Assembly: GCF_003790525.1 (NCBI RefSeq)
Contig: NZ_CP033635.1
From: Escherichia coli
GTDB lineage: Bacteria > Pseudomonadota > Gammaproteobacteria > Enterobacterales > Enterobacteriaceae
Reading direction: 5' to 3' (one strand)
DNA: 64,000 bases
Shown here: positions 1 to 64,000 of the stretch, one piece after another
Position numbering within the stretch: the stretch's first letter is position 1
Layout of the letters: each line of letters begins with the position of its first letter
Translations under genes and position numbers: made by a program
Notes under the pieces: generated by a model
Told to the model about the DNA's origin: nothing
Databases searched by the model: none
The model's input: the letters and a program-made list of their open reading frames with translations, nothing else

Positions 1-482
1 AACTGTGTGCCCTTGATGACGTCGGTCATGCCGGAATAGGTGGCCCCCAGTAATTCGAGACCTTCTTCTTTCCGGAGGATATCGAGCACTTCCAGTTCGC
101 CGTGAACCCGGGCTTCCACATAGGTGAAGTCCGTGTTGTCGCGTCCTGGTGTGATATGCAGATCTGAGGCATCCAGTTGAGCGGCTTTTCTGATGTAATC
201 AAGAACTTTTCTTTGTACTGTGTTGATCCCTCCGTCGGATAAAACGCCCGGTGCACGTTCCGTATTATTGCTGTTCAGGGTTGCGATAACGTCAAGAGTG
301 GTAAAATCGAATTTGCTGATTTTTCCCGGATAGCGGGAGCGTAAGAGCGTCAGGTAACGTTGTACAGAGGTGATGTGCTTCTTCGCCTCGACGACTTTCA
401 CCCTGATTTTTCCGTCAGCGTCATGCTGAATTGCGACGAAATCACGAATATCTTCAGGAGGCAGTTCGATAGTCTCTGGCAT
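1..482 (-). CDS. pilQ: Type IVB pilus assembly ATPase, GspE/PilQ-like, N-terminal 160 aa only (runs off window)
   Basis: Hand translation from ATG at 482 stays open to position 1 (MPETIELPPEDIRDF...); contains ASDLHITP, close to the GspE/PilB-family SDIHIEP motif; follows pilP in R64-like order. Confidence 0.55.
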   Translation of the reverse strand, partial: MPETIELPPEDIRDFVAIQHDADGKIRVKVVEAKKHITSVQRYLTLLRSRYPGKISKFDFTTLDVIATLNSNNTERAPGVLSDGGINTVQRKVLDYIRKAAQLDASDLHITPGRDNTDFTYVEARVHGELEVLDILRKEEGLELLGATYSGMTDVIKGTQ

Positions 483-491
483 GATGGCACC

Positions 492-953
492 TCACGGGCG
501 TAGCGTCTGCCTGTTGCCGTTGTATTCCAGAATCACACTGTCCGGTGTGATTTGTTCCACCATGAACAGTGTACCGGGTAATGCCTGTCCGGCCCTGACA
601 TCAGTTTCAGTTCCTCCGGGGAGTATGACGCGTGCTGAAAGCTGTGGCTGAATACCAAAGATTTCTTTCAGACGGGGGGATGAAAATGCCTGTGAACCGG
701 AGGAGGTGCCAGCCGCATTTTCCGGCTGATGTCCCGTGACAGAACCGGAAACCGGGGAGATACCCTGTTCCAGTGTCCGCAATTCATGACGAATTTTTTC
801 TCTTGCCAGCATCGCTTCATACAGGGCGGTTTCTTCCTGAATCTGCTCAATCTGCAGTTGTTTGTTCTGTGACGCGTCATTTTCGTTGCCGGCCACTGCC
901 ATTGCCGGTAACAGCAGGGCTGCAATCAGCAGCGCTTTTGTTTTATCGTGCAT
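492..953 (-). CDS. pilP: Type IVB pilus protein PilP-like (signal peptide)
   Basis: ORF 492..1160; likely start at internal Met giving MHDKTKALLIAALLLPAMAVAG signal peptide (about 153 aa); overlaps pilO end; position in operon. Confidence 0.45.
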   Translation of the reverse strand: MHDKTKALLIAALLLPAMAVAGNENDASQNKQLQIEQIQEETALYEAMLAREKIRHELRTLEQGISPVSGSVTGHQPENAAGTSSGSQAFSSPRLKEIFGIQPQLSARVILPGGTETDVRAGQALPGTLFMVEQITPDSVILEYNGNRQTLRP

Positions 954-2241
954 AATATTTACCTGTGAACTGATAACGGAAACGACCATTTTCCAGTTGT
1001 CTTGTGACAGAGAGAAAACGGACAGATGGCTCGCTGAAGCGCTCTGCCAGCTGGTTAGCCGGGAGTAGCGTCTGTATCTGCAGGTCATACTCTTTCCACG
1101 GTGGCTGGATGATGTTTCCGTTTTCATCAGTGAAGCTGTTATTGACTTCCTGCCAGTCAATCTGCAGTTGAACTGACTGTGCGAGCGTGGTCAGTCGTTC
1201 CTGCAGGTCTCGGGTTTCCGGAAGGGAATCAACCGGGACAGGATTATCCGGGAGCCGGAATGTGACCGGCAGTGCAACGCCGCCAGAGTTCCCTTCAGGC
1301 ATAACAATAAACGGCCGGGTGTCTGTGAGTTCAGTGATGCGCCGGATGAAGGCTGTCACTGTCGTGCCTGCTGTATTGGTGTATGAAGACCGCAGATTAC
1401 CGCTGTTACCGTCAGTAGAACATTCAGCCAGGGTATAACGCCATCCGGCAGCAGACAGTGGCGTCTGGTTCCATGTTGTGCTGCATTGCCGGATAAATTC
1501 TCCGCTCTCAGGCTGCCTCGTCCATGGTGGCGTTATACGTGCTTCAGCTGCTTTCCGGGCGCTTTCTTCCCGTTCCGCTTTTTCCGCCTGCCAGATTTCA
1601 TAACGTTGCCAGCCGTACCACGATGCGCCAAGCAGCGTGATGATGAGTAAGGCTGTCATTAACTGTGGGCCTCTGGACACGGGGAGCAGACGCGCTTCTG
1701 CCGGATGCTTTCTGGTGCTGATCAGGTTTGACAGCGGTAGCGGGATACACCGACTGTCTGGTGAAAAACCGTCAGGTTCGTAGCGTACCCAGCCGTTTTC
1801 CGGTTCCGCATTGAGCATCAGGAACGTGTTGCGGGCTTCCGTGATTTCAGTCGGGGTACCGGTAACGTCGTTAACCAGAATGCCATTAATCACCGATACA
1901 AACGCACAGGTGAGTTCAGCGTCGTCGTTCTCGATGATGAAAATGGCATACCCACCTGATTTGAGTAGCGGGCGTATTAACATTGCCAGTGACAGGCACT
2001 GGCGAATGTTACGGGGGATATCTGCATCCTGACGACTGAGCAGGGCAATCATCATTTCATCACCGTTTTCACCGTCGTGGTTGTGGCAGGAAAGATACAG
2101 TTCTGCGCCCTGTGACCGGGCAAACCGCCGGGCATTCCGGTAACCGGGAGGTATGCTCTTCCAGTCAAGGCCCGCAAGGAATGCCTGTTTACCCGATATC
2201 AGTGAAACCGGACGAATTTTTTTCTGCATTGACCCGTTCAA
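943..2241 (-). CDS. pilO: Type IVB pilus biogenesis protein PilO-like
   Basis: 432-aa ORF with one internal hydrophobic segment; size and position between secretin and pilP match R64 PilO (about 431 aa). Confidence 0.5.
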   Translation of the reverse strand: MNGSMQKKIRPVSLISGKQAFLAGLDWKSIPPGYRNARRFARSQGAELYLSCHNHDGENGDEMMIALLSRQDADIPRNIRQCLSLAMLIRPLLKSGGYAIFIIENDDAELTCAFVSVINGILVNDVTGTPTEITEARNTFLMLNAEPENGWVRYEPDGFSPDSRCIPLPLSNLISTRKHPAEARLLPVSRGPQLMTALLIITLLGASWYGWQRYEIWQAEKAEREESARKAAEARITPPWTRQPESGEFIRQCSTTWNQTPLSAAGWRYTLAECSTDGNSGNLRSSYTNTAGTTVTAFIRRITELTDTRPFIVMPEGNSGGVALPVTFRLPDNPVPVDSLPETRDLQERLTTLAQSVQLQIDWQEVNNSFTDENGNIIQPPWKEYDLQIQTLLPANQLAERFSEPSVRFLSVTRQLENGRFRYQFTGKYYAR

Positions 2242-2252
2242 GGGAACCTCCG

Positions 2253-3878
2253 TCAGATTACGTGCGGTGTGATCAGCACAACCAGAATGGTGTCATCGTC
2301 ACCGCTGTCAGTGCCGCCACCCAGCCCGAAGAATGCCGGGCTGCCGACGCCCTGGCGCACGGATTTGCTGCCGGACTGCCGGAATCCGCTGAGAATGACG
2401 GTCTGACCTGATTTCAGGTCGATGGTCTGGTTGATGGTTTTCAGGTCTACCGTGGGCACCTGTGCCCGGCTGCCGCCGCTCTCGAACACCTCAAAGGTGG
2501 GTTTGTCGGAGAGGTTCATGCTGAAGAGCAGCTGCAGGCTGCGCGCATCCGGCTGAATGAACGGCAGCAGGGTCATGTTGAAGCCGGTGGTGATGGTGGC
2601 GGCGTTCAGGGAGGTGCTGGTCCCGACGTTGGCCGTGGTGTCGGTGGTGACACCTTCGATATAGCCCTGCTGGCTGGCCACCTGCATGGGCACCGGCGTC
2701 ATGTTTTTGGTGACGGCGGAGTTCTGTGTGACCACGCTGACGGTGCCCTGACTGGAGAGCGCCTTCAGGAAGGCCTTCGAGCCGGTGAGCTTACCGTCCA
2801 CAATGGAGACGCCACTGGTGATGATGTCATCGGCGGCACTGCTGAATGCCCCTCCCAGCGTGAGGCCGAGACGTCCGTCGCTGAAGACGGCATTCCAGTC
2901 AATGCCGGCCTGGTCACGGCGGGTTTTTCTGACGCTGAGGACTTCCACGTTCAGCACCACCTGACGTCGCATCTCGCGGTTACGTGCCTCCACAAAACGG
3001 CTGACGGTGTCGAGGACCCGAGGGGTGTCGGTGACGGTGAGAAAGCCGGTGGCAAGCACCATCCGGCCGGTCCCGGGGGTCAGCATGGCACCGACGGCAT
3101 TTTTCAGGTCCTCATAGAGGGTGGACTTCATGTCGACCGTGGTGGTCTGGGTGTTGCTGGCCTCCCCGCTGAGGGTGCCGGCGTTACTGCCGGTACTGCT
3201 GCCGGATGAGGAGGAGGCGGTGCCGCTGACCACCCGGGCGTTGTAGGTCACCTGAGAGTCCATGTAGGTGACCGGGAAGGTGCGTGTCTCCAGCCAGTAA
3301 AAGGTGATGGCGCGCCGGTCACTGTCGTAACGGTACGAGATACCGAGCCGGGAGGCGACGGTATCCAGCAGCTGCCGCAGCCCGGTGGCGCTGAGTTCCG
3401 GCAGGACGGCACCGCCGCCCGGGGGGATGACCTGTGCGCCACTGCCGACGGCGGCCAGCGGCACCATGCCGTTCGGGTCCGGTGCGGGGATTGCGCCTGT
3501 CAGCTGCTGTGTGGGGCCGGTGGTGGCCAGCGCCTGCCAGACGTCGGCGGTGATGGTCACGGGGATACCGCAGCTTCCGGTGATGCGCTGGGCTATCTGC
3601 CGCAGGCTGATATCCCGGCGGGTGTTGATGATGATGGGGCAGCCCGGCAGGCTCTGGTGTGCGGGGCTGACGCTGACAGGGGAGGGGTTGATCCACTGTC
3701 GCGTGGTCTCCGTGACCACCGGCCGGGATTTACGGAGTTCGCCCGCGTGCCGGCGCGCTTTCTCCAGTGTGGCGGTGGCGTCTTTTTCCGTGTTGCTGAT
3801 ACGTTCGGCCGTACCGCAGCCTGACAGCAGCAGGGCGACGGCAGTCAGTGGCAGGAGCATGTGTTGTCTTTTTTTCAT
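2253..3878 (-). CDS. pilN: Type IVB pilus secretin lipoprotein PilN-like
   Basis: Start at 3878 gives MKKRQHMLLPLTAVALLLSGC (lipobox LSGC) preceded by an AAGGA RBS; C-terminus ...TILVVLITPHVI is secretin-like; about 541 aa. Confidence 0.7.
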   Translation of the reverse strand: MKKRQHMLLPLTAVALLLSGCGTAERISNTEKDATATLEKARRHAGELRKSRPVVTETTRQWINPSPVSVSPAHQSLPGCPIIINTRRDISLRQIAQRITGSCGIPVTITADVWQALATTGPTQQLTGAIPAPDPNGMVPLAAVGSGAQVIPPGGGAVLPELSATGLRQLLDTVASRLGISYRYDSDRRAITFYWLETRTFPVTYMDSQVTYNARVVSGTASSSSGSSTGSNAGTLSGEASNTQTTTVDMKSTLYEDLKNAVGAMLTPGTGRMVLATGFLTVTDTPRVLDTVSRFVEARNREMRRQVVLNVEVLSVRKTRRDQAGIDWNAVFSDGRLGLTLGGAFSSAADDIITSGVSIVDGKLTGSKAFLKALSSQGTVSVVTQNSAVTKNMTPVPMQVASQQGYIEGVTTDTTANVGTSTSLNAATITTGFNMTLLPFIQPDARSLQLLFSMNLSDKPTFEVFESGGSRAQVPTVDLKTINQTIDLKSGQTVILSGFRQSGSKSVRQGVGSPAFFGLGGGTDSGDDDTILVVLITPHVI

Positions 3879-3940
3879 GCAGAAATCCTTGTGTGAAACG
3901 TGAAAACAGTGAGCAGAGCAGGGAGGGCAGAAGCGCTTCG

Positions 3941-4012
3941 GGACTGAAGTCTGCGCGTGATGGCGATATATCCGCGGGACATGACCGCGGCCGGATATGC
4001 AGACTTCAGTCC
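3941..4012. promoter_or_regulatory. Nested inverted-repeat structure in pilM-pilN intergenic region
   Basis: Perfect 14-bp inverted repeat GGACTGAAGTCTGC (3941-3954) / GCAGACTTCAGTCC (3999-4012) enclosing inner inverted repeat ATATCCG / CGGATAT and CCGCGG palindromes. Confidence 0.5.
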
Positions 4013-4067
4013 ACAGGCTCCTCACACTGTGCGGGACAGCGAAGGTTAACGGTGCAGTGATGTCCCG

Positions 4068-4505
4068 CTAGTTGAAATAAACAAATGCGCTGTCAGGAAT
4101 GACGGACGGCACGCTGATACCGGTGTCCTGACCTGTGGTGTTCAGCAGTCGCCGCCCCTTCACCCGGCCTGCCAGCGCGGTTTTGTGGGTGATGTCTGCC
4201 AGCGCACCTGCAAGCCCCGGGCGGTCATCCTGCCAGACAAAGACCCGCTGTCCGGCGATGATATGGCGGGTACCGTATACCGGGCGGAAACCCGTGGCGG
4301 TGACGGGGAGCGTGCCACCCCCCGTGCGCTCAGCCGGATGGGTGTACAGCCGGTCGTTAATGCCGTTCATGAGGCGGACCATCTCCCACGCACGTTCACG
4401 CATCTCCGCCTGCTCGCTGTACACGGTGACCCGGTGGGTACTGCTGTTGTGAAACCAGGTCAGCGCCACGGTCAGGGCCATGACCAGGGAGAGCGACCAG
4501 CCCAT
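4068..4505 (-). CDS. pilM: Type IVB pilus protein PilM-like
   Basis: Start at 4505 (MGWSLSLVMALTVALTW, N-terminal hydrophobic) lies 2 nt after the pilL stop; 145 aa, same length as R64 PilM. Confidence 0.45.
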   Translation of the reverse strand: MGWSLSLVMALTVALTWFHNSSTHRVTVYSEQAEMRERAWEMVRLMNGINDRLYTHPAERTGGGTLPVTATGFRPVYGTRHIIAGQRVFVWQDDRPGLAGALADITHKTALAGRVKGRRLLNTTGQDTGISVPSVIPDSAFVYFN

Positions 4506-4507
4506 GG

Positions 4508-5233
4508 TCAGTCTCCCGGTCTGTCGCTGACGTGCACCACACACTGCGTGCTGTTGATGGCTGCATACAGCGGCGTCTGTGCGTCCTGATAGAGACGGAA
4601 GAGTTCACTGAGCGCGTGGCGGAACTCGCCGGTGAAATGCAGCGGCGCATCGATGCTGTAATTGAGTCCGGGGTTCTGCCAGGCCAGCTGCCAGGTGCCA
4701 CCGGCCTGACAGGGAACGGCGGCCACCCACTGCTCAAGACCGGCACGCAGCAGGGTTCCGCGGGCAAGAGTCCAGGTGGTCCGTGCATGCGCCGGTTGCG
4801 GCATGTTTGCTGATTTTTCCGCGGTTTTTTCCTGCAGACTGGTGGTGCCCGGGGTGGCCTGAGACGGACTGAACAGGGTGTTCCGCTCAATACGTACATG
4901 CTTCTTCTCCGTGTCGGTGATGGCGCGGAGCTGATATTTTTTCAGCATGCGTTCCGTAACGTAATTCCACTGGTCATTTCCCTTCCATGACACCGTGCGG
5001 GGCGGCCTGACATCCGGTGCAATGTCAAATGTCCATCCCGGCGGTATCAGTTGCTGCATGGCTTTTTTCAGTGATAACCCTTTACCGTCCCGGGGAATAA
5101 ATTTCAGTGCTCCCGGAGCGCTGCTGACCGTGGACGATGAGGGTGCACTGACCTGAGAAGGTGACGGTGCAGCAAAAAGTGGAACAGAAAATGCCAGCAG
5201 CGGCACAATAAGAAGTGGTTTCAGTGGTGTCAT
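4508..5233 (-). CDS. pilL: Type IVB pilus protein PilL-like (secreted)
   Basis: 241-aa ORF with signal peptide MTPLKPLLIVPLLAFSVPLFA; second gene of the minus-strand operon. Confidence 0.45.
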   Translation of the reverse strand: MTPLKPLLIVPLLAFSVPLFAAPSPSQVSAPSSSTVSSAPGALKFIPRDGKGLSLKKAMQQLIPPGWTFDIAPDVRPPRTVSWKGNDQWNYVTERMLKKYQLRAITDTEKKHVRIERNTLFSPSQATPGTTSLQEKTAEKSANMPQPAHARTTWTLARGTLLRAGLEQWVAAVPCQAGGTWQLAWQNPGLNYSIDAPLHFTGEFRHALSELFRLYQDAQTPLYAAINSTQCVVHVSDRPGD

Positions 5234-5285
5234 ATTATGGTCCTGTATCGCACATTTTTTGTGTTTCCTGAGCCTGTATCCGGTT

Positions 5286-5504
5286 TTATTCCGGCTGAAC
5301 TCTGCTGCATGAGAATGCGGTGACGTTCACTTTCACACTGAACGATTTACCGGCCTCTTTTTCTTTTAAAAACAGCCTGACGCATTCAGGCTCAGTCATC
5401 GGTGTGTTCTGAAAACGCACCCAGGATACCGGTGCACCACCAGGCTTCAGGATGGTGGCTTCAATCCGGTATTTATGCGGTGTGGTGTCTGTTGTTGCTG
5501 TCAT
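5286..5504 (-). CDS. Small hypothetical protein (72 aa), first gene of the pil operon
   Basis: ATG at 5504 preceded by AGGAG at about 7 nt; no recognisable domain. Confidence 0.35.
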   Translation of the reverse strand: MTATTDTTPHKYRIEATILKPGGAPVSWVRFQNTPMTEPECVRLFLKEKEAGKSFSVKVNVTAFSCSRVQPE

Positions 5505-5512
5505 TCATGGCT

Positions 5513-5580
5513 CCTGTTGCCGGTTTCCGGTCCCGGAAAAACAGGCGACATCAGCAACAAGGGGAAAAACGCGATGTCGC
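5513..5580. promoter_or_regulatory. Palindrome cluster upstream of pil operon (candidate operator / oriT-related site)
   Basis: CCTGTT...TTTCCGG-TC-CCGGAAA...AACAGG (5513-5545) and 8-bp inverted repeat GCGACATC / GATGTCGC (5545-5580). Confidence 0.35.
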
Positions 5581-6030
5581 CTGAAAGGTACTGGTGCAGC
5601 GGTGCGTTGTACGGACGCAGGTCCGCACAACCGGAAATACACGGGATGATTCGGTCAGTGTATTTTCGTGTTGTGCGCCTGTACTGATACGGCAGGGTGT
5701 GATGAGTGTTACCTGTGGCTGCAGGCGCGGCACGTCACTCATAACGTAGCATTCTGTTTCCTCCTCAGCCCGGCTTCAGGGCGTTGCCGCAATACCCGAT
5801 TGTTAAAGAGCCTTACCGGCATGGTGTCCGGTGTCACCGCGCGGATAACGATACGGCGGTGTCTGAAGGGATGATGCTGCGGCGCTCTGCACATGGCGAC
5901 GATTAATTCTTTTTGTGTTTCTGAAAATTTATTGCCGGGAAATTTCTGGTGTGACAGGGTGAATTAATTCTGGTCAGCGACGCTCCTGAGAAGGCAGAGT
6001 GCGCTGACATTTCGTGAACGGAGGAATGCC

Positions 6031-7539
6031 ATGTCCCTGAATCCCACCGATGAACAGTCAGCCATCATTCACTGGCAGGGGGAAAAACTGGTGGTGAATG
6101 CCTTTGCCGGTACAGGCAAAACCAGCACACTGGTGCAGTTCGCCGCAGCCTGCCCTGAGAGCCGGATGCTGTATCTGGCCTATAACCGCGCGATTCGTGA
6201 TGAGGCGGAGCGCCGGTTTCCCTTTAATGTGGAGTGCAAAACCTCCCATCAGCTGGCGTATTCGCGGTTCGGAAAGCATTTCCGGCATCGTCTGGTGCCG
6301 GGGCTGTCAGTGACGGATGTAGCGAGAAAACTGAACACCCGCTACTGGACGCTTGCCCGTGTTGCCATGACCGCGCTGAATCAGTTCATCTGTTCGGCGG
6401 ACGTGGCGCCCGGAATGCAGCATATGCCGCCTCCCGACGAGATGAAGGGCATGTCGCCACAGGATGCGCTGCGTGCCGTGCAGATCCTCTGGCATGAAAT
6501 GAGCAATCCGGATGGCAATTTTCCGGTCACTCACGACACCTATCTGAAGCTCTATCAGCTTTCCTCACCGGATCTGTCACGCAGGTGGGATACGATCCTT
6601 TTTGATGAGGCCCAGGATGCGAATCCGGTGACGTCCGCACTGGTGCTGGGGCAGCGGTGCAGGGTGGTACTGGTTGGCGACCGTTACCAGCAGATTTATC
6701 GTTTTCGTGGTGCCAGCGATGCACTGTCGCATCCGGCACTGAACGGGGCGGACCGTCTCTGGCTGACGCAAAGTTTTCGTTTTGGTCCTGCCGTGGCCGG
6801 GGTGGCCAGCCAGTTACTGAAGCGTGCCGGCGAGAGCCGTGAGGTGACCGGCAGGGGCGGGGATGATGAAGTGCTGACGGCAGGTGAAATGCGTGCGCGC
6901 GTGAAGGCAGGGAAGATGACCGGTCACAGGGCGATACTGAGCCGGACGGTGGCCGGTGTGATTGGCACGGCACTGATGGCGGCAATGCGTGGCAGGAAGG
7001 TTTACTGGGTGGGGGGCATTGAAGGCTACAGAACGGAAGCACTGGAAGATCTTTACTGGTTTCAGATGGACATGCCGGAGCGGATGCACAGTGACAGACT
7101 GCGAAAGGACTACCGGAGTTTTGACGAGTACCGTCATATTGCGAAGGTGACGAAGGATGTGGAAATGAATCAGTCCATTCGTCTGCTGGAGCTGTGCTTT
7201 CCGCTGCCGAAGAAACTCGAACTTCTCAGAAAGCACACCGTCACGAATGAACAGGAGGCGGATATCACGGTCTCAACGGCACACCGCAGTAAGGGACTGG
7301 AGTGGGCACTGGTGATACTCGATGATGATTTTCAGGATATCACCGACCCGCTGATAAGCGAGCAGGAGCGGCGTGATGAAACCAATCTGCTCTATGTGGC
7401 GGTCACCCGGGCGCGCAGAACGCTGGTTCTCAATGAGCTCATGCAGCAACTGACGGAAGCTGCCGGCGATGGTGGTGCACCCGGAAACGCGCCGGTGCAG
7501 GGGAAGGAAGACGATGGCGTGGAGGGAGAGGATGTTTAA
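6031..7539 (+). CDS. SF1 (UvrD/Rep-like) DNA helicase
   Basis: 502-aa ORF; Walker A AFAGTGKTS; ILFDEAQD Walker B-like; C-terminal VSTAHRSKGLEW and LLYVAVTRAR motifs typical of UvrD_C; GGAGGAA RBS before the ATG. Confidence 0.75.
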   Translation: MSLNPTDEQSAIIHWQGEKLVVNAFAGTGKTSTLVQFAAACPESRMLYLAYNRAIRDEAERRFPFNVECKTSHQLAYSRFGKHFRHRLVPGLSVTDVARKLNTRYWTLARVAMTALNQFICSADVAPGMQHMPPPDEMKGMSPQDALRAVQILWHEMSNPDGNFPVTHDTYLKLYQLSSPDLSRRWDTILFDEAQDANPVTSALVLGQRCRVVLVGDRYQQIYRFRGASDALSHPALNGADRLWLTQSFRFGPAVAGVASQLLKRAGESREVTGRGGDDEVLTAGEMRARVKAGKMTGHRAILSRTVAGVIGTALMAAMRGRKVYWVGGIEGYRTEALEDLYWFQMDMPERMHSDRLRKDYRSFDEYRHIAKVTKDVEMNQSIRLLELCFPLPKKLELLRKHTVTNEQEADITVSTAHRSKGLEWALVILDDDFQDITDPLISEQERRDETNLLYVAVTRARRTLVLNELMQQLTEAAGDGGAPGNAPVQGKEDDGVEGEDV

Positions 7540-9157
7540 GCGGTTCAGACGTATGCTGCCCGGCACAAAGGTCACGGAGCCAGGCGTGGTCGCGCCGGTG
7601 ATACCGGCAGGGTTTTATGCGCCGCTCACAGCAGAAGCACTGTTATCACCAGAGCACAGGGAACTGAGGCTCAGGCAGGTATGGGATAACAATCCGATGC
7701 CCCGTGATGTATACGACAGGATGTGCCTTGCGCCACTCAGCCGGCTGTTGCTGAACACCCAGAATGTGCCGGCAACACGGGAAGGACGGTGGTCCCGTGC
7801 CGGTGGATTTGGTGATCTGACGGTACTGTACACCACGTATGCCGTTCGTCTGGCAAGAGGGTACATGTTTCCACCGGATGCGACCCCGGAAGACCAGGCG
7901 GCTCAGGCCGCAGTCTGGCATACGGTGATTTTCTGGTCAGCGCTGTTTTACCACCTGCCCCTGCTGGCGCACCTTGAGGGGGAGCTGCTGAGTGGTCGGG
8001 GCTGGCAGCCAGGGATTTCTGTGCCTGACGAACCTTTCCGTTTCCGGTTCAGGAAGACGGCGCCGCAGGGCACGGAAGCGCAACAACTGGCGGCCCTGAC
8101 TGCCGGCACGCTGTTACCGGACGGCGCAACGGCCTGGCTTGTGACGGCGCCGGGGGCGCTGCAGAATCTGGCCGGGGCGCTCTGGCATCAGCATCCCGGG
8201 ATGGCGCTGATTCGTGATGTGCTGCAGGAAGCGGCAAGGCAGACAGAGAGTCCGCTGAATACCTGCGCTGTCACTGCGCCGGTTACTGCGGAGGCTTCAG
8301 CAGACATCCGTCCTGCTGACCCGGTGGTGACCGGCAGCACGGACAGTGTGATGGCAGTCACTGAGGTGCAGCCGGCAGAGGAGGTGAAGACTGAGAGCGT
8401 GCAGACAGAGACTGAAGGTGGTGGTGAGTCCGCCGGAGCGTCAGAGGTGCCGTCCGCACAGCAGGAACTGACGGTTCAGACAGCGCCAGTGGTGACGGCA
8501 GATGATGAAGCGGTCAGTGCTTCTCCTGCGGATCAGGACACAGCAATGCTGCTGAGTCTTTTTTCAGCAGATGAGTCCGAAACTGCTGAACGGGATAATG
8601 GGGATGTGGTGATGCTGGCTGATGAGGAAGAAGCGCAGGATCTCACCGATGGACCGGATGAAGGCGATTCGTCTCCGGGCAGTATTCATGAATCGCCGTA
8701 TCTGGTGGAGAGTGACGCGTCGGTTAATCAGTCCGTATCCGGGGAATACCGCGCAACAGAAGTGAATCCGCTTACCGGAGATGATCCTGATTTAAAGGGA
8801 GAGACGTTTTTGGACTGGCTTAAAGCAGGGCTGAACAGTGGTGAGATATCATTTAACCAGAAAGGCGACAAAATACACATTGTTGCAGGACTGGTTTTCC
8901 TGCCGGTACCAGGCATTTTCTTTGATTACCTGAAAGCAGTGCAGCTTCCCGGGGACAAACGCCCGATTGTTCAGTCATCATTTGAGCGGCTCTGTATCAA
9001 TAAACGCCGTGATGACCAGCGTTTTTATTTTGCTCGTATTGCTGAGGAACCCGGGAACTGTGCACGTTACAAAACAGTCAAAGGTTACCTGGTCAAAGGA
9101 CGTAGTCTGATGCATGAAAGTAAACTGAAAGACAGTCCTTATCTTTTTATTTCGTGA
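7514..9157 (+). CDS. Putative conjugative relaxase (TraI_2 / MOBH-like) with acidic low-complexity linker
   Basis: ORF 7469..9157; start chosen at ATG 7514 (AAGGAAG RBS), overlapping helicase stop; C-terminal segment (IHIVAGLVFLPVPGIFFDYLK...) resembles TraI_2_C; family assignment is from memory. Confidence 0.5.
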   Translation: MAWRERMFKRFRRMLPGTKVTEPGVVAPVIPAGFYAPLTAEALLSPEHRELRLRQVWDNNPMPRDVYDRMCLAPLSRLLLNTQNVPATREGRWSRAGGFGDLTVLYTTYAVRLARGYMFPPDATPEDQAAQAAVWHTVIFWSALFYHLPLLAHLEGELLSGRGWQPGISVPDEPFRFRFRKTAPQGTEAQQLAALTAGTLLPDGATAWLVTAPGALQNLAGALWHQHPGMALIRDVLQEAARQTESPLNTCAVTAPVTAEASADIRPADPVVTGSTDSVMAVTEVQPAEEVKTESVQTETEGGGESAGASEVPSAQQELTVQTAPVVTADDEAVSASPADQDTAMLLSLFSADESETAERDNGDVVMLADEEEAQDLTDGPDEGDSSPGSIHESPYLVESDASVNQSVSGEYRATEVNPLTGDDPDLKGETFLDWLKAGLNSGEISFNQKGDKIHIVAGLVFLPVPGIFFDYLKAVQLPGDKRPIVQSSFERLCINKRRDDQRFYFARIAEEPGNCARYKTVKGYLVKGRSLMHESKLKDSPYLFIS

Positions 9158-9210
9158 GTGGAGGGGAGGCTATTATTGCAGGAATGTGAATGAAATGTAA
9201 AAGGTAATCA

Positions 9211-10200
9211 ATGAAAATAAATAATGCGGATAAGTGCTGGAATGATTTGATGGATGAGTTTTTTTTCTGCCGTTCAGTACGTGAAGCTACGGAGTGGAGC
9301 TACAGAAAGGTGCTGAACGGATTCCGTAAGTTTGTTGGCGGGACTCTGTTACCGGAAGATATCCGACAACAACATGTCAGGGAGTGGCGACGGGAGGTCC
9401 TGAAAAACCAGAAACGTTCAACTCATACATGGAACAACAAGGTACGCCATATGCGCGCTATCTTCAGTTTTGCTTCCTCATCTGAACTCCTGCATTTAAG
9501 TTGTAACCCGTTTGAGGGTATGAGCGTCAGACAGGAAAAGAAACGCAAAAAAACACTGACCCGGAAACAAATAAAACGCATCCTGCTGGTCCTTGAGCAG
9601 TTTCAGGAGGATGAAATGAACCTGAAGATGCACTGGAAGTGCGCCATTCGTCCGGCCTGGTACTGGATTATTGTGGTTAACACACTTCGCTTTACGGGGA
9701 TGAGGCTGAATCAGCTGCTGCATCTGCGCCTGCGGGATGTTAATCCTGAAGAACGGTGGATTGATTTATGCTCTGAAGGCAGCAAGACACATCATGAGTG
9801 GCGGATCCCGATGGTCAGTCATCTGGTTCCGGGGATAACCAGGCTGATGGATGAAGCGGTGAAACGTGGAGCCACGCCTGATGATTATCTTTTCCACTAT
9901 CATCGCTATGCTTTGCCTGTGTCTGAAGCATTATCGGTGAGCGGACCTCCGGAAGAGCAGAAGGTCAAAGGTTTTTTCCGGCGTCTGTCGAAAGAGTGTG
10001 GTTTTCAGGTATCTGCACATCGTTTCAGACACACTCTGGCAAGTACTCTGATGGCGGCACCGGAACGAAATCTGTACATGGTGAAAACCATGCTGGGTCA
10101 CCGGAATGTTTCAACGACACTGGAATATGTGGAGATGGATCTGAAGGGAACAGCACGTATACTTGAGGCCGAACTGTCAAAACTGACAGACGATCTTTAA
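9211..10200 (+). CDS. int: Tyrosine recombinase / integrase (329 aa)
   Basis: RBS AAGGTAA; catalytic-looking residues in LRFTGMR, HRFRHT, GHRNVSTT and LEYVE (R, H-x-x-R, H, Y); adjacent to tRNA-Phe 3' end. Confidence 0.85.
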   Translation: MKINNADKCWNDLMDEFFFCRSVREATEWSYRKVLNGFRKFVGGTLLPEDIRQQHVREWRREVLKNQKRSTHTWNNKVRHMRAIFSFASSSELLHLSCNPFEGMSVRQEKKRKKTLTRKQIKRILLVLEQFQEDEMNLKMHWKCAIRPAWYWIIVVNTLRFTGMRLNQLLHLRLRDVNPEERWIDLCSEGSKTHHEWRIPMVSHLVPGITRLMDEAVKRGATPDDYLFHYHRYALPVSEALSVSGPPEEQKVKGFFRRLSKECGFQVSAHRFRHTLASTLMAAPERNLYMVKTMLGHRNVSTTLEYVEMDLKGTARILEAELSKLTDDL

Positions 10201-10396
10201 TCAGGTGATTGCTTACAGTTGTTGACAACATGAAAAACCGTTGCAATCATAATGAATGATCGAGAAAGGGAGCATGCGACCAACATGCTCCCCAATCGAG
10301 AAAATGAGATGGCATGACCTAGACTCACGACATCTTGCACCTTCCCGATGACACCCGTCAGGGTTCTCACTCCTGACCAGTGGCTTTGATGTAAGG

Positions 10397-10472
10397 TGGT
10401 GCCCGGAGGCGGAATCGAACCACCGACACGGGGATTTTCAATCCCCTGCTCTACCGACTGAGCTATCCGGGC
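10397..10472 (-). tRNA. pheV: tRNA-Phe (GAA), pheV locus, variant T-stem
   Basis: Reverse complement reads GCCCGGATAGCTCAGTCGGTAGAGCAGGGGATTGAAAATCCCCGTGTCGGTGGTTCGATTCCGCCTCCGGGCACCA; matches E. coli tRNA-Phe except four compensatory T-stem changes. Confidence 0.9.
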
Positions 10473-10577
10473 AACGGGGCGCATTAAACCTGATTCGCCT
10501 CGTCTCGTCAATCAAATTTCTTCAATTTACTGCAGACTGCACAATCTATCATCACTTTGCCGCTATTGCACGCATTG

Positions 10578-11306
10578 TCAGGCAAACCAGGCGGTCCAGG
10601 CGGCGGAAAGCGGCATTGCCAGAAGGAGTGCTGGAAGCATGTTGACCACCGGGAACATTTTAATGCCACAGATGCGTAATCCGGTTGCCAGCAGCAATAA
10701 ACCGCCTACGGCGCTGAAGTCTGCCATCATCGACGGTGTGGTCAGCGGTAATATCAGCGCGGCAGCCCACGCCAGTGTTAACTGGATGATCAGTAATGGA
10801 ATGCTAATCACCGACACCGCAATACCCAGCGAGCAGGCGAAGATCATCGCCGTAAAGAAATCGAGAAATGACTTGGCGATTAAAATACTCGGATCGCCGG
10901 TCATCCCTTCGTTCATCGCCCCGAAGATCCCGGTGCCGCTGGCGCAAAACAGGACAATAATCGCGACATAATTCTGAATAAAAGATTCATGCGCTGGCTT
11001 CTTAGGTGAGTGGCGAAACAGATTTTGTGCTTTGGTGACCGCGGTATTGACCCCTTTTTCCAGCAGACACATTTCGCCGATTAATGCACCGAGTAAGGTT
11101 GCTAAAACCATCGCCGGAAGGTTGGCGCATTTCACCACCAGTAAAATACCAATCCCCAGCGATGCCAGACCAAAAATTGATGTCATGGAGACGCGGATAC
11201 GTTCCGGTAAGCGTTGACTAAGGAGTGCACCGAGAACGCCACCCAGTAATACTGCACTTGCGTTGATAAAAGGACCGATGACCACAAGAGTTCCTGTTAG
11301 CTGCAT
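10578..11306 (-). CDS. yqgA: DUF554 inner membrane protein YqgA
   Basis: 242-aa polytopic membrane ORF next to pheV as in K-12. Confidence 0.85.
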   Translation of the reverse strand: MQLTGTLVVIGPFINASAVLLGGVLGALLSQRLPERIRVSMTSIFGLASLGIGILLVVKCANLPAMVLATLLGALIGEMCLLEKGVNTAVTKAQNLFRHSPKKPAHESFIQNYVAIIVLFCASGTGIFGAMNEGMTGDPSILIAKSFLDFFTAMIFACSLGIAVSVISIPLLIIQLTLAWAAALILPLTTPSMMADFSAVGGLLLLATGLRICGIKMFPVVNMLPALLLAMPLSAAWTAWFA

Positions 11307-11677
11307 TGTCTGATTTTCTTATTATGACCGTTTGGCTCCTTCGATGGCTTGTTTGTTCGCAAAGTCCTGGCTTGCACGCTCTGGTGAAAGGTGCCATGAT
11401 TGCGCGAATTTTCTCCTCTCTGTACGGAGTTTGCCCGATGCACGCCACCTCCTTACATTCTCTCGCTTATCGCCGTTTCGCGCGAAACTCCTCCCTTTTT
11501 CTGCTCATGCGGTGAGGTTAACGCACGCTCACTGCAGGACAACAGTAAAATCAGAGCGTTTCTGCTTTTACTGATGTCTGGCGGTCGGAGCTGGTGACCA
11601 GTTTGACCCATATCTCGTGGGGCAGGGTTTTTCACCTTGTCCGGTATTCTTACTTCCCCGAAACGGGTTTTGCGCTT

Positions 11678-13813
11678 ATGAAATCAATGAATATTGCCGC
11701 CAGTAGTGAACTGGTATCCCGACTTTCTACTCATCGCCGCGTGGTGGCGTTGGGAGATACTGATTTTACGGACGTCGCGGCAGTCGTCATTACCGCTGCG
11801 GATAGTCGCAGTGGCATTCTTGCGTTGCTTAAGCGCACCGGTTTTCATCTACCGGTGTTTTTGTATTCCGAACATGCTGTTGAATTACCTGCGGGCGTTA
11901 CGGCGGTAATTAACGGCAACGAGCAGCAGTGGCTGGAGCTGGAATCCGCAGCCTGTCAGTATGAAGAGAATTTGCTGCCACCGTTTTATGACACGCTGAC
12001 GCAGTACGTTGAGATGGGTAATAGCACCTTTGCTTGCCCTGGGCATCAACATGGTGCGTTCTTTAAAAAGCATCCTGCCGGACGCCATTTTTACGATTTC
12101 TTTGGTGAGAACGTCTTTCGCGCCGATATGTGTAACGCTGACGTAAAATTGGGCGATCTGCTTATTCATGAAGGATCGGCGAAAGATGCGCAGAAATTCG
12201 CAGCCAAAGTCTTTCATGCCGATAAAACCTATTTTGTGCTGAACGGCACATCGGCAGCGAATAAAGTGGTGACGAATGCGCTGTTAACGCGTGGCGATCT
12301 GGTGCTCTTCGACCGTAACAACCATAAGTCGAATCATCACGGCGCGCTGATTCAGGCGGGGGCGACGCCGGTCTATCTGGAAGCTTCACGTAACCCGTTT
12401 GGTTTCATTGGCGGTATTGATGCGCACTGTTTTAATGAAGAGTATCTGCGCCAGCAAATTCGCGACGTTGCGCCAGAAAAAGCCGACCTGCCGCGCCCGT
12501 TTCGCCTGGCGATTATTCAGCTGGGAACCTATGACGGCACTGTCTATAACGCCCGTCAGGTGATCGATACCGTTGGGCATCTGTGTGATTACATTCTGTT
12601 TGATTCCGCATGGGTCGGTTACGAACAGTTTATCCCGATGATGGCGGATAGCTCGCCGCTGCTGTTAGAACTTAACGAAAACGATCCGGGGATCTTTGTG
12701 ACCCAGTCGGTGCACAAACAGCAGGCGGGATTCTCACAGACGTCGCAGATCCATAAAAAAGATAACCATATCCGTGGACAGGCGCGTTTTTGCCCGCATA
12801 AGCGGTTGAATAATGCCTTTATGCTCCATGCTTCTACCAGCCCGTTCTATCCGCTGTTCGCCGCGCTGGACGTTAACGCCAAAATTCATGAAGGGGAGAG
12901 TGGGCGTCGGCTGTGGGCGGAGTGCGTTGCGTTGGGGATTGAAGCCCGGAAGGCGATTCTTGCGCGCTGTAAGCTGTTCCGCCCGTTTATCCCGCCCGTT
13001 GTTGATGGCAAATTGTGGCAGGATTATCCGACGTCAGTGTTAGCCAGCGACCGCCGTTTTTTCAGTTTTGAGCCGGGGGCGAAGTGGCACGGCTTTGAAG
13101 GATATGCCGCGGATCAGTATTTTGTTGATCCGTGCAAGCTGTTACTCACCACGCCGGGTATCGATGCCGAAACCGGCGAATATAGCGATTTTGGCGTTCC
13201 GGCGACGATTCTGGCGCACTATCTGCGTGAGAACGGCATTGTGCCGGAGAAGTGCGATCTCAATTCCATTCTGTTCTTATTAACTCCGGCGGAAAGCCAC
13301 GAGAAGCTGGCACAACTGGTGGCGATGCTGGCGCAGTTTGAACAGCATATTGAGGATGACTCGCCGCTGGTTGAGGTGTTGCCGAGCGTTTATAACAAAT
13401 ATCCGGTGCGTTATCGCGACTACACCCTGCGCCAGTTGTGTCAGGAGATGCACGATCTGTATGTCAGTTTCGACGTCAAAGACCTACAAAAAGCGATGTT
13501 CCGCCAGCAGAGTTTCCCGTCAGTGGTGATGAATCCCCAGGATGCGCATAGCGCTTATATTCGCGGTGAAGTGGAGTTGGTGCGGATTCGTGATGCCGAA
13601 GGGCGAATTGCGGCAGAAGGGGCGTTACCTTATCCACCTGGCGTGCTTTGCGTGGTACCCGGGGAAGTCTGGGGTGGGGCGGTTCAACGTTATTTCCTTG
13701 CACTGGAAGAAGGGGTGAATTTGTTGCCGGGATTTTCGCCGGAGCTGCAAGGTGTCTATAGCGAAACCGATGCGGATGGCATGAAACGGTTGTACGGTTA
13801 TGTGTTGAAGTAA
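11678..13813 (+). CDS. speC: Ornithine decarboxylase, constitutive
   Basis: 711 aa from MKSMNIAASSELV...; ORF-track start at 11594 is an upstream extension. Confidence 0.95.
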   Translation: MKSMNIAASSELVSRLSTHRRVVALGDTDFTDVAAVVITAADSRSGILALLKRTGFHLPVFLYSEHAVELPAGVTAVINGNEQQWLELESAACQYEENLLPPFYDTLTQYVEMGNSTFACPGHQHGAFFKKHPAGRHFYDFFGENVFRADMCNADVKLGDLLIHEGSAKDAQKFAAKVFHADKTYFVLNGTSAANKVVTNALLTRGDLVLFDRNNHKSNHHGALIQAGATPVYLEASRNPFGFIGGIDAHCFNEEYLRQQIRDVAPEKADLPRPFRLAIIQLGTYDGTVYNARQVIDTVGHLCDYILFDSAWVGYEQFIPMMADSSPLLLELNENDPGIFVTQSVHKQQAGFSQTSQIHKKDNHIRGQARFCPHKRLNNAFMLHASTSPFYPLFAALDVNAKIHEGESGRRLWAECVALGIEARKAILARCKLFRPFIPPVVDGKLWQDYPTSVLASDRRFFSFEPGAKWHGFEGYAADQYFVDPCKLLLTTPGIDAETGEYSDFGVPATILAHYLRENGIVPEKCDLNSILFLLTPAESHEKLAQLVAMLAQFEQHIEDDSPLVEVLPSVYNKYPVRYRDYTLRQLCQEMHDLYVSFDVKDLQKAMFRQQSFPSVVMNPQDAHSAYIRGEVELVRIRDAEGRIAAEGALPYPPGVLCVVPGEVWGGAVQRYFLALEEGVNLLPGFSPELQGVYSETDADGMKRLYGYVLK

Positions 13814-13815
13814 GA

Positions 13816-13853
13816 ATAAAAAAACGGGTCACCTTCTGGCGACCCGTTTTTCT
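13816..13853. terminator. Bidirectional rho-independent terminator (speC / nupG)
   Basis: A-run, stem CGGGTC / GACCCG with 10-nt loop, then TTTTTC. Confidence 0.75.
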
Positions 13854-13861
13854 TTGCGTAA

Positions 13862-15118
13862 TTAGTGGCTAACCGTCTGTGTACCTGTCGGGACACGAAC
13901 GTGTTTATATTTGAACATCGCCATGAACGCGAAGGCCAGAACCACGGAGTAACCTGCGAAAATCAGCCATACGGTCTGCCAGTCGGTAATGCCGTTTTGG
14001 GTGTACATCTCAACCACTTTACCGCTCACGATGCCGCCGAGGATACAGCCGAAGCCGTTGGTCATCATCAGGAACATCCCCTGCGCGCTGGCGCGAATTG
14101 CCGGGCTAACTTCTTTTTCGACAAACACCGAACCAGAGATGTTGAAGAAGTCGAATGCGCAACCGTAAACGATCATCGACAGTACCAGCAGTACAGTACC
14201 GAACGGAGTCGGGTCGCCGTAAGCAAACAGAGCAAAACGCAGGATCCACGCCACAATACTGATCATCATTACGTTCTTAATACCGTAGCGGCTTAAGAAG
14301 AACGGGATGGTCAGAATGAACAGGGTTTCAGAGATCTGTGAAATCGACATGATGATTGACGCATGCTGCACGATGAAGCTGCTGGCAAACATCGGATCTT
14401 TGTCGAAGCTGTGCAGGAAGGTATTACCGAACATGTTGGTAATCTGCAGTTCCGCGCCCAGCAGCATTGAGAAGATGAAGAAGATTGCCATACGCTTGTT
14501 TTTAAACAGCGCGAATGCATCGAGGCCCAGCAGGGTTGTCCAGCTCTGATTCGCTTGCTGTTTAGCAACCGGAATATGCGGCAGAGTCAGGGTAAACAGA
14601 ACCAGAACGGCGGAAAGGGCTGCGCCAATATACAGCTGCATGTGGCTTAATTCGAAGCCAGACAGGCTCACCACCCACATTGCCATGATAAAGCCGATGG
14701 TGCCCCAGATACGGATTGGCGGGAAGTCAGTAACGATATCCATCCCGGCATTTTGCAGGCGATAGTAAGAGATGGTGTTGATTAACCCAAGCGTTGGCAT
14801 ATAAGCAAACGAGTTAATCAATATCACAAGGAACATCGCTTCCGGCGTCGTGACCTGTGCCGCCATGAACAGCGTGATAGCGCCAATGGTGTGGCAAATG
14901 GCATATACCCATTTCGCACTTAACCATTTGTCGGCCACAATCCCCAGCAGCGCAGGCATAAAGACCGCGGCGATACCCAGTGAACTATAAACTGCGCCAA
15001 TAGAAGCACCGTCAAACTTCAGGGTAACAAACATATAGGAGCCGAGGGTCGTCAGCCAACTTCCCCACAGACAGAACTGCAGAAAAGAGAGGATTTTCAG
15101 CTGCAGCTTAAGATTCAT
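13862..15118 (-). CDS. nupG: Nucleoside:H+ symporter NupG
   Basis: 418 aa from MNLKLQLKILSFLQF...; MFS topology. Confidence 0.95.
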   Translation of the reverse strand: MNLKLQLKILSFLQFCLWGSWLTTLGSYMFVTLKFDGASIGAVYSSLGIAAVFMPALLGIVADKWLSAKWVYAICHTIGAITLFMAAQVTTPEAMFLVILINSFAYMPTLGLINTISYYRLQNAGMDIVTDFPPIRIWGTIGFIMAMWVVSLSGFELSHMQLYIGAALSAVLVLFTLTLPHIPVAKQQANQSWTTLLGLDAFALFKNKRMAIFFIFSMLLGAELQITNMFGNTFLHSFDKDPMFASSFIVQHASIIMSISQISETLFILTIPFFLSRYGIKNVMMISIVAWILRFALFAYGDPTPFGTVLLVLSMIVYGCAFDFFNISGSVFVEKEVSPAIRASAQGMFLMMTNGFGCILGGIVSGKVVEMYTQNGITDWQTVWLIFAGYSVVLAFAFMAMFKYKHVRVPTGTQTVSH

Positions 15119-15319
15119 GTTAATTTCCTCACATCGTGATGCGGATGAGTGTTTGAAAAAGCACATTTGACCGTGCGAGATGATGGGATTCTATCAACTT
15201 CGCGGACTGGTTTTTTGTTACCTGTGGCAAATAATTGCAAACATTCCCAATTTGCAAAACGAAATTGTGATGTGGATAACATTTTTGCCCCTGAGCATCG
15301 TCAGGGGCGGTTAGTGGAA

Positions 15320-16426
<1,107 letters not shown>

Positions 16427-16463
16427 TTATGCAAGTTGCCGGAGGCGTGCTCCGGCACTGTTT

Positions 16464-16742
<279 letters not shown>

Positions 16743-16766
16743 TCATCCTCTTTATCGACTCACGTG

Positions 16767-17819
16767 CTAAACCGGCGCGCCAGTGCGTAACTGCTGTAAC
16801 AAACGCTCCACGGGAGCCGCCAGGCCAACTGACGGCGGTTGCGCTAAGTTATACCAGAGCGCATTGCCTTCATCCATGCAGCCGGTGAATGACGACACGG
16901 GAAGCCACATAGGCACAATATCTAAGTGGAAATGGCTGAAGGTATGCCGAAACGCGGTCAGTTGCGTCAGGTTATCGGCAGCAATCTGCCGTTGCGCCAG
17001 CCACTGCCGCAAACTTTCTTCGTCGGCAAACTGTGGGAAACAGTATAAACCGCCCCACAATCCACTCGGCGGGCGTTGCGCCAGCAATACCTCATCATCA
17101 TGCTGTAACAGTAAAAAGTAACCCGTGCGCTCCGGTAGCGTCTGCTTTGGTTTTTTGCCCGGATAAAGCGACCAGCTATTGTTGGCGGCGGCAATACACC
17201 CGTTTTGTAGCGGACAGAGCGAACATTTCGGCTTCGAGCGCGTACAAATCATCGCGCCCAAATCCATCATCGCCTGATTAAACCGTTCCACGCCGACCGC
17301 GGGCGTCACCTGCGCGCTCAAACTCCATAGTTTATTCTCGACCTCTTTTTTCCCAGGCCAGCCGCTTACAGCATAGCAGCGCGCCAGCACCCGTTTGACG
17401 TTACCGTCGAGAATCGGAAAGTGCTTACCCAGAGAAAGCGAGAGAATCGCACCTGTGGTGGAACGCCCGACGCCCGGTAACGCCGCGACTTCTTCAAAGG
17501 TTTCCGGGAATTTACCGCCGTGTAAGGTCGCCACTTGTTGTGCCGCTTTATGCAGATTGCGCGCGCGGGCGTAATAGCCAAGCCCGGTCCACAAGTGGAG
17601 AACTTCGTCGAGCGGCGCATTGGCGAGATCGGTCACCGTTGGGAAGCGCGCCATAAAGCGTTCAAAATAGGGGATAACGGTCGCAACCTGAGTTTGTTGC
17701 AACATCACTTCTGAGAGCCATACTTTGTAGGGCGTCTTGTCAATTTGCCAGGGCAGCGTTTTCCGCCCGTATTTATCGTACCAGTCCAGAACCTGGGCTG
17801 AAAATTGCGACGCTTGCAT
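16767..17819 (-). CDS. mutY: Adenine DNA glycosylase MutY
   Basis: 350 aa from [20 protein letters not shown]...; 4Fe-4S cysteine cluster region present. Confidence 0.95.
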
Positions 17820-17979
17820 GGTCACCGAATTCACTGTTATTGGGGGCAAGATTGCAGCACAGCGACGGCAGGGTGTAAACCGGAACTTTCCGCAGCCACG
17901 GCCTTATCATGCTTGCATCCGGCAACTAACTTTGGATAATGCCCGTTTTCAGAACACTTTCACAAGCGACTAAATCTTT

Positions 17980-18699
17980 ATGAAAAACGACGTCATCTCA
18001 CCGGAATTTGATGAAAACGGCCGCCCGCTGCGCCGTATCCGTAGTTTTGTGCGCCGCCAGGGGCGACTGACCAAAGGCCAGGAACATGCGCTGGAAAACT
18101 ACTGGCCGGTGATGGGCGTTGAGTTCAGCGAAGATATGCTGGATTTCCCTGCGCTTTTTGGCCGTGAAGCGCCGGTGACGCTTGAGATTGGTTTCGGCAT
18201 GGGGGCGTCGCTGGTGGCAATGGCTAAAGATCGCCCCGAGCAGGACTTCCTCGGCATTGAAGTGCATTCACCGGGCGTTGGTGCGTGCCTGGCTTCTGCG
18301 CATGAAGAGGGCTTAAGCAACCTGCGCGTGATGTGTCACGATGCGGTTGAAGTGCTGCATAAAATGATTCCTGACAATTCATTGCGCATGGTGCAGCTCT
18401 TTTTCCCTGACCCGTGGCACAAAGCGCGCCATAATAAACGCCGTATCGTTCAGGTGCCGTTTGCCGAACTGGTAAAAAGCAAACTGCAACTGGGGGGCGT
18501 ATTCCATATGGCGACCGACTGGGAACCTTATGCGGAACATATGCTTGAAGTGATGTCTTCTATTGACGGTTATAAAAACCTGTCAGAGAGCAATGATTAC
18601 GTACCGCGTCCGGCATCACGTCCGGTGACGAAATTTGAACAACGTGGTCATCGTCTTGGTCACGGAGTATGGGACTTAATGTTCGAGAGGGTGAAATAA
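17980..18699 (+). CDS. trmB: tRNA (guanine-N7)-methyltransferase
   Basis: 239 aa; divergent from mutY as in K-12. Confidence 0.9.
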
Positions 18700-19025
18700 T
18701 GGCAAAGAACCGTAGCCGTCGTCTGCGTAAAAAAATGCACATCGACGAATTCCAGGAATTAGGATTTTCGGTGGCATGGCGATTCCCGGAAGGTACATCG
18801 GAAGAACAGATTGATAAAACCGTTGATGACTTTATTAACGAGGTTATCGAACCGAACAAACTGGCCTTTGACGGCAGCGGTTATCTGGCCTGGGAAGGTC
18901 TGATCTGCATGCAGGAAATCGGCAAATGCACCGAAGAACATCAGGCGATTGTGCGTAAGTGGCTGGAAGAGCGCAAACTGGGCGAGGTACGCACCAGCGA
19001 ACTTTTCGACGTTTGGTGGGACTAA
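18699..19025 (+). CDS. yggL: DUF469 protein YggL
   Basis: 108 aa from [12 protein letters not shown]...; start overlaps trmB stop (TAATG). Confidence 0.85.
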   Translation: MAKNRSRRLRKKMHIDEFQELGFSVAWRFPEGTSEEQIDKTVDDFINEVIEPNKLAFDGSGYLAWEGLICMQEIGKCTEEHQAIVRKWLEERKLGEVRTSELFDVWWD

Positions 19026-19057
19026 GAAAACATACGGGCGATGACAAATGCAAAACT

Positions 19058-19140
19058 GCCTGATGTGCTACGCTTATCAGGCCTATAAAGATGCACGATC
19101 GAGTAGGCTGGATAAGGCGTTTACGCCGCATCCGGCATGG
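19058..19140. repeat. REP/BIME element (two REP units)
   Basis: GCCTGATGTGCTACGCTTATCAGGCCTA and GGCTGGATAAGGCGTTTACGCCGCATCCGGCA palindromic units typical of E. coli REP. Confidence 0.8.
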
Positions 19141-19208
19141 AAAACGCGCACTTTGTTATCAATCTGGGGCCAGCAAATGCTGGCCTGATTTGTTCTTGAG
19201 GGAAGACT

Positions 19209-19928
19209 ATGATGCGCAAAATGCTGCTGGCGGCAGCACTTTCAGTGACGGCAATGACCGCTCACGCCGACTACCAGTGCAGCGTCACGCCGCGTGACGA
19301 TGTGATTGTCAGCCCGCAAACCGTGCAGGTGAAGGGCGAAAACGGCAATCTGGTGATCACGCCAGACGGCAACGTGATGTATAACGGTAAGCAATATTCC
19401 CTGAATGCCGCCCAGCGCGAGCAGGCGAAGGATTATCAGGCTGAACTCCGTAGCACCCTGCCGTGGATTGATGAAGGCGCGAAAAGCCGCGTCGAGAAAG
19501 CCCGTATTGCGCTGGATAAAATTATCGTTCAGGAGATGGGCGAAAGCAGCAAAATGCGCAGCCGTCTGACCAAACTTGATGCGCAGCTGAAAGAGCAGAT
19601 GAACCGCATTATCGAAACGCGCAGCGATGGCCTGACGTTCCACTATAAAGCCATTGATCAGGTTCGCGCCGAAGGCCAGCAATTAGTGAATCAGGCAATG
19701 GGCGGAATTTTACAGGACAGCATTAATGAAATGGGCGCGAAAGCGGTGCTGAAAAGCGGTGGTAACCCATTACAGAATGTGCTGGGAAGCCTGGGCGGTC
19801 TGCAATCCTCAATCCAAACCGAATGGAAAAAGCAGGAAAAAGATTTCCAACAGTTTGGCAAAGATGTTTGTAGCCGCGTTGTGACTCTGGAAGATAGTCG
19901 CAAAGCCCTGGTCGGGAATTTAAAATAA
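19209..19928 (+). CDS. yggN: DUF2884 periplasmic protein YggN
   Basis: 239 aa with signal peptide. Confidence 0.85.
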   Translation: MMRKMLLAAALSVTAMTAHADYQCSVTPRDDVIVSPQTVQVKGENGNLVITPDGNVMYNGKQYSLNAAQREQAKDYQAELRSTLPWIDEGAKSRVEKARIALDKIIVQEMGESSKMRSRLTKLDAQLKEQMNRIIETRSDGLTFHYKAIDQVRAEGQQLVNQAMGGILQDSINEMGAKAVLKSGGNPLQNVLGSLGGLQSSIQTEWKKQEKDFQQFGKDVCSRVVTLEDSRKALVGNLK

Positions 19929-20103
19929 TCCTCTATTTTAAGACGGCATAATACTTTTTTATGCCGTTTAATTCTTCGTTTTGTTACCTGCCTCTAACTT
20001 TGTAGATCTCCAAAATATATTCACGTTGTAAATTGTTTAACGTCAAATTTCCCATACAAAGCTAAGGGATAATGCGTAGCGTTCACGTAACTGGAGGAAT
20101 GAA

Positions 20104-21150
20104 ATGGAGTTTTTCAAAAAGACGGCACTTGCCGCACTGGTTATGGGTTTTAGTGGTGCAGCATTGGCATTACCCAATATCACCATTTTAGCAACCGGCG
20201 GGACCATTGCCGGTGGTGGTGACTCCGCAACCAAATCTAACTACACAGCGGGTAAAGTTGGCGTAGAAAATCTGGTTAATGCGGTGCCGCAACTGAAGGA
20301 CATTGCGAACGTTAAAGGCGAGCAGGTAGTGAATATTGGCTCCCAGGACATGAACGATGATGTCTGGCTGACACTGGCGAAAAAAATTAACACCGACTGC
20401 GATAAAACCGACGGCTTCGTCATTAACCACGGTACCGACACGATGGAAGAAACCGCTTACTTCCTCGACCTGACGGTGAAATGCGACAAACCGGTGGTGA
20501 TGGTCGGCGCAATGCGCCCGTCCACGTCCATGAGCGCAGACGGTCCATTCAACCTGTATAACGCGGTAGTGACCGCAGCTGATAAAGCCTCCGCTAATCG
20601 TGGCGTGCTGGTGGTGATGAACGACACCGTACTGGACGGTCGCGATGTCACCAAAACCAACACCACCGACGTAGCGACCTTCAAGTCTGTTAACTACGGT
20701 CCTCTGGGATACATTCACAACGGTAAGATTGACTACCAACGTACCCCGGCACGTAAGCACACCAGCGATACGCCATTCGATGTCTCTAAGCTGAATGAGC
20801 TGCCGAAAGTCGGCATCGTTTATAACTACGCTAACGCATCCGATCTTCCGGCTAAAGCACTGGTAGATGCGGGCTATGATGGCATCGTTAGCGCTGGTGT
20901 GGGTAATGGTAACCTGTATAAATCCGTGTTCGACACCCTGGCAACCGCTGCGAAAAACGGCACTGCAGTCGTGCGTTCTTCCCGCGTACCGACGGGCGCT
21001 ACCACTCAGGATGCTGAAGTGGATGATGCAAAATACGGCTTCGTCGCCTCTGGCACGCTGAACCCGCAAAAAGCGCGCGTTCTGCTGCAACTGGCTCTGA
21101 CGCAAACCAAAGATCCGCAGCAGATCCAGCAGATCTTCAATCAGTACTAA
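20104..21150 (+). CDS. ansB: L-asparaginase II (periplasmic)
   Basis: 348 aa; signal peptide; conserved TGGTIAG motif. Confidence 0.95.
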   Translation: MEFFKKTALAALVMGFSGAALALPNITILATGGTIAGGGDSATKSNYTAGKVGVENLVNAVPQLKDIANVKGEQVVNIGSQDMNDDVWLTLAKKINTDCDKTDGFVINHGTDTMEETAYFLDLTVKCDKPVVMVGAMRPSTSMSADGPFNLYNAVVTAADKASANRGVLVVMNDTVLDGRDVTKTNTTDVATFKSVNYGPLGYIHNGKIDYQRTPARKHTSDTPFDVSKLNELPKVGIVYNYANASDLPAKALVDAGYDGIVSAGVGNGNLYKSVFDTLATAAKNGTAVVRSSRVPTGATTQDAEVDDAKYGFVASGTLNPQKARVLLQLALTQTKDPQQIQQIFNQY

Positions 21151-21157
21151 TCACCTC

Positions 21158-21183
21158 GCCCCGGTATCGTGCCGGGGCTTTTT
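21158..21183 (+). terminator. Rho-independent terminator after ansB
   Basis: Stem GCCCCGG / CCGGGGC followed by TTTTT. Confidence 0.75.
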
Positions 21184-21266
21184 CACTTCAGACTTACGTC
21201 CATTGCCAATTTTCATTACCCTGATGATAATCACCGAAATAAATTATTCCGCGCGAGGGTTTTCGG

Positions 21267-22274
21267 GTGAAAAAGCAATGGATTGTTGGCACGGCGCTGC
21301 TTATGTTGATGACTGGTAATGTCTGGGCAGATGGCGAACCGCCAACTAAAAATATCTTAAAAGATCAATTCAAAAAGCAGTATCACGGCATTCTCAAGCT
21401 TGATGCCATCACCTTAAAAAATCTTGATGCTAAGGGTAATCAGGCCACCTGGTCAGCGGAAGGCGATGTCTCTTCCAGTGACGATCTCTATACCTGGGTC
21501 GGTCAGTTGGCAGATTACGAACTGCTCGAACAGACCTGGACGAAAGATAAACCGGTAAAATTCTCGGCGATGTTAACCAGTAAAGGAACGCCCGCGTCTG
21601 GCTGGTCGGTGAACTTTTACTCTTTTCAGGCGGCAGCCAGCGATCGTGGGCGGGTGGTCGACGATATCAAAACGAATAATAAATATCTGATCGTGAATAG
21701 CGAAGATTTCAATTATCGCTTTAGTCAGCTTGAGACTGCGTTGAATACCCAGAAGAACTCGATTCCTGCGCTGGAAAAGGAAGTTAAAGCGCTTGATAAG
21801 CAAATGGTGGCGGCGCAGAAAGCAGCGGATGCATATTGGGGAAAAGATGCAAATGGTAAGCAAATGACCCGCGAAGACGCCTTTAAAAAAATTCACCAAC
21901 AGCGTGATGAGTTTAATAAACAGAACGATAGCGAGGCGTTCGCGGTTAAATATGACAAAGAGGTTTATCAACCGGCGATTGCGGCATGTCATAAACAGAG
22001 TGAAGAGTGTTATGAAGTGCCGATTCAGCAGAAACGAGATTTCGATATCAACGAACAACGGCGACAGACTTTTCTGCAATCACAAAAACTTAGCCGTAAA
22101 TTGCAGGATGACTGGATAACGCTCGAAAAAGGGCAATATCCGTTAACGATGAAAGTTTCAGAAATAAACAGTAAAAAAGTCGCGATTTTGATGAAAATTG
22201 ACGATATCAACCAGGCTAATGAACGCTGGAAAAAAGATACCGAACAACTGCGGCGCAATGGGGTGATTAAGTAA
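21267..22274 (+). CDS. yggM: DUF1202 periplasmic protein YggM
   Basis: 335 aa with signal peptide; K-12 neighbour of ansB. Confidence 0.85.
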   Translation: MKKQWIVGTALLMLMTGNVWADGEPPTKNILKDQFKKQYHGILKLDAITLKNLDAKGNQATWSAEGDVSSSDDLYTWVGQLADYELLEQTWTKDKPVKFSAMLTSKGTPASGWSVNFYSFQAAASDRGRVVDDIKTNNKYLIVNSEDFNYRFSQLETALNTQKNSIPALEKEVKALDKQMVAAQKAADAYWGKDANGKQMTREDAFKKIHQQRDEFNKQNDSEAFAVKYDKEVYQPAIAACHKQSEECYEVPIQQKRDFDINEQRRQTFLQSQKLSRKLQDDWITLEKGQYPLTMKVSEINSKKVAILMKIDDINQANERWKKDTEQLRRNGVIK

Positions 22275-22329
22275 CTCATGTTAAGTGCCTTTGCCGGATA
22301 ATATAAAAAGTTATCCGGCAAATTATTTT

Positions 22330-23631
22330 TTACATTAGCCCTAGTAGCTGTGGAATGAACAAGGATATTTGCGGGATGTAAGTGATCATCATCAACGCGA
22401 TTAACAATGCGGCATAAAATGGCAGCAATGGTTTGATCAAATGTTGAATCTTCACACCTGAAATAGAACAACCAACAAATAGCGCACTACCCACCGGCGG
22501 TGTTAACAGCCCAATACAAAGGTTAGCCACCATCATAATACCGAAATGTACCGGATCCATTCCCAGCTCTTGTGCAATCGGCAAGAAGATTGGTGTGAAG
22601 ATTAGTACAGCTGGTGTCATGTCCATAAAGATGCCGACAATTAATAAGACGATATTAATCAGCAGCAATATGACCAGTGGGTTATCAGAAATCCCCATCA
22701 ACGCGTCGCTGATCATATAAGGAATATCAGCATTGGTCATTGCCCAGGACATGCCCACGGAAAAACCGATCAACAGTAATACAATCGAAGTGGTAACAAC
22801 TGATTCCAGAATCAGTTTGGGTAAATCGCGCCATTTTACTTCCCGGTAAATCAGCACCGAGAGAATAAATGTGTAGACAACGGCAATCGCAGACGCTTCA
22901 GTTGCGGTAAAAATGCCGCCCAGAATGCCGCCCATCACAATGAACACCAGAAGCAAACTTGGTAAGGCATCCAGAAACGCTTTACAGGCCTGAGCGAAGG
23001 TTGCTCTTTCTGAAAGCGGGTAGCCACGGCGTTTAGCAATAATGCCGCAGACTATCATTACCGCGAGACCCATTAAGATCCCTGGCAAATATCCCGCCAT
23101 AAATAATGATGCTACAGAAACGCCGCCAGCTGTCAGGGAAAACACAATTAACACGTTTGAGGGCGGTATCAGTAATCCAGTAATACAAGATGAGACGTTT
23201 ACAGCGGTAGAAAATGCCGGATCATAACCTTCTTTGGTCTGAATGGGATTCAGTGTGCCACCAACGGCAGCAGCTGCCGCAACGGCTGAACCAGAAATGG
23301 AACCAAACATCATATTCGCCAGGACGTTCACATGACCAAGCGAACCAGGAACGCGGCCAACCATTACCTGGGCGAGGTTAATCAAGCGTATCGCAATACC
23401 GCCGCTGTTCATCAGCGTTCCGGCAAAGATGAAAAAGGGGATTGCCAATAGGGCAAAGTTATCCAGTCCATTAGCCAGTCGCTGCGAAACAGTGATTGCC
23501 GCGATATCCCAGGGAAACATCAAAAGCATTGAAGCTACAGTGGCAATACCGATTGAGAACGAAATGGGCACACCAATAAAGACCAGCACAAAAAAACAGC
23601 CAAATAGTGTAAGCGCGATATAACTATCCAT
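22330..23631 (-). CDS. TRAP transporter large permease (DctM family)
   Basis: 433-aa polytopic membrane ORF; forms operon with DctQ/DctP-like genes. Confidence 0.8.
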   Translation of the reverse strand: MDSYIALTLFGCFFVLVFIGVPISFSIGIATVASMLLMFPWDIAAITVSQRLANGLDNFALLAIPFFIFAGTLMNSGGIAIRLINLAQVMVGRVPGSLGHVNVLANMMFGSISGSAVAAAAAVGGTLNPIQTKEGYDPAFSTAVNVSSCITGLLIPPSNVLIVFSLTAGGVSVASLFMAGYLPGILMGLAVMIVCGIIAKRRGYPLSERATFAQACKAFLDALPSLLLVFIVMGGILGGIFTATEASAIAVVYTFILSVLIYREVKWRDLPKLILESVVTTSIVLLLIGFSVGMSWAMTNADIPYMISDALMGISDNPLVILLLINIVLLIVGIFMDMTPAVLIFTPIFLPIAQELGMDPVHFGIMMVANLCIGLLTPPVGSALFVGCSISGVKIQHLIKPLLPFYAALLIALMMITYIPQISLFIPQLLGLM

Positions 23632-24143
23632 TAACTGGCCTCCTGCGCAGGTTGTTTCAGTTGTTGAATGCTTTGATTAATAAAACACAAGGCATAAAAC
23701 ATCATCACCACTCCACTTAATGGCAGAATGATATATACGTATCCCATCGGTATTTGCATAGCGGCAGATACTTGTGATGTTGCCAGCGTTTTATCAATTA
23801 ATTTCAGGCCACCAGTCACAATGACCGAACCGGCAAAACCTAAAATGAGAATGTTAATGACTATACTAAGAAGTAATTGCTTGCGCTTATTCAGGGCGAG
23901 AGCAAATAAATCGATAGAGAGATGTCTCTGCGCGCCGACGGTATATGCAGCACCTAATAATCCTACCCAGATCATCAAAAAGCGTGCCAGCTCATCGGTT
24001 AATGTACTTGGCTGGTTAAGTACGTAGCGGCTAAATACTTGCCAGACTACGCATACAACCAGAGCAAGCATGACGGCGACAGAAAACGCGGCAATGACGC
24101 GGTCTACCGCAAGTTTCAGGCGGTTAAATATCATTGTAAGCAT
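23631..24143 (-). CDS. TRAP transporter small permease (DctQ family)
   Basis: 170 aa, four hydrophobic segments; start overlaps the DctM ATG. Confidence 0.75.
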   Translation of the reverse strand: MLTMIFNRLKLAVDRVIAAFSVAVMLALVVCVVWQVFSRYVLNQPSTLTDELARFLMIWVGLLGAAYTVGAQRHLSIDLFALALNKRKQLLLSIVINILILGFAGSVIVTGGLKLIDKTLATSQVSAAMQIPMGYVYIILPLSGVVMMFYALCFINQSIQQLKQPAQEAS

Positions 24144-24178
24144 CCTGGAAAATCAGGGCCAGAGACTGGCCCGAAATA

Positions 24179-25165
24179 TTATTGAGCAGCGTTATCGAAT
24201 TTCTCTAACAAAGCAGCTTGTTTTGGATCTTTTTTGAAGTCGTCAAACAGAGGTTGAACTGCGGCACGGAATGGGGCTTTATCAACCTTAACGATTTCAC
24301 CACCCATAGCTTTCGCCTGAGCACGTGTGTCAGCGTCAATTTTTTCCCACAATTTTTGTTGATAAGCTTCGGATTTCTTCGCCGCTGTTTCGAGGATTTG
24401 TTGCTGTTCTGGGGTTAATTTATTCCATGTTTTGGTGGAGATAACCAAAAAGTCAGGAATTGAGGCGTGTTCATCTTCAGAAAAGACTTTGGCAATTTCG
24501 ATATGTCGAGTCTGCACCCAGGAAGGTACATTATTTTCTGCTCCATCCACTACGCCTTGTTGCATCGCAGTATAAACTTCGCCAAATGAAATTGGAGTGG
24601 GTGAGCCACCCATCAGTTCAATCATTTTGATGGTGGTCGGGCTTGGCTGAACACGAATTTTCAGCCCTTTAAGATCTTCTGGCTTAGTAATCGGTTTTTT
24701 CGCATAGAAACTGCGTGTACCCGCTACATAAGCTGATAAAGCAAAAAAGCCTTTGTCTTTTGTTGAGTCCATAATTTCTTTACCAACTTCACCAAAAACC
24801 ACTTTGTTGAAGTGCACCTGATCTTTAAATAAGAACGGCAAATTATAGATAGCATAAATATTATCAAAAGACTCCAGATCACTGGCGGAACCTTTGGTCA
24901 TATCCAGTGCGCCATTTTGCAACAATTCCATAGTTTCTCGCGCATTACCCATCTGGCTGCTGGGATAAATACGGATCACCATATTACCTTTTGACAGCTG
25001 TTTTACCTCTTTCGCCAGCTCTTCAAAACTCTGATGTACAACATGACTTCTTTCCAGGTTGTGTGCTAACTTTAACGTCACTTTTTCTGCGGCGTTTACG
25101 CCAGTGCTAACCAGAGCCAGCAAGGATGCGCAGACTAATGAGCGGGTAAATGACCTCATTTTCAT
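24179..25165 (-). CDS. TRAP transporter substrate-binding protein (DctP/SiaP-like)
   Basis: 328 aa with signal peptide; motifs YPSSQMG, AGTR (carboxylate-binding Arg) and GSPTPISFGEVY resemble SiaP-type binding proteins. Confidence 0.8.
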   Translation of the reverse strand: MKMRSFTRSLVCASLLALVSTGVNAAEKVTLKLAHNLERSHVVHQSFEELAKEVKQLSKGNMVIRIYPSSQMGNARETMELLQNGALDMTKGSASDLESFDNIYAIYNLPFLFKDQVHFNKVVFGEVGKEIMDSTKDKGFFALSAYVAGTRSFYAKKPITKPEDLKGLKIRVQPSPTTIKMIELMGGSPTPISFGEVYTAMQQGVVDGAENNVPSWVQTRHIEIAKVFSEDEHASIPDFLVISTKTWNKLTPEQQQILETAAKKSEAYQQKLWEKIDADTRAQAKAMGGEIVKVDKAPFRAAVQPLFDDFKKDPKQAALLEKFDNAAQ

Positions 25166-25376
25166 AAAAAAACTCCCTGTTGAAGGATGGAAATTGGTTG
25201 ATATCTAATTGTGCTTATCAGTGCTTTGTGCGACAAATTGGTTAACCTGTCTGACAACTTGTCTATGTTTATCACAACTTGAAATAAAGTCAGAAATTAA
25301 ATATTAAATTTGTGCGCCAGGTTGTACATGTTTATAATCAATAAATGATGAGTAAATATTCACTAAATATATATAA

Positions 25377-25395
25377 TAAATATCGTCGATATTTA
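25377..25395. promoter_or_regulatory. 19-bp palindrome in TRAP operon upstream region (candidate operator)
   Basis: TAAATATCG-T-CGATATTTA, perfect palindrome about a central base, in the AT-rich 312-bp region upstream of the DctP-like gene. Confidence 0.4.
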
Positions 25396-25477
25396 TTCAG
25401 TAAGAAATATATTTTTGCCGAAGTTAATTAACGGGGGGTAAAAGAAGTGATTAATGCGCCCGCAGGCGCATTAATGA

Positions 25478-26614
25478 TTACTCAGCGAGGAATAATTCAA
25501 GAAGTGAGTTTAAGAATAATTTACCATGTTCCGTTATCTGCCAGTAATCCGCACATTCTGTGAGATAACCCTGAGCGATGGCCTCGTCTAACTGAGAGCG
25601 AATAACTTCTTCAGAAAGGCCAGTATACTGGCTAAACTCCACGCGCGGCGCGGCTTCCAGCAGACGGAAGCGATTCATAAAGAACTCAAACGGCTTATCT
25701 GCGGCTTCGACATCACGCTGGCTTTCCAGATATCTTCCCTGCATAAAACCACGCGGATGACGCGTTTTGGTGGTACGCAGAATGCGCCCATCCGGGAAGG
25801 TCACTTTGCCGTGCGCGCCGCAGCCAATACCGATGTAGTCGCCAAAACGCCAGTAGTTGAGATTGTGCTGGCACTGATAACCTGGTTTGGCGTAAGCGGA
25901 TGTTTCATACTGCTGATAGCCCGCTGCGGTTAATAACTGATGCCCCTGTTCGAATATATCCCACAACGCATCGTCGTCCGGCAGCACCGGCGGGCGAGAG
26001 CCAAACAGCGTATTGGGTTCGATGGTCAGTTGATACCAGGAAAGATGCGGCGGATTCAGTTCAATAGCCTGGCGCAGATCGCCTAGCGCCTCTTCCAGTG
26101 ATTGATCCGGCAGCCCATGCATCAAATCAAGGTTAAAGCTACGTAACCCTAAACCGCTCGCCAGCTTCGCAGCTCGTTTCGCTTCTTGCGGGCCATGAAT
26201 GCGCCCAAGTCGTTTCAGCTTTTCTTCGCTAAAACTTTGCACACCAATAGAGATGCGGTTCACACCAGCACGCTGATAATCGACAAAGCGATCGGCTTCT
26301 ACCGTACCAGGGTTCGCTTCCATAGTAATTTCTGCATCCGCTGCCAGCGGCAAACGCGCACGCACGCCGTCCAGCAGCGTTTGCATCGCCGGGCCGGAAA
26401 GCAGGCTCGGCGTACCACCGCCAATAAAGATTGTCTTTACTTCACGGCTCTGAGCGTAAGCCACATCGTTGTCCAGATCGCTAAGCAGATGCTGAACATA
26501 ATCGTCGTGCGGCACTTCTCCTTTCAACGCGTGAGAGTTGAAATCGCAGTACGGGCATTTCTGCACGCACCACGGGATGTGAATGTAGAGACTCAGCGGC
26601 GGTAATTTAACCAT
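25478..26614 (-). CDS. hemW: Heme chaperone HemW (radical SAM family)
   Basis: 378 aa; CxxxCxxC (CVQKCPYC) radical-SAM motif. Confidence 0.9.
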
Positions 26615-27200
26615 TACGTAAAGCGTCCAGCAGCAGTTTCAATGCCTGACCACGGTGGGAAATGGCGCTCTTTTCTTCGCGGGTCAGTTCGGCAGCGGTT
26701 TTCCCTTCGGAAGGTACGAAGAAGATTGGATCATAACCAAAGCCACCAGTGCCCGCTGGTTCACGAGTAATCACGCCTGGCCAGCTACCGTGGCATACCA
26801 GCGGAGTGGGATCTTCCGCGTGACGCAGATATACCAGCACGCAGTGGAAACGCGCCTGACGTTGGTCATCCGGTACGTCTTTCATCGTTTCCAGCAGTTT
26901 TTGCAGATTCTTTTGATCGGTCGCGTCTTCACCGGAATAACGCGCGGAGTAAATACCCGGCGCGCCACCCAGCGCATCTACCGCCAGACCGGAGTCGTCG
27001 GCAATTGCCGGTAAACCGGTCACTTTTGCCGCATGGCGCGCTTTCAGAATCGCGTTTTCAATAAAGGTCAGGCCGGTTTCTTCAGCGGAATCTACGCCGA
27101 GGTCTGTTTGGGCCACGATATCAAGACCGAAGTCGCTAAGCAGCGACGCCAGCTCACGCACTTTACCGGCATTGCCGGTTGCGAGGACAACTTTTTGCAT
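26607..27200 (-). CDS. rdgB: dITP/XTP pyrophosphatase
   Basis: 197 aa; Ham1-family sequence. Confidence 0.9.
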
Positions 27201-27207
27201 AGGATAC

Positions 27208-27510
27208 CTAATTAATTAACGCCGCGATTTCTGGCGGGATTTGTTGCGGATTAATGATTTTAATTTGTTTGTGGCGGCCAAGTTCGCCTTTTTCAATCAC
27301 CACCTGGCTTTTGGCAACCCGGAATTGCTTACCGAGAAACTTCACCAGATGGCTGTTGGCCTGGCCGTCAACCGGCGGCGCGGTAATGGCGACTTTTACC
27401 TCGTCGCCATGTAAACCGACAATAGAATCACGGCTGGCTTTCGGCTGAATATAGAGCCGTAAAACCAGACCGTCATCATTAACTGTTACGGCACTCATAA
27501 CGCCATCCAC
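27208..27510 (-). CDS. yggU: DUF167 protein YggU
   Basis: About 96-100 aa ORF in conserved position. Confidence 0.8.
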
Positions 27511-28061
27511 AGCCCCGGCAGCAGCATGTTTCCGGTTGCCTGTAATACTTCTGCGACACCCATATTGATGACATACAGCAGCAGAACGAGGATCATCGGC
27601 GAGAAATCAATCCCACCCATTGCCGGTAGCAGGCGGCGAATCGGGCGCAGCAGCGGATCGGCCAGCTGAATCAGCACGTATTCAATCGGACTACGACCCT
27701 GGCTTACCCAGCTCATAATCGCCATCACCAGCAGGACCCAGAAAATCAGCAGGCCGATGGTTTTCAGCAGAATCAATAAACCGGCAATCCAAATGATTGG
27801 CAGGAAGGTCACCACTTTAAACAGCACGATGGCTTTGATAAAACTGAGAATATAGGCAACCAGCAGCGAGGCGCTGTCAATCGGTCCCATTGCCGGAATA
27901 ACGCGGCGCAGTGGTCCGATAATCGGCTGCGTCACCTTCACCACAAACTGTGAGAAGGGGTTGTAAAAATCACAATGAGCCCACTGCATCCAGATGCGTA
28001 ATAACAGCACCATGGTATACAGCTCAATGACCGTTGAAAGCAGGAAAGTCAACGTATTCAT
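27495..28061 (-). CDS. yggT: YGGT-family membrane protein
   Basis: 188 aa, hydrophobic. Confidence 0.85.
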
Positions 28062-28078
28062 GGCGTTCCTTTAATTCC

Positions 28079-28783
28079 TTATTTTTTAGAGTAATCACGC
28101 GCACCAAAAATTGCAGTGCCGATACGAACCATCGTGCTACCTGCCGCAATAGCGGCTTCCATATCGTCCGACATTCCCAGAGAGAGCGTGTCGATATGCG
28201 GGTAGCGCGTTTTCAGTCCGGCAAATGCTACAGCCATTTGGCGTGCAACTTCAAACTGCCTTACATATTCTGACTCAGGCGCAGGGATTGCCATCAGCCC
28301 GCGCAGACGTAAACGCGGTAGTTCAGCGACCGCAGCTGCCAGCTCGTCCAGTTCTGCCAGTTGAATCCCGGACTTACTGTTTTCATCACTAATATTAATT
28401 TGAATCAGTACGTCAAGAGGGGGAAGTTCTGCCGGGCGCTGATCGTTGAGGCGGGTAGCAATGCGCAAACGGTCGATGGTATGACACCAGTCGAAATGCT
28501 CTGCCACCAGGCGGCTTTTATTAGACTGCAACGGGCCAATAAAATGCCATTCTAATCCTGTTACGCCCAGTTCCTGAAAGTGGCGAATTTTATCTACCCC
28601 TTCCTGAACGTAGTTTTCACCAAATTGACGCTGCCCGGCATCAATGGCTTCTGCGATGGCGCTCGCAGGTTTTGTTTTACTGACTGCAAGCAGCGTAATT
28701 TCTTCTGGAGAACGGCCGCAACGCGTTGCAGCCGCTGAGATTTTGTCCCGGACCTGTGCCAGGTTATGCGCAATATCGTTCAT
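28079..28783 (-). CDS. yggS: PLP homeostasis protein (YggS/PROSC family)
   Basis: 234 aa; alanine-racemase-N-like fold family. Confidence 0.9.
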   Translation of the reverse strand: MNDIAHNLAQVRDKISAAATRCGRSPEEITLLAVSKTKPASAIAEAIDAGQRQFGENYVQEGVDKIRHFQELGVTGLEWHFIGPLQSNKSRLVAEHFDWCHTIDRLRIATRLNDQRPAELPPLDVLIQINISDENSKSGIQLAELDELAAAVAELPRLRLRGLMAIPAPESEYVRQFEVARQMAVAFAGLKTRYPHIDTLSLGMSDDMEAAIAAGSTMVRIGTAIFGARDYSKK

Positions 28784-28800
28784 TTTCCGAGGATCTTAGT

Positions 28801-29781
28801 ATGAATATGGAAGAAATTGTGGCCCTTAGTGTAAAGCATAACGTCTCGGATCTACACCTGTGCAGCGCCTGGCCCGCACGATGGCGTATTCGCGGGCGAA
28901 TGGAAGCTGCGCCGTTTGATGCGCCGGGCGTCGAAGAGCTACTGCGGGAGTGGCTGGATGACGATCAGCGGGCAATATTGCTGGAGAATGGTCAGCTGGA
29001 TTTTGCTGTGTCGCTGGCGGAAAATCAGCGGTTGCGTGGCAGTGCGTTCGCGCAACGGCAAGGTATTTCTCTGGCATTACGGTTGTTACCTTCGCACTGT
29101 CCACAGCTCGAACAGCTTGGTGCGCCACCGGTATTGCCGGAATTACTCAAGAGCGAGAATGGCCTGATTCTGGTGACGGGGGCGACGGGGAGCGGCAAAT
29201 CTACCACGCTGGCGGCGATGGTTGGCTATCTCAATCAACATGCCGATGCGCATATTCTGACGCTGGAAGATCCTGTGGAATATCTCTATGCCAGCCAGCG
29301 ATGTTTGATCCAGCAGCGGGAGATTGGTTTGCACTGTATGACGTTCGCATCGGGATTGCGGGCCGCATTGCGGGAAGATCCCGATGTGATTTTGCTCGGA
29401 GAGCTGCGTGACAGCGAGACAATCCGTCTGGCGCTGACGGCAGCAGAAACCGGACACCTGGTGCTGGCAACTTTACATACGCGTGGTGCGGCGCAGGCAG
29501 TTGAGCGACTGGTGGATTCATTTCCGGCGCAGGAAAAAGATCCCGTACGTAATCAACTGGCGGGTAGTTTACGGGCAGTGCTGTCACAAAAGCTGGAAGT
29601 GGATAAACAGGAAGGACGCGTGGCGCTGTTTGAATTACTGATTAACACTCCCGCGGTGGGGAATTTGATTCGCGAAGGGAAAACCCACCAGTTGCCGCAT
29701 GTTATTCAAACCGGGCAGCAGGTGGGGATGTTAACGTTTCAGCAGAGTTATCAGCAGCGGGTGGGGGAAGGACGTTTGTGA
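28801..29781 (+). CDS. yggR: PilT-like twitching-motility ATPase homologue
   Basis: 326 aa from MNMEEIVALS...; Walker A GATGSGKST. Confidence 0.9.
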   Translation: MNMEEIVALSVKHNVSDLHLCSAWPARWRIRGRMEAAPFDAPGVEELLREWLDDDQRAILLENGQLDFAVSLAENQRLRGSAFAQRQGISLALRLLPSHCPQLEQLGAPPVLPELLKSENGLILVTGATGSGKSTTLAAMVGYLNQHADAHILTLEDPVEYLYASQRCLIQQREIGLHCMTFASGLRAALREDPDVILLGELRDSETIRLALTAAETGHLVLATLHTRGAAQAVERLVDSFPAQEKDPVRNQLAGSLRAVLSQKLEVDKQEGRVALFELLINTPAVGNLIREGKTHQLPHVIQTGQQVGMLTFQQSYQQRVGEGRL

Positions 29782-29811
29782 GGCTAAAGTGATTGATTAG
29801 TTTAGTAAATA

Positions 29812-29950
29812 TGCCTGATGCGCTACGCTTATCAGGCATACAAACGCAGCACCCGGCAATAAACGTCTGATGCGACGCTAACGCGTCTTATCAGACCTAC
29901 AGCCGCTGCCAGATGTGTGCTGGATAAGGCGTTCACGCCGCATCCGGCAA
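29812..29950. repeat. REP/BIME element (three REP units)
   Basis: TGCCTGATGCGCTACGCTTATCAGGCATA, CGTCTGATGCGACGCTAACGCGTCTTATCAGACCTA and GCTGGATAAGGCGTTCACGCCGCATCCGGCA between yggR and ruvX. Confidence 0.8.
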
Positions 29951-29993
29951 GATGGCGGGATGGTACGACTATCCGCCAGGCTTTTAAATCGCC

Positions 29994-30410
29994 TTAATAT
30001 CCCTGCTCGAAATAGCTTTCGAGAATAATAACCGCAGAGGCAGAGTCAACTTTGCCTTTGTTGAGCGCCCGATAGCCGCCCTGTTCAAACAGACCGGAAC
30101 GTGCCTCCACGGTGCTAAGACGCTCGTCATGGAGCTTTACTTCAACACCGAAACGGCCATGAATACGGTTGGCAAATTTACGGGCTCTGGCAGTCAATGG
30201 TTGCTCGGTGCCATCCATATTCAGCGGCAAACCAACGATGATTTCGTCCGGCTGCCACTCTTTCAGTAAACGTTCGATGAGATTCCAGTCCGGCGTACCG
30301 TCCTGTGCTTTAATTGCAGGCAATGGGCGAGCGGTGCCGGTAATGCGTTGGCCGACCGCTACACCAATGCTTTTGGTACCGAAGTCGAAGGCGAGTAAGG
30401 TTCCACTCAT
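29994..30410 (-). CDS. ruvX: Holliday-junction resolvase-like / pre-16S rRNA nuclease
   Basis: 138 aa from [20 protein letters not shown]... Confidence 0.9.
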
Positions 30411-30973
30411 CAGGCGTGTCCTGCCACACCAGGCATGGTGAGAATATCCACACCAATCAGTTTTGCCGCCTCGCGCCAGCGGTCGGCAATCGGCGTTTTG
30501 AACAGAATATTCAGATCTGCCGGGGCCGTTAGCCACGCGTTATCGAGAATTTCTTGTTCCAGTTGACCTTTCTCCCAGGAGGCATAACCCAGAGCCACCA
30601 ATACGTCAGACGGTTGTTTATCGGTGCCGAGCGTTTCCAGCACATCGCGGGAAGTGGTCATCACCGTGTTGTCTGAAATGCGAATGCTGGAAGCAAAATT
30701 GGAGGGCGGAGTATGCAAAATAAACCCGCGATCTTCAGCCAGCGGACCGCCGAGCATAACCGGTTTATCCAGACGGATTGATTCATCACGCGGCTCCGGC
30801 GTGATCTTCAGCTTTTCCAGAATCCCTTCAATTTTGAGATTTTCCAGCGGCTTGTTGACGATGATCCCCATTGCACCATTGGTATTATGTTCGCAAATGT
30901 AGACCACGGAACGACGGAAAATCGGATCCTGGAGAGCAGGCATGGCAATAAGAAAGTGATGCTGTAAATTCAT
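30410..30973 (-). CDS. yqgE: UPF0301 protein YqgE
   Basis: 187 aa from [17 protein letters not shown]... Confidence 0.9.
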
Positions 30974-31081
30974 TGTCAGAGGTTCTGTTTCCTGGTTCAA
31001 AAAAGCAACAGCGCCCAGTATGCGTGGAAAGAAGGGCGCTGTCACTCAGAGTCTCAACGAGATCCTTCTCGCTAAGGTGGG

Positions 31082-32032
31082 TTACTGCTGCTGTAAACGT
31101 GCTTCGATGGCATCCATTAACATTCCGGTGATCGACACCGGAAACTCTGCTTCAATCTCACGAATACAGGTTGGGCTGGTGACGTTAATTTCAGTCAGAC
31201 GGTCGCCGATGATATCCAGACCAACAAAAATCAGCCCTTTTTCTTTCAGCGTCGGCCCAATCTGACGGGCGATTTTCCAGTCACTTTCCGTCAGCGGACG
31301 AGGTTCACCGCGACCACCGGCAGCCAGATTGCCACGGGTTTCGCCCCCCTGCGGAATACGCGCCAGGCAATACGGCACCGGCTCGCCATCCACTACCAGC
31401 ACGCGTTTGTCGCCATCTTTAATGGCTGGCAGGTAATTTTGCGCCATGCAGTAGCGAGTGCCATGCTCAGTCAGGGTTTCGGCAATCACGCCGAGGTTTG
31501 GATCGCCTTCTTTCACGCGGAAAATCGACGCGCCGCCCATACCGTCCAGTGGCTTAAGAATGATGTCGCCGTGTTTCTCCCAGAACGCTTTTAGCTGCGC
31601 TTTATTGCGCGTAACCAGCGTTTCTGGCGTTAAGTCAGAGAACCAGGCAGTAAACAGTTTCTCGTTACAGTCGCGCAGGCTCTGCGGCTTGTTAACGATC
31701 AGCGTCCCTTTCTCTTCGGCACGTTCCAGAATATAAGTCGCGTAGATAAACTCGGTATCAAACGGCGGGTCTTTACGCATCAGGATCACATCGAGATCGG
31801 CCAACGGTAGATCCTGTTCACCGACGAACGAAAACCACTCTTCGTAGTTCTGCTTCACGTTCAGCGTGCGGGTATGGGCGCGGGCTTCGCCATTGATCAG
31901 ATACAGATCGCCCATCTCCATATAGTGAAGTTCGTAACCACGACGCTGTGCTTCCAGCAACATAGCGAAACTGGAATCTTTCTTGATGTTGATGTTTGCG
32001 ATGGGGTCCATCACGATGCCGAGCTTGATCAT
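31082..32032 (-). CDS. gshB: Glutathione synthetase
   Basis: 316 aa; ATP-grasp. Confidence 0.95.
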   Translation of the reverse strand: MIKLGIVMDPIANINIKKDSSFAMLLEAQRRGYELHYMEMGDLYLINGEARAHTRTLNVKQNYEEWFSFVGEQDLPLADLDVILMRKDPPFDTEFIYATYILERAEEKGTLIVNKPQSLRDCNEKLFTAWFSDLTPETLVTRNKAQLKAFWEKHGDIILKPLDGMGGASIFRVKEGDPNLGVIAETLTEHGTRYCMAQNYLPAIKDGDKRVLVVDGEPVPYCLARIPQGGETRGNLAAGGRGEPRPLTESDWKIARQIGPTLKEKGLIFVGLDIIGDRLTEINVTSPTCIREIEAEFPVSITGMLMDAIEARLQQQ

Positions 32033-32044
32033 TATTCTTCTCCG

Positions 32045-32776
32045 TTAGCCCAAATCGCCAAATCGTACTTGTAGCGCGGTAATGGCGGTGAGCGCAGTTG
32101 TCTCTGTACGCAAAACGCGAGGTCCCAACAGGATATCAGTAAATTGATAGCGGGCAGTCATGGCAATTTCATCTGCCGATAAACCGCCTTCCGGGCCAAT
32201 CAGCAGGCGGACGCGTTCGACCGGTAACGGCAACGTATTGATGCTGTTACTGGCGCGCGGGTGAAGATTCAGTTTCAGTCCTTCATCCTGCTCTGCACAC
32301 CAGGCTTCCAGATCCATCGCTGGACGGATTTCCGGCACCCGGTTACGACCACACTGCTCACAGGCAGCAATTGCAATCTTCTGCCACTGCTGGAGCTTCT
32401 TGTTCAGACGTTCACTATCCAGTTTAACGCCGCAGCGCTCAGAAAAAAGTGGCGTAATGAGGCTTACACCGAGTTCGATCGATTTCTGGATCGTAAATTC
32501 CATTTTTTCGCCACGCGACATCACCTGACCGAGGTGAATATGCAGCGGAGATTCACGATCGTCGATCTGTCCTTCCAGCACCTTCACTTCCACGCTTTTT
32601 TTGCTGGCGCTGGTAATTTCGGCGTCAAAGACCTGGTTGCTGCCGTCAAATAATTGCAACGCCTGCCCCGGCCCCATACGCAGTACGCGCCCGATATGGT
32701 TGGCGGCATCTTCGCAAAGCGCGATGTGAGAATGGCTGGTCAGTGGTTCAGGATGATAAATGCGGGGGATACGCAT
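32045..32776 (-). CDS. rsmE: 16S rRNA m3U1498 methyltransferase
   Basis: 243 aa from [12 protein letters not shown]... Confidence 0.9.
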
Positions 32777-32855
32777 AGTTAAAAATCCGCGTCGTCTCCC
32801 CACGCGGTTGTACGCGTGGGGTAGGGGTTAACAAAAAGAATCCCGCTAGTGTAGG

Positions 32856-33563
32856 TTAGCTCTTTCGCGCCTGGCAAGCGCGTTGCACATACGGGTTATG
32901 ATTGCCCTGCACCTTCGCGATGCGTTCATCACGCTCGCACTCCCAGTCGGTAACCGGATACATCTTGTTCCATGCGTTGAACAGCTGCGTTTGCTGGCGG
33001 GAGAGTGTCAGGTTGTATTGGTCGCGCATATAGAAGTAGGTGCGCGCAATGGCACCGCGTGCACGCGCTGGTGGTTCGGCCGCTTTTTCTTTGAAATCGA
33101 CCTTCATGGCGCATTGACCGTACTGGCCTTCGCCGCCATTCCACTGGCTGTACATAAAGTTGCCGCGATCGCCATTCACCTCGCCGACTGACGGTTGCAG
33201 GTTATGCATATCGCTTTCCATCTTGCGATAGACCGGATCTTTGGCGCAATTTTTACGTCCACCGTCCTGCCAGCACTGGCGCTGGTGACCGAATTGCCAG
33301 GCGGGAACGACGTGTTCCCACTCTACGCGGCTGGCGCGGTTTTCATTTTTGCGCACCTGATAGCCGCACGATTGCAGATCAACAACGCCTTTTTTGCCCT
33401 GCCAGTTAATTTTACATCCGCAATAAAACGTACCGGGCGCATCAGCGTGGACTTTTACCGCCGCGGCTTTCGCCTGAGAAAAACTATTGATACCTTCGGC
33501 CAACGCCGGGCCGGAAAATGCTGCGCTCAGTACCACCGCAGCAATAGACAAATAACGGTACAT
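32856..33563 (-). CDS. endA: Periplasmic endonuclease I
   Basis: 235 aa with signal peptide. Confidence 0.9.
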
Positions 33564-33657
33564 CACTTACTCCGTGTTAAAACGAGCCAGCAACGTAGCG
33601 AAAGTTGTTTTAGTATGCAATCAGCCAGATCAGGAAAGTTCCTGATAGTTCAGGTGG

Positions 33658-34155
33658 TTACTTTGCAATCAGCTGTTCACCGCAGTGAACACAGCGATAG
33701 ACGGCCTCGCCACGAACTACGCGATTATGGCGGCGTACGGTAAGCTGATGCTCCTGGCACTTGCAGCGGTAGGGGAAGGTGTTGCGACGCACGGATTGCA
33801 GTTCGAACTGATGCGTACGACGGGCGGGAACGCCCAGCACGTTTTCCATCATCCACTTCCACTCTTTGCCATGTGGCGCTACGCGGCCGAAATGTTTCCA
33901 TACCAGCAAATGTGCCAGTTCGTGCGGCACCACTTCTTCAATAAAGGCTTCACTGTTTTCCAACAGCAAAACGGGATTGAGGCGAATTTCATAGCTTTCC
34001 AGCCAGGCTGTTCCGGCGGAGGTGCCGCGCTGGGTGTAAGAGAGTTTTGGCTCCGGGTAGTTACGTCCTAGCTTCAGGTTGGCCTGGGCGAGTTTTTCCC
34101 GCAGGCGACGCATAACGGCTTGTTGGATGGCGATAGGGAGACGGGATGTTTTCAT
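33658..34155 (-). CDS. sprT: SprT-like zinc metallopeptidase-like protein
   Basis: 165 aa; HELAH motif. Confidence 0.85.
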
Positions 34156-34231
34156 AGCGGCAGAGGATAGAGCGAAGAAAAGATGACTGCAAGAGGTGGC
34201 TTCCTCCGCGACGGGAGGAAGCCTGAGGAGA

Positions 34232-35626
34232 TTAATCGTGAGCGCCGATTTCGCGCAGTTTACGACCTTTCATCAGATTACGTTCAATATGTTCCAGCGA
34301 AACGTGTTTGGTTTCCGGTACCAGCCACAATGTCAGCAAGATAAACAGTACGTTCAGAGCCGCATACACCCAGAAGGTGTTGGCGTTACCCAGCGTGTTG
34401 AGCATGGTCAGGAACGTTGCGCCAACGATCATGTTGGCAATCCAGTTGGTGGCGGTGGAGCAGGTGATGCCAAAATCGCGGCCTTTCAGCGGCTGAATTT
34501 CGGAGCACAGTACCCAAATCAGCGGACCGGCACTCATGGCAAAACCGACAATAAACATCAGCAGCATGGCGATAGCGAAATACTGCGCCGACGGAGAGTG
34601 GATACCGATATGCATCATTGTACCGAGTACGCCCATGCCAGCAGCCATCACCAGGAAGCCCAGCGTTAGCGTTGGTTTACGTCCCCAGCGGTCAACAAGG
34701 CCGATTGCGATAAAGGTGGCGAGTACGTTAGTCAGGCCGACGATCACCGTCCCCCACATTTGCTCGGTAGTGTTGGTATAACCCGCCAGTTCGAAGATTT
34801 TCGGCGCGTAATACATGATGACGTTCATCCCGGTGAATTGCTGCATTACCTGCAACAGTACGCCAAGGAACACCGCGCGGCGGAAGTTGCTGTTCTCTTT
34901 AAACAGCGCCCAGCCACTCTGTTTAACCTGCAAACTTTCACGGATTTCATCCAGTTCACGTTTCGCTTCCGCGCTGGTGTCACGCAGGCGCAGCAGCACG
35001 CGTTCGGCATCAACAAAACGGCGTTTGGCGGCAAACCAACGAGGGCTGTCTGGCAGGAAGAAGACACCAATCAGCAGCAAAATTGCCGGGATGATAATCA
35101 CACCCAGCATCCAGCGCCATGCACCGGTGTAGCTGAAGGCGGTATCAGAAAGATAAGCACCGAGGATCCCGATAGTGATCATCAACTGATACATCGAGAT
35201 CATACTGCCGCGAATTTTTTCCGGCGCAATTTCTGACAGGTACAGTGGTGCGGTATAAGAGGCCACACCCACCGCCAGCCCCAGCAGAACGCGGGAAAGA
35301 ATCAGTACTTCAACGTTTGGCGCAGCCGCAGAGAACAGTGAACCGGCAACAAACAGGATTGCGCCGATCATCAGGCTCTTTTTGCGCCCGAGTTTAAAGG
35401 AGAGCCAGCCGCTGCCCACCGCACCGACTGCCGCACCGAACATCATGGAGCTTACGACCCATTCTTGCGTGTGCGAAGTAATCTGGAATTCATCTGCAAT
35501 AAACGGCAGTGCGCCAGCAATTACACCGATATCCAGGCCAAAGAGTAATCCCGCCAGAGCAGCAAGGAAGCAGACGAAAAACGTCATTGCCTTGTTTGAC
35601 CGCCCCTGTTTTTTAGCGTCAGGCAT
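34232..35626 (-). CDS. galP: Galactose:H+ symporter
   Basis: 464 aa from [18 protein letters not shown]...; MFS sugar porter. Confidence 0.95.
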
Positions 35627-36010
35627 GATGCCCTCCAATATGGTTATTTTTTATTGTGAATTAAGATAGGTGAGTACGACGTAAAAAGATGTGAAGCAAA
35701 TCACATCAGTGTAATCGCTTACACTAACATTTATCTTGGTTATGATTTAAGTGCATGAAAATAATTGAGTTATATCATCATAGATTAAACGCTGTTATCT
35801 GCAATTAAGACTTTACTGAAAAGAAATGTAACAACTGTGAAAACCGAATAATAATATGAAAATATTACAAATCTTTGGCTGGTGTGGTTGGTGTAATCGG
35901 TTTCAGTAGCGATGATAATTTGCGGTAAAACGTGTTCAGGAAGAATGATGTTATTGTGCGGGCAGCTTTTTGCCGGATGCCGCGTGAACGCCTATCCACC
36001 GCGGTGAGGT

Positions 36011-36039
36011 AAAAGAAAAAGGCCAGCGCGAGGCTGGCC
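36011..36039 (-). terminator. Rho-independent terminator after metK
   Basis: Stem GGCCAGC / GCTGGCC followed (on minus strand) by T-run. Confidence 0.7.
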
Positions 36040-36061
36040 TTTGAAAGCAGGTGAAGAAAGA

Positions 36062-37216
36062 TTACTTCAGACCGGCAGCATCGCGCAGCAGCTGCGCTTT
36101 GTCGGTTTTTTCCCACGGGAAATGTTCGCGACCAAAGTGACCGTATGCTGCGGTTTCTTTGTAGATCGGGTGCAGCAGATCCAGCATCTGAATCAGACCG
36201 TATGGACGCAGGTCAAAGAACTCACGTACCAGCAGAGTCAGTTGTTCAGAAGGCACTTTCTCGGTACCGAAAGTTTCCACCATGATAGAGGTCGGTTCAG
36301 CCACGCCGATTGCGTAGGAAACCTGAATTTCACAACGATCGGCCAGGCCAGCAGCAACGATGTTTTTCGCGACATAACGTGCTGCGTACGCTGCGGAACG
36401 GTCCACTTTTGATGGATCTTTACCAGAGAATGCACCACCACCGTGACGTGCCATGCCGCCGTAGGTATCAACGATAATTTTACGACCAGTCAGACCGCAG
36501 TCACCCATCGGGCCACCGATAACAAAACGACCGGTCGGGTTGATGAAGAATTTGGTGGCAGAAGTCAGCCATTCAGCCGGCAGAATCGGCTTGATGATCT
36601 CTTCCATTACCGCTTCTTGCAGCGATTTCTGGTCGATTTCTTCAGAGTGCTGAGTGGAAAGCACGACAGCATCGATACCAACGATTTTGCCGTCGTCATA
36701 CTGGAAAGTCACCTGGCTTTTCGCGTCCGGGCGCAGCCACGGCAGAGTGCCGTTTTTACGCACTTCAGCCTGACGCTGTACCAGACGGTGTGCATAGGTG
36801 ATAGGCGCTGGCATCAGCACGTCGGTTTCATTGGTTGCGTAGCCAAACATCAGACCCTGGTCACCCGCGCCCTGTTCCAGCGGATCGGCACGGTCAACGC
36901 CCTGGTTGATGTCAGGAGACTGTTTACCGATGGCGCTCAGAACCGCACAGGAGTTAGCGTCAAAGCCCATGTCGGAATGCACATAGCCAATTTCGCGAAC
37001 GGTGTTACGGGTGATCTCTTCGATGTCTACCCAGGCGCTGGTGGTGATTTCGCCGCCAACTAAAACCATGCCGGTTTTTACGTAGGTTTCGCAAGCAACG
37101 CGTGCTTTCGGATCCTGTTCGAGGATCGCGTCTAAAACGGCATCAGAGATTTGGTCAGCAATTTTGTCAGGATGCCCTTCAGAGACGGACTCGGACGTAA
37201 AAAGGTGTTTTGCCAT
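36062..37216 (-). CDS. metK: S-adenosylmethionine synthetase
   Basis: 384 aa from [22 protein letters not shown]... Confidence 0.95.
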
Positions 37217-37519
37217 ATTTAATATCACCTAAAGAGAATTTGGTTAGCTCAAACTGTTGTGTGGATTTTCTGTGGTAGCGGATCCTACCACGACTCTGCA
37301 GGTTAAAAACACTGGCAGTCTGAGTGTTAATCGGTATGGATGGATTAACATCTGGATGGCTATTTTAGGTCAGTTCTTCACCCAATTTCCACTTTTTTTT
37401 GAATCGTGTCTCATTCTGTTAAAAACGTGGCTGGAAATTTTTCCTGACAATGCTGGCATTCTGCGTATTTATCTTTTGCAATTTTCTGCCATTGTGGGGT
37501 ATAAAACGCGGCGCGCGGC

Positions 37520-37735
37520 TTAAATAAAAAGCACACGACGTTTCTTTCGTGTTGCCACTTCCAGCCGGGTTGAAAACAGAGTTTTGGCTTGTGGGTTCGT
37601 CTTAACAGGCGGCCGTGGAGGTGATACGAAATAATGAACCGTTGTCTGCTGCTTAACCTGTCTCACCGTTCTGGTGAAGATTCGTTCCCCGCACTCTGCA
37701 TCTCTGCTTTGCATACCTGCCGATGTTATACCCAT
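37520..37735 (-). CDS. Small hypothetical protein, possibly YqgC (71 aa)
   Basis: 71-aa ORF in metK-speA intergenic region where K-12 has small yqgC/yqgD ORFs; coding status doubtful. Confidence 0.3.
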
Positions 37736-37870
37736 CTCGGCGCTTCTCAGGATTCAAGAGCTGGTTACAGCTACTGAGGACTGAACAAGGGCGCTCTTGT
37801 AAAAACAAGAGTTTTCTCGTGGTTTCGCCGAACTGTCACACTTACGTTCGGTTATGTGCTTAATAATGTT

Positions 37871-38002
37871 ATGAAAAAGAAACCGGTTGCGCAGTTGGAG
37901 CGTCAGCATTCACTGCTGGAAAATCCATGTGCTTATGGGTTGTTATCGCAGTTCCAGGCTGCGATAGTCGTTAACTGTTTTACACTTAATAAAATAATTT
38001 GA
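37871..38002 (+). CDS. yqgB: Small acid-stress/leader peptide YqgB (43 aa)
   Basis: ATG at 37871; [43 protein letters not shown]; stops 8 nt before speA. Confidence 0.8.
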
Positions 38003-38010
38003 GGTTCGCT

Positions 38011-39987
38011 ATGTCTGACGACATGTCTATGGGTTTGCCTTCGTCAGCGGGCGAACACGGTGTACTACGCTCCATGCAGGAGGTTGCAATGAGCTCCCAG
38101 GAAGCCAGCAAGATGCTGCGTACTTACAATATTGCCTGGTGGGGCAATAACTACTATGACGTTAACGAGCTGGGCCACATTAGCGTGTGCCCGGACCCGG
38201 ACGTCCCGGAAGCTCGCGTCGATCTCGCGCAGTTAGTGAAAACTCGCGAAGCACAGGGTCAGCGTCTGCCTGCACTGTTCTGTTTCCCACAGATCCTGCA
38301 GCACCGTTTGCGTTCCATTAACGCCGCGTTCAAACGTGCGCGGGAATCCTACGGCTATAACGGCGATTACTTCCTTGTTTATCCGATCAAAGTTAACCAG
38401 CACCGTCGCGTGATTGAGTCCCTGATTCATTCGGGCGAACCGCTGGGCCTGGAAGCCGGTTCCAAAGCGGAGTTGATGGCGGTGTTGGCACATGCTGGCA
38501 TGACCCGTAGCGTCATCGTCTGCAACGGTTATAAGGACCGCGAATATATCCGCCTGGCATTAATTGGCGAGAAGATGGGCCACAAGGTCTATCTGGTCAT
38601 TGAGAAGATGTCAGAAATTGCCATTGTGCTGGATGAAGCAGAACGTCTGAATGTCGTTCCTCGTCTGGGCGTGCGTGCACGTCTGGCTTCGCAGGGCTCG
38701 GGTAAATGGCAGTCCTCCGGCGGGGAAAAATCGAAGTTCGGCCTGGCGGCGACTCAGGTACTGCAACTGGTTGAAACGCTGCGTGAAGCCGGGCGTCTCG
38801 ACAGCCTGCAACTGCTGCACTTCCACCTCGGTTCGCAGATGGCGAATATTCGCGATATCGCGACAGGCGTTCGTGAATCCGCGCGTTTCTATGTGGAACT
38901 GCACAAGCTGGGCGTCAATATTCAGTGCTTCGACGTCGGCGGCGGTCTGGGCGTGGACTATGAAGGCACCCGTTCGCAGTCCGACTGTTCGGTGAACTAC
39001 GGCCTCAATGAATACGCCAACAACATCATCTGGGCGATTGGTGATGCGTGTGAAGAAAATGGTCTGCCACATCCGACAGTAATCACCGAGTCGGGTCGTG
39101 CGGTGACTGCGCATCACACCGTGCTGGTGTCAAATATCATCGGCGTGGAACGTAACGAATACACGGTGCCGACTGCGCCTGCAGAAGACGCACCGCGCGC
39201 ATTGCAAAGCATGTGGGAAACCTGGCAGGAGATGCACGAACCGGGAACTCGCCGTTCTCTGCGTGAATGGTTACACGACAGCCAGATGGATCTGCACGAT
39301 ATTCATATCGGCTACTCTTCCGGCACCTTTAGCCTGCAAGAACGCGCATGGGCTGAGCAGCTTTATTTGAGCATGTGCCATGAAGTGCAAAAGCAGCTGG
39401 ATCCGCAAAACCGTGCTCATCGTCCGATTATCGACGAGCTGCAGGAACGTATGGCGGACAAAATGTACGTCAACTTCTCGCTGTTCCAGTCGATGCCGGA
39501 TGCGTGGGGGATCGACCAGTTGTTCCCGGTTCTGCCGCTGGAAGGGTTGGATCAAGTGCCGGAACGCCGCGCTGTGCTGCTGGATATTACCTGTGACTCT
39601 GACGGTGCTATTGATCACTATATTGATGGTGATGGTATTGCCACGACAATGCCAATGCCGGAGTACGATCCAGAGAATCCGCCGATGCTCGGTTTCTTCA
39701 TGGTCGGCGCATATCAGGAGATCCTCGGCAACATGCACAACCTGTTCGGTGATACCGAAGCGGTTGACGTGTTCGTCTTCCCTGACGGCAGCGTAGAAGT
39801 AGAACTGTCTGACGAAGGCGATACCGTGGCGGATATGCTGCAATATGTACAGCTCGATCCGAAAACGTTGTTAACCCAGTTCCGTGATCAAGTGAAGAAA
39901 ACCGATCTTGATGCTGAACTGCAACAACAGTTCCTTGAAGAGTTCGAGGCAGGTTTGTACGGTTATACCTATCTTGAAGATGAATAA
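38011..39987 (+). CDS. speA: Biosynthetic arginine decarboxylase
   Basis: 658 aa from [18 protein letters not shown]... Confidence 0.95.
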
Positions 39988-40004
39988 TTAAGATTATTCC
40001 GCTG

Positions 40005-40045
40005 GCGGGTCGATTTATTTACGTAAATCGGCCCGCTTTCTTTTT
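40005..40045 (+). terminator. Rho-independent terminator after speA
   Basis: 13-bp imperfect stem GCGGGTCGATTTA / TAAATCGGCCCGC followed by TTTCTTTTT. Confidence 0.7.
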
Positions 40046-40132
40046 ATATATTCTTAAAAATAATTTAGCTGCTTTTCTTATTAAATAATCCCCCTACAAT
40101 CGCTGCATTAATTAAATGCAGAGGGAACGGTT

Positions 40133-40864
40133 ATGAAAAAATGGAAAGTACGTAGCGCGTTGATAGCATTAGCCGTGCTGCTGGCCGGTTGTTCCAGTAA
40201 TGCGCAGTATAATAGCAGTGCATCAGGCAATGTCGGCACCGCCTGGGGTGGGGATGTGCACTCATCGGTTCAGGGCGTATCTGCTGAACGAGTCTGGCGC
40301 GATCCGGCAGAGATGATCGTTATTAGTTATTCGACTACTGTTCCTTCGGGCTACGACCGCGTTTATAGCATTCGTATTAACGAACTTGAATATGCTATTC
40401 GCGATGGTAATTTTAATTCTCTACCTATTACGCGGGTTTATGATTCGTCAAATAATGAACCACGCTATATTGTCCATGCCAGAGTAGGAATGAATTATCA
40501 ATTATATGTCCGCAATTACAGTCGTAATACCAACTACGAGATCGTTGCTACGGTTGATGGCCTGGATGTGCTGAACGGCAAGCAAGGTTCGCTGAATAAC
40601 AACGGCTATATTGTGAATGCCGGAGATTCGTTAGCGATTAAAGGATTCCGCAAAGATAAACATACCGAAGCGGCTTTTCAGTTCGCCAACGTTGTTGATT
40701 CCTACGCAGCCAATTCGGCGCAAGGCGATGTGCGTAATACCGGTGTAATCGGCTTTGCCGCCTTTGAATTACAAGGCCCGGCGCAAAACGCGCTGCCGCC
40801 GTGCTCTGGACAAGCCTTTCCGGCGGACAACAATGGCTATGCGCCGCCACCGTGTCGGAAATAG
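40133..40864 (+). CDS. Hypothetical lipoprotein (243 aa), not recalled in K-12 at this site
   Basis: Signal peptide with lipobox LLAGCSS; Asn/Tyr-rich; no recognised domain; own terminator downstream. Confidence 0.6.
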   Translation: MKKWKVRSALIALAVLLAGCSSNAQYNSSASGNVGTAWGGDVHSSVQGVSAERVWRDPAEMIVISYSTTVPSGYDRVYSIRINELEYAIRDGNFNSLPITRVYDSSNNEPRYIVHARVGMNYQLYVRNYSRNTNYEIVATVDGLDVLNGKQGSLNNNGYIVNAGDSLAIKGFRKDKHTEAAFQFANVVDSYAANSAQGDVRNTGVIGFAAFELQGPAQNALPPCSGQAFPADNNGYAPPPCRK

Positions 40865-40931
40865 CAACCTCGCTTGATGCCTCGTCCATTTAAGGCGATA
40901 ATTAGCGCAAACTTGTGTTTCGCAAATCCAA

Positions 40932-40971
40932 CCCTTCCTCGTCGGGCCTAACGACGCGGAAGGGTTTTTTT
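40932..40971 (+). terminator. Rho-independent terminator after the inserted lipoprotein gene
   Basis: Stem CCCTTCCTCGTCG / CGACGCGGAAGGG (one mismatch) followed by TTTTTTT. Confidence 0.7.
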
Positions 40972-40999
40972 ATATCGACTTTGTAATAGGAGTCCATCC

Positions 41000-41920
41000 A
41001 TGAGCACCTTAGGTCATCAATACGATAACTCACTGGTTTCCAACGCCTTTGGTTTTTTACGCCTGCCGATGAACTTCCAGCCATATGACAGCGATGCTGA
41101 CTGGGTGATTACTGGCGTGCCGTTCGATATGGCCACTTCTGGTCGTGCGGGTGGTCGCCACGGTCCGGCAGCGATCCGTCAGGTTTCGACGAATCTGGCC
41201 TGGGAACACAATCGCTTCCCGTGGAATTTCGACATGCGTGAGCGCCTGAACGTCGTGGACTGCGGCGATCTGGTATATGCCTTCGGAGATGCCCGTGAGA
41301 TGAGCGAGAAGCTGCAGGCGCACGCCGAGAAGCTGCTGGCTGCCGGTAAGCGTATGCTCTCCTTCGGTGGTGACCACTTTGTTACGCTGCCGCTGCTGCG
41401 TGCTCATGCGAAGCATTTCGGTAAAATGGCGCTGGTACACTTTGACGCCCATACCGATACCTACGCTAACGGTTGTGAATTTGACCACGGCACCATGTTC
41501 TATACCGCGCCGAAAGAAGGTCTGATCGACCCGAATCATTCCGTGCAGATTGGTATTCGTACCGAGTTTGATAAAGACAACGGCTTTACCGTGCTGGACG
41601 CCTGCCAGGTGAACGATCGCAGCGTGGATGACGTTATCGCTCAGGTGAAACAGATTGTAGGTGATATGCCGGTTTACCTGACCTTTGATATCGACTGCCT
41701 GGATCCTGCTTTCGCGCCGGGAACCGGTACGCCAGTAATTGGCGGCCTGACCTCCGATCGCGCTATTAAACTGGTACGCGGCCTGAAAGATCTCAACATT
41801 GTTGGGATGGACGTAGTGGAAGTGGCTCCGGCATACGATCAGTCGGAAATCACCGCTCTGGCTGCGGCGACGCTGGCGCTGGAAATGCTGTATATTCAGG
41901 CGGCGAAAAAGGGCGAGTAA
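41000..41920 (+). CDS. speB: Agmatinase
   Basis: 306 aa; arginase-fold metal ligands (DAHTD, DIDCLDP). Confidence 0.95.
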
Positions 41921-42070
41921 GTCATCTGCCTGGTTGAATTTTTTACACAGTCCCTTGTCTGGCACAAGGGACTTATCATTTAAAACCTATCCTGTTAATT
42001 AAGTCATCTTTACCCTGACTGCTGTTTTTTTAATGGATTGTTATTATCACGTTTTTAATGGAATAAATAG

Positions 42071-43633
42071 ATGGAACGCACTCTTCCCTGGAAGCCCCTT
42101 CTTTGTTTGTTATTTCTTTTATCAACTGGCTGCGATAGAGCAGAAAAACAGAAAATTGCCGCACAGCTGCAACAAGACAAAGAAGCTATTTCCTCTGTCG
42201 TCAAAAAGAGTTATCGCGCATTATGTGGCCCTGAGTTTGTCACCAGCACAGATTCGCACGATCGCCTTGCGGAAATGCAGCAAGTATTTACACCTGCTTT
42301 AATGGAGCCTGTACTGAAATACTGGCAAGAGTCACCCAAAACGTGTAAACGACGTTTCCCCAGTTATAGCGATCCTTCAGCGACCTTCGTCGAAGGCGAC
42401 AAGGCGCAGATTGGTGCTTTTTTTGGTCACCAATCTTATATTGATATTCCAATGGAGTTAATCCGGCAAGGGGATGGTAAATGGAAGATTACTGCGATTG
42501 ATTTTGCATCGTTACACGAGTTTGAAAAAAACGGTCGGGTTACTGGTGAGGTGCAGAAGCAAATAGATTTGCTTAAAAAACGCTCATTCAAGCAACATAG
42601 GGATTCCCCTGTGCTGACGAGGACCGCGCCAGAGCGGGTCAGTAAGTCCCCTTTGACATCGATGGAGCAAACAGTTACGGAGCAAGACTCTTCCTGGCTG
42701 GATGTCTTACTGACAATAGGCAAATATGCCCTTTATCTGGTAGCGATAATACTTATTCTCGCCTTGGTGGCTGTTTTGTGGATTGGTTATGGCCTGGTGT
42801 TCGCCGGACATCGCCTTTTCAAAGCATCCTGTAGAGATCCCTCAATTCAAAAAATTCCTGTGGCTGAACGTTGGGCAATGGCAGTCGGCGCGCCTTATGC
42901 CATTGCGGGTAACAATCACTGGGCGCGACGAGTCGTTAATGATGATTCCGTGGAAGCAGAGAATGATTGCAAAAATGAAGTGGAGTCCCTTGCTGACATG
43001 TGGGGCGTCTTTGATCGGGATTCGTTACTTGAGCAACTCTTAGCTTTGTTTGTAGCAGGACATCGTCCAGTTTATGAAGAACAGATCAAAAACGATAGCG
43101 AAATGCCGGATGCTGAATATCGCGCGTTCGCTCAGCAATTAGCTCAGAACGCGAAATCAAGTAGCGAAGCGAAAGAGCGTTTGTGGCAGCTACAGATGGT
43201 CAGAAAAAATCGACGTAAAATATGCGATATAGATTTTTGTGCCTGGGATATGGTGCGTTTTGTCATGCTATGTAATAGCGGGGCGCAAGTGGGATACATT
43301 ACCCAGCGTGAAATGGTCGATTTTTCGATGCTGGCAGCCAGACGCGTACAGCAACATTACAGAAGCTGGCGCGAATTGGCCGGGCATTTTTTGCTGGCCC
43401 GTTGGTACTGGAAAGCAACGGATAAACGGCACCTGATTACCCATATTCTTTTTAAGAAAGCCATTACATCTTTATTAGAAGAGCAGGGGAGTCCGTGGCG
43501 TACTTTACCCTGGGATACTCCATTACCTGAAGGAACAGAGACGGCTTTTGCCTGGGCTTGTGGCGTAAGCACTGCCGATGTCGTAGAGGTGCGATCGGAT
43601 ACACCAGATAAAGCAATCTACGAAGCGAATTGA
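42071..43633 (+). CDS. Hypothetical lipoprotein/membrane protein (520 aa) with possible DUF1266-like C-terminal domain
   Basis: Lipobox LLSTGC; one central TM helix (LYLVAIILILALVAVLWIGYGLVFAG); C-terminal AWDMVR...GYITQRE...YRSWREL pattern reminiscent of DUF1266 (YbeU/YbeR-like), from memory. Confidence 0.55.
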   Translation: MERTLPWKPLLCLLFLLSTGCDRAEKQKIAAQLQQDKEAISSVVKKSYRALCGPEFVTSTDSHDRLAEMQQVFTPALMEPVLKYWQESPKTCKRRFPSYSDPSATFVEGDKAQIGAFFGHQSYIDIPMELIRQGDGKWKITAIDFASLHEFEKNGRVTGEVQKQIDLLKKRSFKQHRDSPVLTRTAPERVSKSPLTSMEQTVTEQDSSWLDVLLTIGKYALYLVAIILILALVAVLWIGYGLVFAGHRLFKASCRDPSIQKIPVAERWAMAVGAPYAIAGNNHWARRVVNDDSVEAENDCKNEVESLADMWGVFDRDSLLEQLLALFVAGHRPVYEEQIKNDSEMPDAEYRAFAQQLAQNAKSSSEAKERLWQLQMVRKNRRKICDIDFCAWDMVRFVMLCNSGAQVGYITQREMVDFSMLAARRVQQHYRSWRELAGHFLLARWYWKATDKRHLITHILFKKAITSLLEEQGSPWRTLPWDTPLPEGTETAFAWACGVSTADVVEVRSDTPDKAIYEAN

Positions 43634-43718
43634 TGCCCCAAATGATTGAGCTTGTTTAATGACTGTGACCGGCTCTGAATGAAAATTTCTCCGACATTCC
43701 TGTCGGAGAAATATGAAA

Positions 43719-44477
43719 TCACTTTATCCCATCCGCGCTCATACGATCGCGAATATGCTGGGCGCGTTCGGCGGATGCTGGATGGTCGTCAAACATTGAG
43801 CTTTGACGGCCTTCTTCCAGTTTTGCCAGTTTTTCAAAGCTGGTGGCAAGACCTGCCGGGCTGATGCCGCGTTGGCGCAGAAGATCGTAAGAATAATCAT
43901 CGGCTTCTGCTTCCTGGCGCTGGGAGAATTGCGAATTAACTAATTTCTCGCCCAGATCACCGAGTTGTGATTGAGATAAACTGCCGACAATCCCGCCCGC
44001 AGAGGCCGCAGCTACTCGTACGGCATTTGTACCAAGTGCCACCTGCATCCCTTTCTTCACATGGCCTAACGCTACGTGCCCCATCTCGTGACCGATCACC
44101 GCTTCGACTTCGTTATCTGTCATCATATCCATCAGCCCGCTATAGACGCGGATACAGCCGTTAGCCATTGCAAAGGCGTTCACATCCTTCGCCATATACA
44201 CTTTGTAATTCACCGGCTGACCGTTGATATTGTTGCCTAGCGCATTGGCAATAGTTGTCAGACGTTTAGCGTATTCGCTATTGGTTGGCGCAATCGTCGC
44301 CTTGCTGTCCATCTCCTGACATGCCTGATCGCTCAGGGTTTTCACCTGCGCATCACTCAAACTGTAAGCCTGAAAAGCTTCCGCTCCTGATGAGAGCAGT
44401 CCGTTGGAGTCCATATTCTGGCAACCGGTCAGTACCGTTGCCACGCTCATTGCTACCAATAAGGCGCGAATTTTCAT
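43719..44477 (-). CDS. loiP: Metalloprotease LoiP (M48 family lipoprotein)
   Basis: 252 aa from MKIRALLVAMSVATVLTGC; HEMGH zinc motif. Confidence 0.9.
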   Translation of the reverse strand: MKIRALLVAMSVATVLTGCQNMDSNGLLSSGAEAFQAYSLSDAQVKTLSDQACQEMDSKATIAPTNSEYAKRLTTIANALGNNINGQPVNYKVYMAKDVNAFAMANGCIRVYSGLMDMMTDNEVEAVIGHEMGHVALGHVKKGMQVALGTNAVRVAAASAGGIVGSLSQSQLGDLGEKLVNSQFSQRQEAEADDYSYDLLRQRGISPAGLATSFEKLAKLEEGRQSSMFDDHPASAERAQHIRDRMSADGIK

Positions 44478-44754
44478 GTTTTCTCTTCCGCACAAGGTCA
44501 GGATTATTCTAAAAATGCGCCGTTTGCAGGTGAATCGACGCTCAGTCTCAGTATAAGGAAAAGCGCAGCGGACGGGCGAGCAGATTGCGCAACATGCGAG
44601 CATGATCCAGAGATTTCTGAAGCGGCAAAAGGATGTTCCATGTACATGACGCGCGGCTTGCGGTAAATTGTTGGCAAATTTTCCGGCGTAGCCCAAAACG
44701 CGCTGTCGTCAAGTCGTTAAGGGCGTGCCCTTCATCATCCGATCTGGAGTCAAA

Positions 44755-46746
44755 ATGTCCTCACGTAAAGAGCTTGCCAATGCTATTCGTGCGCTGAGCA
44801 TGGACGCAGTACAGAAAGCCAAATCCGGTCACCCGGGTGCCCCTATGGGTATGGCTGACATTGCCGAAGTCCTGTGGCGTGATTTCCTGAAACACAACCC
44901 GCAGAATCCGTCCTGGGCTGACCGTGACCGCTTCGTGCTGTCCAACGGCCACGGCTCCATGCTGATCTACAGCCTGCTGCACCTCACCGGTTACGATCTG
45001 CCGATGGAAGAACTGAAAAACTTCCGTCAACTGCATTCCAAAACGCCGGGCCACCCGGAAGTGGGCTACACCGCAGGTGTGGAAACCACTACTGGTCCGC
45101 TGGGTCAGGGTATTGCCAACGCAGTCGGTATGGCGATTGCAGAAAAAACGCTGGCGGCGCAGTTTAACCGTCCGGGCCACGACATTGTCGACCACTACAC
45201 CTACGCCTTCATGGGTGACGGCTGCATGATGGAAGGCATCTCCCACGAAGTTTGCTCTCTGGCGGGTACGCTGAAGCTGGGTAAACTGATTGCGTTCTAC
45301 GATGACAACGGTATCTCTATCGATGGTCACGTTGAAGGCTGGTTCACCGACGACACCGCAATGCGTTTCGAAGCTTACGGCTGGCACGTTATTCGCGGCA
45401 TCGACGGTCATGACGCGGCATCCATCAAACGCGCAGTAGAAGAAGCGCGCGCAGTGACTGACAAACCGTCCCTGCTGATGTGCAAAACCATCATCGGTTT
45501 CGGTTCACCGAACAAAGCCGGTACCCACGACTCCCACGGTGCGCCGCTGGGCGACGCTGAAATTGCCCTTACCCGCGAACAGCTGGGCTGGAAATATGCA
45601 CCGTTCGAAATCCCGTCTGAAATCTATGCTCAGTGGGATGCGAAAGAAGCAGGCCAGGCGAAAGAATCCGCATGGAACGAGAAATTCGCTGCTTACGCGA
45701 AAGCTTATCCGCAGGAAGCCGCTGAATTTACCCGCCGTATGAAAGGCGAAATGCCGTCTGACTTCGATGCCAAAGCGAAAGAATTCATCGCTAAACTGCA
45801 GGCTAATCCGGCGAAAATCGCCAGCCGTAAAGCGTCTCAGAATGCGATTGAAGCGTTCGGCCCGCTGTTGCCGGAATTCCTCGGCGGCTCTGCTGACCTG
45901 GCACCGTCTAACCTGACCCTGTGGTCTGGTTCTAAAGCAATCAACGAAGATGCTGCGGGTAACTACATCCACTACGGTGTTCGCGAGTTCGGTATGACCG
46001 CGATTGCTAACGGTATCTCCCTGCACGGTGGCTTCCTGCCGTACACCTCCACCTTCCTGATGTTCGTGGAATACGCACGTAACGCCGTACGTATGGCTGC
46101 GCTGATGAAACAGCGTCAGGTGATGGTTTACACCCACGACTCCATCGGTCTGGGCGAAGATGGCCCGACTCACCAGCCGGTTGAGCAGGTCGCTTCACTG
46201 CGCGTGACCCCGAACATGTCCACATGGCGTCCGTGTGACCAGGTTGAATCCGCGGTCGCGTGGAAATACGGCGTTGAGCGTCAGGACGGCCCGACTGCGC
46301 TTATCCTCTCCCGTCAGAACCTGGCGCAGCAGGAACGTACTGAAGAGCAGCTGGCAAACATCGCGCGCGGTGGTTATGTGCTGAAAGACTGTGCCGGTCA
46401 GCCGGAACTGATCTTCATCGCGACCGGTTCTGAAGTTGAACTGGCGGTTGCTGCCTACGAAAAACTGACTGCTGAAGGCGTGAAAGCGCGCGTGGTTTCC
46501 ATGCCGTCTACCGACGCGTTCGACAAGCAGGATGCGGCTTACCGTGAGTCTGTACTGCCGAAAGCGGTTACTGCACGCGTTGCGGTGGAAGCGGGTATTG
46601 CTGACTACTGGTACAAGTATGTTGGCCTGAACGGTGCTATCGTCGGCATGACCACCTTCGGTGAATCTGCTCCGGCAGAGCTGCTGTTTGAAGAGTTCGG
46701 CTTCACCGTTGACAACGTTGTTGCGAAAGCAAAAGAACTGCTGTAA
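44755..46746 (+). CDS. tktA: Transketolase 1
   Basis: 663 aa from [20 protein letters not shown]... Confidence 0.95.
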
Positions 46747-46767
46747 TCGGTAAGATACTTTGTGAGA

Positions 46768-46794
46768 AGGGCCGCGAAAGCGGCCCTTTTTTTA
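46768..46794 (+). terminator. Rho-independent terminator after tktA
   Basis: Stem AGGGCCGC / GCGGCCCT, loop GAAA, then T7. Confidence 0.8.
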
Positions 46795-47700
46795 CTTAGT
46801 AGAGATAAACGGAACTGTGCTGCCGGGGATCATGGTATCGGGCAGTTTACCGTCCCAACGTTCGGCAGTGGTGAGGGCTACAAGTCCGGGATTATCCCGC
46901 AGAGCTTCACCGCGCAGGCGGATCGCTTCTGCTTCAGCCGCACTTTTTAAACGAATAGTTTCAGCCTCTGCCGCGCCTCTTACGCGAATAGTTTCCGCTT
47001 CTGCTTTAGCTGCCGCCAGTTTACTGTCTGCTTCTGCCTGGGCCTGAGTTACCGCTATTTGCGCCTGGATTTTCTCTGTTTCCAGATTTTGCTTACGCGT
47101 GGCAATGGCGACTTCTGCTTTCATTCGGTCTTCAATCGACTTTTCATAAGCGTCAGAAAAATCAATATTTTCAATCTGGACCCCGTCAATTACCACTGGC
47201 CCAACAACGGCTTTGCGCATGGCATTTTGCAGATCCTGAACCAGTTTTGTACGATCCTGTACAGCGCTGATGGCGGTATATTGGCCGAAAACGTTCTCCA
47301 GTTGAGTTGGCAACTGACGGACAATCAGACGATCTTTTAATGCTTCAATGGTGTTGTAGGTGGTATAAACCGCGCCTGCTTCTGAAGGTTTAATGTGGAA
47401 GCTGACTGATACTGTCATTTGTGCCGGTTGCTGGTCGCGGCTGTAGGCCTGTAATCCCTGATAGACCACAGCCTGATTACGCGTGGAAATTTTCTCCACG
47501 CTTTCCATAAACGGGATCTTAAAACCCAGACCCGGCTCGGCAACTTTTACGATTTTTCCGTAGCGCAGCAAAATGCCGCGTTCACCTTCATTAACGGTGT
47601 AATACGAGAGAAATGGCAGCACAACCACGGCAAGCACGCCAATGGCGATAGCAAGAGATTTTTGTGGGCGAAATGAGGTTAATGAAACAGGTGCTTTCAT
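46792..47700 (-). CDS. SPFH/band-7 (HflC/prohibitin-like) membrane protein
   Basis: 302 aa; N-terminal TM segment, band-7 core, Ala/Glu-rich coiled-coil tail; stop codon lies in the T-tract of the tktA terminator. Confidence 0.7.
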   Translation of the reverse strand: MKAPVSLTSFRPQKSLAIAIGVLAVVVLPFLSYYTVNEGERGILLRYGKIVKVAEPGLGFKIPFMESVEKISTRNQAVVYQGLQAYSRDQQPAQMTVSVSFHIKPSEAGAVYTTYNTIEALKDRLIVRQLPTQLENVFGQYTAISAVQDRTKLVQDLQNAMRKAVVGPVVIDGVQIENIDFSDAYEKSIEDRMKAEVAIATRKQNLETEKIQAQIAVTQAQAEADSKLAAAKAEAETIRVRGAAEAETIRLKSAAEAEAIRLRGEALRDNPGLVALTTAERWDGKLPDTMIPGSTVPFISTK

Positions 47701-48077
47701 GACAATCTTCCTTGAGTAAAGTGTGGGAATATGTCACATGAGATGAGGAGAAAACAGCCGACAGGTGAGAATTCAGAATCTATAAAGGGGTATAGCGAAA
47801 AAACATTGCTTTAAAAAAGTATGTTTTCGGACATTCAATAAATAAATGGCGATATGCATCACAAATACAACAATAATCAAAATGTTGATTTTGTGATAAA
47901 CGTAACAAATACAAAGTTGACTTTAAAAATATCAACTTCATGTTGTTATTATTTAAGGTTTTATTATTTTTGTTCATGGGGTTTTTCTTCTCGCGTACCC
48001 AATTGCTTTCATTAAACCGCACGAGTATTTTATTTTTACCGCCGGACGGTACCCTAAAAATAAAATAAGGATAATTT

Positions 48078-48521
48078 ATGCGGCTTAGTGATTATTTTCC
48101 AGAATCATCAATCTCAGTTATACATTCAGCAAAAGATTGGCAGGAAGCTATCGATTTCTCGATGGTATCATTGCTGGATAAAAACTATATCAGCGAGAAT
48201 TACATTCAGGCAATTAAAGATTCCACCATTAACAATGGCCCTTATTATATTCTCGCACCAGGCGTGGCAATGCCTCATGCGCGACCGGAATGTGGGGCGC
48301 TTAATACCGGGATGTCTTTGACATTACTTGAACAAGGTGTTTATTTTCCGGGGAATGACGAACCTATTAAATTACTCATCGGACTCTCTGCTGCCGATGC
48401 CGATTCGCACATTGGCGCTATTCAGGCGTTAAGTGAATTACTGTGCGAAGAAGAAATACTCGAACAACTCTTAACAGCATCATCAGAAAAACAATTAGCG
48501 GACATTATCAGCCGCGGATAA
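48078..48521 (+). CDS. cmtB: PTS mannitol-type EIIA (cryptic)
   Basis: 147 aa from MRLSDYFPESSISVIHSAKDWQ... Confidence 0.9.
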   Translation: MRLSDYFPESSISVIHSAKDWQEAIDFSMVSLLDKNYISENYIQAIKDSTINNGPYYILAPGVAMPHARPECGALNTGMSLTLLEQGVYFPGNDEPIKLLIGLSAADADSHIGAIQALSELLCEEEILEQLLTASSEKQLADIISRG

Positions 48522-48548
48522 TTACTCTCTCCTCTACAGGATAATATT

Positions 48549-49937
48549 ATGGAAAACAAGTCTGCTCGTGCAAAGGTCCAGGCTTTTGGGGGCTTTTTGA
48601 CTGCAATGGTCATCCCCAATATTGGTGCTTTTATTGCCTGGGGTTTTATTACTGCATTATTTATTCCTACTGGTTGGCTGCCTAACGAACATTTCGCCAA
48701 AATTGTCGGCCCGATGATTACCTATTTATTGCCCGTGATGATTGGTTCTACCGGTGGCCATTTAGTCGGCGGTAAACGCGGCGCGGTCATGGGCGGAATA
48801 GGTACTATTGGTGTGATCGTCGGCGCAGAGATCCCGATGTTCCTTGGCTCAATGATTATGGGGCCGCTCGGTGGGCTGGTCATAAAATATGTCGATAAGG
48901 CACTGGAAAAACGCATACCTGCTGGTTTTGAGATGGTTATCAATAACTTCTCATTAGGTATCGCGGGGATGCTCCTTTGTCTGCTGGGTTTTGAAGTGAT
49001 CGGCCCGGCGGTGTTAATTGCCAATACTTTCGTCAAAGAGTGTATTGAGGCGCTGGTACATGCGGGTTATCTGCCTCTGCTGTCAGTCATCAATGAACCG
49101 GCGAAAGTGCTTTTCCTTAATAATGCGATCGATCAGGGCGTCTATTATCCGCTGGGAATGCAACAGGCTTCGGTTAACGGTAAATCCATCTTCTTTATGG
49201 TGGCCTCTAACCCAGGTCCGGGCCTGGGGCTGCTGCTGGCGTTTACCTTGTTTGGTAAAGGGATGAGTAAACGTTCTGCGCCCGGGGCGATGATTATTCA
49301 CTTCCTCGGTGGGATCCACGAACTGTATTTCCCGTATGTGCTGATGAAGCCGCTGACCATTATTGCCATGATTGCAGGCGGTATGTCTGGCACCTGGATA
49401 TTTAACTTACTGGACGGTGGTCTGGTGGCTGGCCCAAGTCCGGGGTCTATCTTTGCGTACCTGGCACTGACGCCGAAAGGCTCGTTCCTGGCGACAATTG
49501 CTGGTGTTACGGTAGGTACCCTGGTGTCCTTTGCTATCACTTCGCTGATACTGAAGATGGAAAAAACGGTGGAAACGGAGAGCGAAGATGAGTTTGCTCA
49601 GTCAGCCAATGCGGTTAAGGCGATGAAACAAGAGGGTGCATTCTCGCTAAGCAGAGTTAAGCGTATCGCCTTTGTTTGCGATGCGGGGATGGGCTCCAGT
49701 GCGATGGGCGCGACGACCTTCCGTAAACGCCTGGAAAAAGCGGGGCTGCCAATTGAAGTAAAACATTACGCGATAGAAAACGTGCCTGCGGATGCGGATA
49801 TCGTCGTTACTCATGCCAGTCTGGAAGGGCGCGTGAAACGTGTGACGGATAAACCGCTGATATTGATTAATAACTATATTGGCGATCCAAAACTCGACAC
49901 TTTATTTAATCAATTAACCGCCGAACATAAACACTGA
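48549..49937 (+). CDS. cmtA: PTS mannitol-type EIICB (cryptic)
   Basis: 462 aa; EIIC membrane domain plus C-terminal EIIB. Confidence 0.9.
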   Translation: MENKSARAKVQAFGGFLTAMVIPNIGAFIAWGFITALFIPTGWLPNEHFAKIVGPMITYLLPVMIGSTGGHLVGGKRGAVMGGIGTIGVIVGAEIPMFLGSMIMGPLGGLVIKYVDKALEKRIPAGFEMVINNFSLGIAGMLLCLLGFEVIGPAVLIANTFVKECIEALVHAGYLPLLSVINEPAKVLFLNNAIDQGVYYPLGMQQASVNGKSIFFMVASNPGPGLGLLLAFTLFGKGMSKRSAPGAMIIHFLGGIHELYFPYVLMKPLTIIAMIAGGMSGTWIFNLLDGGLVAGPSPGSIFAYLALTPKGSFLATIAGVTVGTLVSFAITSLILKMEKTVETESEDEFAQSANAVKAMKQEGAFSLSRVKRIAFVCDAGMGSSAMGATTFRKRLEKAGLPIEVKHYAIENVPADADIVVTHASLEGRVKRVTDKPLILINNYIGDPKLDTLFNQLTAEHKH

Positions 49938-49951
49938 TTACAGAGGTAAAA

Positions 49952-51229
49952 ATGAAAACCAAAGTTGCTGCTATTTATGGCAAGCGGGATGTCCGTCTGC
50001 GCGAATTTGAACTGCCAGAAATTACCGATAATGAACTGTTAGTGAGTGTAATTTCTGACAGCGTCTGTTTATCGACCTGGAAAGCGGCGTTGCTTGGTAG
50101 TGAACATAAACGCGTACCCGACGATTTAGAAAATCATCCGGTCATTACCGGGCATGAATGTGCCGGGGTTATTGTTGAAGTGGGTAAAAATCTCACCGAC
50201 AAATATAAAAAAGGCCAGCGTTTTGTATTGCAACCGGCGATGGGGTTACCAAGCGGATATTCAGCGGGCTACAGCTACGAATATTTTGGCGGTAACGCCA
50301 CCTATATGATTATTCCCGAGATCGCCATTAACCTGGGCTGCGTATTACCCTATCACGGCTCTTATTTTGCTGCGGCGTCGCTGGCAGAGCCTATGTGCTG
50401 CATTATTGGCGCTTATCATGCCAATTATCACACTACGCAATATGTTTATGAGCATCGCATGGGCGTCAAACCTGGCGGCAATATTGCGCTGCTGGCGTGT
50501 GCAGGTCCGATGGGCATTGGCGCTATCGATTACGCCATTAACGGCGGTATACAACCGTCGCGGGTGGTGGTGGTCGATATCGACGACAAACGGCTGGCGC
50601 AGGTAGAGAAGCTGCTGCCGGTGGAACTGGCGGCCAGTAAAGGCATTGAGCTGGTGTATGTGAATACCAAAGGGATGAGCGATCCGGTACAGATGCTGCG
50701 GGCGCTGACGGATGATGCCGGATTTGATGACGTATTTGTCTATGCAGCGGTGCCTTCAGTCGTCGAGATGGCTGATGAATTACTGGCGGAAGATGGCTGC
50801 ATGAACTTCTTTGCCGGGCCAACGGATAAAAACTTCAAAGTGCCGTTTAATTTCTACAACGTCCATTACAACAGCACGCACGTCGTCGGTACATCTGGCG
50901 GTTCAACGGACGACATGAAAGAGGCGATTACCCTTAGCGCCACGGGACAGTTACAGCCGTCGTTTATGGTGACCCATATTGGTGGCCTTGATGCGGTGCC
51001 AGAAACCGTGCTCAATCTGCCGGATATCCCAGGCGGTAAAAAACTCATTTATAACGGCGTGACCATGCCGCTCACTGCCATTGCCGATTTTGCCGAAAAA
51101 GGCAAAACCGATCCGCTGTTTAAAGAGTTGGCGCGGCTGGTTGAGGAAACGCACGGCATCTGGAATGAGCAGGCCGAGAAATATCTGCTGGCGCAATTTG
51201 GCGTTGATATCGGGGAGGCCGCGCAATGA
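49952..51229 (+). CDS. yggP: Zn-dependent alcohol/polyol dehydrogenase-like protein
   Basis: 425 aa; MDR superfamily. Confidence 0.85.
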   Translation: MKTKVAAIYGKRDVRLREFELPEITDNELLVSVISDSVCLSTWKAALLGSEHKRVPDDLENHPVITGHECAGVIVEVGKNLTDKYKKGQRFVLQPAMGLPSGYSAGYSYEYFGGNATYMIIPEIAINLGCVLPYHGSYFAAASLAEPMCCIIGAYHANYHTTQYVYEHRMGVKPGGNIALLACAGPMGIGAIDYAINGGIQPSRVVVVDIDDKRLAQVEKLLPVELAASKGIELVYVNTKGMSDPVQMLRALTDDAGFDDVFVYAAVPSVVEMADELLAEDGCMNFFAGPTDKNFKVPFNFYNVHYNSTHVVGTSGGSTDDMKEAITLSATGQLQPSFMVTHIGGLDAVPETVLNLPDIPGGKKLIYNGVTMPLTAIADFAEKGKTDPLFKELARLVEETHGIWNEQAEKYLLAQFGVDIGEAAQ

Positions 51230-52191
51230 TGTCCCTGGCGTGGCCATTATTTCGCGTTACGGAACAGGCAGCGTTGGCTGCCTGGCCGCAAATCGGATGT
51301 GGCGACAAAAATAAAATTGATGGCCTGGCGGTCACCGCGATGCGCCAGGCATTAAACGACGTCGCTTTTCGTGGGCGAGTGGTTATCGGCGAGGGAGAGA
51401 TTGACCATGCGCCGATGCTGTGGATTGGCGAAGAGGTGGGCAAAGGCGATGGGCCAGAAGTCGATATCGCGGTTGATCCGATTGAAGGCACCAGGATGGT
51501 GGCGATGGGGCAGAGCAATGCGCTGGCAGTCATGGCCTTCGCCCCACGAGGCAGCCTGCTACACGCTCCCGATATGTATATGAAAAAACTGGTTGTTAAT
51601 CGGCTGGCGGCGGGCGCGATTGATCTGTCTTTGCCACTGGTGGACAACCTGCGCAACGTGGCGAAAGCGTTAGGCAAACCGCTGGACAAGCTGCGCATGG
51701 TTACGCTGGATAAACCGCGCCTGAGTGCCGCGATTGAAGAAGCAACACAGCTGGGCGTGAAGGTTTTCGCTCTGCCGGATGGCGATGTCGCCGCCAGCGT
51801 GCTGACCTGCTGGCAGGATAATCCTTACGATGTGATGTACACCATCGGCGGTGCGCCAGAAGGCGTGATTTCTGCCTGTGCCGTTAAAGCATTAGGCGGG
51901 GATATGCAGGCCGAGCTGATTGACTTTTGTCAGGCTAAAGGGGATTACACGGAAAATCGGCAGATTGCAGAGCAGGAGCGCAAGCGTTGCAAGGCAATGG
52001 GCGTTGACGTTAACCGTGTGTACTCGCTCGATGAACTGGTGAGGGGGAACGATATCCTCTTTAGCGCTACGGGCGTGACGGGTGGCGAGTTGGTGAACGG
52101 TATCCAACAGACGGCGAATGGGGTGCGGACGCAGACATTACTGATCGGCGGCGCGGACCAAACGTGTAATATAATAGACTCCCTGCATTGA
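51226..52191 (+). CDS. yggF: Fructose-1,6-bisphosphatase class II (GlpX-like)
   Basis: 321 aa; overlaps yggP stop (ATGA). Confidence 0.85.
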   Translation: MMSLAWPLFRVTEQAALAAWPQIGCGDKNKIDGLAVTAMRQALNDVAFRGRVVIGEGEIDHAPMLWIGEEVGKGDGPEVDIAVDPIEGTRMVAMGQSNALAVMAFAPRGSLLHAPDMYMKKLVVNRLAAGAIDLSLPLVDNLRNVAKALGKPLDKLRMVTLDKPRLSAAIEEATQLGVKVFALPDGDVAASVLTCWQDNPYDVMYTIGGAPEGVISACAVKALGGDMQAELIDFCQAKGDYTENRQIAEQERKRCKAMGVDVNRVYSLDELVRGNDILFSATGVTGGELVNGIQQTANGVRTQTLLIGGADQTCNIIDSLH

Positions 52192-52212
52192 TGGTGATCT
52201 ATCGGAAGACGA

Positions 52213-52722
52213 ATGGCGACGCTGACAGAAGATGATGTGCTTGAGCAACTGGATGCACAGGACAATTTATTTTCATTTATGAAAACTGCGCATTCTATTT
52301 TGCTCCAGGGGATACGCCAGTTTCTGCCGTCGCTGTTTGTCGATAACGATGAAGAGATCGTCGAATATGCAGTGAAGCCGTTACTCGCCCAAAGCGGCCC
52401 GCTTGACGATATTGATGTTGCGCTGCGTTTGATTTATGCGCTGGGGAAAATGGATAAATGGCTGTACGCCGATATCACGCATTTTTCCCAGTTCTGGCAT
52501 TACCTGAACGAACAGGATGAAATGCCCGGATTTGCCGATGACATGACCTGGGATTTTATCAGCAACGTCAATAGTATAACCCGCAATGCGACGCTCTATG
52601 ACGCATTGAAAGCGATGAAGTTCGCCGATTTCGCCGTCTGGTCAGAGGCGCGTTTTAGCGGGATGGTCAAAACGGCGCTGACGCTGGCAGTAACGACCAC
52701 CTTAAAGGAATTAACGCCGTGA
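52213..52722 (+). CDS. yggD: MtlR-like regulator
   Basis: 169 aa. Confidence 0.8.
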   Translation: MATLTEDDVLEQLDAQDNLFSFMKTAHSILLQGIRQFLPSLFVDNDEEIVEYAVKPLLAQSGPLDDIDVALRLIYALGKMDKWLYADITHFSQFWHYLNEQDEMPGFADDMTWDFISNVNSITRNATLYDALKAMKFADFAVWSEARFSGMVKTALTLAVTTTLKELTP

Positions 52723-53432
52723 AAATTGAATTAACGGTGAATGGGCTGAAGATACAGGCACAGTACCAGAACGAAGAGATTGAAAATGTACATAAACCGT
52801 TGCTGCACATGTTGGCGGCCTTACAGACGGTAAATCCGCAGCGGCGTACGGTGGTTTTTCTTTGCGCTCCGCCGGGGACGGGTAAATCTACCCTAACCAC
52901 CTTCTGGGAATATATCGCGCAACAAGACCCGGAACTGCCCGCTATTCAGACGCTACCGATGGATGGTTTTCATCATTACAATAGCTGGCTGGATGCGCAT
53001 CAATTGCGCCCCTTCAAAGGCGCACCAGAGACATTTGACGTTGCGAAACTGGCGGAAAATCTGCGCCAGGTCGTGGAAGGGGATTGTACGTGGCCGCAGT
53101 ACGATCGACAAAAGCATGATCCTGTTGAAGATGCGTTGCACGTTACCGCACCACTCGTCATCGTCGAAGGAAACTGGTTGTTGCTGGACGACGAGAAGTG
53201 GCGCCAGCTTGCGCAATTTTGTGATTTCTCGATCTTTATCAAAGCTCCCGCATCTGCGTTGCGGGAGCGTCTGGTGGGGCGCAAGCTGGCGGGAGGGTTA
53301 TCGCTGGCAGACGCAGAAGCCTTTTATGACCGTACCGACGGGCCGAATGTTCGCCGGGTGCTGGAAGAGAGTCTGCCTGCAAATTTGACCTTAATGATGA
53401 CCGCTACGGGTGAATATCGTCTGATGGATTAA
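52719..53432 (+). CDS. yggC: P-loop kinase-like protein
   Basis: 237 aa; Walker A APPGTGKST. Confidence 0.8.
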   Translation: MKIELTVNGLKIQAQYQNEEIENVHKPLLHMLAALQTVNPQRRTVVFLCAPPGTGKSTLTTFWEYIAQQDPELPAIQTLPMDGFHHYNSWLDAHQLRPFKGAPETFDVAKLAENLRQVVEGDCTWPQYDRQKHDPVEDALHVTAPLVIVEGNWLLLDDEKWRQLAQFCDFSIFIKAPASALRERLVGRKLAGGLSLADAEAFYDRTDGPNVRRVLEESLPANLTLMMTATGEYRLMD

Positions 53433-54114
53433 CGTTCCTGATTACACCATCTTCCAGTCGCACCACACGAGAGAAATGACGCCGGGTAAATGCGGCGTCA
53501 TGACTGATTGCTACGACGCTCGTGCCTCGCTGGCGGCACTTTTCCAGCCAACTTTCAAACACGCTCATCCAATTTTCGTCAAAATCCCGACTCGGCTCGT
53601 CCAGCAGCAATAGCGGCGGAGAGAGTGCTTCCAGGCAGGCGACGGCGACCATCCGTCGCTGCGCACTATGCAGATCCAGCGGATGCGCGCTGGCAGTGTC
53701 TGCTAACTGACAGCATTGCAGGGCAGCATTGGTACGTTGAGTGATTTCATCCGCCGGGCATTTTTGCAGTTTCAAACCAAATGCGATCTCGTCAGCGACG
53801 GTGCTGTGAAAAAGCTGGTTTTCCGCTTCCTGAAACAGTACGCCAATCTTTGCCGCGCGCTGGCGGTTTTTCAGGTTTTTCATCGCCTGTTGTTGCAGCA
53901 TAACCGTACCGGCTGTGGGCGTAAGAAGACCTGCCATTACTCGTAACAGCGTCGATTTTCCCGCGCCATTGTCGCCGGTCAGCGCCAACCATTCACCTTG
54001 TTTGAGTTGCAGAGAAATGTCGCAAAGACAATCCGTTGCCGCGTCAGGCCAGCGATAAGTTATCTGATTTAACGTTAACATAGTGGCTGGAGCGCTCCGT
54101 TTTGCAATTGCCAC
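53404..54114 (-). CDS. ECF/CbiO-type ABC ATPase subunit (second ATPase)
   Basis: 236 aa; Walker A GDNGAGKST; LLLLDEP Walker B; overlaps preceding ATPase gene. Confidence 0.75.
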   Translation of the reverse strand: MAIAKRSAPATMLTLNQITYRWPDAATDCLCDISLQLKQGEWLALTGDNGAGKSTLLRVMAGLLTPTAGTVMLQQQAMKNLKNRQRAAKIGVLFQEAENQLFHSTVADEIAFGLKLQKCPADEITQRTNAALQCCQLADTASAHPLDLHSAQRRMVAVACLEALSPPLLLLDEPSRDFDENWMSVFESWLEKCRQRGTSVVAISHDAAFTRRHFSRVVRLEDGVIRNVNPSDDIHP

Positions 54115-54758
54115 GCTTGCTGGCAGTAGTTCAGGAAAGGTGTACGATGACGTTCAAAAAGAATAATCAGCGAACCACGTTCAAGCGCCCAGTGTTGTAA
54201 GCGCTGCAACAGCATTTCGCAGGCCTGCGGCGTCAGGCGGCTAAAGGCTTCATCAAGAATTAAGAGCTTTGGCTGCATCGCGATGGCGCAGGCGATGACC
54301 ACACGCTGTGTCTCTCCACCGGAGAGTGTTGCCGGGTGACGATGGCGCAACGGCTGGCACTCGGTCAGAGTCAGGGCGGCATCAATCCGCGCCATAATCT
54401 CCTCTTCAGCAAGACACAGATTTTCTGGCCCAAAGGCAACTTTTTCTTCCACGCTAAAGGTACAGCCGGAGAGCTGCAAATAGGGCGATTGCTGAACGAG
54501 CTGGATGGTGGCGGATTGTTCATTAAGCGGGATATGCCCAATGGGCGTACCGAGAAGCGTCCCCGTGCCGGTTATCTCTCCTGGCAGAAAGTCCGGATAC
54601 CAGCCCGCCATCAGCTGTGCCAGCGTACTTTTGCCACTGCCGTTGTCACCAAAGATGGCGACCATCCCCGGTTTGACATAGTGAAAGTCATAACAGAACG
54701 GAGGATGCGTTGAGTGTGTCGGGCAATAGCGAAACTGTTCTAACGTAACCATATCCAC
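54075..54758 (-). CDS. ECF/CbiO-type ABC ATPase subunit (first ATPase)
   Basis: 227 aa; Walker A GDNGSGKST; signature LSGGE; LILDEA Walker B. Confidence 0.75.
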   Translation of the reverse strand: MDMVTLEQFRYCPTHSTHPPFCYDFHYVKPGMVAIFGDNGSGKSTLAQLMAGWYPDFLPGEITGTGTLLGTPIGHIPLNEQSATIQLVQQSPYLQLSGCTFSVEEKVAFGPENLCLAEEEIMARIDAALTLTECQPLRHRHPATLSGGETQRVVIACAIAMQPKLLILDEAFSRLTPQACEMLLQRLQHWALERGSLIILFERHRTPFLNYCQQAWQLQNGALQPLC

Positions 54759-55447
54759 GCTCCGAATTCAGCCAGCATTAGCAAGATCATGGCGTAACGT
54801 GCTACGCGTTGTAGGGTGCTATCGGCTGGTGCCCATAACGTAGTGCGCCTATTGTTGATTCGAAATGCCCGCATATCCAGCGCCGCACCACGGACAGCCA
54901 GATCGTTAAGCGCATTGTGTGTTAGCGGAATAATTAGCGCGGGCATCGCGCGTAAACGCTGATACCAGCCTTCATCAAGCGGCACGCCGCGGGCGCGCTG
55001 CGCTTCATGAATAATCGCTAATTGCCGTTTTAACTGCTCAACGACCAACAACGGCCCGGCGAACAGATAAGCGACGCCCGGCGGCAGGCGAGAAGCAAAC
55101 AAAGCGCGGATAAAACGTTGCACTGGGACGTACTGCATCCACAACTGCGAGGTTGAAACAATCGCCAGAATCCGCAACCAGAGCGTAATAGCATGCGTCC
55201 ACCGTTCTGGCGAGCGTGGCGTGCCGCTTAGCCATTCTATCAGCCAGCCACCGTGTACCAGCCACAGTCCAGCCCCCAGCGAGAACATCAGCCAGACGAC
55301 ATATTTTGCCCGCCGCCGCGTGGCCTTTAGCGCAATAAGGCAGAAAAAGGTCGCCGCGCTATAGACTGGCAATATTGTCTGTGTGGGCAGGATAAGCGTG
55401 GTGTAGGCCGCCAGCGCCCACAGCGTTAATGAGGTAAACGGATGCAT
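54740..55447 (-). CDS. ECF transporter transmembrane component (EcfT/CbiQ-like)
   Basis: 235 aa polytopic; ends with Arg-containing ALDMRAF segment of the kind seen in T components; lies between S-like and ATPase genes. Confidence 0.65.
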   Translation of the reverse strand: MHPFTSLTLWALAAYTTLILPTQTILPVYSAATFFCLIALKATRRRAKYVVWLMFSLGAGLWLVHGGWLIEWLSGTPRSPERWTHAITLWLRILAIVSTSQLWMQYVPVQRFIRALFASRLPPGVAYLFAGPLLVVEQLKRQLAIIHEAQRARGVPLDEGWYQRLRAMPALIIPLTHNALNDLAVRGAALDMRAFRINNRRTTLWAPADSTLQRVARYAMILLMLAEFGAWIWLR

Positions 55448-56026
55448 TTAGCGCACGGCTGCCATTGCCGGAAAATGGCGCGTGGTGCGAATCGGCAGCT
55501 GACGCAGTAAAAGCCAGACAATCACCGCTGTAAGAATTTTATCGACCAGGTTTGCGCCTATCACCGTAATCGCCACCGACTCCACCAGGTTTTGCCCCAT
55601 AGAGTGCATCCAGGCAACGAACAAATCGGCTCCGCTACCGGTGACACCGCCGAACAGCGCAGTACGCAGCGGTACAGCGACGACCGTTACCGCAAGCGTA
55701 ATAATCACGCCGCTGACAACGACTTTTGGCAGGGTGCGGAACCAACCCGCTCGCGCCAGCCAACCGGCGACCAGGCCGATGACCATCGCCACGGGCGCAA
55801 ATGCGGCGGCGATCGGGTCGGTCAGCAATCCCCAGAGTAAATTGGTCAGTAAGCCGGTCAGCATCCCGATCACCGGACCAAGCAGTACCGCGCTAATAAG
55901 TGTGCCGACGGAGTCGAGAAATATAGGTAATTTGACCATGCTGGCCAGTTGCCCGCCGATCATATTGATGGCGATAGATATAACGATCAACACCAGCGCC
56001 TGACTGGAAAAGTGGCGACGCGCCAT
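55448..56026 (-). CDS. ECF transporter substrate-capture (S) component-like membrane protein
   Basis: Start at 56026 (GAGAGG RBS) gives 192 aa, about six hydrophobic helices, Gly-rich; substrate not inferable. Confidence 0.6.
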   Translation of the reverse strand: MARRHFSSQALVLIVISIAINMIGGQLASMVKLPIFLDSVGTLISAVLLGPVIGMLTGLLTNLLWGLLTDPIAAAFAPVAMVIGLVAGWLARAGWFRTLPKVVVSGVIITLAVTVVAVPLRTALFGGVTGSGADLFVAWMHSMGQNLVESVAITVIGANLVDKILTAVIVWLLLRQLPIRTTRHFPAMAAVR

Positions 56027-56048
56027 AAGAAAACCTCTCTGAAAATAG

Positions 56049-56480
56049 TTAGTTAACGGGGGAAATATGCAACTCGTCGTAACCAGAAAGCGCGCAAGGC
56101 TGGCGGCTAAACGCCAGTTCCTCAAGGCAGCCGATCACCAGTTCAAGCGTGGTCCGCACGGTACAGCCGGGCATCATATGACCGCCAAGCATCGTGCCGT
56201 GTGGATCGGAAACGCAGAGATGAAGATGTTCACCACTCTGTTCCAGCGTGCCGTTCAATGCGATGACTTCGAACTTACCGCTTAGTAGGGCAGTGTTTTC
56301 TTGCCCGGCATAGCGTAAGGCGACGTCAGTCAGACTGCCGGTACAACCTGCAATCCACGCGGCGTGAAGTTGTTGTTGCTGCGCGAAGGCGCGTAATTGG
56401 GAGAGAACTTCCTGCCCGGGGAGCAGGCGCAGCGCGTAAAAACGTGCGGAGGAAGAATATGGGTAGGGCAATGTCATCAT
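56049..56480 (-). CDS. DUF296 / PPC-domain protein
   Basis: 143 aa, first gene of the ECF-like operon; size and motif pattern resemble PPC-domain proteins (from memory). Confidence 0.5.
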   Translation of the reverse strand: MMTLPYPYSSSARFYALRLLPGQEVLSQLRAFAQQQQLHAAWIAGCTGSLTDVALRYAGQENTALLSGKFEVIALNGTLEQSGEHLHLCVSDPHGTMLGGHMMPGCTVRTTLELVIGCLEELAFSRQPCALSGYDELHISPVN

Positions 56481-56851
56481 TGGAGTACTCCGAAACTCGG
56501 ACGTATTGCGGATAATATCGACGCTGCATCAGTCATATTCTGATATAAGTCAGGGTTTGTGACGGCACAACGAAAAGATTTTGCTACGCTTATTCGTGAT
56601 TCTGCAAAGTGGAATAAATTCCACAGGGGCGGGGCTGAAAACGTGACGTAAGTCAGATAATTGTCTTCTTTGACTGGACAATCATTCCTTTTATTCCACG
56701 TTTCGCTTATCCTAGCTGAAGCGTTTCAGTCGATTAAATGTTCGACAATTAACCAATCAGTCGCAGTTTGCGACAGGTAAGGTTTCCCCGGACGATTTGC
56801 TGGATTACTCTGTCTGGCAAATTTGCTCAGGGAAAACCTTGCAGGAGATCT

Positions 56852-57871
56852 ATGACCGTACGCGTAGCGATAAATGGCTTCGGTCGCATCGGGCGTAATG
56901 TGGTTCGTGCTTTGTATGAATCCGGACGCCGGGCGGAAATTACCGTGGTGGCAATCAACGAACTGGCGGATGCTGCGGGCATGGCGCATTTGTTGAAATA
57001 TGACACCAGCCATGGCCGTTTTGCATGGGAAGTACGACAGGAACGCGATCAACTTTTTGTTGGTGATGACGCCATCCGCGTATTGCATGAACGTTCACTG
57101 CAATCGCTCCCCTGGCGTGAACTTGGCGTTGATGTAGTCCTCGACTGCACCGGCGTATATGGCTCCCGTGAGCATGGCGAAGCGCATATTGCCGCCGGGG
57201 CCAAAAAAGTGCTCTTTTCACATCCTGGCAGTAACGATCTCGACGCGACCGTTGTTTACGGCGTCAATCAGGATCAACTTCGTGCGGAACACCGCATCGT
57301 TTCTAACGCTTCCTGTACCACGAATTGCATAATTCCCGTCATCAAATTGTTAGATGATGCGTACGGTATTGAGTCCGGCACTGTGACCACAATTCACTCC
57401 GCCATGCACGATCAACAGGTTATTGATGCATACCATCCTGACCTGCGTCGCACTCGGGCAGCCAGCCAGTCGATCATTCCGGTCGATACTAAACTGGCCG
57501 CCGGTATCACACGATTTTTTCCGCAATTTAACGATCGCTTTGAAGCGATTGCGGTACGTGTGCCAACCATAAATGTGACGGCAATCGATTTAAGCGTGAC
57601 GGTGAAGAAACCTGTAAAAGCCAATGAAGTCAACCTGTTGCTGCAAAAAGCAGCACAAGGTGCATTTCATGGTATAGTTGACTATACGGAATTGCCGTTG
57701 GTCTCTGTAGATTTTAACCACGATCCGCACAGTGCCATTGTCGATGGCACCCAAACCCGGGTCAGTGGCGCACACCTGATCAAAACGTTGGTCTGGTGCG
57801 ATAACGAATGGGGCTTTGCTAACCGAATGCTCGACACGACGTTAGCTATGGCTACTGTTGCTTTCAGGTAA
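56852..57871 (+). CDS. epd: D-erythrose-4-phosphate dehydrogenase
   Basis: 339 aa from [17 protein letters not shown]... Confidence 0.95.
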
Positions 57872-57920
57872 GACGCAAGCAGCGTCTGCAAAACTTTTAG
57901 AATCAACGAGAGGATTCACC

Positions 57921-59084
57921 ATGTCTGTAATTAAGATGACCGATCTGGATCTTGCTGGGAAACGTGTATTTATCCGTGCGGATCTGAACGTACCAGTAAA
58001 AGACGGGAAAGTAACCAGCGATGCGCGTATCCGTGCTTCTCTGCCGACCATCGAACTGGCCCTGAAACAAGGCGCAAAAGTGATGGTAACTTCCCACCTG
58101 GGTCGTCCTACCGAAGGCGAGTACAACGAAGAATTCTCTCTGCTGCCGGTTGTTAACTACCTGAAAGACAAACTGTCTAACCCGGTTCGTCTGGTTAAAG
58201 ATTACCTCGACGGCGTTGACGTTGCTGAAGGTGAACTGGTTGTTCTGGAAAACGTTCGCTTCAACAAAGGCGAGAAGAAAGACGACGAAACCCTGTCCAA
58301 AAAATACGCTGCACTGTGTGACGTGTTCGTAATGGACGCATTCGGTACTGCTCACCGCGCGCAGGCTTCTACTCACGGTATCGGTAAATTCGCTGACGTT
58401 GCGTGCGCAGGCCCGCTGCTGGCAGCTGAACTGGACGCGCTGGGTAAAGCACTGAAAGAACCTGCTCGCCCGATGGTGGCTATCGTTGGTGGTTCTAAAG
58501 TATCTACCAAACTGACCGTTCTGGACTCCCTGTCTAAAATCGCTGACCAGCTGATTGTTGGTGGTGGTATCGCTAACACCTTTATTGCGGCACAAGGCCA
58601 CGATGTGGGTAAATCCCTGTACGAAGCTGATCTGGTTGACGAAGCAAAACGTCTGCTGACCACCTGCAACATCCCGGTTCCGTCTGATGTTCGTGTAGCA
58701 ACTGAGTTCTCTGAAACTGCACCGGCTACCCTGAAATCTGTTAACGATGTGAAAGCTGACGAGCAGATCCTGGATATCGGTGATGCTTCCGCTCAGGAAC
58801 TGGCTGAAATCCTGAAGAATGCGAAAACCATTTTGTGGAACGGTCCGGTTGGCGTGTTCGAATTCCCGAACTTCCGCAAAGGTACTGAAATCGTGGCTAA
58901 CGCTATCGCAGACAGCGAAGCGTTCTCCATCGCTGGCGGCGGCGACACTCTGGCAGCAATCGACCTGTTCGGCATTGCTGACAAAATCTCCTACATCTCC
59001 ACTGGCGGCGGCGCATTCCTCGAATTCGTGGAAGGTAAAGTACTGCCTGCAGTAGCGATGCTCGAAGAGCGCGCTAAGAAGTAA
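57921..59084 (+). CDS. pgk: Phosphoglycerate kinase
   Basis: 387 aa from [25 protein letters not shown]... Confidence 0.95.
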
Positions 59085-59297
59085 AAAATCACAGGGCAGG
59101 GAAACCTGCCCTTGTTGCAGCGCGCTTTTAAAGCACGCACTTTTTCATACTCTAAATAATTCGAGTTGCAGGAAGGCGACAAGAGAGTGAATCCCATGAG
59201 CTTACATAAGTAAGTGACTGGGGTGAGCGAACGCAGACGCAGCACATGCAACTTGAAGTATGACGAGTATAAGGCCCGACGATACAGGACAAGAGAC

Positions 59298-60377
59298 ATG
59301 TCTAAGATTTTTGATTTCGTAAAACCTGGCGTAATCACTGGTGATGACGTACAGAAAGTTTTCCAGGTAGCAAAAGAAAACAACTTCGCACTGCCAGCAG
59401 TAAACTGCGTCGGTACTGACTCCATCAACGCCGTGCTGGAAACCGCTGCTAAAGTTAAAGCGCCGGTTATCGTTCAGTTCTCCAACGGTGGTGCTTCCTT
59501 TATCGCTGGTAAAGGCGTGAAATCTGACGTTCCGCAGGGTGCTGCTATCCTGGGCGCGATCTCTGGTGCGCATCACGTTCACCAGATGGCTGAACATTAT
59601 GGTGTTCCGGTTATCCTGCACACCGACCACTGCGCGAAGAAACTGCTGCCGTGGATCGACGGTCTGCTGGACGCGGGTGAAAAACACTTCGCAGCTACCG
59701 GCAAGCCGCTGTTCTCTTCTCACATGATCGACCTGTCTGAAGAATCTCTGCAAGAGAACATCGAAATCTGCTCTAAATACCTGGAGCGCATGTCCAAAAT
59801 CGGCATGACTCTGGAAATCGAACTGGGTTGCACCGGTGGTGAAGAAGACGGCGTGGACAACAGCCACATGGACGCTTCTGCACTGTACACCCAGCCGGAA
59901 GACGTTGATTATGCGTATACCGAGCTGAGCAAAATCAGCCCGCGTTTCACCATCGCAGCGTCCTTCGGTAACGTACACGGTGTTTACAAGCCGGGTAACG
60001 TGGTTCTGACTCCGACCATCCTGCGCGACTCTCAGGAATATGTTTCTAAGAAACACAACCTGCCGCACAACAGCCTGAACTTCGTATTCCACGGTGGTTC
60101 CGGTTCTACTGCTCAGGAAATCAAAGACTCCGTAAGCTACGGCGTAGTGAAAATGAACATCGATACCGATACCCAATGGGCAACCTGGGAAGGCGTTCTG
60201 AACTACTACAAAGCGAACGAAGCTTACCTGCAGGGTCAGCTGGGTAACCCGAAAGGCGAAGATCAGCCGAACAAGAAATACTACGATCCGCGCGTATGGC
60301 TGCGTGCCGGTCAGACTTCGATGATCGCTCGTCTGGAAAAAGCATTCCAGGAACTGAACGCGATCGACGTTCTGTAA
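59298..60377 (+). CDS. fbaA: Fructose-bisphosphate aldolase class II
   Basis: 359 aa from MSKIFDFVKPGVITGDDVQ... Confidence 0.95.
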   Translation: MSKIFDFVKPGVITGDDVQKVFQVAKENNFALPAVNCVGTDSINAVLETAAKVKAPVIVQFSNGGASFIAGKGVKSDVPQGAAILGAISGAHHVHQMAEHYGVPVILHTDHCAKKLLPWIDGLLDAGEKHFAATGKPLFSSHMIDLSEESLQENIEICSKYLERMSKIGMTLEIELGCTGGEEDGVDNSHMDASALYTQPEDVDYAYTELSKISPRFTIAASFGNVHGVYKPGNVVLTPTILRDSQEYVSKKHNLPHNSLNFVFHGGSGSTAQEIKDSVSYGVVKMNIDTDTQWATWEGVLNYYKANEAYLQGQLGNPKGEDQPNKKYYDPRVWLRAGQTSMIARLEKAFQELNAIDVL

Positions 60378-60403
60378 GTCATTCCTTTCTGCTTATCTCA
60401 AGG

Positions 60404-60425
60404 CCCGCTCTGCGGGTCTTTTTTT
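60404..60425 (+). terminator. Rho-independent terminator after fbaA
   Basis: Stem CCCGC / GCGGG followed by long T-run. Confidence 0.7.
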
Positions 60426-60567
60426 CGCCAAAAGCAAGGTGATACAGATGAGAAATCTGTGATCTATTTGGCAAAATTATGCTTTATTGTTTACCCTTGT
60501 CAGACTGCCCGTCATAAGGCGGCGGAGTGTATTTCTCCATTTTGAGTCAGTTGAAAAGGAATATTGA

Positions 60568-61428
<861 letters not shown>

Positions 61429-61566
61429 TCAACGCTGAGGCCAGATAATACTCTCTGGCCTCTCTCTTATTAGTTTTTCTGATTGCCAATTAATATTATC
61501 AATTTCCGCTAATAACAATCCCGCGATATAGTCTCTGCATCAGATACTTAATTCGGAATATCCAAC

Positions 61567-62202
61567 GTGTTTTCTTATTACTTTCAAGGTCTTGCGCTTG
61601 GCGCAGCTATGATCCTACCGCTCGGTCCACAAAATGCTTTTGTGATGAATCAGGGCATTCGTCGTCAGTACCACATTATGATTGCCTTACTTTGCGCTAT
61701 CAGCGATTTGGTCCTGATTTGCGCCGGGATTTTTGGTGGCAGCGCGTTATTGATGCAGTCGCCGTGGTTGCTGGCGCTGGTCACCTGGGGCGGCGTAGCC
61801 TTCTTGCTGTGGTATGGTTTTGGCGCTTTTAAAACAGCGATGAGCAGCAATATTGAGTTAGCCAGTGCCGAAGTCCTGAAGCAAGGCAGATGGAAAATTA
61901 TCGCCACCATGCTGGCAGTGACCTGGCTGAATCCGCATGTTTACCTGGATACTTTTGTTGTACTGGGCAGCCTTGGCGGGCAACTTGATGTGGAACCAAA
62001 ACGTTGGTTTGCGCTCGGGACAATTAGCGCCTCTTTCCTGTGGTTCTTTGGTCTGGCTCTTCTCGCAGCCTGGCTGGCACCGCGCCTGCGCACGGCAAAA
62101 TCACAACGCATTATCAATCTGGTAGTGGGATGTGTTATGTGGTTTATTGCCTTGCAGCTGGCGAGAGACGGTATTGCTCATGCACAAGCCTTGTTCAGTT
62201 AG
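61567..62202 (+). CDS. argO: Arginine exporter (LysE family)
   Basis: 211 aa. Confidence 0.9.
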
Positions 62203-62294
62203 GCGCTATCTGATGGAAAAATAAAACAGAGGCGCTAAGCTTGCCTCCAGAGGTCCTGAATTTTAGGCAAGTCAATTAACACGGAGAGACTAAC

Positions 62295-63035
62295 GTGAAG
62301 TTCAAAGTTATCGCCCTGGCGGCATTAATGGGTATTAGCGGGATGGCAGCGCAGGCTAACGAATTGCCGGATGGACCGCATATTGTCACCTCCGGTACGG
62401 CAAGCGTGGATGCGGTGCCAGACATTGCCACTCTTGCGATTGAAGTCAACGTGGCCGCGAAGGATGCCGCTACTGCCAAGAAACAGGCGGATGAGCGCGT
62501 CGCACAATACATTTCCTTCCTTGAACTCAATCAGATCGCGAAAAAAGATATCAGCTCAGCGAACTTACGCACCCAGCCAGATTATGATTATCAGGATGGT
62601 AAAAGTATCCTGAAAGGCTACCGTGCTGTGAGAACGGTGGAAGTCACGCTCCGTCAGTTAGACAAACTGAATTCCTTGCTGGATGGCGCGCTGAAGGCGG
62701 GTCTTAACGAAATTCGTTCTGTGTCGCTGGGCGTGGCGCAGCCGGATGCCTATAAAGACAAAGCGCGTAAGGCAGCGATTGATAACGCGATTCATCAGGC
62801 GCAGGAACTGGCGAACGGCTTTCATCGTAAACTGGGGCCGGTATATAGCGTGCGCTACCATGTTTCCAACTATCAGCCCAGCCCAATGGTGCGGATGATG
62901 AAAGCCGATGCCGCGCCGGTGTCCGCCCAGGAAACTTACGAGCAGGCCGCTATTCAGTTTGATGATCAGGTCGATGTGGTCTTCCAGTTAGAACCTGTGG
63001 ATCAACAACCCGCTAAAACACCTGCAGCACAATAA
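62295..63035 (+). CDS. yggE: DUF541/SIMPL periplasmic protein YggE
   Basis: 246 aa with signal peptide. Confidence 0.85.
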   Translation: MKFKVIALAALMGISGMAAQANELPDGPHIVTSGTASVDAVPDIATLAIEVNVAAKDAATAKKQADERVAQYISFLELNQIAKKDISSANLRTQPDYDYQDGKSILKGYRAVRTVEVTLRQLDKLNSLLDGALKAGLNEIRSVSLGVAQPDAYKDKARKAAIDNAIHQAQELANGFHRKLGPVYSVRYHVSNYQPSPMVRMMKADAAPVSAQETYEQAAIQFDDQVDVVFQLEPVDQQPAKTPAAQ

Positions 63036-63202
63036 TATTTGTAGCCCGACGTATTCGTCGGGCTAATGCCTTTACCCGATATTGCCTCCTTTTTCTGTAA
63101 TTTTCTGTAAAACCATGACGTAATCACCTATCTTTGCTCGCGGTTTCATCAAGGATAGGCTGACTGAAACGGTTAAGCGGACAAGGATGCGGGGGAGGGG
63201 GT

Positions 63203-64000
63203 ATGGACATTTTTATTTCGAAAAAGATGCGCAATTTCATTTTATTAGCGCAAACCAATAATATTGCCCGGGCGGCAGAAAAAATCCATATGACGGCTTC
63301 GCCATTTGGTAAAAGCATTGCCGCGCTGGAAGAACAAATTGGCTATACGCTATTTACCCGCAAAGATAATAATATCAGCCTCAATAAAGCCGGACAGGAA
63401 CTGTATCAAAAACTGTTCCCGGTTTATCAACGACTTTCTGCGATTGATAATGAAATCCATAACTCAGGGCGTCGTTCACGAGAAATTGTGATTGGCATAG
63501 ATAATACTTATCCGACAATTATTTTCGATCAGTTGATTAGTCTCGGAGATAAGTATGAAGGCGTGACCGCCCAGCCAGTTGAGTTCAGCGAAAACGGCGT
63601 TATCGATAATCTTTTTGACCGTCAGTTAGATTTTATAATCTCCCCACAGCATGTGTCTGCACGAGTTCAGGAACTGGAAAACCTGACTATCAGTGAACTA
63701 CCGCCGCTGCGATTGGGCTTTCTCGTTTCTCGTCGTTATGAAGAGCGACAAGAGCAAGAGCTGCTTCAGGAGCTACCCTGGCTACAAATGCGCTTTCAGA
63801 ACCGGGCTAACTTCGAAGCAATGATTGATGCGAATATGCGTCCTTGTGGGATCAATCCCACCATTATTTATCGTCCCTACAGTTTTATGGCCAAAATCAG
63901 CGCCGTGGAGCGCGGACATTTTCTGACGGTGATCCCGCATTTTGCCTGGCGACTGGTGAATCCGGCAACGCTGAAATATTTTGATGCGCCGCACAGGCCG
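63203..64000 (+). CDS. ygfI: LysR-family transcriptional regulator (partial, runs off window end)
   Basis: ATG at 63203 (MDIFISKKMRNFILLAQTNNIARAAEKIHMTASPFGKSI...) with HTH at N-terminus; no stop within window. Confidence 0.7.
   Translation, partial: MDIFISKKMRNFILLAQTNNIARAAEKIHMTASPFGKSIAALEEQIGYTLFTRKDNNISLNKAGQELYQKLFPVYQRLSAIDNEIHNSGRRSREIVIGIDNTYPTIIFDQLISLGDKYEGVTAQPVEFSENGVIDNLFDRQLDFIISPQHVSARVQELENLTISELPPLRLGFLVSRRYEERQEQELLQELPWLQMRFQNRANFEAMIDANMRPCGINPTIIYRPYSFMAKISAVERGHFLTVIPHFAWRLVNPATLKYFDAPHRP

What the first reader, a model, noticed from the sequence alone, without database searches (positions are those of the whole stretch)
9211..10200. Small integrase oriented convergently with the tRNA, atypical for pheV islands
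The recombinase is only 329 aa, XerC/D-sized, and is transcribed toward the tRNA 3' end. P4-type integrases common at E. coli tRNA islands are about 400-420 aa. Together with the MOBH-like relaxase this suggests a less common element family at this site.
Basis: inference. Interest (0 to 1): 0.4.

Follow-up and report, generated by a model that had tools for sequence, protein, structure and literature searches.

The report
Integrase of ICEEc2/SPI-7-type conjugative element
This is the small, Xer-like integrase that inserts a known family of self-transmissible genomic islands (ICEEc2/SPI-7/PAPI-1 type) into the phenylalanine tRNA genes of E. coli; it is uncommon at this site but has already been described.

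Summary
Window 9211-10200 (+) encodes a 329-aa tyrosine recombinase, and 196 bp downstream lies tRNA-Phe (10397-10472, -) of the pheV locus, so the two genes converge. The protein has only the core-binding and catalytic domains. It falls far below the XerC/XerD model cut-offs and lacks the arm-binding domain of P4-type island integrases. It is the last gene of a helicase-TraI(MOBH)-int module at the right end of an SPI-7/PFGI-1-type integrative conjugative element. Published work calls this integrase class "IntKX" (ICEEc2, PAPI-1, ICESb2). The identical protein sits in an E. coli ICE (CH4804 ICE 2) that was observed to transfer. The int-toward-tRNA-Phe layout is the family norm: 51 of 73 assessable species-representative loci have it, and no other tRNA type was found. 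The pheV gene here is a hybrid whose 3' half comes from the ICE. This places strand exchange in the anticodon stem-loop or variable region. The class occurs in about 2% of complete E. coli genomes, so it is atypical at pheV but not new. In passing I found, in the int-tRNA spacer, an invariant outward-facing promoter motif and two hairpins supported by covariation.

The parts
9211..10200 (+). int: 329-aa simple (two-domain) tyrosine recombinase of the IntKX class. Catalytic residues are R165, K192, H270, R273, H297 and Y306.
   Evidence: ORF; Pfam; NCBIfam Xer models far below cut-off. The catalytic residues are invariant in 70 homologues. The AF2 model has pLDDT 84.5 and shows a 4-helix N-domain, a linker and a catalytic domain. 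Best PDB matches are XerA, Tn1549 Int(82-397), IntI and lambda Int(75-356), none with an arm domain.
7532..9157 (+). traI: MOBH-type ICE relaxase (PFGI-1 class), directly upstream of int on the same strand. A longer ORF from 7469 is possible.
   Evidence: TIGR03760 scores 193 bits, above the 161 cut-off. RefSeq annotates a TraI-domain protein. traI lies directly upstream of int in 61/73 family loci.
6031..7539 (+). UvrD-like helicase, first gene of the helicase-traI-int module.
   Evidence: The same order is found in Klebsiella, Salmonella, Yersinia and E. coli relatives.
492..5233 (-). Type IVb conjugative pilus genes (pilP, pilO2, pilN, pilM, pilL-like) of the ICE. The ICE continues beyond the left edge of the window.
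   Evidence: The ORF ends coincide with RefSeq features of AR_0089 at an offset of 11001. The ICE segment 1-10480 is 99.6% identical to AR_0089.
10222..10250 (+). Outward-facing sigma-70 promoter-like site (P_out): TTGACA, 17-bp spacer, TG, AATCAT. It points from the int end toward the attachment site.
   Evidence: Homologous sites were found in L006 and L005. In 32/32 family loci with the conserved anchor, the -35 is exactly TTGACA, the spacer is 17 bp, TG is present and the -10 reads NAnnAT. Function is inferred.
10262..10292 (.). Hairpin A (GGGAGCATG 10268-10276 / CATGCTCCC 10284-10292). On the - strand it is followed by TTTCTC (10262-10267), which is terminator-like for read-through from tRNA-Phe. 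On the + strand it lies at about +11 to +35 of a P_out transcript.
   Evidence: RNAalifold and pair counts on 27 spacers: 6 of 10 pairs show double changes. The G.U bias favours the tRNA-sense strand 12 to 3. The MFE fold includes it. The simple terminator scan did not flag it.
10352..10382 (.). Hairpin or inverted repeat B (CACCCGTCAGG / CCTGACCAGTG), ending 14 nt from the tRNA 3' end, on the ICE arm of the attachment site.
   Evidence: 4 of 10 pairs show compensatory changes and 98.5% of cells are paired. G.U pairs occur only on the tRNA-sense strand, 34 to 0.
10397..10446 (.). Attachment-site repeat, corresponding to tRNA positions 27-76. This copy carries the ICE-borne 3' half, with differences from native pheV at 10408, 10409, 10423 and 10424. 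The 22 bp at 10425-10446, identical in both copies, contain the crossover.
   Evidence: Alignment with empty K-12 pheV and with the parA-side repeat in AR_0089.
10397..10472 (-). Hybrid tRNA-Phe(GAA) gene (pheV): 5' part chromosomal, 3' part from the ICE. T-stem pairs 49-65 and 50-64 are changed compensatorily.
   Evidence: ARAGORN; Rfam 69.1 bits; cloverleaf fold and differing positions.
10578..11306 (-). yqgA, the chromosomal flank that identifies the site as pheV. It is not part of the element.

Best explanation
The ORF is the integrase of an integrative conjugative element of the SPI-7/ICEEc2 (PAPI-1/pKLC102, MPF_G, MOBH) family, inserted in pheV. It is a simple tyrosine recombinase with core-binding and catalytic domains only and no arm-binding domain. 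Published work names this class IntKX. It recombines an ICE-borne copy of the last 50 nt of tRNA-Phe (attP) with the same stretch of a chromosomal tRNA-Phe gene (attB; pheV or pheU). Strand exchange lies in the anticodon stem-loop or variable-loop segment, so the ICE replaces the 3' half of the tRNA and the gene stays intact. The int gene is the last gene of a helicase-traI-int module at the element's end and therefore reads toward the tRNA. Shown here: domain content, intact catalytic residues, conserved synteny and target, the hybrid tRNA, and attP-type junctions in relatives. Taken from the literature: family integrases are required for excision (ICEKp2 Int2a), and an ICE carrying the identical protein transfers. 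Inferred: catalysis by this copy, the exact cleavage positions, and a reaction without an excisionase.
For: Domains and catalytic residues. Not XerC/D: 64.6 and 69 bits against cut-offs of 335 and 330. ICE context: in 100%-identical DNA of strain AR_0089 the element runs about 78 kb from parA to int. It carries an SPI-7-type dnaB, STY4528/STY4534 replication proteins, topB, TIGR037xx MPF_G genes, traD, a type IVb pilus with shufflon, and iha cargo. Conserved layout: helicase>traI>int> <tRNA-Phe is found in Klebsiella, Salmonella, Yersinia and E. coli relatives. In the wider survey, 51/73 assessable species-representative loci have it and no other tRNA type appears. Attachment site: a 50-bp repeat occurs at both ends. 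The native E. coli 3' half sits at the parA end and a variant half with two compensatory T-stem pairs sits next to int. This bounds the crossover to 10425-10446. int>tRNA-half>parA junctions (attP or tandem copies) occur in six relatives. Mobility: the same protein, WP_001696146.1, is in CH4804 ICE 2 at pheU, which appears in recipient hybrids (PMC13127887). The same allele is found at both pheV and pheU. Literature: the IntKX subgroup comprises PAPI-1, ICESb2 and ICEEc2 integrases, and no Xis was found in 15 such ICEs (PMC8138268). ICEKp2 excision needs Int2a (PMC6761156). ICEPan XerC acts at tRNA-Phe (PMC4458695).
Against: No experiment on this copy exists. Only the right-hand 10.4 kb of the ICE lies in the window, so completeness of the element in this strain is unknown. 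Identity to the type ICEEc2 integrase (ADI47013) could not be measured because neither the sequence nor the paper was retrievable. E. coli carries three diverged alleles (100%, 81% and 64% amino-acid identity), and I do not know which one ICEEc2 carries. 16 of 73 family loci show no tRNA-Phe after int, and this was not explained. The helicase and TraI in the window differ from the AR_0089/CH4804 proteins by 3 and 5 residues.
Confidence: 0.92

Rival explanations
1. It belongs to the integrase family, but in this strain the element is a fixed, no longer mobile remnant, so int is functionally idle.
For: Only 10.4 kb of the element is visible in the window. The AR_0089 copy has a pseudogenised lytic transglycosylase and a partial DUF7446 gene. 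ICEKp2 excises but transfers poorly.
Against: Int is 100% identical to the copy in a transferring ICE, and all catalytic residues are intact. The ICE segment is 99.6% identical across strains, whereas the chromosome flank is about 98% identical, which suggests recent horizontal spread. The allele occurs at both pheV and pheU.
Confidence: 0.1
2. It is a Xer-type resolvase, either a paralogue of XerC/XerD or a multimer-resolution enzyme for the circular ICE, and not the integrase.
For: Its size is Xer-like, and the best sequence and structure matches are XerA, XerD and XerC.
Against: Scores are 5-fold below the Xer equivalog cut-offs. The gene always sits beside the tRNA-Phe junction at the ICE end. 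The only other recombinase genes annotated within the parA-to-int span are an Rci-like recombinase beside pilV (by position the shufflon recombinase) and an Integrase_1-domain protein; the P4-type int belongs to the neighbouring island beyond the far-end repeat. Family members are needed for excision.
Confidence: 0.03
3. It is a truncated or decayed P4-type island integrase that has lost its N-terminal arm-binding domain.
For: P4-type integrases are the rule at pheV. One lies beyond the far end of the ICE in AR_0089.
Against: There is no Phage_int_M or Arm-DNA-bind_3 signal. Hundreds of full-length 325-345-aa homologues start at the same position. The model shows a complete two-domain fold.
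Confidence: 0.01
4. The int belongs to a separate small integrative module that happens to sit between the ICE and pheV, not to the ICE itself.
For: Tandem arrays at pheV do occur: in AR_0089 the ICE lies next to a P4-int island.
Against: traI lies directly upstream in 61/73 loci across many genera. There is no extra att repeat between traI and int. In attP-type junctions int is joined directly to parA of the same element type.
Confidence: 0.02

Closest known systems
ICEEc2 integrase (E. coli BEN374; IntKX subgroup, accession ADI47013; Roche et al. 2010)
   Same: E. coli host, tRNA-Phe (pheU/pheV) target, and a pKLC102/PAGI-2/SPI-7-type ICE. Both have a type IV pilus and a module of DNA-mobility enzymes. 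The recombinase complement is also similar (IntKX plus an Rci-like recombinase plus others).
   Different: Percent identity is unknown because the sequence was not retrievable. The cargo here (iha in AR_0089) may differ.
ICE 2 of E. coli CH4804 (PMC13127887)
   Same: The integrase protein is identical (WP_001696146.1). The DNA from 5000 to 10480 is 99.4% identical. It has the same ICE-borne tRNA half and was observed in transconjugant hybrids.
   Different: It is inserted at pheU rather than pheV, and it carries a resistance cassette (aadA1, sat2, dfrA1).
ICEKp2 Int2a, ICEPan XerC1/2, and SPI-7/YAPI/HAI2-type integrases of Enterobacterales
   Same: 41-55% identity and the same length class. 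They share the helicase-traI-int order, the convergent tRNA-Phe, and the conserved spacer elements.
   Different: They have different hosts and cargo. The ICE-borne tRNA half varies among them.
PAPI-1/pKLC102 integrase (Pseudomonas)
   Same: Placed by the literature in the same IntKX subgroup and the same ICE superfamily. [quoted passage not shown]
   Different: It targets tRNA-Lys. It was not compared by sequence here.
XerC/XerD/XerA chromosome-dimer resolvases
   Same: Same two-domain architecture, the same catalytic residues, and the closest solved structures.
   Different: Scores are far below the family cut-offs. This protein is encoded on a mobile element, acts on a tRNA gene rather than dif, and probably works as a single recombinase species.
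P4-type integrases of GI-pheV (intP4)
   Same: Same target gene (the pheV 3' end) and the same catalytic superfamily.
   Different: They are about 420 aa with an arm-binding domain and a central domain. They are transcribed in the same direction as the tRNA and supply a canonical terminator right after the tRNA.
Pcirc of ICEclc
   Same: An outward-facing promoter at an element end that gains a target gene only after circularisation, analogous to the P_out proposed here.
   Different: In ICEclc the promoter sits at the end opposite int and drives int. Here it sits next to int and would drive parA.

Membership tests
IntKX subgroup of simple tyrosine recombinases (Roche 2010; Smyshlyaev 2021) | Two-domain recombinase (core-binding plus catalytic) with no arm-binding domain | tested here: met
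   Pfam hits are limited to SAM-like and Phage_integrase domains. In the AF2 model the whole chain aligns to arm-less constructs.
IntKX subgroup of simple tyrosine recombinases (Roche 2010; Smyshlyaev 2021) | Complete R-K-H-R-H-Y catalytic set | tested here: met
   R165, K192, H270, R273, H297 and Y306 are present. All are invariant in the 11-sequence alignment; in 70 homologues all but H270 are invariant, and H270 is conserved in at least 90%.
IntKX subgroup of simple tyrosine recombinases (Roche 2010; Smyshlyaev 2021) | Encoded on a gammaproteobacterial ICE with an MPF_G conjugation system | tested here: met
   RefSeq annotates TIGR037xx/PFL_4669-type genes in the identical element. In the window, TraI matches TIGR03760 above the cut-off.
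IntKX subgroup of simple tyrosine recombinases (Roche 2010; Smyshlyaev 2021) | Assignment by the authors' subgroup HMM, or clustering with named members (ADI47013, CAX68194, CAF29071) | not testable with these tools
   Neither the profiles nor those sequences are available here. Accession look-ups did not surface them.
IntKX subgroup of simple tyrosine recombinases (Roche 2010; Smyshlyaev 2021) | No associated excisionase (Xis/RDF) | tested here: inconclusive
   No excisionase or AlpA-type gene is annotated in the 78-kb element. Small ORFs were not searched with profiles.
SPI-7/ICEEc2 family of ICEs | Integration into the 3' end of a tRNA-Phe gene, with a direct repeat of that end at the far boundary | tested here: met
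   A 50-bp repeat is present with the native half at the parA end. tRNA-Phe follows int in 51/73 relatives.
SPI-7/ICEEc2 family of ICEs | parA-dnaB-parB maintenance module, type IVb pilus with shufflon, MOBH TraI, and integrase at the opposite end from parA | tested here: met
   All are present in the identical element of AR_0089. The pilus, helicase, traI and int parts lie in the window.
SPI-7/ICEEc2 family of ICEs | Excision to a circle and conjugative transfer | not testable with these tools
   The evidence is indirect only: the identical int is in CH4804 ICE 2, which was seen in recipients, and attP-type junctions occur in relatives.
XerC/XerD chromosome dimer resolvases | Score above the NCBIfam equivalog cut-off | tested here: not met
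   XerD scores 69.0 against 329.6, XerC 64.6 against 335.2, and XerA 89.5 against 220.
P4-type island integrases (intP4) | N-terminal Arm-DNA-bind_3 domain plus Phage_int_M central domain, about 400-420 aa | tested here: not met
   Both domains are absent here and present in the neighbouring 420-aa pheV-island integrase of AR_0089.

The most novel reading that the evidence does not exclude
The 196-bp int-tRNA spacer may be a conserved control region that explains why int can sit head-on against a strongly transcribed tRNA gene. It contains three elements. (i) An invariant outward promoter (TTGACA-17-TGnNAnnAT in 32/32 relatives) that points uselessly into the tRNA while the element is integrated. 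After excision it would be fused across attP to parA/soj, giving circle-specific expression of the maintenance module. (ii) An ICE-supplied hairpin plus U-tract that stops tRNA-Phe read-through before it runs antisense into int, replacing the displaced native pheV terminator. (iii) A second covarying hairpin next to the core site, of unknown role. As far as I could check, none of these elements has been described for the enterobacterial family.
Probability: 0.45. Interest if true: 0.35.

Novelty: already known. Interest (0 to 1): 0.2.

Why it matters
The result settles what occupies pheV in this strain. It is not the usual P4-integrase pathogenicity island but a self-transmissible ICE of the SPI-7/ICEEc2 family. 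Recent work links this kind of element to Hfr-like mobilisation of large chromosome segments and to the formation of hybrid, drug-resistant E. coli clones (PMC13127887). For annotation, a roughly 330-aa "XerC/D-like" gene that reads toward tRNA-Phe and is preceded by a MOBH traI is a reliable marker of this ICE family and of its right boundary. The spacer elements, if confirmed, would give a testable model for circle-specific parA expression and for insulation of int from tRNA transcription.

Tried and rejected
- The three primary papers could not be read: Roche 2010 on ICEEc2, Seth-Smith 2012 on the SPI-7 family, and Qiu 2006 on PAPI-1 are not held. I relied on citing papers and on a supplement that gives the ICEEc2 integrase accession, ADI47013.
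- I tried to link that accession to one of the three E. coli alleles through cluster look-ups, without success.
- A sequence search of the PDB gave only weak XerA hits, so I used a predicted structure instead.
- Rfam has no family for the spacer hairpins.
- The simple terminator scan does not flag hairpin A in the window or in two relatives. The terminator reading therefore rests on covariation, strand-specific G.U pairs and the conserved T-rich tail.
- In the window alone, the promoter count is not above chance (3 found against 3.4 expected). The promoter claim rests only on cross-family invariance.
- I rejected the readings as a Xer resolvase, a truncated P4 integrase, and a separate small integrative module; see the rival explanations.
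- The 16 of 73 relatives without a tRNA-Phe after int were not followed up.

Full report
**Observation.** RefSeq annotates the same CDS in identical DNA of other strains. It is a real tyrosine recombinase gene. Pfam Phage_integrase matches at E=4e-20 over residues 115-309, and weak SAM-like core-binding hits cover residues 16-98. The only tRNA in the window is tRNA-Phe(GAA) at 10397-10472 on the - strand (Rfam tRNA 69 bits). Its 3' end faces the int stop codon across 196 bp, so the genes converge. The flank yqgA-speC-nupG identifies the site as pheV.

**What the protein is.** It reaches only 65-90 bits on the XerC, XerD and XerA equivalog models, whose cut-offs are 220-335 bits. It is therefore Xer-like in architecture but not a Xer resolvase. 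In an alignment of 70 homologues, R165, K192, R273, H297 and Y306 are invariant, and H270 is conserved in at least 90% of sequences. An AlphaFold model built on that alignment (pLDDT 84.5) shows three parts: a four-helix N-terminal domain, a basic unstructured linker at about residues 91-117, and the catalytic domain. The best PDB matches are XerA, Tn1549 Int(82-397), IntI and lambda Int(75-356). All of these are arm-less or truncated to the same two domains. By contrast, the P4-type integrase beside the pheV remnant in strain AR_0089 is 420 aa and carries Arm-DNA-bind_3 and Phage_int_M domains.

**What element it belongs to.** Upstream on the same strand lie a UvrD-like helicase (6031-7539) and a MOBH-type relaxase (7532-9157). 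The relaxase matches TIGR03760, the PFGI-1-class ICE TraI, at 193 bits against a cut-off of 161. Further left are type IVb pilus genes.
- The window's first 10480 bases are 99.6% identical to E. coli AR_0089.
- In AR_0089 the whole element can be read as about 78 kb from parA to int. It carries an SPI-7-type dnaB, parB, STY4528/STY4534 replication proteins, topoisomerase III, ssb, the TIGR037xx/PFL_4669 MPF_G transfer genes, traD, a pil operon with shufflon and Rci, and iha as cargo.
- This is the SPI-7/ICEEc2 branch of the PAPI-1/pKLC102/ICEHin1056 superfamily.
- The literature names the integrase class IntKX. It was defined by Roche et al. 2010 and includes the integrases of PAPI-1, ICESb2 and ICEEc2. 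It is associated with MPF_G systems, and no excisionase was found in 15 such ICEs (PMC8138268).
- ICEEc2 itself targets pheU/pheV in E. coli (PMC11537424; PMC6761156).

**Direct link to a mobile element.** The integrase protein is identical (WP_001696146.1) to the one in ICE 2 of clinical strain CH4804. That ICE is integrated at pheU beside dicD-dsbD. The source paper lists it as 99.9 kb with iha, hra and a resistance cassette, and shows it in recipient hybrids (PMC13127887). The same allele occurs in about 25 complete genomes at pheV and at least four at pheU. The ICE segment is 99.6% identical between the window and AR_0089, whereas the adjoining chromosome is only about 98% identical. This is as expected for horizontal spread.

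**Prevalence.** 36 of 5426 complete E. coli genomes carry this int plus junction at 80% coverage or more, 31 of them at 99% identity or more. 127 genomes (2.3%) carry any detectable relative. Three diverged E. coli alleles exist, at 100%, 81% and 64% amino-acid identity. By comparison, an intP4 island occupies pheV in about 52% of genomes (PMC11537424). "Atypical at pheV" is therefore correct as a statement of frequency.

**The convergent layout is the family rule.** The order helicase>traI>int> followed by <tRNA-Phe about 180-200 bp later recurs in Klebsiella (pheU side), Salmonella (pheV side), Yersinia and the 64% E. coli allele at both sites. A scan of one genome per species returned 80 loci, of which 73 had enough downstream sequence to assess.
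- 51 have a complete tRNA-Phe(GAA) on the opposite strand within 600 bp.
- 6 have only the tRNA 3' half.
- 16 have neither.
- No other tRNA type was found.
- traI lies directly upstream in 61.

**How integration works, as read from the sequence.** The last 50 nt of the tRNA (positions 27-76; window 10397-10446) are repeated at the far, parA end of the ICE in AR_0089.
- The far copy is identical to the empty K-12 pheV.
- The copy beside int differs at four positions (10408, 10409, 10423, 10424). These convert T-stem pairs 49-65 and 50-64 from C-G and U-A to G-C and G-C.
- pheV is therefore a hybrid gene: the 5' part is chromosomal and the 3' part is ICE-borne. It is still scored as a good tRNA.
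- Strand exchange must lie in the 22 bp that are identical in both copies (10425-10446). This stretch is the anticodon stem-loop plus variable loop, the classic site where the stem arms serve as inverted core sites around a 7-nt loop. That last step is inference from general knowledge of tRNA-targeting integrases.
- Other family members carry other variant halves.
- In six relatives int is followed by the tRNA half and then parA on the same strand. This is the attP junction of a circle or of tandem copies.

**Tandem arrangement in AR_0089.** Beyond the far repeat in AR_0089 sit a P4-type integrase and a classical pap/tia island. The ICE thus inserted between pheV and a resident GI-pheV.

**Spacer elements (noticed in passing).** The int-tRNA spacer is not a neutral gap. 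Three conserved elements were found.
1. Promoter-like site. A sigma-70-like site at 10222-10250 (TTGACA, 17 bp, TG, AATCAT) points toward the att site. It is unremarkable in isolation, since 3 sites were found against 3.4 expected by chance. However, the same site was found in Salmonella and Klebsiella relatives. In 32 of 32 loci with the conserved downstream anchor, the -35 is exactly TTGACA, the spacer is exactly 17 bp, TG is present, and the -10 keeps A2 and T6. This holds although the integrases are only 41-81% identical and the -35 sometimes lies inside the int coding end. After excision this promoter would face parA across attP. [quoted passage not shown]
2. Two hairpins. RNAalifold predicts hairpins at 10268-10292 (A) and 10352-10382 (B) on 27 aligned spacers. 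Ten of the 20 pairs show compensatory double changes. 96.5% of cells are paired, against 36-53% when partners are slid. There are 57 double-change cells against 17 in shuffles, reached in 0 of 500 shuffles.
3. Strand bias. G.U pairs are valid almost only on the tRNA-sense strand (46 against 3). On that strand hairpin A is followed by a conserved TTTTCTCGATC (TTTCTC in the window). The spacer folds with z=-5.2 on that strand.

**Interpretation of the spacer elements.** The native pheV and the P4-type island each place a canonical terminator within about 10 nt of the tRNA end. No canonical terminator is flagged at the ICE junction. My reading is that hairpin A terminates tRNA read-through and shields the convergent int. 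This is an inference: the simple scan does not call it a terminator, and hairpin A could instead, or also, be a 5' stem-loop of the P_out transcript. Rfam has no matching family.

**Verdict.** The gene is a small Xer-like integrase of a different and less common element family at pheV. That family is well known, the identical protein sits in a published transferring ICE, and the convergent orientation is its standard design. Novelty is "already known" and interest is low. The only possibly new material is the conserved promoter and hairpin architecture of the spacer, which needs transcript mapping to test. What I could not do was measure identity to the type ICEEc2 integrase or read the three primary papers.

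Noticed in passing
window 10222-10250 (+): An outward-facing promoter motif lies just after the int stop codon: TTGACA, 17 bp, TG, AATCAT. In 32/32 family loci with the conserved anchor the -35, the spacer length, the TG and -10 positions A2/T6 are invariant. After excision the promoter would face parA across attP.
   Followed up: partly
window 10262-10292 and 10352-10382: Two hairpins in the int-tRNA spacer are supported by covariation, and their G.U pairs are valid almost only on the tRNA-sense strand. Hairpin A is followed on that strand by a conserved T-rich tail. It may be an ICE-supplied terminator for tRNA-Phe that shields int. There is no Rfam match.
   Followed up: partly
window 10397-10472 (differences at 10408, 10409, 10423, 10424): pheV is a hybrid tRNA gene. 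Its 3' half is ICE-derived and carries two compensatory T-stem pair changes relative to native E. coli tRNA-Phe. The same variant half appears next to Klebsiella, Pluralibacter, some Xenorhabdus/Photorhabdus and Pantoea stewartii family integrases.
   Followed up: yes
L003 28619-30221 (E. coli AR_0089, far end of the same ICE): A tandem arrangement is present. The ICE sits between pheV and a classical P4-integrase GI-pheV (pap, tia, and resistance transposons further on). RefSeq annotates the chimeric att remnant at L003 30079-30156 as 'tRNA-Ser', but ARAGORN finds no tRNA there. It is the native pheV 3' half fused to ICE sequence.
   Followed up: partly
L008 6024-6340; also L042, L049, L056, L064, L089: In six relatives (Pectobacterium, Erwinia, Xenorhabdus) int is followed by only the tRNA-Phe 3' half and then parA on the same strand. 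This is an attP-type junction inside assembled contigs, implying circular/plasmid-like forms or tandem ICE copies.
   Followed up: partly
L004 (E. coli CH4804) versus the window; one search hits H105-H108: The identical integrase allele and junction sequence occur at both pheV (about 25 complete genomes, mostly poultry isolates) and pheU (at least 4 genomes). One allele therefore uses both tRNA-Phe genes.
   Followed up: partly
L026, L029, L033, L035, L037, L041, L048, L052, L053, L055, L061, L063, L067, L072, L082, L086: Sixteen family integrase loci have no tRNA-Phe, and no recognisable half, within 600-700 bp downstream. They may use other target sites, have diverged att sites, or have been rearranged. 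Several Xenorhabdus genomes carry two or three family integrases.
   Followed up: no
window 1-10480 versus 10481-29843, compared with L001: The ICE segment is 99.6% identical to AR_0089 (Int 0, TraI 5 and helicase 3 amino-acid differences), while the adjoining chromosome is only about 98% identical. The 39 ICE mismatches cluster in the helicase 3' half and the traI 5' half (6969-8522).
   Followed up: partly

Follow-up and report, generated by a model that had tools for sequence, protein, structure and literature searches.

An ICEEc2-like integrative conjugative element at pheV of Escherichia coli: the low GC content of its integrase gene is very likely gene-intrinsic, and the mosaicism lies in the pilus operon

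ICEEc2, which reportedly comes from the avian E. coli strain BEN374 (in an account by Roche et al. 2010, J Bacteriol 192:5026), is the described element to which we liken the locus studied here. It is known as a PAPI-like integrative conjugative element (ICE) of E. coli integrated in a tRNA-Phe gene (PMC6761156), and its integrase has been placed in the Xer-related "IntKX" group (PMC8138268). Our window, by which we mean the whole stretch of 64,000 nucleotides of E. coli DNA that was analysed, carries a comparable element. We consider it very likely that the right end of an ICE of the PAPI-1/pKLC102/SPI-7 type (ICEEc2-like), inserted in the 3' end of pheV, occupies positions 1-10396, that the low GC content of its integrase gene (int) is gene-intrinsic and family-wide, that uvrD, traI and int were inherited as one block, and that the mosaicism is found in the pil operon.

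The likeness to ICEEc2 is one of description (PMC6761156, PMC8138268): the window element is a PAPI-like ICE at tRNA-Phe, and many of the 34 complete genomes that match the full 12 kb (1-12000) at 99.3-99.6% by megablast come from chickens. Regarding the insertion site, the window element lies at pheV, as does a near-identical copy in strain 5CRE51, while in strain SF-088 (locus L077) the same element, with an identical integrase protein (WP_001696146.1), lies at pheU, on the dicD/dsbD side; both tRNA-Phe genes thus serve as targets. The finding of the same element at pheV and pheU, and in E. coli and Salmonella, gives indirect support to the view that it may be mobile.

With the Pseudomonas elements PAPI-1, pKLC102 and PFGI-1, the locus shares a PFGI-1-class TraI and, in the near-identical copy, type IVb pil genes, a Xer-like integrase beside a tRNA gene and type IV secretion system (T4SS) genes of the TIGR037xx series. 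It differs from them in its target, which is tRNA-Phe instead of tRNA-Lys (PMC6761156), in its enterobacterial host, and in the layout of the pil operon, which in the near-identical copy follows the R64/SPI-7 order and includes pilV and a shufflon recombinase. The likeness to SPI-7 of Salmonella Typhi includes, on annotation names only, the PGAP products "SPI-7-type island replicative DNA helicase", "STY4528 family" and "STY4534 family"; it extends to the pilL-pilV operon of the near-identical copy and its insertion at the tRNA-Phe gene. Unlike SPI-7, that copy has no Vi or SopE cargo among its annotation names, on which this comparison was made. The thin-pilus operon of R64 and IncI-type plasmids contains the same gene families in the same order (pilL-M-N-O-P-Q...), and PilN of the window passes the type IVb secretin model TIGR02520 with 415 bits against a cutoff of 288. 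However, with ~67-73% nucleotide identity and 66-68% amino-acid identity of PilN, R64/IncI-type operons are too distant to have recently given rise to either pil segment described below. The element belongs to a described family, and dozens of RefSeq genomes carry it in annotated form.

The features of the right end are as follows; identities are given relative to L003, a sister element at pheU of E. coli 2015C-3121, and aa stands for amino acids.

1-482, minus strand: 5' part of pilQ (pilus ATPase of the GspE/PulE family), running off the left end of the window; placed by position relative to the annotated 5CRE51 copy (L001 17962-19482)
492-953, minus strand: pilP; GC 0.53; 97% aa identical
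943-2229, minus strand: pilO2 (Pfam PAP_PilO); GC 0.53; 98% aa identical; codon bias host-like (z = +0.3)
2200-2260, no strand: recombination breakpoint between the pilO2 start and the pilN stop, from mafft sliding identity and blastn
2253-3878, minus strand: pilN, secretin, GC-rich allele; GC 0.64, GC3 0.82; 71% aa identical
4068-4544, minus strand: pilM, GC-rich allele; GC 0.64, GC3 0.76; 44% aa identical
4508-5233, minus strand: pilL (TcpQ family); GC 0.58; 46% aa identical
5286-5504, minus strand: small DUF1187 gene, placed by position relative to the 5CRE51 annotation (L001 24286-24504)
6031-7539, plus strand: uvrD, gene of a UvrD-like SF1 helicase; GC 0.58, GC3 0.66; 82% aa identical
7532-9157, plus strand: traI, relaxase of the MOB_H / PFGI-1-class ICE type; GC 0.57; 53-57% aa identical
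9211-10200, plus strand: int, Xer-related tyrosine recombinase of 329 aa; GC 0.480-0.482; Karlin z = +0.6
10201-10396, no strand: spacer between int and the tRNA gene, presumed attR arm; GC 0.47; 89% identical
10397-10472, minus strand: tRNA-Phe gene (pheV), whose 3' 50 nt (10397-10446) are the att core

The window is E. coli chromosome; by megablast, the core part of 1-12000 is matched in 5425 of 5426 complete genomes. As the left part of the ICE lies outside the window, its content is taken from the 5CRE51 copy, which is 99.7% identical across the window portion and measures 73.5 kb with a GC content of 0.528. This copy contains a backbone of ParA, DnaB-PI, ParB, TopB and SSB, the TIGR037xx T4SS genes, cargo, and a complete pil operon with a shufflon. 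TraD and TraG are annotated there among the type IV secretion genes of the MPF_G type and are thus known for the window element by proxy; the annotated pil genes run from pilQ to pilV with the shufflon recombinase, of which pilL, M, N, O and P lie within the window.

The two proteins nearest the end of the element were identified by profile models. TraI scores 193.2 bits with TIGR03760, the model of the PFGI-1-class relaxases (curated cutoff 161.4), and matches both Pfam TraI_2 and TraI_2_C, as a MOB_H relaxase does. Int, at the very end, contains a Phage_integrase domain (72.6 bits) and matches the XerA, XerC and XerD models with scores far under their cutoffs, which is consistent with a Xer-related yet distinct group. 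Looking up the clusters of Int and TraI for an explicit mention of ICEEc2 gave generic names only.

The tRNA-Phe gene at 10397-10472 is the sole tRNA gene in the window, and we identify it as pheV because it is flanked by yqgA and speC. Its 3' end is 196 bp from the end of int, and this spacer is the best-conserved stretch outside the pil genes in the comparison with L003. Insertion with direct repeats is indicated by a 50-bp repeat with 92% identity, between 10397-10446 of the window and L002:5765-5814 of 5CRE51. This imperfect repeat of the 3' part of tRNA-Phe bounds the 5CRE51 copy, the left end being outside the window itself. In RefSeq, L002:5765-5842 at the left end of the 5CRE51 element carries the name "tRNA-Ser"; it is a 50-nt remnant of the 3' part of tRNA-Phe (attL), and ARAGORN finds no tRNA in that interval. 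Just outside this remnant, 5CRE51 has an IS26 and a truncated P4-type integrase.

The pheV tRNA-Phe gene beside the element is a chimera, in which the 3' ~50 nt are the ICE-derived variant. Its T stem reads GGTGG/CCGCC, compared with CTTGG/CCGAG in native E. coli, and the four substitutions compensate one another in pairs. The native T stem is kept in the attL remnant of 5CRE51, as well as at pheU in L003 and L004 (the latter being the element of strain RM11911), and the variant T stem also adjoins int in seven other loci, from Pluralibacter, Pantoea, Xenorhabdus and Kluyvera.

A sequence-only reading of this DNA had proposed that int is AT-richer than the GC-rich region of the pil and relaxase genes, that the core is intermediate, and that the integration and conjugation modules consequently differ in evolutionary origin. 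The first of these statements is borne out by computation. The GC content is 0.480 for 9211-10200 and 0.576 for 1-9000, so the two are not within a few percent of each other; the gap of 9.6 points represents ~6 binomial standard errors for 990 nt, and int falls under the minimum (0.501) of all 990-nt segments in 1-9000. The entire interval 9211-10396 has a GC content of 0.479. The remaining compositional statements hold in part. The core (10473-64000) is numerically intermediate, with 0.507, but int is inside the normal core range, at the 21st percentile of its 990-nt segments (sd 0.038), and adjacent core segments of corresponding sizes differ by at least 0.091 at 4.9% of positions. Likewise, the pil/relaxase region is GC-rich as a whole but heterogeneous, from 0.53 in pilP and pilO2 to 0.64 in pilN and pilM. 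Compared with the 57 ORFs of the whole ICE (mean 0.534, sd 0.069), int is 0.8 sd under the mean.

The raw gap, together with the general modularity of ICEs, speaks for a reading in which the integrase had a donor of its own, AT-richer than the rest, and was combined only afterwards with the conjugation/relaxase module, which is GC-richer. The location of the step speaks against it, since the drop in GC does not begin at the gene junction: its onset is inside traI, at ~8400-8700. In consecutive 300-nt blocks, the GC content of traI is 0.59, 0.62, 0.66, 0.58 and 0.50, and it is 0.42 in the final 189 nt; in other terms, it is 0.62 for 7532-8431 and 0.50 for 8432-9157. Considering this and the evidence given below, we regard a separate acquisition of int as very unlikely.

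Most of the step is predicted by the encoded proteins. When the expected GC content is calculated from the amino-acid content of each protein and the codon usage of 26 long core ORFs taken together, values of 0.499 for int (observed 0.480-0.482) and 0.567 for traI (observed 0.568) are obtained, and therefore ~80% of the int-traI gap is predicted by amino-acid content alone, which argues against a separate donor. Ala, Gly and Pro together account for 12% of Int and 26% of TraI, and Int has more Lys, Asn, Phe, Met and His, so that codon positions 1 and 2 of int are AT-rich. In the 37 loci that could be compared, 83% of the int-traI gap is located in these two positions, which are not wholly independent of ancestry, as amino-acid composition may drift with the GC content of a donor. 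What is left over for int is small, with residuals of -0.018 for GC and -0.047 for GC3, within one sd of the core genes (GC3 sd 0.061).

The synonymous sites and the codon bias likewise count against a separate acquisition. At four-fold degenerate sites, int and traI show no consistent difference across the family (mean of int minus traI -0.016, p = 0.23). Codon bias is equal in the two genes, with a Karlin B relative to the core of 0.380 for int (z = +0.6) and 0.373 for traI (z = +0.5), the core genes having 0.322 +/- 0.094. Foreign codon usage or synonymous GC unlike that of the neighbouring genes, as expected of a separately acquired gene, is not found in int; it is found in pilN (B = 0.611, z = +3.1) and pilM (z = +2.0). 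We infer that the GC content of int is set by protein composition rather than by ancestry; int would be a gene with AT-rich codon positions 1 and 2, whose synonymous sites and codon bias match those of traI and the host.

The same arrangement and the same step recur in the relatives of the element. L003 and L004, at pheU of E. coli, have integrases that are 81% and 64% identical to that of the window, respectively; they keep the order uvrD-traI-int-tRNA(Phe) and have GC contents of 0.56 in uvrD, 0.52-0.54 in traI with a tail of 0.42-0.44, and 0.46-0.48 in int. Scanning the Int alignment against one genome per species yielded 72 loci, whose hosts include Pantoea, Erwinia, Pectobacterium, Serratia, Klebsiella, Edwardsiella, Xenorhabdus, Brenneria and Morganella, and, among the more distant ones, Thioalkalivibrio and Gilvimarinus. 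In nearly all loci with enough DNA, int is immediately preceded by a TraI homologue on the same strand, a UvrD homologue is upstream of traI in ~25 loci, and tRNA-Phe is downstream of int in most Enterobacterales loci; pil genes less than 10 kb from int are present only in the window element and L003. In all 37 loci compared, the GC content of int is lower than that of traI (by 5.6 points on average, sd 3.0), and in all 20 loci where uvrD could be compared it is lower than that of uvrD (by 8.4). Conserved traI-int synteny with the same step in every locus is hard to reconcile with an integrase that joined the window element from elsewhere. The window gap of -9.1 points, however, exceeds the family mean, which counts against the explanation we favour. 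In many of the Xenorhabdus loci (L025-L048), a short TraI-like ORF of ~300-345 aa, corresponding to the C-terminal part, is upstream of int, with no match to uvrD; these loci may be decayed or reduced elements.

The AT-rich 3' end of traI suggests another reading, in which selection at the DNA level keeps ~8700-9500 (traI 3' end, intergenic region and int 5' end; GC 0.42-0.46) AT-rich, for instance as an int promoter or for H-NS-type silencing. In the window, the last 100 codons of traI have a four-fold GC of 0.48 against 0.65 in the rest, with L004, L031, L032, L026 and L051 behaving likewise, and in 32 of 37 loci the GC content is lower over the last 300 nt of traI than over the first 1200. 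For PAPI-1, a nucleoid protein, MvaT, is reported to control transfer (PMC8565334), which also fits such a reading. Nevertheless, over the family the four-fold difference between traI tail and body has a mean of -0.024 (negative in 19 of 37 loci, p = 0.21), and that between int head and body a mean of +0.003 (p = 0.92); a scan of 8400-10500 for promoters and terminators gave counts equal to the shuffled expectation, with no excess; and amino acids already predict 0.525 for the C-terminal part of traI against 0.600 for the N-terminal part. We therefore consider selection on this patch improbable as the source of the step. Given its AT-rich four-fold tail in the window, traI may nonetheless be subject to some local effect on the DNA or have undergone an old exchange within the gene, a point that counts against our favoured explanation.

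It is also conceivable, if unlikely, that a GC-richer host (~60% GC, like the T4SS module) was the source of the entire element and that the integrase end has since drifted towards the composition of E. coli faster than uvrD, pilN-pilL and the 5' part of traI have done. In the near-identical copy, the T4SS module, with a GC content of 0.56-0.64 and a GC3 of 0.60-0.72, does resemble pilN, pilM, pilL and uvrD, and the four-fold GC in the window is 0.65 in the body of traI and 0.55 in int. However, taking traI entire, the difference between int (0.551) and traI (0.628) is 0.077, only ~1.5 standard errors. Furthermore, the order uvrD > traI ~ int at four-fold sites holds across hosts of differing GC, and its persistence where synonymous sites are saturated argues for gene-specific equilibria and not for a transient state.

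Regardless of the GC of the host flanks, the four-fold GC of uvrD is higher than that of traI in 20 of 20 loci and higher than that of int in 18 of 20, by ~0.13. A tentative account of the order of the three genes and of the AT-rich traI tail in the present lineage, to which we give little weight, is that mutation or selection within these ICEs differs by gene or by position, and that ancestry is not the cause. Candidate causes would be that some parts are exposed as single strands for longer than others during transfer, or that nucleoid proteins silence the surroundings of the integrase.

The phylogenies point to the reading that we prefer, that is, to a common inheritance of the integrase and the relaxase. 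Trees were built by neighbour joining (NJ) on p-distances or Kimura distances, not by maximum likelihood. The distance matrices of Int and TraI are correlated (Mantel r = 0.79 for n = 20 and 0.885 for n = 37, both p <= 0.0005), and their NJ trees have 6 of 17 and 14 of 34 splits in common, against ~0.15 with permuted labels. The clades formed by the window element and L003, and by these two and L004, have 94-100% bootstrap in the trees of Int, TraI and UvrD, in a run where Kimura distances were undefined for some very distant pairs. The separate phylogenies of integrase and relaxase that the sequence-only reading had called for thus place the window element congruently, and its proposal of different origins for the two modules, as far as int and the relaxase are concerned, is contradicted by these shared nearest relatives, by the step seen in every one of the loci and by the equal codon bias.

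Within the block, TraI is the fastest-evolving protein throughout the family. A swap of TraI relative to Int was considered and rejected, as the TraI identity between the window element and L003 (0.53) is only 1.4 sd under the family regression on Int identity. In another lineage, the proteins of L007 (Pantoea sp.) and L022 (Erwinia oleae) are discordant, UvrD being 92% identical, Int 56% and TraI 53%, which indicates that helicase-integrase exchange does occur in some lineages; this pair lends something to a separately acquired integrase.

Taken together, conserved synteny, a family-wide step, amino-acid content and congruent trees mean that the GC step is not evidence of a separate origin of int. 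We conclude that int and the relaxase of the window element share a history and that the step stems mainly from the proteins that these genes encode. In functional terms, uvrD, traI and int would be co-inherited as a block that combines DNA processing for transfer with site-specific integration and excision at tRNA-Phe. In general, a raw GC step between adjoining genes of a mobile element does not amount to a separate origin unless it survives controls for amino-acid content, synonymous sites and relatives.

The mosaicism proposed for the island does exist, with its joint inside the pil operon and not between integrase and relaxase. In the alignment with L003 (mafft sliding identity), identity is 97-100% from 1 to ~2200 and collapses abruptly at the pilO2/pilN junction, first to 0.84 and, across pilN, pilM and pilL, to 0.55. 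Across these three genes the GC content is 0.58-0.74 in the window element and 0.45-0.59 in L003. Further right, nucleotide identity is 0.76-0.85 in uvrD, 0.53-0.79 in traI and 0.74-0.81 in int. The GC3 residual of pilN is +0.234, or 3.8 sd.

The GC-rich pilN-pilL allele is present at >=99% identity in 36 complete E. coli genomes, and all other E. coli matches are at most 80% identical, none being found between 80% and 99%. A search for its donor by PilN protein search and among plasmid pil operons and E. coli genomes found none; the PilN search returned no relative between 90% and 68% identity, the next-best being 68%. Plasmid pil operons were rejected as a recent donor, their nucleotide identity being at most ~73%.

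A lineage-specific, GC-rich pilN-pilM-pilL allele with foreign codon usage thus abuts a pilO2-pilP segment. This second segment hardly differs between the window element and a sister that has diverged elsewhere, which points to homologous exchange with a breakpoint at ~2230. A separate history for part of the pilus operon is supported by this sequence comparison, and not by the GC content of the integrase; the direction and the donor of the exchange are matters that we infer. For the annotation of the window, the analysis fixes an ICEEc2-like ICE of the PAPI-1/SPI-7 family at pheV, the att core at 10397-10446, the uvrD-traI-int block and the joint at ~2230. Compositional mosaicism of ICEs is common knowledge, and the present case matters little past bookkeeping.

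Two low-GC patches were observed in the core part of the window. The strongest, at 22275-25477, is a 3.2-kb insertion relative to 5CRE51, between yggM and hemW, which contains on the minus strand a TRAP transporter operon (DctP, DctQ and DctM families) with a GC content of ~0.44. The second, at 46800-50000 (0.43-0.47), includes a Band_7/SPFH gene and genes for PTS EIIA and EIICB proteins (147 and 462 aa), which by their size and position may be cmtB and cmtA.

Follow-up and report, generated by a model that had tools for sequence, protein, structure and literature searches.

We report a predicted extended -10 sigma-70 promoter at the integrase-proximal end of an ICE of Escherichia coli, facing outward through the attachment site. 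Judged by its sequence and by its conservation in related elements, the site is likely to be a functional promoter. That it also drives parA and the following genes once the element is circular, as the full model has it, we consider probable, with less assurance than the promoter itself. The site lies in a stretch of 64,000 nucleotides (contig NZ_CP033635.1), which was analysed as a whole and is referred to below as the window; positions given without a locus label are those of the window, and the features discussed are collected in Table 1.

Table 1. Features at the integrase end of the element, in order of position in the window.
Feature	Position	Strand	Evidence and remarks
XerC/D-like tyrosine integrase, 329 aa	9211-10200	+	Pfam PF00589; same annotation in E. 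coli AR_0089
TTACA box, 4-5 nt 5' of the -35 hexamer	10213-10217	+	moderate conservation, e.g. T at -9 in 25 of 32 non-redundant loci
Predicted -35 hexamer TTGACA	10222-10227	+	invariant in relatives
TG of the predicted extended -10 (TGn)	10242-10243	+	T in 27 and G in 31 of 32 non-redundant relatives
Predicted -10 hexamer AATCAT	10245-10250	+	family pattern (A/G)A..AT
Predicted transcription start	10255-10259	+	standard promoter geometry, 5-9 nt past the -10 hexamer
GC-rich hairpin, arms GGGAGCATG (10268-10276) and CATGCTCCC (10284-10292)	10260-10292	-	folding, covariation
Second conserved stem-loop, GTCAGG ... CCTGAC	10357-10377		covaries with GTTAAG/CTTAAC; 20-40 nt from the tRNA 3' end
Element-borne tRNA-Phe 3' half	10397-10426	-	T-stem variant differs from native E. 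coli pheV
tRNA-Phe (pheV), chimeric but intact	10397-10472	-	ARAGORN; Rfam tRNA, 69.1 bits; convergent with the predicted outward promoter
Crossover core CACGGGGATTTTCAATCCCC, tRNA-Phe anticodon stem-loop	10427-10446		exact match between window 10427 and L003 15109

The window contains the integrase end of an ICE of the pKLC102/PAGI-2/PAPI-1/SPI-7 family inserted in pheV. By Pfam, type IVb pilus genes on the left flank are accompanied by genes for a UvrD-like helicase (6031-7539), a TraI_2/MobH relaxase (7469-9157) and the integrase. The integrase is homologous to those of pKLC102 and ICEHin1056 and closes the module formed by these three, with which the ICE ends on its right side. Beyond it follows the pheV locus of E. 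coli, where yqgA (DUF554) and speC are found as at the identical annotated locus in E. coli AR_0089; in that genome the element extends about 78 kb leftward with ICE-type conjugation genes and SPI-7-type parA, dnaB-PI and parB. We describe the element as ICEEc2-like, a likeness drawn from published descriptions of ICEEc2, which is a described E. coli member of the family at tRNA-Phe (PMC6761156, PMC11537424). At least 15 complete E. coli genomes match the stretch 10150-10480 at 100% identity, and in 34 the match covers at least 80% of it. In AR_0089 the left junction (L003 13619-16100) places the ICE in tandem with an older island that bears a P4-type integrase, pap fimbrial genes and tia, the ICE apparently having inserted between pheV and this pre-existing island; PGAP labels the leftover tRNA piece there 'tRNA-Ser'. 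The AR_0089 ICE also has iha, for a siderophore receptor/adhesin, among its conjugation genes (L002 27520-29607, outside the window), and its further cargo includes an ardA antirestriction gene and a gene for an L31 type B ribosomal protein.

The tRNA-Phe gene of the window is a composite in which the element-borne 3' half is joined within the crossover core to the native 5' half. The variant T-stem of the element half still pairs (GGTGG/CCGCC type), and it recurs in the attP copies L039, L052 and L082, from relatives in Xenorhabdus and Citrobacter. In AR_0089 the native pheV 3' half and the native pheV terminator are found at the far junction (L003 15045-15108), and the order there is native 3' half, 20-bp core, element DNA and parA. 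Since the crossover lies in the anticodon stem-loop, the element ends inside the tRNA gene. The "island terminus" named in an earlier note on this DNA is accordingly to be placed at 10427-10446, and not at 10396, next to the 3' end of the tRNA gene. The second stem-loop listed in Table 1, which has longer stems in some relatives, may be part of attP, of the parA leader or of the tRNA trailer. Rfam searches of the whole window at gathering thresholds, and of 10150-10480 at permissive E-values, found only the tRNA, and the conserved hairpins match no family.

Reading of the sequence and a promoter scan both place TTGACA and AATCAT on the plus strand with a 17-nt spacer, exactly where the earlier note had put them, and its statement that the site lies downstream of the integrase stop and reads toward the attachment site holds as well. 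The integrase ORF stops at 10200, 21 nt 5' of TTGACA, and the site occupies the gap between this stop and the minus-strand tRNA-Phe gene; the distance from the -10 hexamer is 147 nt to the tRNA 3' end and 177 nt to the crossover core. Ten of the 12 hexamer positions agree with the sigma-70 consensus, including all six of the -35, and the -10 hexamer is preceded by TGc, whose TG the earlier note had passed over. The site thereby combines the features of the extended -10 class, namely a -35 element, a spacing of 17 +/- 1 nt, A at -11, T at -7 and TG at -15/-14; at position -12 it has A and not the consensus T. A -10 register shifted by one nucleotide (TAAAAA-type, with T at -12) was rejected: neither the invariant T-7 nor the TGn spacing survives the shift, and relatives with TGG, TGA or TGC do not fit it. 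The TTACA box upstream of the -35 has counterparts in relatives, either TTTACA or a second perfect TTGACA, 10-11 bp 5' of the -35, and in form it may represent an upstream element or an operator of the direct-repeat kind. The predicted start overlaps a GATC (Dam) site (10258-10261); GATCGAGAAAAGG is kept at this place in most Enterobacterales relatives and AACGAGAAAAGG in Xenorhabdus and Pectobacterium. Such a GATC might make the promoter sensitive to the methylation of DNA that has just been transferred. Short ORFs (21 and 31 aa) lie 3' of the predicted promoter, in a stretch where conservation is structural or motif-like and not codon-like.

The bare motif alone is within chance for the window. 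A tool scan found three promoter-like sites in 8000-13000 against 3.9 expected, and under a Markov model the whole window, both strands counted, has six sites of at least 10/12 against about 7.8 expected. In the 196-nt spacer on this strand the same type of model expects 0.012-0.018 sites, or 0.001-0.002 if TG is required. The site stands out because of its position and its conservation in relatives. The only other window site that scores 10/12 and bears a TG (minus strand, 9201-9172) served as a control and is without conservation in relatives. This site, TTTACA-18-AATAAT, lies at 9172-9201 in the 54-bp gap between relaxase and integrase, antisense to traI, and is probably a chance match.

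A homology search with the integrase of the window gave 318 homologues. Twenty-five integrases were aligned, and the alignment was used to retrieve 80 loci from one-genome-per-species contigs of Xenorhabdus, Serratia, Pectobacterium, Erwinia, Pantoea, Klebsiella, Proteus, Yersinia, Citrobacter and other genera. The integrases of these loci are 42-55% identical to that of the window, and most of the loci share the layout of integrase, 200-400 bp and minus-strand tRNA-Phe. Of 79 related loci, 65 have the pattern TTGACA-N14-15-TGnnAnnnT at their integrase end. The 1.0 Mb of sequence from these loci holds 66 occurrences, every one of them at this site and on the plus strand; the window has exactly one, at 10222. 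In 32 non-redundant sequences (mutual identity at most 85%) information content peaks only at the -35, at the TG, at A-11 (32/32), at A-8 (28/32) and at T-7 (28/32), and the spacer of 17-18 nt carries about 0 bits; position -12 is A or G, not T, in nearly all relatives. The -35 still lines up when the downstream CGAGAAAA motif is used as the anchor, so its invariance is not an artefact of anchoring. TTGACA is kept whether it lies in frame in the integrase tail (as Leu-Thr), across the stop codon (T-TGA-CA) or 14-150 nt past the stop, and coding constraint is therefore ruled out. Such a pattern is the footprint expected of an extended -10 sigma-70 promoter, the A or G at -12 being its one oddity; on these alignments the site would belong to that class.

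The gene that the predicted promoter would serve lies at the other end of the element. In AR_0089 the parA ATG is 93 nt from the crossover core and reads inward, and a consensus scan, which is blind to non-canonical promoters, found no promoter-like site within about 600 nt 5' of it in the integrated state. When the circle was closed in silico the -10 hexamer came to lie 289 nt from the parA ATG, and a consensus scan from the integrase stop to this ATG gave no other site of at least 9/12. Equivalent junctions, circular or tandem, occur naturally: integrase and ParA are contiguous, co-oriented and 300-520 bp apart in seven genomic loci and in two circular records, Salmonella pSGI4 and a Citrobacter plasmid, with attP between the two genes in every junction. 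The order is integrase, promoter site, attP and parA, and the site is 200-350 nt 5' of parA/soj. In eight of the nine junctions (both circular ones and six of the seven genomic ones) the conserved site has the top score within the gap, and five of these eight hold no other site of at least 9/12; no plus-strand terminator was called in the gap of the two natural junctions scanned for one. Excision has been reported for SGI-4 and ICEEc2 (PMC6543542, PMC6761156). The layout is that of circularisation-dependent expression, with a predicted promoter facing out, a far-end gene facing in that has no promoter-like site of its own, and a circle found in relatives. The earlier note had proposed, as a weak call, an outward sigma-70 promoter for genes at the far end after circularisation, and conservation, gene order and natural junctions now lend this proposal support in silico.

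The parA ATG is directly preceded by an inverted repeat that varies among lineages (L003 15170-15222; also in L034, L061, L072, L045, L084 and L085), and the parA start often is without a clear Shine-Dalgarno sequence. The repeat could be an RNA hairpin that controls translation, or an operator. A local or leaderless parA promoter within the repeat was looked for and found no support, as the candidate hexamers there are without A-11 or T-7 or are wrongly spaced. The repeat could still belong to a local promoter or operator of parA of an unrecognised kind, and this counts against the main model.

About 10 nt past the predicted start begins a GC-rich hairpin that is found at this position in every relative, with differing sequence. 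The folding energy is -22.6 kcal/mol (z -4.95) for the minus strand and -20 kcal/mol (z -3.8) for the plus strand, and the stem has 9-11 pairs. Compensatory changes were seen in 10 of 10 pairs, 95% of the cells are paired, and none of 500 shuffles was as good. On the minus strand the hairpin is followed by TTTCTCGA in the window (complement of 10260-10267) and by a nearly invariant TTTTCTCG in relatives; counted as a U-tract, the window has only UUUCUCGA, four U in eight, and most relatives have UUUUCUCG. A strict terminator scan called the hairpin of L034 and did not call that of the window. The plus-strand tail is variable, with 1-6 T in eight among relatives and one T in eight in the window copy. 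On the minus strand the hairpin resembles an intrinsic terminator, which may stop transcripts running on from the reassembled tRNA-Phe gene. With the native pheV terminator moved to the far junction, the simplest reading is that the element carries a terminator for the tRNA gene it rebuilds. In the predicted outward transcript the plus-strand form of the hairpin would be a stem-loop close to the 5' end. A similar hairpin, also with a minus-strand T-tract, is found 5' of the promoter in pKLC102, which suggests that hairpin and promoter are separate modules.

Taken together, these features can be read as follows. While the element is integrated, transcription from the putative promoter would leave it across the attachment site and run antisense into tRNA-Phe, with no element gene to serve. 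Excision would join the ends of the element and bring the promoter to about 290 nt 5' of parA/soj, the first gene of a tightly packed run on the same strand (parA, dnaB-PI, parB and others) that we read as an operon, and partition and replication functions would thus be made only while the element is extrachromosomal. The hairpin would act as a module of its own, ending minus-strand transcription from the tRNA-Phe gene and so shielding int from antisense transcription. Several features weigh against this model. Beside the inverted repeat before parA, the absence of T at -12 and the chance-level frequency of the bare motif, the predicted leader is long, at about 290 nt, and contains antisense tRNA sequence, and several relatives carry 4-6 plus-strand T after the hairpin, T-tracts that could terminate or attenuate the outward transcript before parA. 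A literature search found no transcript, start-site or reporter data for the element or its enterobacterial relatives. The promoter is likewise described in none of the literature found on enterobacterial members, including papers on SGI-4, ICEKp2 and the Serratia island; the primary papers on PAPI-1 soj and on ICEEc2 were outside this search.

Other explanations of the site have to be weighed against this model. The notion of a chance match without function deserves hardly any credence: the count of 10/12 sites in the window is indeed within expectation, but the strict pattern recurs 66 times at the corresponding place in diverged relatives and never elsewhere in 1 Mb, which makes chance very unlikely, and the unconserved control at 9201 is what a chance match looks like. 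Nor does it seem probable that the motif adds little and that parA is transcribed after circularisation mainly by read-through from the helicase-traI-int operon. The window hairpin after int is without a plus-strand U-tract, no plus-strand terminator was called from int to the tRNA, and int transcripts could cross attP; yet such read-through leaves the strict conservation of a promoter-shaped motif, even inside the int coding sequence, unexplained, and the plus-strand T-tracts of relatives would block transcripts from int just as well.

Somewhat more weight, though still little, can be given to the view that the block TTGACA ... TGnAAnnAT is a protein-binding site and not a promoter, either an operator or an accessory site in attP that binds the integrase or a directionality factor. 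It lies inside attP less than 200 nt from the crossover, the second TTACA/TTGACA box 10-11 bp 5' resembles a direct-repeat operator, and the conserved inverted repeat at 10357-10377 is close by. Against this, the conserved positions are those that sigma-70 reads, spaced 17-18 nt apart with an unconserved spacer, a pattern that the arm site of a recombinase is not expected to mimic; the 329-aa integrase gave no match to an N-terminal arm-binding domain (Pfam), and binding of a regulator would in any case be compatible with promoter function. Unlikely too, but the rival that we would take most seriously, is a real promoter whose main role is another one: antisense action on, or interference with, tRNA-Phe or yqgA while the element is integrated, a short RNA ending at the hairpin, or transcription of attP that aids recombination or replication. 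The site is convergent with tRNA-Phe at only about 150 nt, transcripts could stop at about +45 in the several relatives with a plus-strand T-tract, and the G-U and A-C patterns of the stem (wobble cells, five for the plus strand and nine for the minus strand) suggest that both hairpin strands may be used as RNA. The window copy and its closest relatives, however, are without the plus-strand T-tract, no plus-strand terminator was called between promoter and parA in the natural junctions scanned, and the conserved structures match no Rfam family. Moreover, the order of promoter, attP and parA is kept as far as Pseudomonas, even though the position of the hairpin differs there, and the mechanism reported for PAPI-1 fits a role in parA expression.

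Within the preferred model, expression of parA after circularisation, the arrangement of promoter and hairpin invites a further idea, which we put forward tentatively and think rather doubtful. Together the two could act as an excision sensor, in which strong convergent tRNA-Phe transcription ending at the hairpin, about 10 nt from the start, occludes the promoter, and excision both frees it and brings parA, dnaB and parB under its control. The tRNA promoter would stay behind in the chromosome on excision, and the conserved GATC could add a dependence on the methylation of newly transferred DNA. No description of such two-step, excision-sensing control was found for this ICE family.

If the main model is true, it would explain why plasmid-like replication and partition genes are silent in integrated islands and become active after excision, in elements that are widespread in enterobacteria. 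The family takes in ICEEc2-like, SGI-4, SPI-7-like and YAPI/HAI2-like elements. Genes for virulence and for resistance to metals and antibiotics are carried on these islands, and the model would bear on their stability and spread. The signature TTGACA-N14-15-TGnnAnnnT, followed by CGAGAAAA and the hairpin, marks the integrase end of such elements and can be used for their annotation.

The closest known system is that of PAPI-1 and pKLC102 of Pseudomonas aeruginosa, members of the same ICE family in which soj/parA leads the gene order at the end opposite to a XerC-like integrase. According to later papers that cite Qiu et al. 2006 (PMC2654960, PMC2704930, PMC4489591), PAPI-1 soj is expressed more strongly in the circular form, because it is there joined to a promoter from the opposite end, and maintenance of PAPI-1 depends on soj. 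A promoter at the integrase end that is joined to soj on circularisation is what we predict here, a likeness that rests on these secondary descriptions. In pKLC102 we found an outward TTGACA-17-TAATGT about 212 nt 5' of soj across the junction, which may correspond to the mapped PAPI-1 promoter. The two systems differ in target (tRNA-Lys in pKLC102, tRNA-Phe here), in the integrase, with 33% identity between the two, in the -10 element, which is without TG in pKLC102, and in the hairpin with its minus-strand T-tract, which is 5' of the promoter there and 3' here. ICEHin1056 was rejected as support, as it has only weak 9/12 sites in a duplicated block before attP. Its junction (L088 3100-3459 and L089 1-145) contains a tandem block of about 139 bp, each copy with a weak TTTACA-17-TAAGAT facing parA, and an extra minus-strand gene lies between integrase and attP.

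The junction promoters of insertion sequences (IS911 pjunc, IS30 and IS2) likewise make expression conditional on circle formation, and are assembled from the -35 of one end and the -10 of the other. In the present element, by contrast, one end would hold the complete promoter and the other would supply only the target gene. ICEclc, which belongs to the broad ICEclc/ICEHin1056/pKLC102 group, shares the principle of an outward promoter: its Pcirc is constitutive, points out of the integrated element and gains an element gene as its target only once the ends have recombined (Sentchilo et al. 2003, as summarised in PMC5812530). Pcirc differs in lying opposite the integrase and driving intB13, whereas the promoter predicted here adjoins the integrase and would drive parA. 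In Tn916 the transfer genes are expressed only after circularisation, by transcripts crossing the attachment site (Celli and Trieu-Cuot 1998, as described in PMC5812530), and a terminator near one end of the element insulates it from outside transcription (PMC11658703), a role that the minus-strand terminator-like hairpin would share here. Tn916 is nevertheless an unrelated Gram-positive element that serves other genes and uses an antitermination system, of which the present element shows no sign. Since PAPI-1, ICEclc and Tn916 already work on this principle, the model extends known biology and does not overturn it; its useful details are the family-wide signature, the face-to-face layout of predicted promoter and terminator, and the testable idea of an excision sensor.

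Follow-up and report, generated by a model that had tools for sequence, protein, structure and literature searches.

An ICE integrating in tRNA-Phe very probably supplied the 3′ half of a hybrid pheV gene in Escherichia coli

The question raised by the locus described here is how a tRNA-Phe gene of E. coli came to differ from its canonical form on both strands of the T-stem while keeping its base pairs. The window analysed is a stretch of 64,000 nt, in which ARAGORN finds a single tRNA, a tRNA-Phe (GAA) at 10397-10472 on the minus strand. The strand is a detail absent from an earlier note on this DNA, the rest of whose observation was accurate. In the sense of the tRNA, the gene reads GCCCGGATAGCTCAGTCGGTAGAGCAGGGGATTGAAAATCCCCGTGTC GGTGG TTCGATT CCGCC TCCGGGCACCA, and the canonical gene of a K-12-like strain (L134) reads ...GTGTC CTTGG TTCGATT CCGAG TCCGGGCACCA. 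There are exactly four differences, at tRNA positions 49, 50, 64 and 65 (window 10424, 10423, 10409 and 10408), which change C49-G65 to G49-C65 and U50-A64 to G50-C64, just as the earlier note had described them. The canonical form is the best copy in 5,357 of 5,429 matching E. coli records.

The variant has the properties expected of a tRNA-Phe gene, with a GAA cloverleaf above the Rfam gathering threshold. Its score against Rfam RF00005 is 69.1 bits, compared with 68.3 bits for the canonical E. coli copy and a threshold of 29. Both forms are predicted to fold as a cloverleaf, with a minimum free energy of −37.1 kcal/mol for the variant and −34.1 kcal/mol for the canonical gene, making the variant slightly more stable. 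An artificial half-swap that combines the variant bases at positions 49 and 50 with the canonical bases at positions 64 and 65 gave −34.7 kcal/mol, and the T-arm was gone from the predicted fold. We infer that the hybrid gene is expressed and functional as a tRNA.

The window covers the speC-yqgA-pheV region of E. coli, and positions 9400-11900 correspond to the pheV locus (speC, yqgA, tRNA-Phe) in every matching genome; together with the ARAGORN call, the Rfam score and the sequence itself, these flanks identify the gene as pheV. The host gene yqgA, called from its open reading frame and from the annotation of matching genomes, lies 5′ of pheV at 10578-11306 on the minus strand, and ordinary E. 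coli sequence continues through this flank (yqgA, speC) as far as the tRNA. Only a few dozen genomes have the segment that follows the tRNA on its 3′ side. This segment belongs to the integrase end of a SPI-7/PAPI-1/ICEEc2-type conjugative element (ICE), which occupies window positions 1-10396. Thus, the earlier note was right to place an element 3′ of the tRNA, but the element is an ICE of a known type rather than a generic island.

Between the tRNA and the first ICE gene is an arm (10201-10396, from the integrase stop codon to the tRNA 3′ end) that starts CCTTACATCAAAGCC in the sense of the tRNA; the junction is 100% identical in 29 genomes. Convergent on the tRNA is a XerC/D-like tyrosine recombinase of 329 aa (9211-10200, plus strand), supported by its open reading frame and by annotation; its matches to the XerA, XerC and XerD models of NCBIfam are weak and fall below the equivalog cut-offs, and it is annotated as site-specific integrase WP_001696146.1 in GF4 and TUM1886. 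The integrase is preceded by a MobH-like relaxase of the PFGI-1 class (7469-9157, plus strand), annotated as TraI domain-containing, which scores 193.1 bits against TIGR03760 (“ICE relaxase, PFGI-1 class”; cut-off 161.4), and by a UvrD-like helicase (6031-7539, plus strand) recognized from its open reading frame, the GF4 annotation and weak helicase matches. Type IVb pilus genes (TcpQ-like, pilM, pilN, pilO2 and others), identified from open reading frames and the GF4 annotation, lie at 492-5233 on the minus strand. The GC content of the pilN/pilO2 region (2001-5000) is 0.62-0.63, compared with ~0.51 in the chromosomal flank, which fits a foreign element.

The ICE genes inside the window are those of the pil, helicase, relaxase and integrase end only, and the rest of the element was read from GF4, with which window positions 1-31902 are collinear at 99.0% identity; no complete genome is identical to the window, the best being 99.2% identical over positions 1-20000. 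According to its annotation, the full GF4 element of ~76 kb carries SPI-7-type dnaB, ParA/ParB, replication proteins of the STY4528/STY4534 family, traD, a T4SS and TIGR037xx ICE genes. The element therefore has the XerC/D-type recombinase at the tRNA-proximal end and the MobH/TraI relaxase of the PFGI-1 class that mark SPI-7/PAPI-1/ICEEc2-type ICEs, and, through the collinear GF4 annotation, the type IVb pilus, the ICE-type T4SS and the ParA/ParB/DnaB module. It is an ICE of the SPI-7/PAPI-1/pKLC102 family.

Evidence that the variant belongs with the ICE came from its distribution across E. coli. A 100% match to the variant was found in 72 of 5,426 complete genomes; in all other matching records, the best copy was 94.7% identical, which corresponds to the canonical gene, and an intermediate with one to three differences was the best copy in none of the 5,429 records. 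The identical junction of tRNA and ICE arm was present in 29 genomes, some with the ICE at pheV and some at pheU, and all 29 had the variant. The remaining variant genomes represent other SPI-7-type junction classes, with integrases 46-48% identical (aa) to that of the window. Island-free sites were assessed using a query in which the variant tRNA was fused to the island-free K-12 flank. At junctions of the island-free type at pheV, the variant occurred in 0 of 2,425 genomes; the best identity was 98.6%, the gap being the four T-stem differences. Hence the observation that the earlier note had said would count against it, island-free strains with the identical variant, was not made in any of these genomes. 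Moreover, the same ICE, with the identical integrase WP_001696146.1, is accompanied by the variant at both loci: pheU in TUM1886, and pheV in the window, GF4 and GPEC1035. The variant is likewise found at both pheU and pheV with the type-B ICE. Occurrence of the variant at two loci with the same ICE is hard to reconcile with a host-derived T-arm.

If the ICE brought in a new 3′ half, the original one should be found at its far end. A search of the window for a second copy of the canonical 3′ end, allowing up to three mismatches, matched only the tRNA itself, because the window starts inside the ICE and the far end lies outside it. Near-identical ICE copies of other complete genomes, which serve as proxies for the window's own far end, allowed the displaced half to be read: directly in GF4, AR_0089, YZLc1-3 and TUM9803, which carry type A (the window type), and in SI-NP020, which carries type B. 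In these proxy genomes, the ICE is flanked by direct repeats of ~50 bp that consist of the 3′ part of the tRNA gene. The hybrid gene forms the att junction at the tRNA-proximal ICE end, and its att identity block extends over tRNA positions 27-76 (10397-10446, minus strand), the same 50 nt being present at the distal ICE end in other genomes. Distal copies begin at position 27 in GF4, AR_0089, YZLc1-3, TUM9803 and SI-NP020, and at position 28 in NCTC9112 and rl0044. An att core that reaches the T-arm, and that is longer than the cores of P4-type islands, had been predicted from the tRNA sequence alone; both parts of the prediction agree with a block of ~50 nt, compared with 19-23 nt for P4-type elements (PMC11537424).

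The distal copies are of the canonical, host type. In GF4, the partial copy lies beside the ICE parA gene and reads GGGGATTGAAAATCCCCGTGTC-CTTGG-TTCGATT-CCGAG-TCCGG-CACCA, that is, positions 27-76 with a canonical T-arm and one G lost; it is followed by a flank that resembles the pheV terminator, similar but not identical to that of K-12. The copy is canonical and intact in YZLc1-3, followed by K-12-like empty-site bases (the native terminator stem), and in AR_0089, followed by a P4-type arm (AATTCATATC...) and intP4, the usual direct neighbours of pheV. It is also canonical and intact in TUM9803, where a P4-type arm and a second intP4 follow. In SI-NP020, the copy is canonical with one G deleted, and K-12-like empty-site bases follow. 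About 28 type-A genomes share the distal junction, with identity values, from which the T-arm type is inferred, that fit a canonical T-arm only. A variant proximal gene together with a canonical distal copy, seen in all type-A genomes examined except TUM9803 (canonical at both ICE ends), indicates that the host 3′ half moved to the far ICE end and that the ICE gave a new one, in agreement with the earlier proposal that the element supplies the 3′ segment of the tRNA. The matching partial copy that the earlier note looked for at the distal end is also present, in the proxy genomes. The same note took a canonical T-arm at that end as grounds for rejecting the idea; this part does not hold, since a displaced host half is what the integration model predicts there. 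Reciprocal products of this kind are those expected of conservative site-specific recombination.

The distal copies also place the exchange. At position 27 they are of the element type (T in NCTC9112 and rl0044), and at positions 49-65 they are of the host type; the crossover therefore lies within positions 28-48. This strand-exchange interval covers the anticodon stem-loop and the variable region (10425-10445, minus strand). The ICE and E. coli are identical over positions 28-48, which bound the crossover no further. On the 3′ side, positions 49-76 (10397-10424, minus strand), which hold all four substitutions, are necessarily ICE-derived. The crossover most likely falls in the anticodon loop, by analogy with other integrases, for which the att block extends between the anticodon stem and the CCA end (bioRxiv 10.1101/2020.11.02.365908).

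Three things were observed directly, namely the hybrid gene, the canonical half displaced to the distal end and the link to the ICE at both pheV and pheU, and they lead to the model that we consider very probable: the recombinant pheV gene arose when an ICE of the SPI-7/PAPI-1/ICEEc2 type integrated by site-specific recombination between its attP and the host tRNA-Phe gene. The tyrosine recombinase would join attP, which contains a copy of tRNA-Phe positions 27-76, to the host gene, with strand exchange somewhere in positions 28-48. All sequence 3′ of the crossover, namely the whole T-arm, the 3′ acceptor strand and CCA, would then be ICE DNA, and the original host 3′ half would be shifted ~76 kb, to the far ICE end. 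Under this model, attP would read ...TATGACAT-GGGGATTGAAAATCCCCGTGTC-GGTGG-TTCGATT-CCGCC-TCCGGGCACCA-CCTTACATC... and attB would be canonical. The 3′ half of attP would be of the G49-C65/G50-C64 type, which looks native elsewhere in the Gammaproteobacteria, rather than the C49-G65/U50-A64 type of E. coli. With both T-stem strands coming from one donor, pairing would be kept automatically, and the compensation would have been inherited as a block rather than evolved in place.

Additional support for a foreign origin of the 3′ half came from a scan of one genome per species for variant positions 44-76, which found at least 120 loci. These loci belonged to Vibrio, Aliivibrio, Photorhabdus, Xenorhabdus, Arsenophonus, Marinobacter, Alcanivorax, Marinobacterium, Idiomarina and others, and a genome often had two or three of them. 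Among the matches listed, at least 36 full-length copies are identical to the window gene at 76/76 positions (Alcanivorax, Marinobacter, Marinobacterium and Xenorhabdus mauleonii), and at least 60 further full-length copies differ only by A28-U42 (Vibrio and Photorhabdus). The variant thus appears to be the ordinary tRNA-Phe of many Gammaproteobacteria, where the genes look native. Since both T-stem strands would have been inherited together from a working tRNA-Phe, compensation in the T-stem needs no special explanation.

The matches listed also include at least about 11 partial copies that start at positions 27-30. These partial 3′ copies (L013, L042, L055, L069, L070, L074, L080, L107, L114, L116 and L128) come from Marinobacter, Marinobacterium, Alcanivorax, Xenorhabdus and Photorhabdus. 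They look like the far ends of integrated elements, and the att architecture seems widespread. Homologues of the integrase (44-48% aa identity) lie beside tRNA-Phe genes in Xenorhabdus, Photorhabdus and Pantoea stewartii, and ParA homologues accompany partial copies in Xenorhabdus (59% aa) and in Photorhabdus (73%, over a fragment of 60 aa where the locus ends). Among the partial copies, homologues of the ICE ParA are present only by L069 and L107, and an integrase homologue is present by L070. A Marinobacter partial copy of the A28/C42 type (L042) was considered for narrowing the crossover and was set aside, no related integrase or ParA having been found in that locus. In Pantoea stewartii CCUG 26359, the tRNA-Phe gene next to a related integrase (45% aa; L039, 1488-1563) has the 5′ end GCCCGAA... 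and the 3′ end ...TCCGGGCACCA. These ends would place A6 opposite C67, a mismatch in the acceptor stem, and the gene may be an uncompensated hybrid of host and ICE.

Interpretation is less straightforward for a small set of genomes. The closest relatives of the integrase adjoin a canonical tRNA, namely those of NCTC9112 (81% aa) and of UMNK88, RM11911 and 8178 (64% aa), and their arms have the same opening bases as the window's, the rest of the arm being diverged. In the loci of UMNK88, NCTC9112, RM11911, 8178 and rl0044 (L008-L011, L137 and L138; integrases 64-81% aa), the T-arm is canonical at both ICE ends. With canonical tRNAs beside such close integrase relatives, the attP allele does not follow the phylogeny of the integrase, and attP alleles may be converted into one another between ICE lineages. 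In TUM9803 (L132 6001-6022, L140, L141 6972-7047 and L142 ~1501-1550), P4-type islands flank the same ICE, with the identical integrase, on both sides. The ICE has a canonical 23-nt remnant beside its integrase and a canonical copy of positions 27-76 beside parA, pheV is canonical as well, and the variant T-arm is nowhere in this array. Two single-event models of TUM9803, P4 integration by a crossover in the T-loop and P4 integration by a crossover at the 3′ end, were considered and rejected; neither reproduces the array. In DSM 103246 (L005 4001-4100 and L133), the variant tRNA is followed directly by a P4-type arm and intP4, without the ICE. This strain looks like the scar of an AR_0089-type tandem array from which the ICE was lost by exchange 3′ of position 65.

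These genomes bear on an alternative in which the crossover falls 3′ of the T-arm, at positions 66-76, so that the variant would have been left by an earlier type-B or type-C ICE and the present ICE, with a canonical attP, would have inserted behind it. The junctions of TUM9803 and DSM 103246 would fit an exchange near the 3′ end, the closest integrase relatives combine a canonical tRNA with the same opening arm bases, and other E. coli ICE lineages also have the variant. Nevertheless, this alternative is improbable. It predicts that positions 27-65 should be of ICE origin in the distal copy and of host origin in the tRNA, whereas type-A distal copies have a host-type T-arm and then the native terminator or a P4-type GI, as a displaced host half would. 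It also demands that each of 29 independent carriers, at pheV and pheU, had the variant beforehand, when none of the 2,425 empty pheV sites has it.

To account for TUM9803 and DSM 103246, further recombination steps have to be assumed, or else a second site of crossover 3′ of the T-arm. The poorly fitting genomes suggest that recombination occasionally takes place at other points of the 50-nt repeat, and they do not overturn the model of exchange within positions 28-48. We consider it conceivable, though rather doubtful, that the att block resolves in two places, the usual one at positions 28-48 and an occasional second one 3′ of the T-arm, by the integrase or by host recombination. If this were true, ICE lineages could swap T-arms of the E. 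coli type and the foreign type in attP, which would account for the canonical attP in close relatives. Loss of the ICE would then leave pheV or pheU with a heritable 4-nt scar, as in DSM 103246, and the T-arm would mark past occupancy.

Import of a chromosomal segment by homologous recombination or gene conversion, for instance through ICE-driven Hfr-like transfer, could also replace the gene with no exchange inside the tRNA. Such ICEs can mobilise chromosomal DNA from pheV and pheU (PMC13127887), and the TUM9803 array looks like the product of additional recombination. We regard this explanation as highly unlikely, given that the yqgA/speC flank is normal E. coli up to the tRNA, that the switch from host to foreign sequence falls within the 50-nt att block, and that the reciprocal product, a canonical distal half, is present as the signature of conservative site-specific recombination. 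An ordinary host polymorphism, with two compensatory pair changes arising by mutation and selection independently of any island, is just as improbable and is effectively refuted: compensatory double substitutions in tRNA stems do happen in evolution and the variant scores as a good tRNA, but the four changes give 76/76 identity to the tRNA-Phe of other genera, no intermediate with one to three differences was the best copy in the 5,429 records, none of the island-free pheV junctions has the variant, which sits at pheU or pheV according to the position of the ICE, and its carriers are scattered across human, bovine and poultry isolates.

There are close parallels between the integration model and systems already described. 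ICEEc2, from E. coli BEN374, is the described E. coli member of the SPI-7/PAPI-1/pKLC102 family (PMC6761156, PMC13127887). ICEEc2 and ICEKp2 are reported to excise (PMC6761156), and MG1655 is reported to receive ICEEc2-type ICEs, which occupy pheV and pheU, by transfer (PMC13127887). ICEEc2 and ICEKp2 (PAPI-1/pKLC102/PFGI-1 family, tRNA-Phe) share with the window ICE the insertion at pheV/pheU in E. coli, a XerC/D-like integrase, a MobH/PFGI-1-class relaxase and a type IVb pilus, and ICEEc2-type ICEs are frequent in poultry isolates, as here. The likeness is one of type and does not establish the window ICE as ICEEc2 itself. ICEPm1, ICEPm2 and ICEPm3 of Proteus mirabilis (SPI-7 family) have the same gene repertoire as the full GF4 element and target tRNA-PheV/tRNA-PheU. 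ICEPm1 and ICEPm2 have 52-bp repeats, of which 51 bp lie within tRNA-Phe (PMC11278526), so the ICEPm repeats of ~52 bp are close in length to the 50-51 nt found here. One important difference is that the Proteus repeats are nearly identical (one difference, in ICEPm2), whereas the ICE half and the E. coli half are told apart here by four T-stem positions, and it is by these that the hybrid can be recognized.

P4-type GI-pheV elements share the pheV target and a partial copy of the tRNA 3′ end at the far end, and they lie in tandem with this ICE in AR_0089 and TUM9803. Their repeats are 19-23 bp and start in the T-loop (PMC11537424), while that of this ICE has 50 nt and begins at position 27. 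Their integrase is P4-like, ~420 aa, in the orientation of the tRNA and directly 3′ of pheV; that of the window has 329 aa, is XerC/D-like and is convergent. A P4-type origin of the variant was considered and rejected: P4 repeats begin at position 54, and 3,459 of the 3,460 genomes with the sampled P4 arm are canonical, DSM 103246 being the only one with the variant.

The block found here matches the anticodon-loop class of integration sublocations (Williams 2002, as summarized in bioRxiv 10.1101/2020.11.02.365908), in which att identity begins in the 5′ strand of the anticodon stem and reaches the 3′ end, as do positions 27/28-76 here, and the element restores a complete tRNA by giving the 3′ part. 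Exchange in that class occurs in the 7-nt loop; here it is bounded to positions 28-48, with the loop as the most likely site. The same preprint describes att blocks from the anticodon loop to CCA for some integrase groups.

When ICEs of this known family integrate in tRNA-Phe, a hybrid gene is the ordinary outcome; the phenomenon is already known and has little importance beyond annotation. The locus illustrates clearly how an integrating element can remake its target tRNA using a 3′ half of its own, and the foreign-type half shows that the attP allele has its match in the tRNA-Phe of other Gammaproteobacteria, not of Escherichia. The rebuilding of a target tRNA by an integrating element that contributes the 3′ end is textbook knowledge. 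For annotation, GGTGG/CCGCC in E. coli pheV or pheU is a four-base marker of the insertion of a SPI-7/ICEEc2-type ICE or, rarely, of its scar. Mutagenesis of tRNAs in the Uhlenbeck laboratory reportedly placed pairs 49-65 and 50-64 among the T-stem pairs that set affinity for EF-Tu; if so, insertion of the ICE might make a small adjustment to one of the host's two tRNA-Phe genes.

Pipelines that treat pheV/pheU as invariant, or that call the displaced half a tRNA, are open to correction. In more than 20 genomes, RefSeq/PGAP annotates the displaced 3′ half together with ICE sequence as a 78-nt “tRNA-Ser” (“tRNA-OTHER” in ECOR29), for example at L135 1501-1578 (AR_0089), L136 1553-1630 (YZLc1-3) and L142 1501-1578 (TUM9803). 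Neither ARAGORN nor Rfam, at E-values up to 1, finds a tRNA there, and the “tRNA-Ser” is almost certainly a misannotated att remnant. Displaced or remnant 3′ copies also show a recurrent deletion of a single G (TCCGG-CACCA), seen at L003 45107-45156 (GF4), L138 (rl0044), L139 (SI-NP020), L132 6001-6022 and L133 ~3181-3204. The same deletion is listed for attR remnants of P4-type GI-pheV elements (PMC11537424, Table 1), and it could be either a remnant allele shared by descent or the result of recurrent slippage in the G-run.

Follow-up and report, generated by a model that had tools for sequence, protein, structure and literature searches.

The interval between yggM and hemW in this Escherichia coli chromosome (positions 22275-25477 of the window, by which we mean the whole 64,000-nucleotide stretch analysed) is filled, according to the ORF list of the window, by three open reading frames in one orientation on the minus strand, dctP, dctQ and dctM, which together encode all three components of a DctP-type TRAP transporter (TC 2.A.56). 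The operon is ancestral at this position in the Enterobacteriaceae and not an insertion; its absence from K-12 and from about 73% of sequenced E. coli is due to loss. On balance, we favour the reading that dctPQM encodes a high-affinity hexuronate importer belonging to the ExuR/UxuR regulon.

All three TRAP genes are intact. They adjoin on one strand and their matches to PF03480, PF04290 and PF06808 lie far over the gathering scores (Table 1), so that the Pfam and NCBIfam assignments bear out the initial annotation, which had read a DctP-Q-M operon between yggM and hemW from the sequence. The ATG of dctM overlaps the stop codon of dctQ by one base, which suggests translational coupling. For dctQ an alternative start, the ATG at 24134, gives a protein of 167 aa that matches the 504-bp RefSeq annotations in other E. 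coli. The hairpin in the gap between dctP and dctQ may act as an attenuator or as an mRNA stabiliser favouring surplus binding protein; an Rfam scan returned no match over threshold. Among the window ORFs there is no regulator gene in or beside the yggM-hemW interval, as had been remarked earlier, and no catabolic gene adjoins dctPQM.

Table 1. Genes and predicted control elements in and around the yggM-hemW interval (window positions).
Feature	Position	Strand	Description	Evidence or remarks
yggM (flank)	21267-22274	plus	DUF1202	
yggM terminator	22290..22322	plus	hairpin with T-run between convergent yggM and dctM	stem also 3' of dctM stop
dctM	23631..22330	minus	large membrane subunit, 433 aa	PF06808 E 1.9e-121; TIGR00786 474 bits (cut-off 268)
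dctQ	24143..23631	minus	small membrane subunit, 170 aa from first ATG	PF04290 E 1.5e-30
dctP-dctQ gap hairpin	24156..24172	minus	GC-rich hairpin with T-rich tail	terminator-like site by scan
dctP	25165..24179	minus	periplasmic substrate-binding protein, 328 aa	PF03480 E 6.8e-84; TIGR00787 284 bits (cut-off 175)
Shine-Dalgarno GGGAG	25173..25177	minus	7 nt upstream of dctP ATG	read from sequence; GGAG kept in orthologues
Box 2	25223..25239	minus	AATTTGTCGCACAAAGC; centre 21 bp downstream of box 1 centre	6.7 bits
Half operator	25235..25247	plus	AAATTGGTTAACC, even-type, UxuR/ExuR-like	in spacer between boxes 1 and 2
Box 1	25244..25260	minus	GntR/FadR-type palindrome AAGTTGTCAGACAGGTT; putative ExuR/UxuR operator	19.2 bits
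TGTGA	25272..25276	minus	possible CRP half-site	centred about 16.5 bp upstream of box 1 centre
hemW terminator	25450..25475	minus	hairpin; parts hemW from TRAP promoter region	same hairpin in Salmonella
hemW (flank)	26614-25478	minus	TIGR00539	

The suspicion that the operon does not occupy this site in K-12 proved correct: in an MG1655-derived genome the yggM-hemW interval measures only 154 bp, of REP-like sequence. The same interval is 242 bp long in O157:H7 and 68 bp in APEC IMT5155. Distribution among complete E. coli genomes is patchy, with the operon found in 1492 of 5426 (27%) and at least 80% of the region kept in 1460; it is present in ST131 and, among STEC isolates, in O103 and others, and absent from K-12, O157:H7 and some B2 strains. 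The gene order rdgB-hemW-dctPQM recurs in Salmonella, Citrobacter, Pseudocitrobacter, Kluyvera, Klebsiella and Phytobacter, and the Dct proteins show identities there on a par with those of hemW and rdgB; in at least seven genera the operon adjoins hemW and has diverged as much as the core genes that flank it. Within E. coli, where alleles are up to 5% divergent and dS is similar to that of the flanks, the operon is under purifying selection (dN/dS 0.01-0.18, compared with 0.04-0.07 for hemW); against Salmonella, dS is saturated for both operon and hemW. The adjacency of hemW and dctPQM across genera, the flank-like divergence and the dN/dS values within E. coli together indicate that K-12 lost the operon.

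By sequence and predicted fold, DctP is closest to hexuronate-binding TRAP proteins. Its N-terminus (MKMRSFTRSLVCASLLALVSTGVNA/AE) has the n-h-c layout typical of a Sec-type signal peptide, called here by eye from the sequence, with predicted cleavage after VNA (residue 25), and DctP is thus a predicted exported binding protein. The nine best PDB sequence matches (E 1e-58 to 1e-67) are 4OVR, 4N15/4LN5, 4X8R, 4MHF/4MIJ, 4N91, 4N8Y, 4XFE, 4PF8 and 4P3L, and the top Foldseek matches of the AlphaFold model (pLDDT 92.8) are the same EFI TRAP binding proteins, with TM 0.85-0.87 and rmsd 1.9 A. Apart from 4N91 and 4MHF, we take these entries to be hexuronate binders by their PDB titles. Apre_1383 (4N91) binds D-glucuronate, and Bpro_3107 (4MHF) binds both D-glucuronate and D-galacturonate (PMC7660916). 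The initial annotation had likened DctP to SiaP-type proteins by the strings YPSSQMG (residues 67-73), AGTR (148-151) and GSPTPISFGEVY (187-198). All three are found in the translation, but they are generic to the DctP family and the hexuronate-type proteins match better; SiaP itself scores E about 1e-40 at 28-30% identity (TM 0.77-0.82) and ranks below more than 15 hexuronate-type entries.

The genomic context of the relatives points partly the same way, with hexuronate-gene neighbours at three of the five nearest 50%-cluster representatives of DctP. The locus of representative P0122 reads regulator-dctPQM-uxaA-uxaB-uxaC, with a regulator that shares 50% identity with E. coli ExuR and 39% with UxuR; next to P0123 lies a mannitol-dehydrogenase-family gene, and next to P0124 lie uxuA and a GntR/FCD regulator. 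In the ligand site, comparison with characterised binding proteins, which had been suggested with the initial annotation, gave partial agreement. DctP has the carboxylate-binding set R151/R171/N211, of which R171 aligns with R170 of STM3169 (R147 of SiaP); R151 and R171 are invariant in a 40-sequence alignment and N211 is kept in at least 90%. Five of the seven STM3169 ligand residues (N35, Q36, E74, R150, R170, N210, D237) are kept, but Q36 is replaced by L37 and E74 by A75. DctP has Ala in place of the Glu of the GSEKD motif, which is present in every one of the four top-matching proteins compared by alignment (4OVR, 4N15/4LN5, 4X8R, 4MHF). The same two variant positions occur in the uxaABC-linked P0122 (HNLE, and a non-acidic residue at 75).

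The spacer between hemW and dctP, 312 bp in length, carries two boxes that resemble those of known ExuR/UxuR regulon members and are predicted operators. Box 1 is the sole zero-mismatch match to AAGNTGTNNNACANNTT within the window, agrees with the K-12 uxaC-exuT site AAGTTGTATGACAAGTT at 14 of 17 positions and is identical across divergent E. coli alleles, while box 2, at 6.7 bits in E. coli, falls short of its counterpart in other genera (AATATGTCATACAGAAA, 16.4 bits). The pair pattern TGTCNNACA-N12-TGTCNNACA occurs once in the window (0.01 expected), and two boxes 21 bp apart lie at -85 to -104 in all 30 orthologous promoters compared, including those of four genera with the operon elsewhere on the chromosome. 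Using a score matrix built from the TRAP-promoter boxes alone, K-12 DNA, which is without the operon, was scanned. In 30 kb the best match (18.0 bits) fell in the uxaC-exuT spacer, and in 40 kb the best match (22.0 bits) fell some 220 bp upstream of uxaB, where it occupies the far end of the spacer. Three matches of at least 18 bits were observed in 184 kb, one of them the operon's own box, where 0.065 were expected; an equally strong match (17.8 bits) falls within the coding sequence of an unrelated ORF, at window position 9356. The reading of the K-12 matches as ExuR sites rests on where they lie, at genes known to be under ExuR control; a published list of ExuR operators was not found, and a literature text search for the operator string returned nothing relevant. 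Conserved operator-like boxes resembling the exuT/uxaCA and uxaB sites would explain the absence of an adjacent regulator gene, and exuR is present in 5422 of the 5426 genomes.

Between the two boxes, the E. coli sequence AAATTGGTTAACCTGTCT agrees at 13 of 18 positions with the UxuR operator AAATTGGTATACCAATTT (PMC8092373). As a single UxuR box serving as the main operator it was rejected, being the spacer between conserved boxes and missing in other genera. It is retained as a possible additional site peculiar to E. coli, since the 13-mer AAATTGGTTAACC, which among orthologous promoters is found in Escherichia only and is not kept in other genera, is common to the uxuA upstream region: in 56 loci (985 kb), exact copies are confined to the TRAP promoters of E. 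coli and the region upstream of K-12 uxuA. Upstream of box 1, TGTGA or a one-base variant occupies an equivalent position in almost every orthologous promoter, with a poor right half, and may represent a CRP site.

From these features the following model can be proposed. The secreted binding protein would capture a carboxylate sugar acid at low concentration, most likely D-glucuronate and/or D-galacturonate, and hand it to the DctQ-DctM membrane unit for import driven by an ion gradient. The substrate would then enter the Ashwell pathway through UxaC, followed by UxaB-UxaA or UxuB-UxuA, the genes for which lie elsewhere on the chromosome, and DctPQM would serve as the high-affinity partner of the MFS carrier ExuT. 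Transcription would proceed from the operon's own promoter in the hemW-dctP spacer, probably repressed in trans when ExuR, the core hexuronate repressor, and/or the paralogous UxuR bind the two palindromic boxes, with possible additional input from cAMP-CRP.

Several other explanations were considered. The transporter could carry a different sugar-acid carboxylate (an aldonate, KDG/DKI, an unsaturated uronate or a host-derived acid), with the boxes serving a different regulator of the GntR/FadR family that has a motif no more than similar to the uxaB and exuT sites, and we regard this as possible though rather unlikely. Two ligand-contact positions are unlike those of every characterised hexuronate binder examined, uxa/uxu linkage was found neither in the window nor at any enterobacterial dctPQM locus examined, and the tnGTnnnACna motif is generic for the GntR/FadR family. 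The Mangrovibacter operon, moreover, adjoins a gene of the heparinase II/III and alginate-lyase-like kind. Neighbours in the genera with the operon away from hemW are inconsistent (a LysR regulator; a heparinase/alginate-lyase-like gene; GH31 and xyl genes), and assigning a ligand from them in Buttiauxella, Edwardsiella, Mangrovibacter and Enterobacillus was rejected for that reason. Against a different substrate stand the best sequence and fold matches and the three hexuronate-linked clusters, as well as P0122, which has the same two variant positions within a uxaABC cluster; against a different regulator, the matrix picks out two separate ExuR-controlled regions where 0.065 matches were expected. 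The name DctPQM implies a C4-dicarboxylate importer, and DctM has a weak CitMHS match (Pfam), yet the solved C4-dicarboxylate DctP proteins 9DSY, 9DTL and 9HT3 match much less well (E 1e-31 to 1e-33) than the hexuronate group (1e-67), and no dctBD-type two-component genes lie near dctPQM in the window, making this reading very improbable. We give just as little credence to a sialic-acid importer of the SiaPQM type. YPSSQ(M/L)G and the R/R/N triad are common to SiaP, and the membrane subunit resembles SiaQM structures (the best solved relative of DctM is the large permease of 7QHA/8B01, E 2e-92, then HiSiaQM 7QE5, E 7e-83), but the shared motifs are family-wide and SiaP is outranked as described above.

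As to origin, the GC content of the operon (0.445, compared with 0.536 for hemW-rdgB) and its patchy occurrence in E. coli could suggest a recently acquired, lineage-specific genomic islet. This is scarcely tenable given the same hemW-adjoining position in at least seven genera, the flank-like divergence and the flank-like dS within E. coli; in every genus the operon is lower in GC than its neighbours and its GC follows that of the host, and no bounding repeats, mobility genes or integrase genes were found at the operon in the window. It is also improbable that in E. coli the genes are a silent remnant undergoing decay and only happen to be intact. Loss has been frequent, E. coli has degenerate versions of box 2 and of the -10 region, and the sequence upstream of dctP yielded no consensus sigma-70 promoter; the dN/dS values, the 1460 genomes that retain most of the region and the invariance of box 1 among E. 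coli alleles all argue against decay. An apparent remnant in strain BS-04 was rejected as proof of decay and is not relied on here because its many homopolymer runs make the interval look poorly assembled.

For enteric bacteria, the hexuronates of mucus, glucuronide conjugates and dietary pectin are an important source of carbon. If the hexuronate importer reading is true, a high-affinity hexuronate uptake system missing in K-12 is present in roughly one in four E. coli strains, some clinically important lineages among them, and work on the ExuR/UxuR regulon of K-12 would have missed one ancestral member. The locus also illustrates how genes that look like an insertion in one strain can instead be an ancestral set that the reference strain has lost by deletion. 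Beyond the hexuronate and regulon reading, dctPQM is an ordinary accessory transporter of known type.

Among known systems, STM3169-STM3171 of Salmonella Typhimurium is likewise an orphan enterobacterial dctPQM operon that is absent from K-12 and without catabolic neighbours, and 4N15 is among the closest solved structures of both binding proteins. DctP and STM3169 are 50% identical over 262 aa (E 1e-94), with N, R, R, N and D of the seven ligand residues kept. STM3169 is nonetheless a paralogue at another chromosomal locus; it was rejected as an orthologue on its differing, primer-derived N- and C-termini and on the recovered sequence being only 50% identical. Its upstream region has even-type AAATTGGT boxes and no match with the matrix built here, Salmonella genomes carrying the hemW-linked operon have it as a system separate from STM3169, and a search with P0124 as query returned only Vibrio and Pasteurellaceae relatives, STM3169 not among them. 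STM3169 has a reported Kd for D-glucuronate of 0.17-0.25 uM (PMC7660916), and the system is reported to be under ppGpp and SsrB control and to be a Salmonella virulence factor (Herman et al. 2020, PMC7660916; Haneda et al. 2010, PMC3022708). More speculatively, the hemW-linked TRAP system might be a second enterobacterial hexuronate importer, within the ExuR regulon and with a ligand preference unlike that of STM3169, and its presence or absence might alter scavenging of micromolar uronate in the gut or host cells, as STM3169 does for Salmonella virulence. The L37/A75 pocket, the ExuR-type boxes and the uxaABC-linked nearest relative would suggest D-galacturonate or a related host or plant uronate as that ligand.

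The EFI hexuronate-binding proteins Bamb_6123, Xaut, Bpro_3107, Apre_1383 and Rsph17029_2138 are the best matches of DctP (E 1e-60 to 1e-67) and share R151/R171/N211 with it; 4N15/4LN5 are Bamb_6123, 4OVR is Xaut and 4X8R is Rsph17029_2138, and we take the ligands of these three proteins to be hexuronates. They differ in being only 34-38% identical by structure alignment and in the GSEKD Glu, and the N-terminal lobe of DctP is more SiaP/4NN3-like in sequence. E. coli YiaMNO, the 2,3-diketo-L-gulonate TRAP system, has the same three-part architecture and families, but its locus and gene order are different and it is no orthologue of dctPQM, which misses the NCBIfam equivalog cut-offs (YiaM 37.8 vs 260 bits; YiaN 296 vs 800 bits). 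GR21 of BEN2908 was set aside as a different accessory TRAP system. With the ExuT/ExuR regulon the operon shares the proposed substrate and the resemblance of its boxes to the uxaC-exuT and uxaB control regions; ExuT, however, is an MFS carrier without a binding protein, and membership of the TRAP operon in the regulon is a prediction. Lastly, SiaPQM of H. influenzae, P. profundum and V. cholerae offers the mechanistic template, DctM matching 7QHA/8B01 and 7QE5, although its binding protein is more distant and Q and M, fused in HiSiaQM, are separate genes here.

Three co-oriented ORFs occupy the interval between yggM and hemW, both identified as flanks by profile searches, and each gave a strong Pfam match to one TRAP component (see table). 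Cut-offs of NCBIfam TRAP subfamily models were also reached by the operon proteins, and dctPQM is a DctP-type TRAP transporter. The initial annotation had proposed a DctP-Q-M operon at this position, and the searches bear it out; all of its motif strings were recovered in the DctP translation and, as it had stated, no regulator ORF lies next to the operon. The dctM start and dctQ stop share one base, while dctQ read from its second ATG, the start used by the RefSeq annotation in other strains, encodes 167 aa. The gap between dctP and dctQ contains a GC-rich hairpin that may increase the amount of binding protein relative to the membrane subunits.

Features of the TRAP locus and of related sites (window positions unless a comparison locus is named)
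Feature	Coordinates	Strand	Properties
Matrix match within an ORF	9340-9372 (match at 9356-9372)		AAGATATCCGACAACAA, 17.8 bits; ORF 9211..10200 (+), 329 aa
yggM	21267-22274		DUF1202
yggM-hemW interval	22275-25477
dctM	23631..22330	-	433 aa; Pfam DctM, E = 1.9e-121
dctQ	24143..23631	-	170 aa; Pfam DctQ, E = 1.5e-30
GC-rich hairpin	24172-24156		dctP-dctQ gap
dctP	25165..24179	-	328 aa; Pfam DctP, E = 6.8e-84
Conserved block AGATATCAACCAATT	25192-25206		∼40 bp upstream of dctP; presumed 5' UTR
Box 2	25239-25223		AATTTGTCGCACAAAGC; putative operator
Box 1	25260-25244		AAGTTGTCAGACAGGTT; putative operator
Conserved block (A)GCGCACAAA(A)	25310-25319		∼150 bp upstream of dctP in orthologous promoters
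STnc130-like match	25355-25481	+	26 bits, sub-threshold (gathering score 55)
STnc130-like match, Salmonella (L004)	7593-7718	-	24 bits, sub-threshold
hemW terminator hairpin	25475-25450		end of hemW
Box-like site, K-12 (L051)	12150-12166		CAGATGTCATACAGGTT; 160 bp inside uxaC
Tandem weaker boxes, K-12 (L052)	17040-17085		AACCTGTCGTACCAATT and GGTTGTATGACTAAT, spaced by ∼22 bp; shortly upstream of uxaB
TRAP small-permease pseudogene fragment, E. coli BS-04 (L054)	2694-3394		yggM-hemW interval
Half sites upstream of STM3169, Salmonella (L055)	1130-1200		two of AAATTGGT type; ∼300 bp before start codon

The operon was detected in 1492 of 5426 complete E. coli genomes (1460 with at least 80% of the region), at 95–100% nucleotide identity. 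Every inspected copy sits at the same chromosomal site, and 1505 of the 1506 matches map to the chromosome. An O25b:H4 strain is among the carriers, as are STEC isolates, those of O103 included; the operon is missing from K-12, O157:H7, BL21-type strains and some B2 strains. The yggM-hemW interval measures 154 bp in an MG1655-derived genome, 242 bp in O157:H7 and 68 bp in APEC IMT5155. The K-12 interval is REP-like sequence, recognised by the REP consensus. In E. coli BS-04, an annotated TRAP small-permease pseudogene fragment lies amid long C and T homopolymer runs, and this interval has the look of faulty assembly rather than of a clean intermediate on the way to deletion. Hem­W-TRAP DNA of 99–100% protein identity to E. 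coli was also found in contigs (MAGs or genomes) labelled Collinsella sp., Bacillota bacterium and Alicyclobacillaceae bacterium (L006, L007 and L044), most likely mis-binned E. coli contigs or contaminants in public assemblies.

Binding-protein orthologues with 81–93% identity occur across the Enterobacteriaceae. A tblastn map recovered the order rdgB-hemW-dctPQM, followed variably by yggM, ansB and yggN, in some lineages of Salmonella enterica (the species-representative genome was not among the genome-scan matches), Citrobacter, Pseudocitrobacter, Kluyvera, Klebsiella, Phytobacter and, rearranged, Pluralibacter. Protein identities to Salmonella (DctP 90%, DctQ 81%, DctM 95%) match those of hemW (91%) and rdgB (93%), and synonymous divergence is saturated for the operon as well as for hemW. 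Within E. coli, dS is similar for the TRAP genes (0.04–0.25) and hemW (0.13–0.18), and a TRAP-gene dN/dS of 0.01–0.18 shows purifying selection on the genes where they are retained. The GC content of the operon is 0.445 versus 0.536 for hemW-rdgB, lower in every genus and tracking that of the host, and no bounding repeats or mobility genes were found around it. Synteny, flank-like divergence, host-tracking GC and the lack of such elements therefore mark the operon as ancestral and the event as a deletion from K-12, not an insertion here. The absence from this site in K-12, which the initial annotation had suggested, was confirmed by the MG1655-derived interval; the event behind it is placed in K-12, not in the window strain.

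The region from dctM to yggN varies between genera, and several Citrobacter and Klebsiella loci have no yggM. YggM itself has diverged much more than the adjacent gene products (63% identity to the Salmonella protein, 34–38% to those of Klebsiella and Kluyvera), with a dN/dS of ∼0.2 within E. coli and a GC content of 0.444.

Since hemW has its own terminator hairpin, the 312-bp spacer holds the operon promoter. Alignment of 30 orthologous upstream regions revealed two boxes, palindromic with a TGTCnnACA core and spaced by exactly 21 bp, at positions −85 to −104 relative to the dctP ATG. These boxes persist even at the different operon locations of Buttiauxella, Edwardsiella, Mangrovibacter and Enterobacillus. 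Against an expectation of 0.01, the paired pattern occurs once in the 64 kb of the window. The sequence separating the boxes is AAATTGGTTAACC in Escherichia alone; this 13-mer resembles the UxuR operator AAATTGGTATACCAATTT and recurs nowhere in 985 kb of retrieved loci except upstream of uxuA in K-12. A conserved TGTGA, placed 16.5 bp upstream of the centre of box 1, is a possible CRP half-site, which would put the boxes over the core promoter. A GATAAT −10 hexamer lies between the boxes in other genera; it is degenerate in E. coli, where a scan upstream of dctP detected no consensus promoter. Two further conserved blocks are listed in the table. A sub-threshold Rfam match to the enterobacterial sRNA STnc130, for which the shared GCGCCCGCAGGCGC terminator hairpin is mostly responsible, is found at the equivalent position in both E. 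coli and Salmonella, where it adjoins the hemW stop on the strand antisense to that gene.

A symmetrised 17-position matrix, built from the TRAP-promoter boxes alone, was scanned on K-12 DNA, which has no copy of the operon. The best match in a 30-kb region, at 18.0 bits, was AAGTTGTATGACAAGTT between uxaC and exuT, with a second of 14.4 bits just inside uxaC; in a 40-kb region it was AAGATGTCAGACAACTT (22.0 bits), ∼220 bp upstream of uxaB. No match of at least 12 bits was found in the 50-kb region holding gntP-uxuAB-uxuR. Per 184 kb, 0.065 matches of at least 18 bits arose in simulated sequence versus three observed, one being the operon's own box. The classical ExuR-controlled genes are uxaCA, exuT and uxaB, and exuR is present in 5422 of the 5426 genomes. 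Judged by these matches, dctPQM is predicted to belong to the ExuR/UxuR regulon; because the two regulators reportedly recognise a common motif and each binds at sites of the other, the boxes are not assignable to one over the other. No published description of this membership in E. coli was found in the literature searched. In K-12, the second box-like site in uxaC and the tandem weaker boxes near uxaB echo the paired arrangement seen in the TRAP promoter. The only strong match away from hexuronate genes, inside a window ORF, is probably due to chance (0.29 matches of at least 16 bits expected per 184 kb).

The nine best PDB sequence matches to DctP (4OVR, 4N15/4N17, 4LN5, 4X8R, 4MHF, 4MIJ, 4N91, 4N8Y and 4XFE) had E-values of 1e-58 to 1e-67, with SiaP (∼1e-40) and C4-dicarboxylate DctP (∼1e-32) far behind. 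Besides 4N91 and 4MHF, the entries are regarded as hexuronate-type binding proteins by their PDB titles. The AlphaFold model (pLDDT 92.8) matched the same set in fold (TM 0.85–0.87, rmsd 1.9 Å). D-glucuronate is the ligand of Apre_1383 (4N91), and both D-glucuronate and D-galacturonate are ligands of Bpro_3107 (4MHF) (PMC7660916). Representatives of the nearest 50%-identity clusters are 49–54% identical to DctP: P0122 lies in a regulator-dctPQM-uxaA-uxaB-uxaC cluster, P0123 adjoins a mannitol-dehydrogenase-family gene, and P0124 adjoins a GntR/FCD regulator and uxuA. The regulator linked to P0122 shares 50% identity with ExuR of E. coli and 39% with UxuR. P0122 and DctP have in common an HNLE..SHVV motif and a non-acidic residue at position 75, a weak hint of a galacturonate-type pocket. 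In the genera that carry the operon away from hemW, the adjoining genes are uninformative on the ligand.

Among known systems, the operon fails the E. coli YiaMNO models badly (YiaM equivalog 38 versus a cut-off of 260 bits; YiaN 296 versus 800). A further accessory TRAP operon, GR21 of the B2 strain BEN2908, comes with a UxuR-like regulator of the GntR type and a dehydrogenase resembling AllD (PMC12928451), which brings the TRAP systems of the E. coli pangenome to at least three. For STM3169 of Salmonella, the reported Kd for D-glucuronate is 0.17–0.25 µM, with binding via N35, Q36, E74, R150, R170, N210 and D237 (PMC7660916). Its sequence (285 of ∼330 residues) was recovered from a metagenome contig with a primer from PMC3022708, and the numbering reproduces N35, Q36 and E74. 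STM3169 is 50% identical to DctP over 262 aa (E = 1e-94) but differs in its termini and chromosomal locus, and is thus a paralogue. Two UxuR/ExuR-like half sites upstream of STM3169, of which PMC7660916 and PMC3022708 make no mention, would fit regulation of that paralogue by hexuronates. In the ligand-site comparison, of a kind suggested by the initial annotation, five of the seven STM3169 ligand residues are kept (N36, R151, R171, N211 and D238); Q36 and E74 are replaced by L37 and A75. Overall, the closest functional parallels to the transporter would be hexuronate TRAP systems, namely STM3169-71 together with the EFI hexuronate binders, and similarity and the contexts of its relatives support placing it in this functional group, with hexuronate as a candidate ligand.
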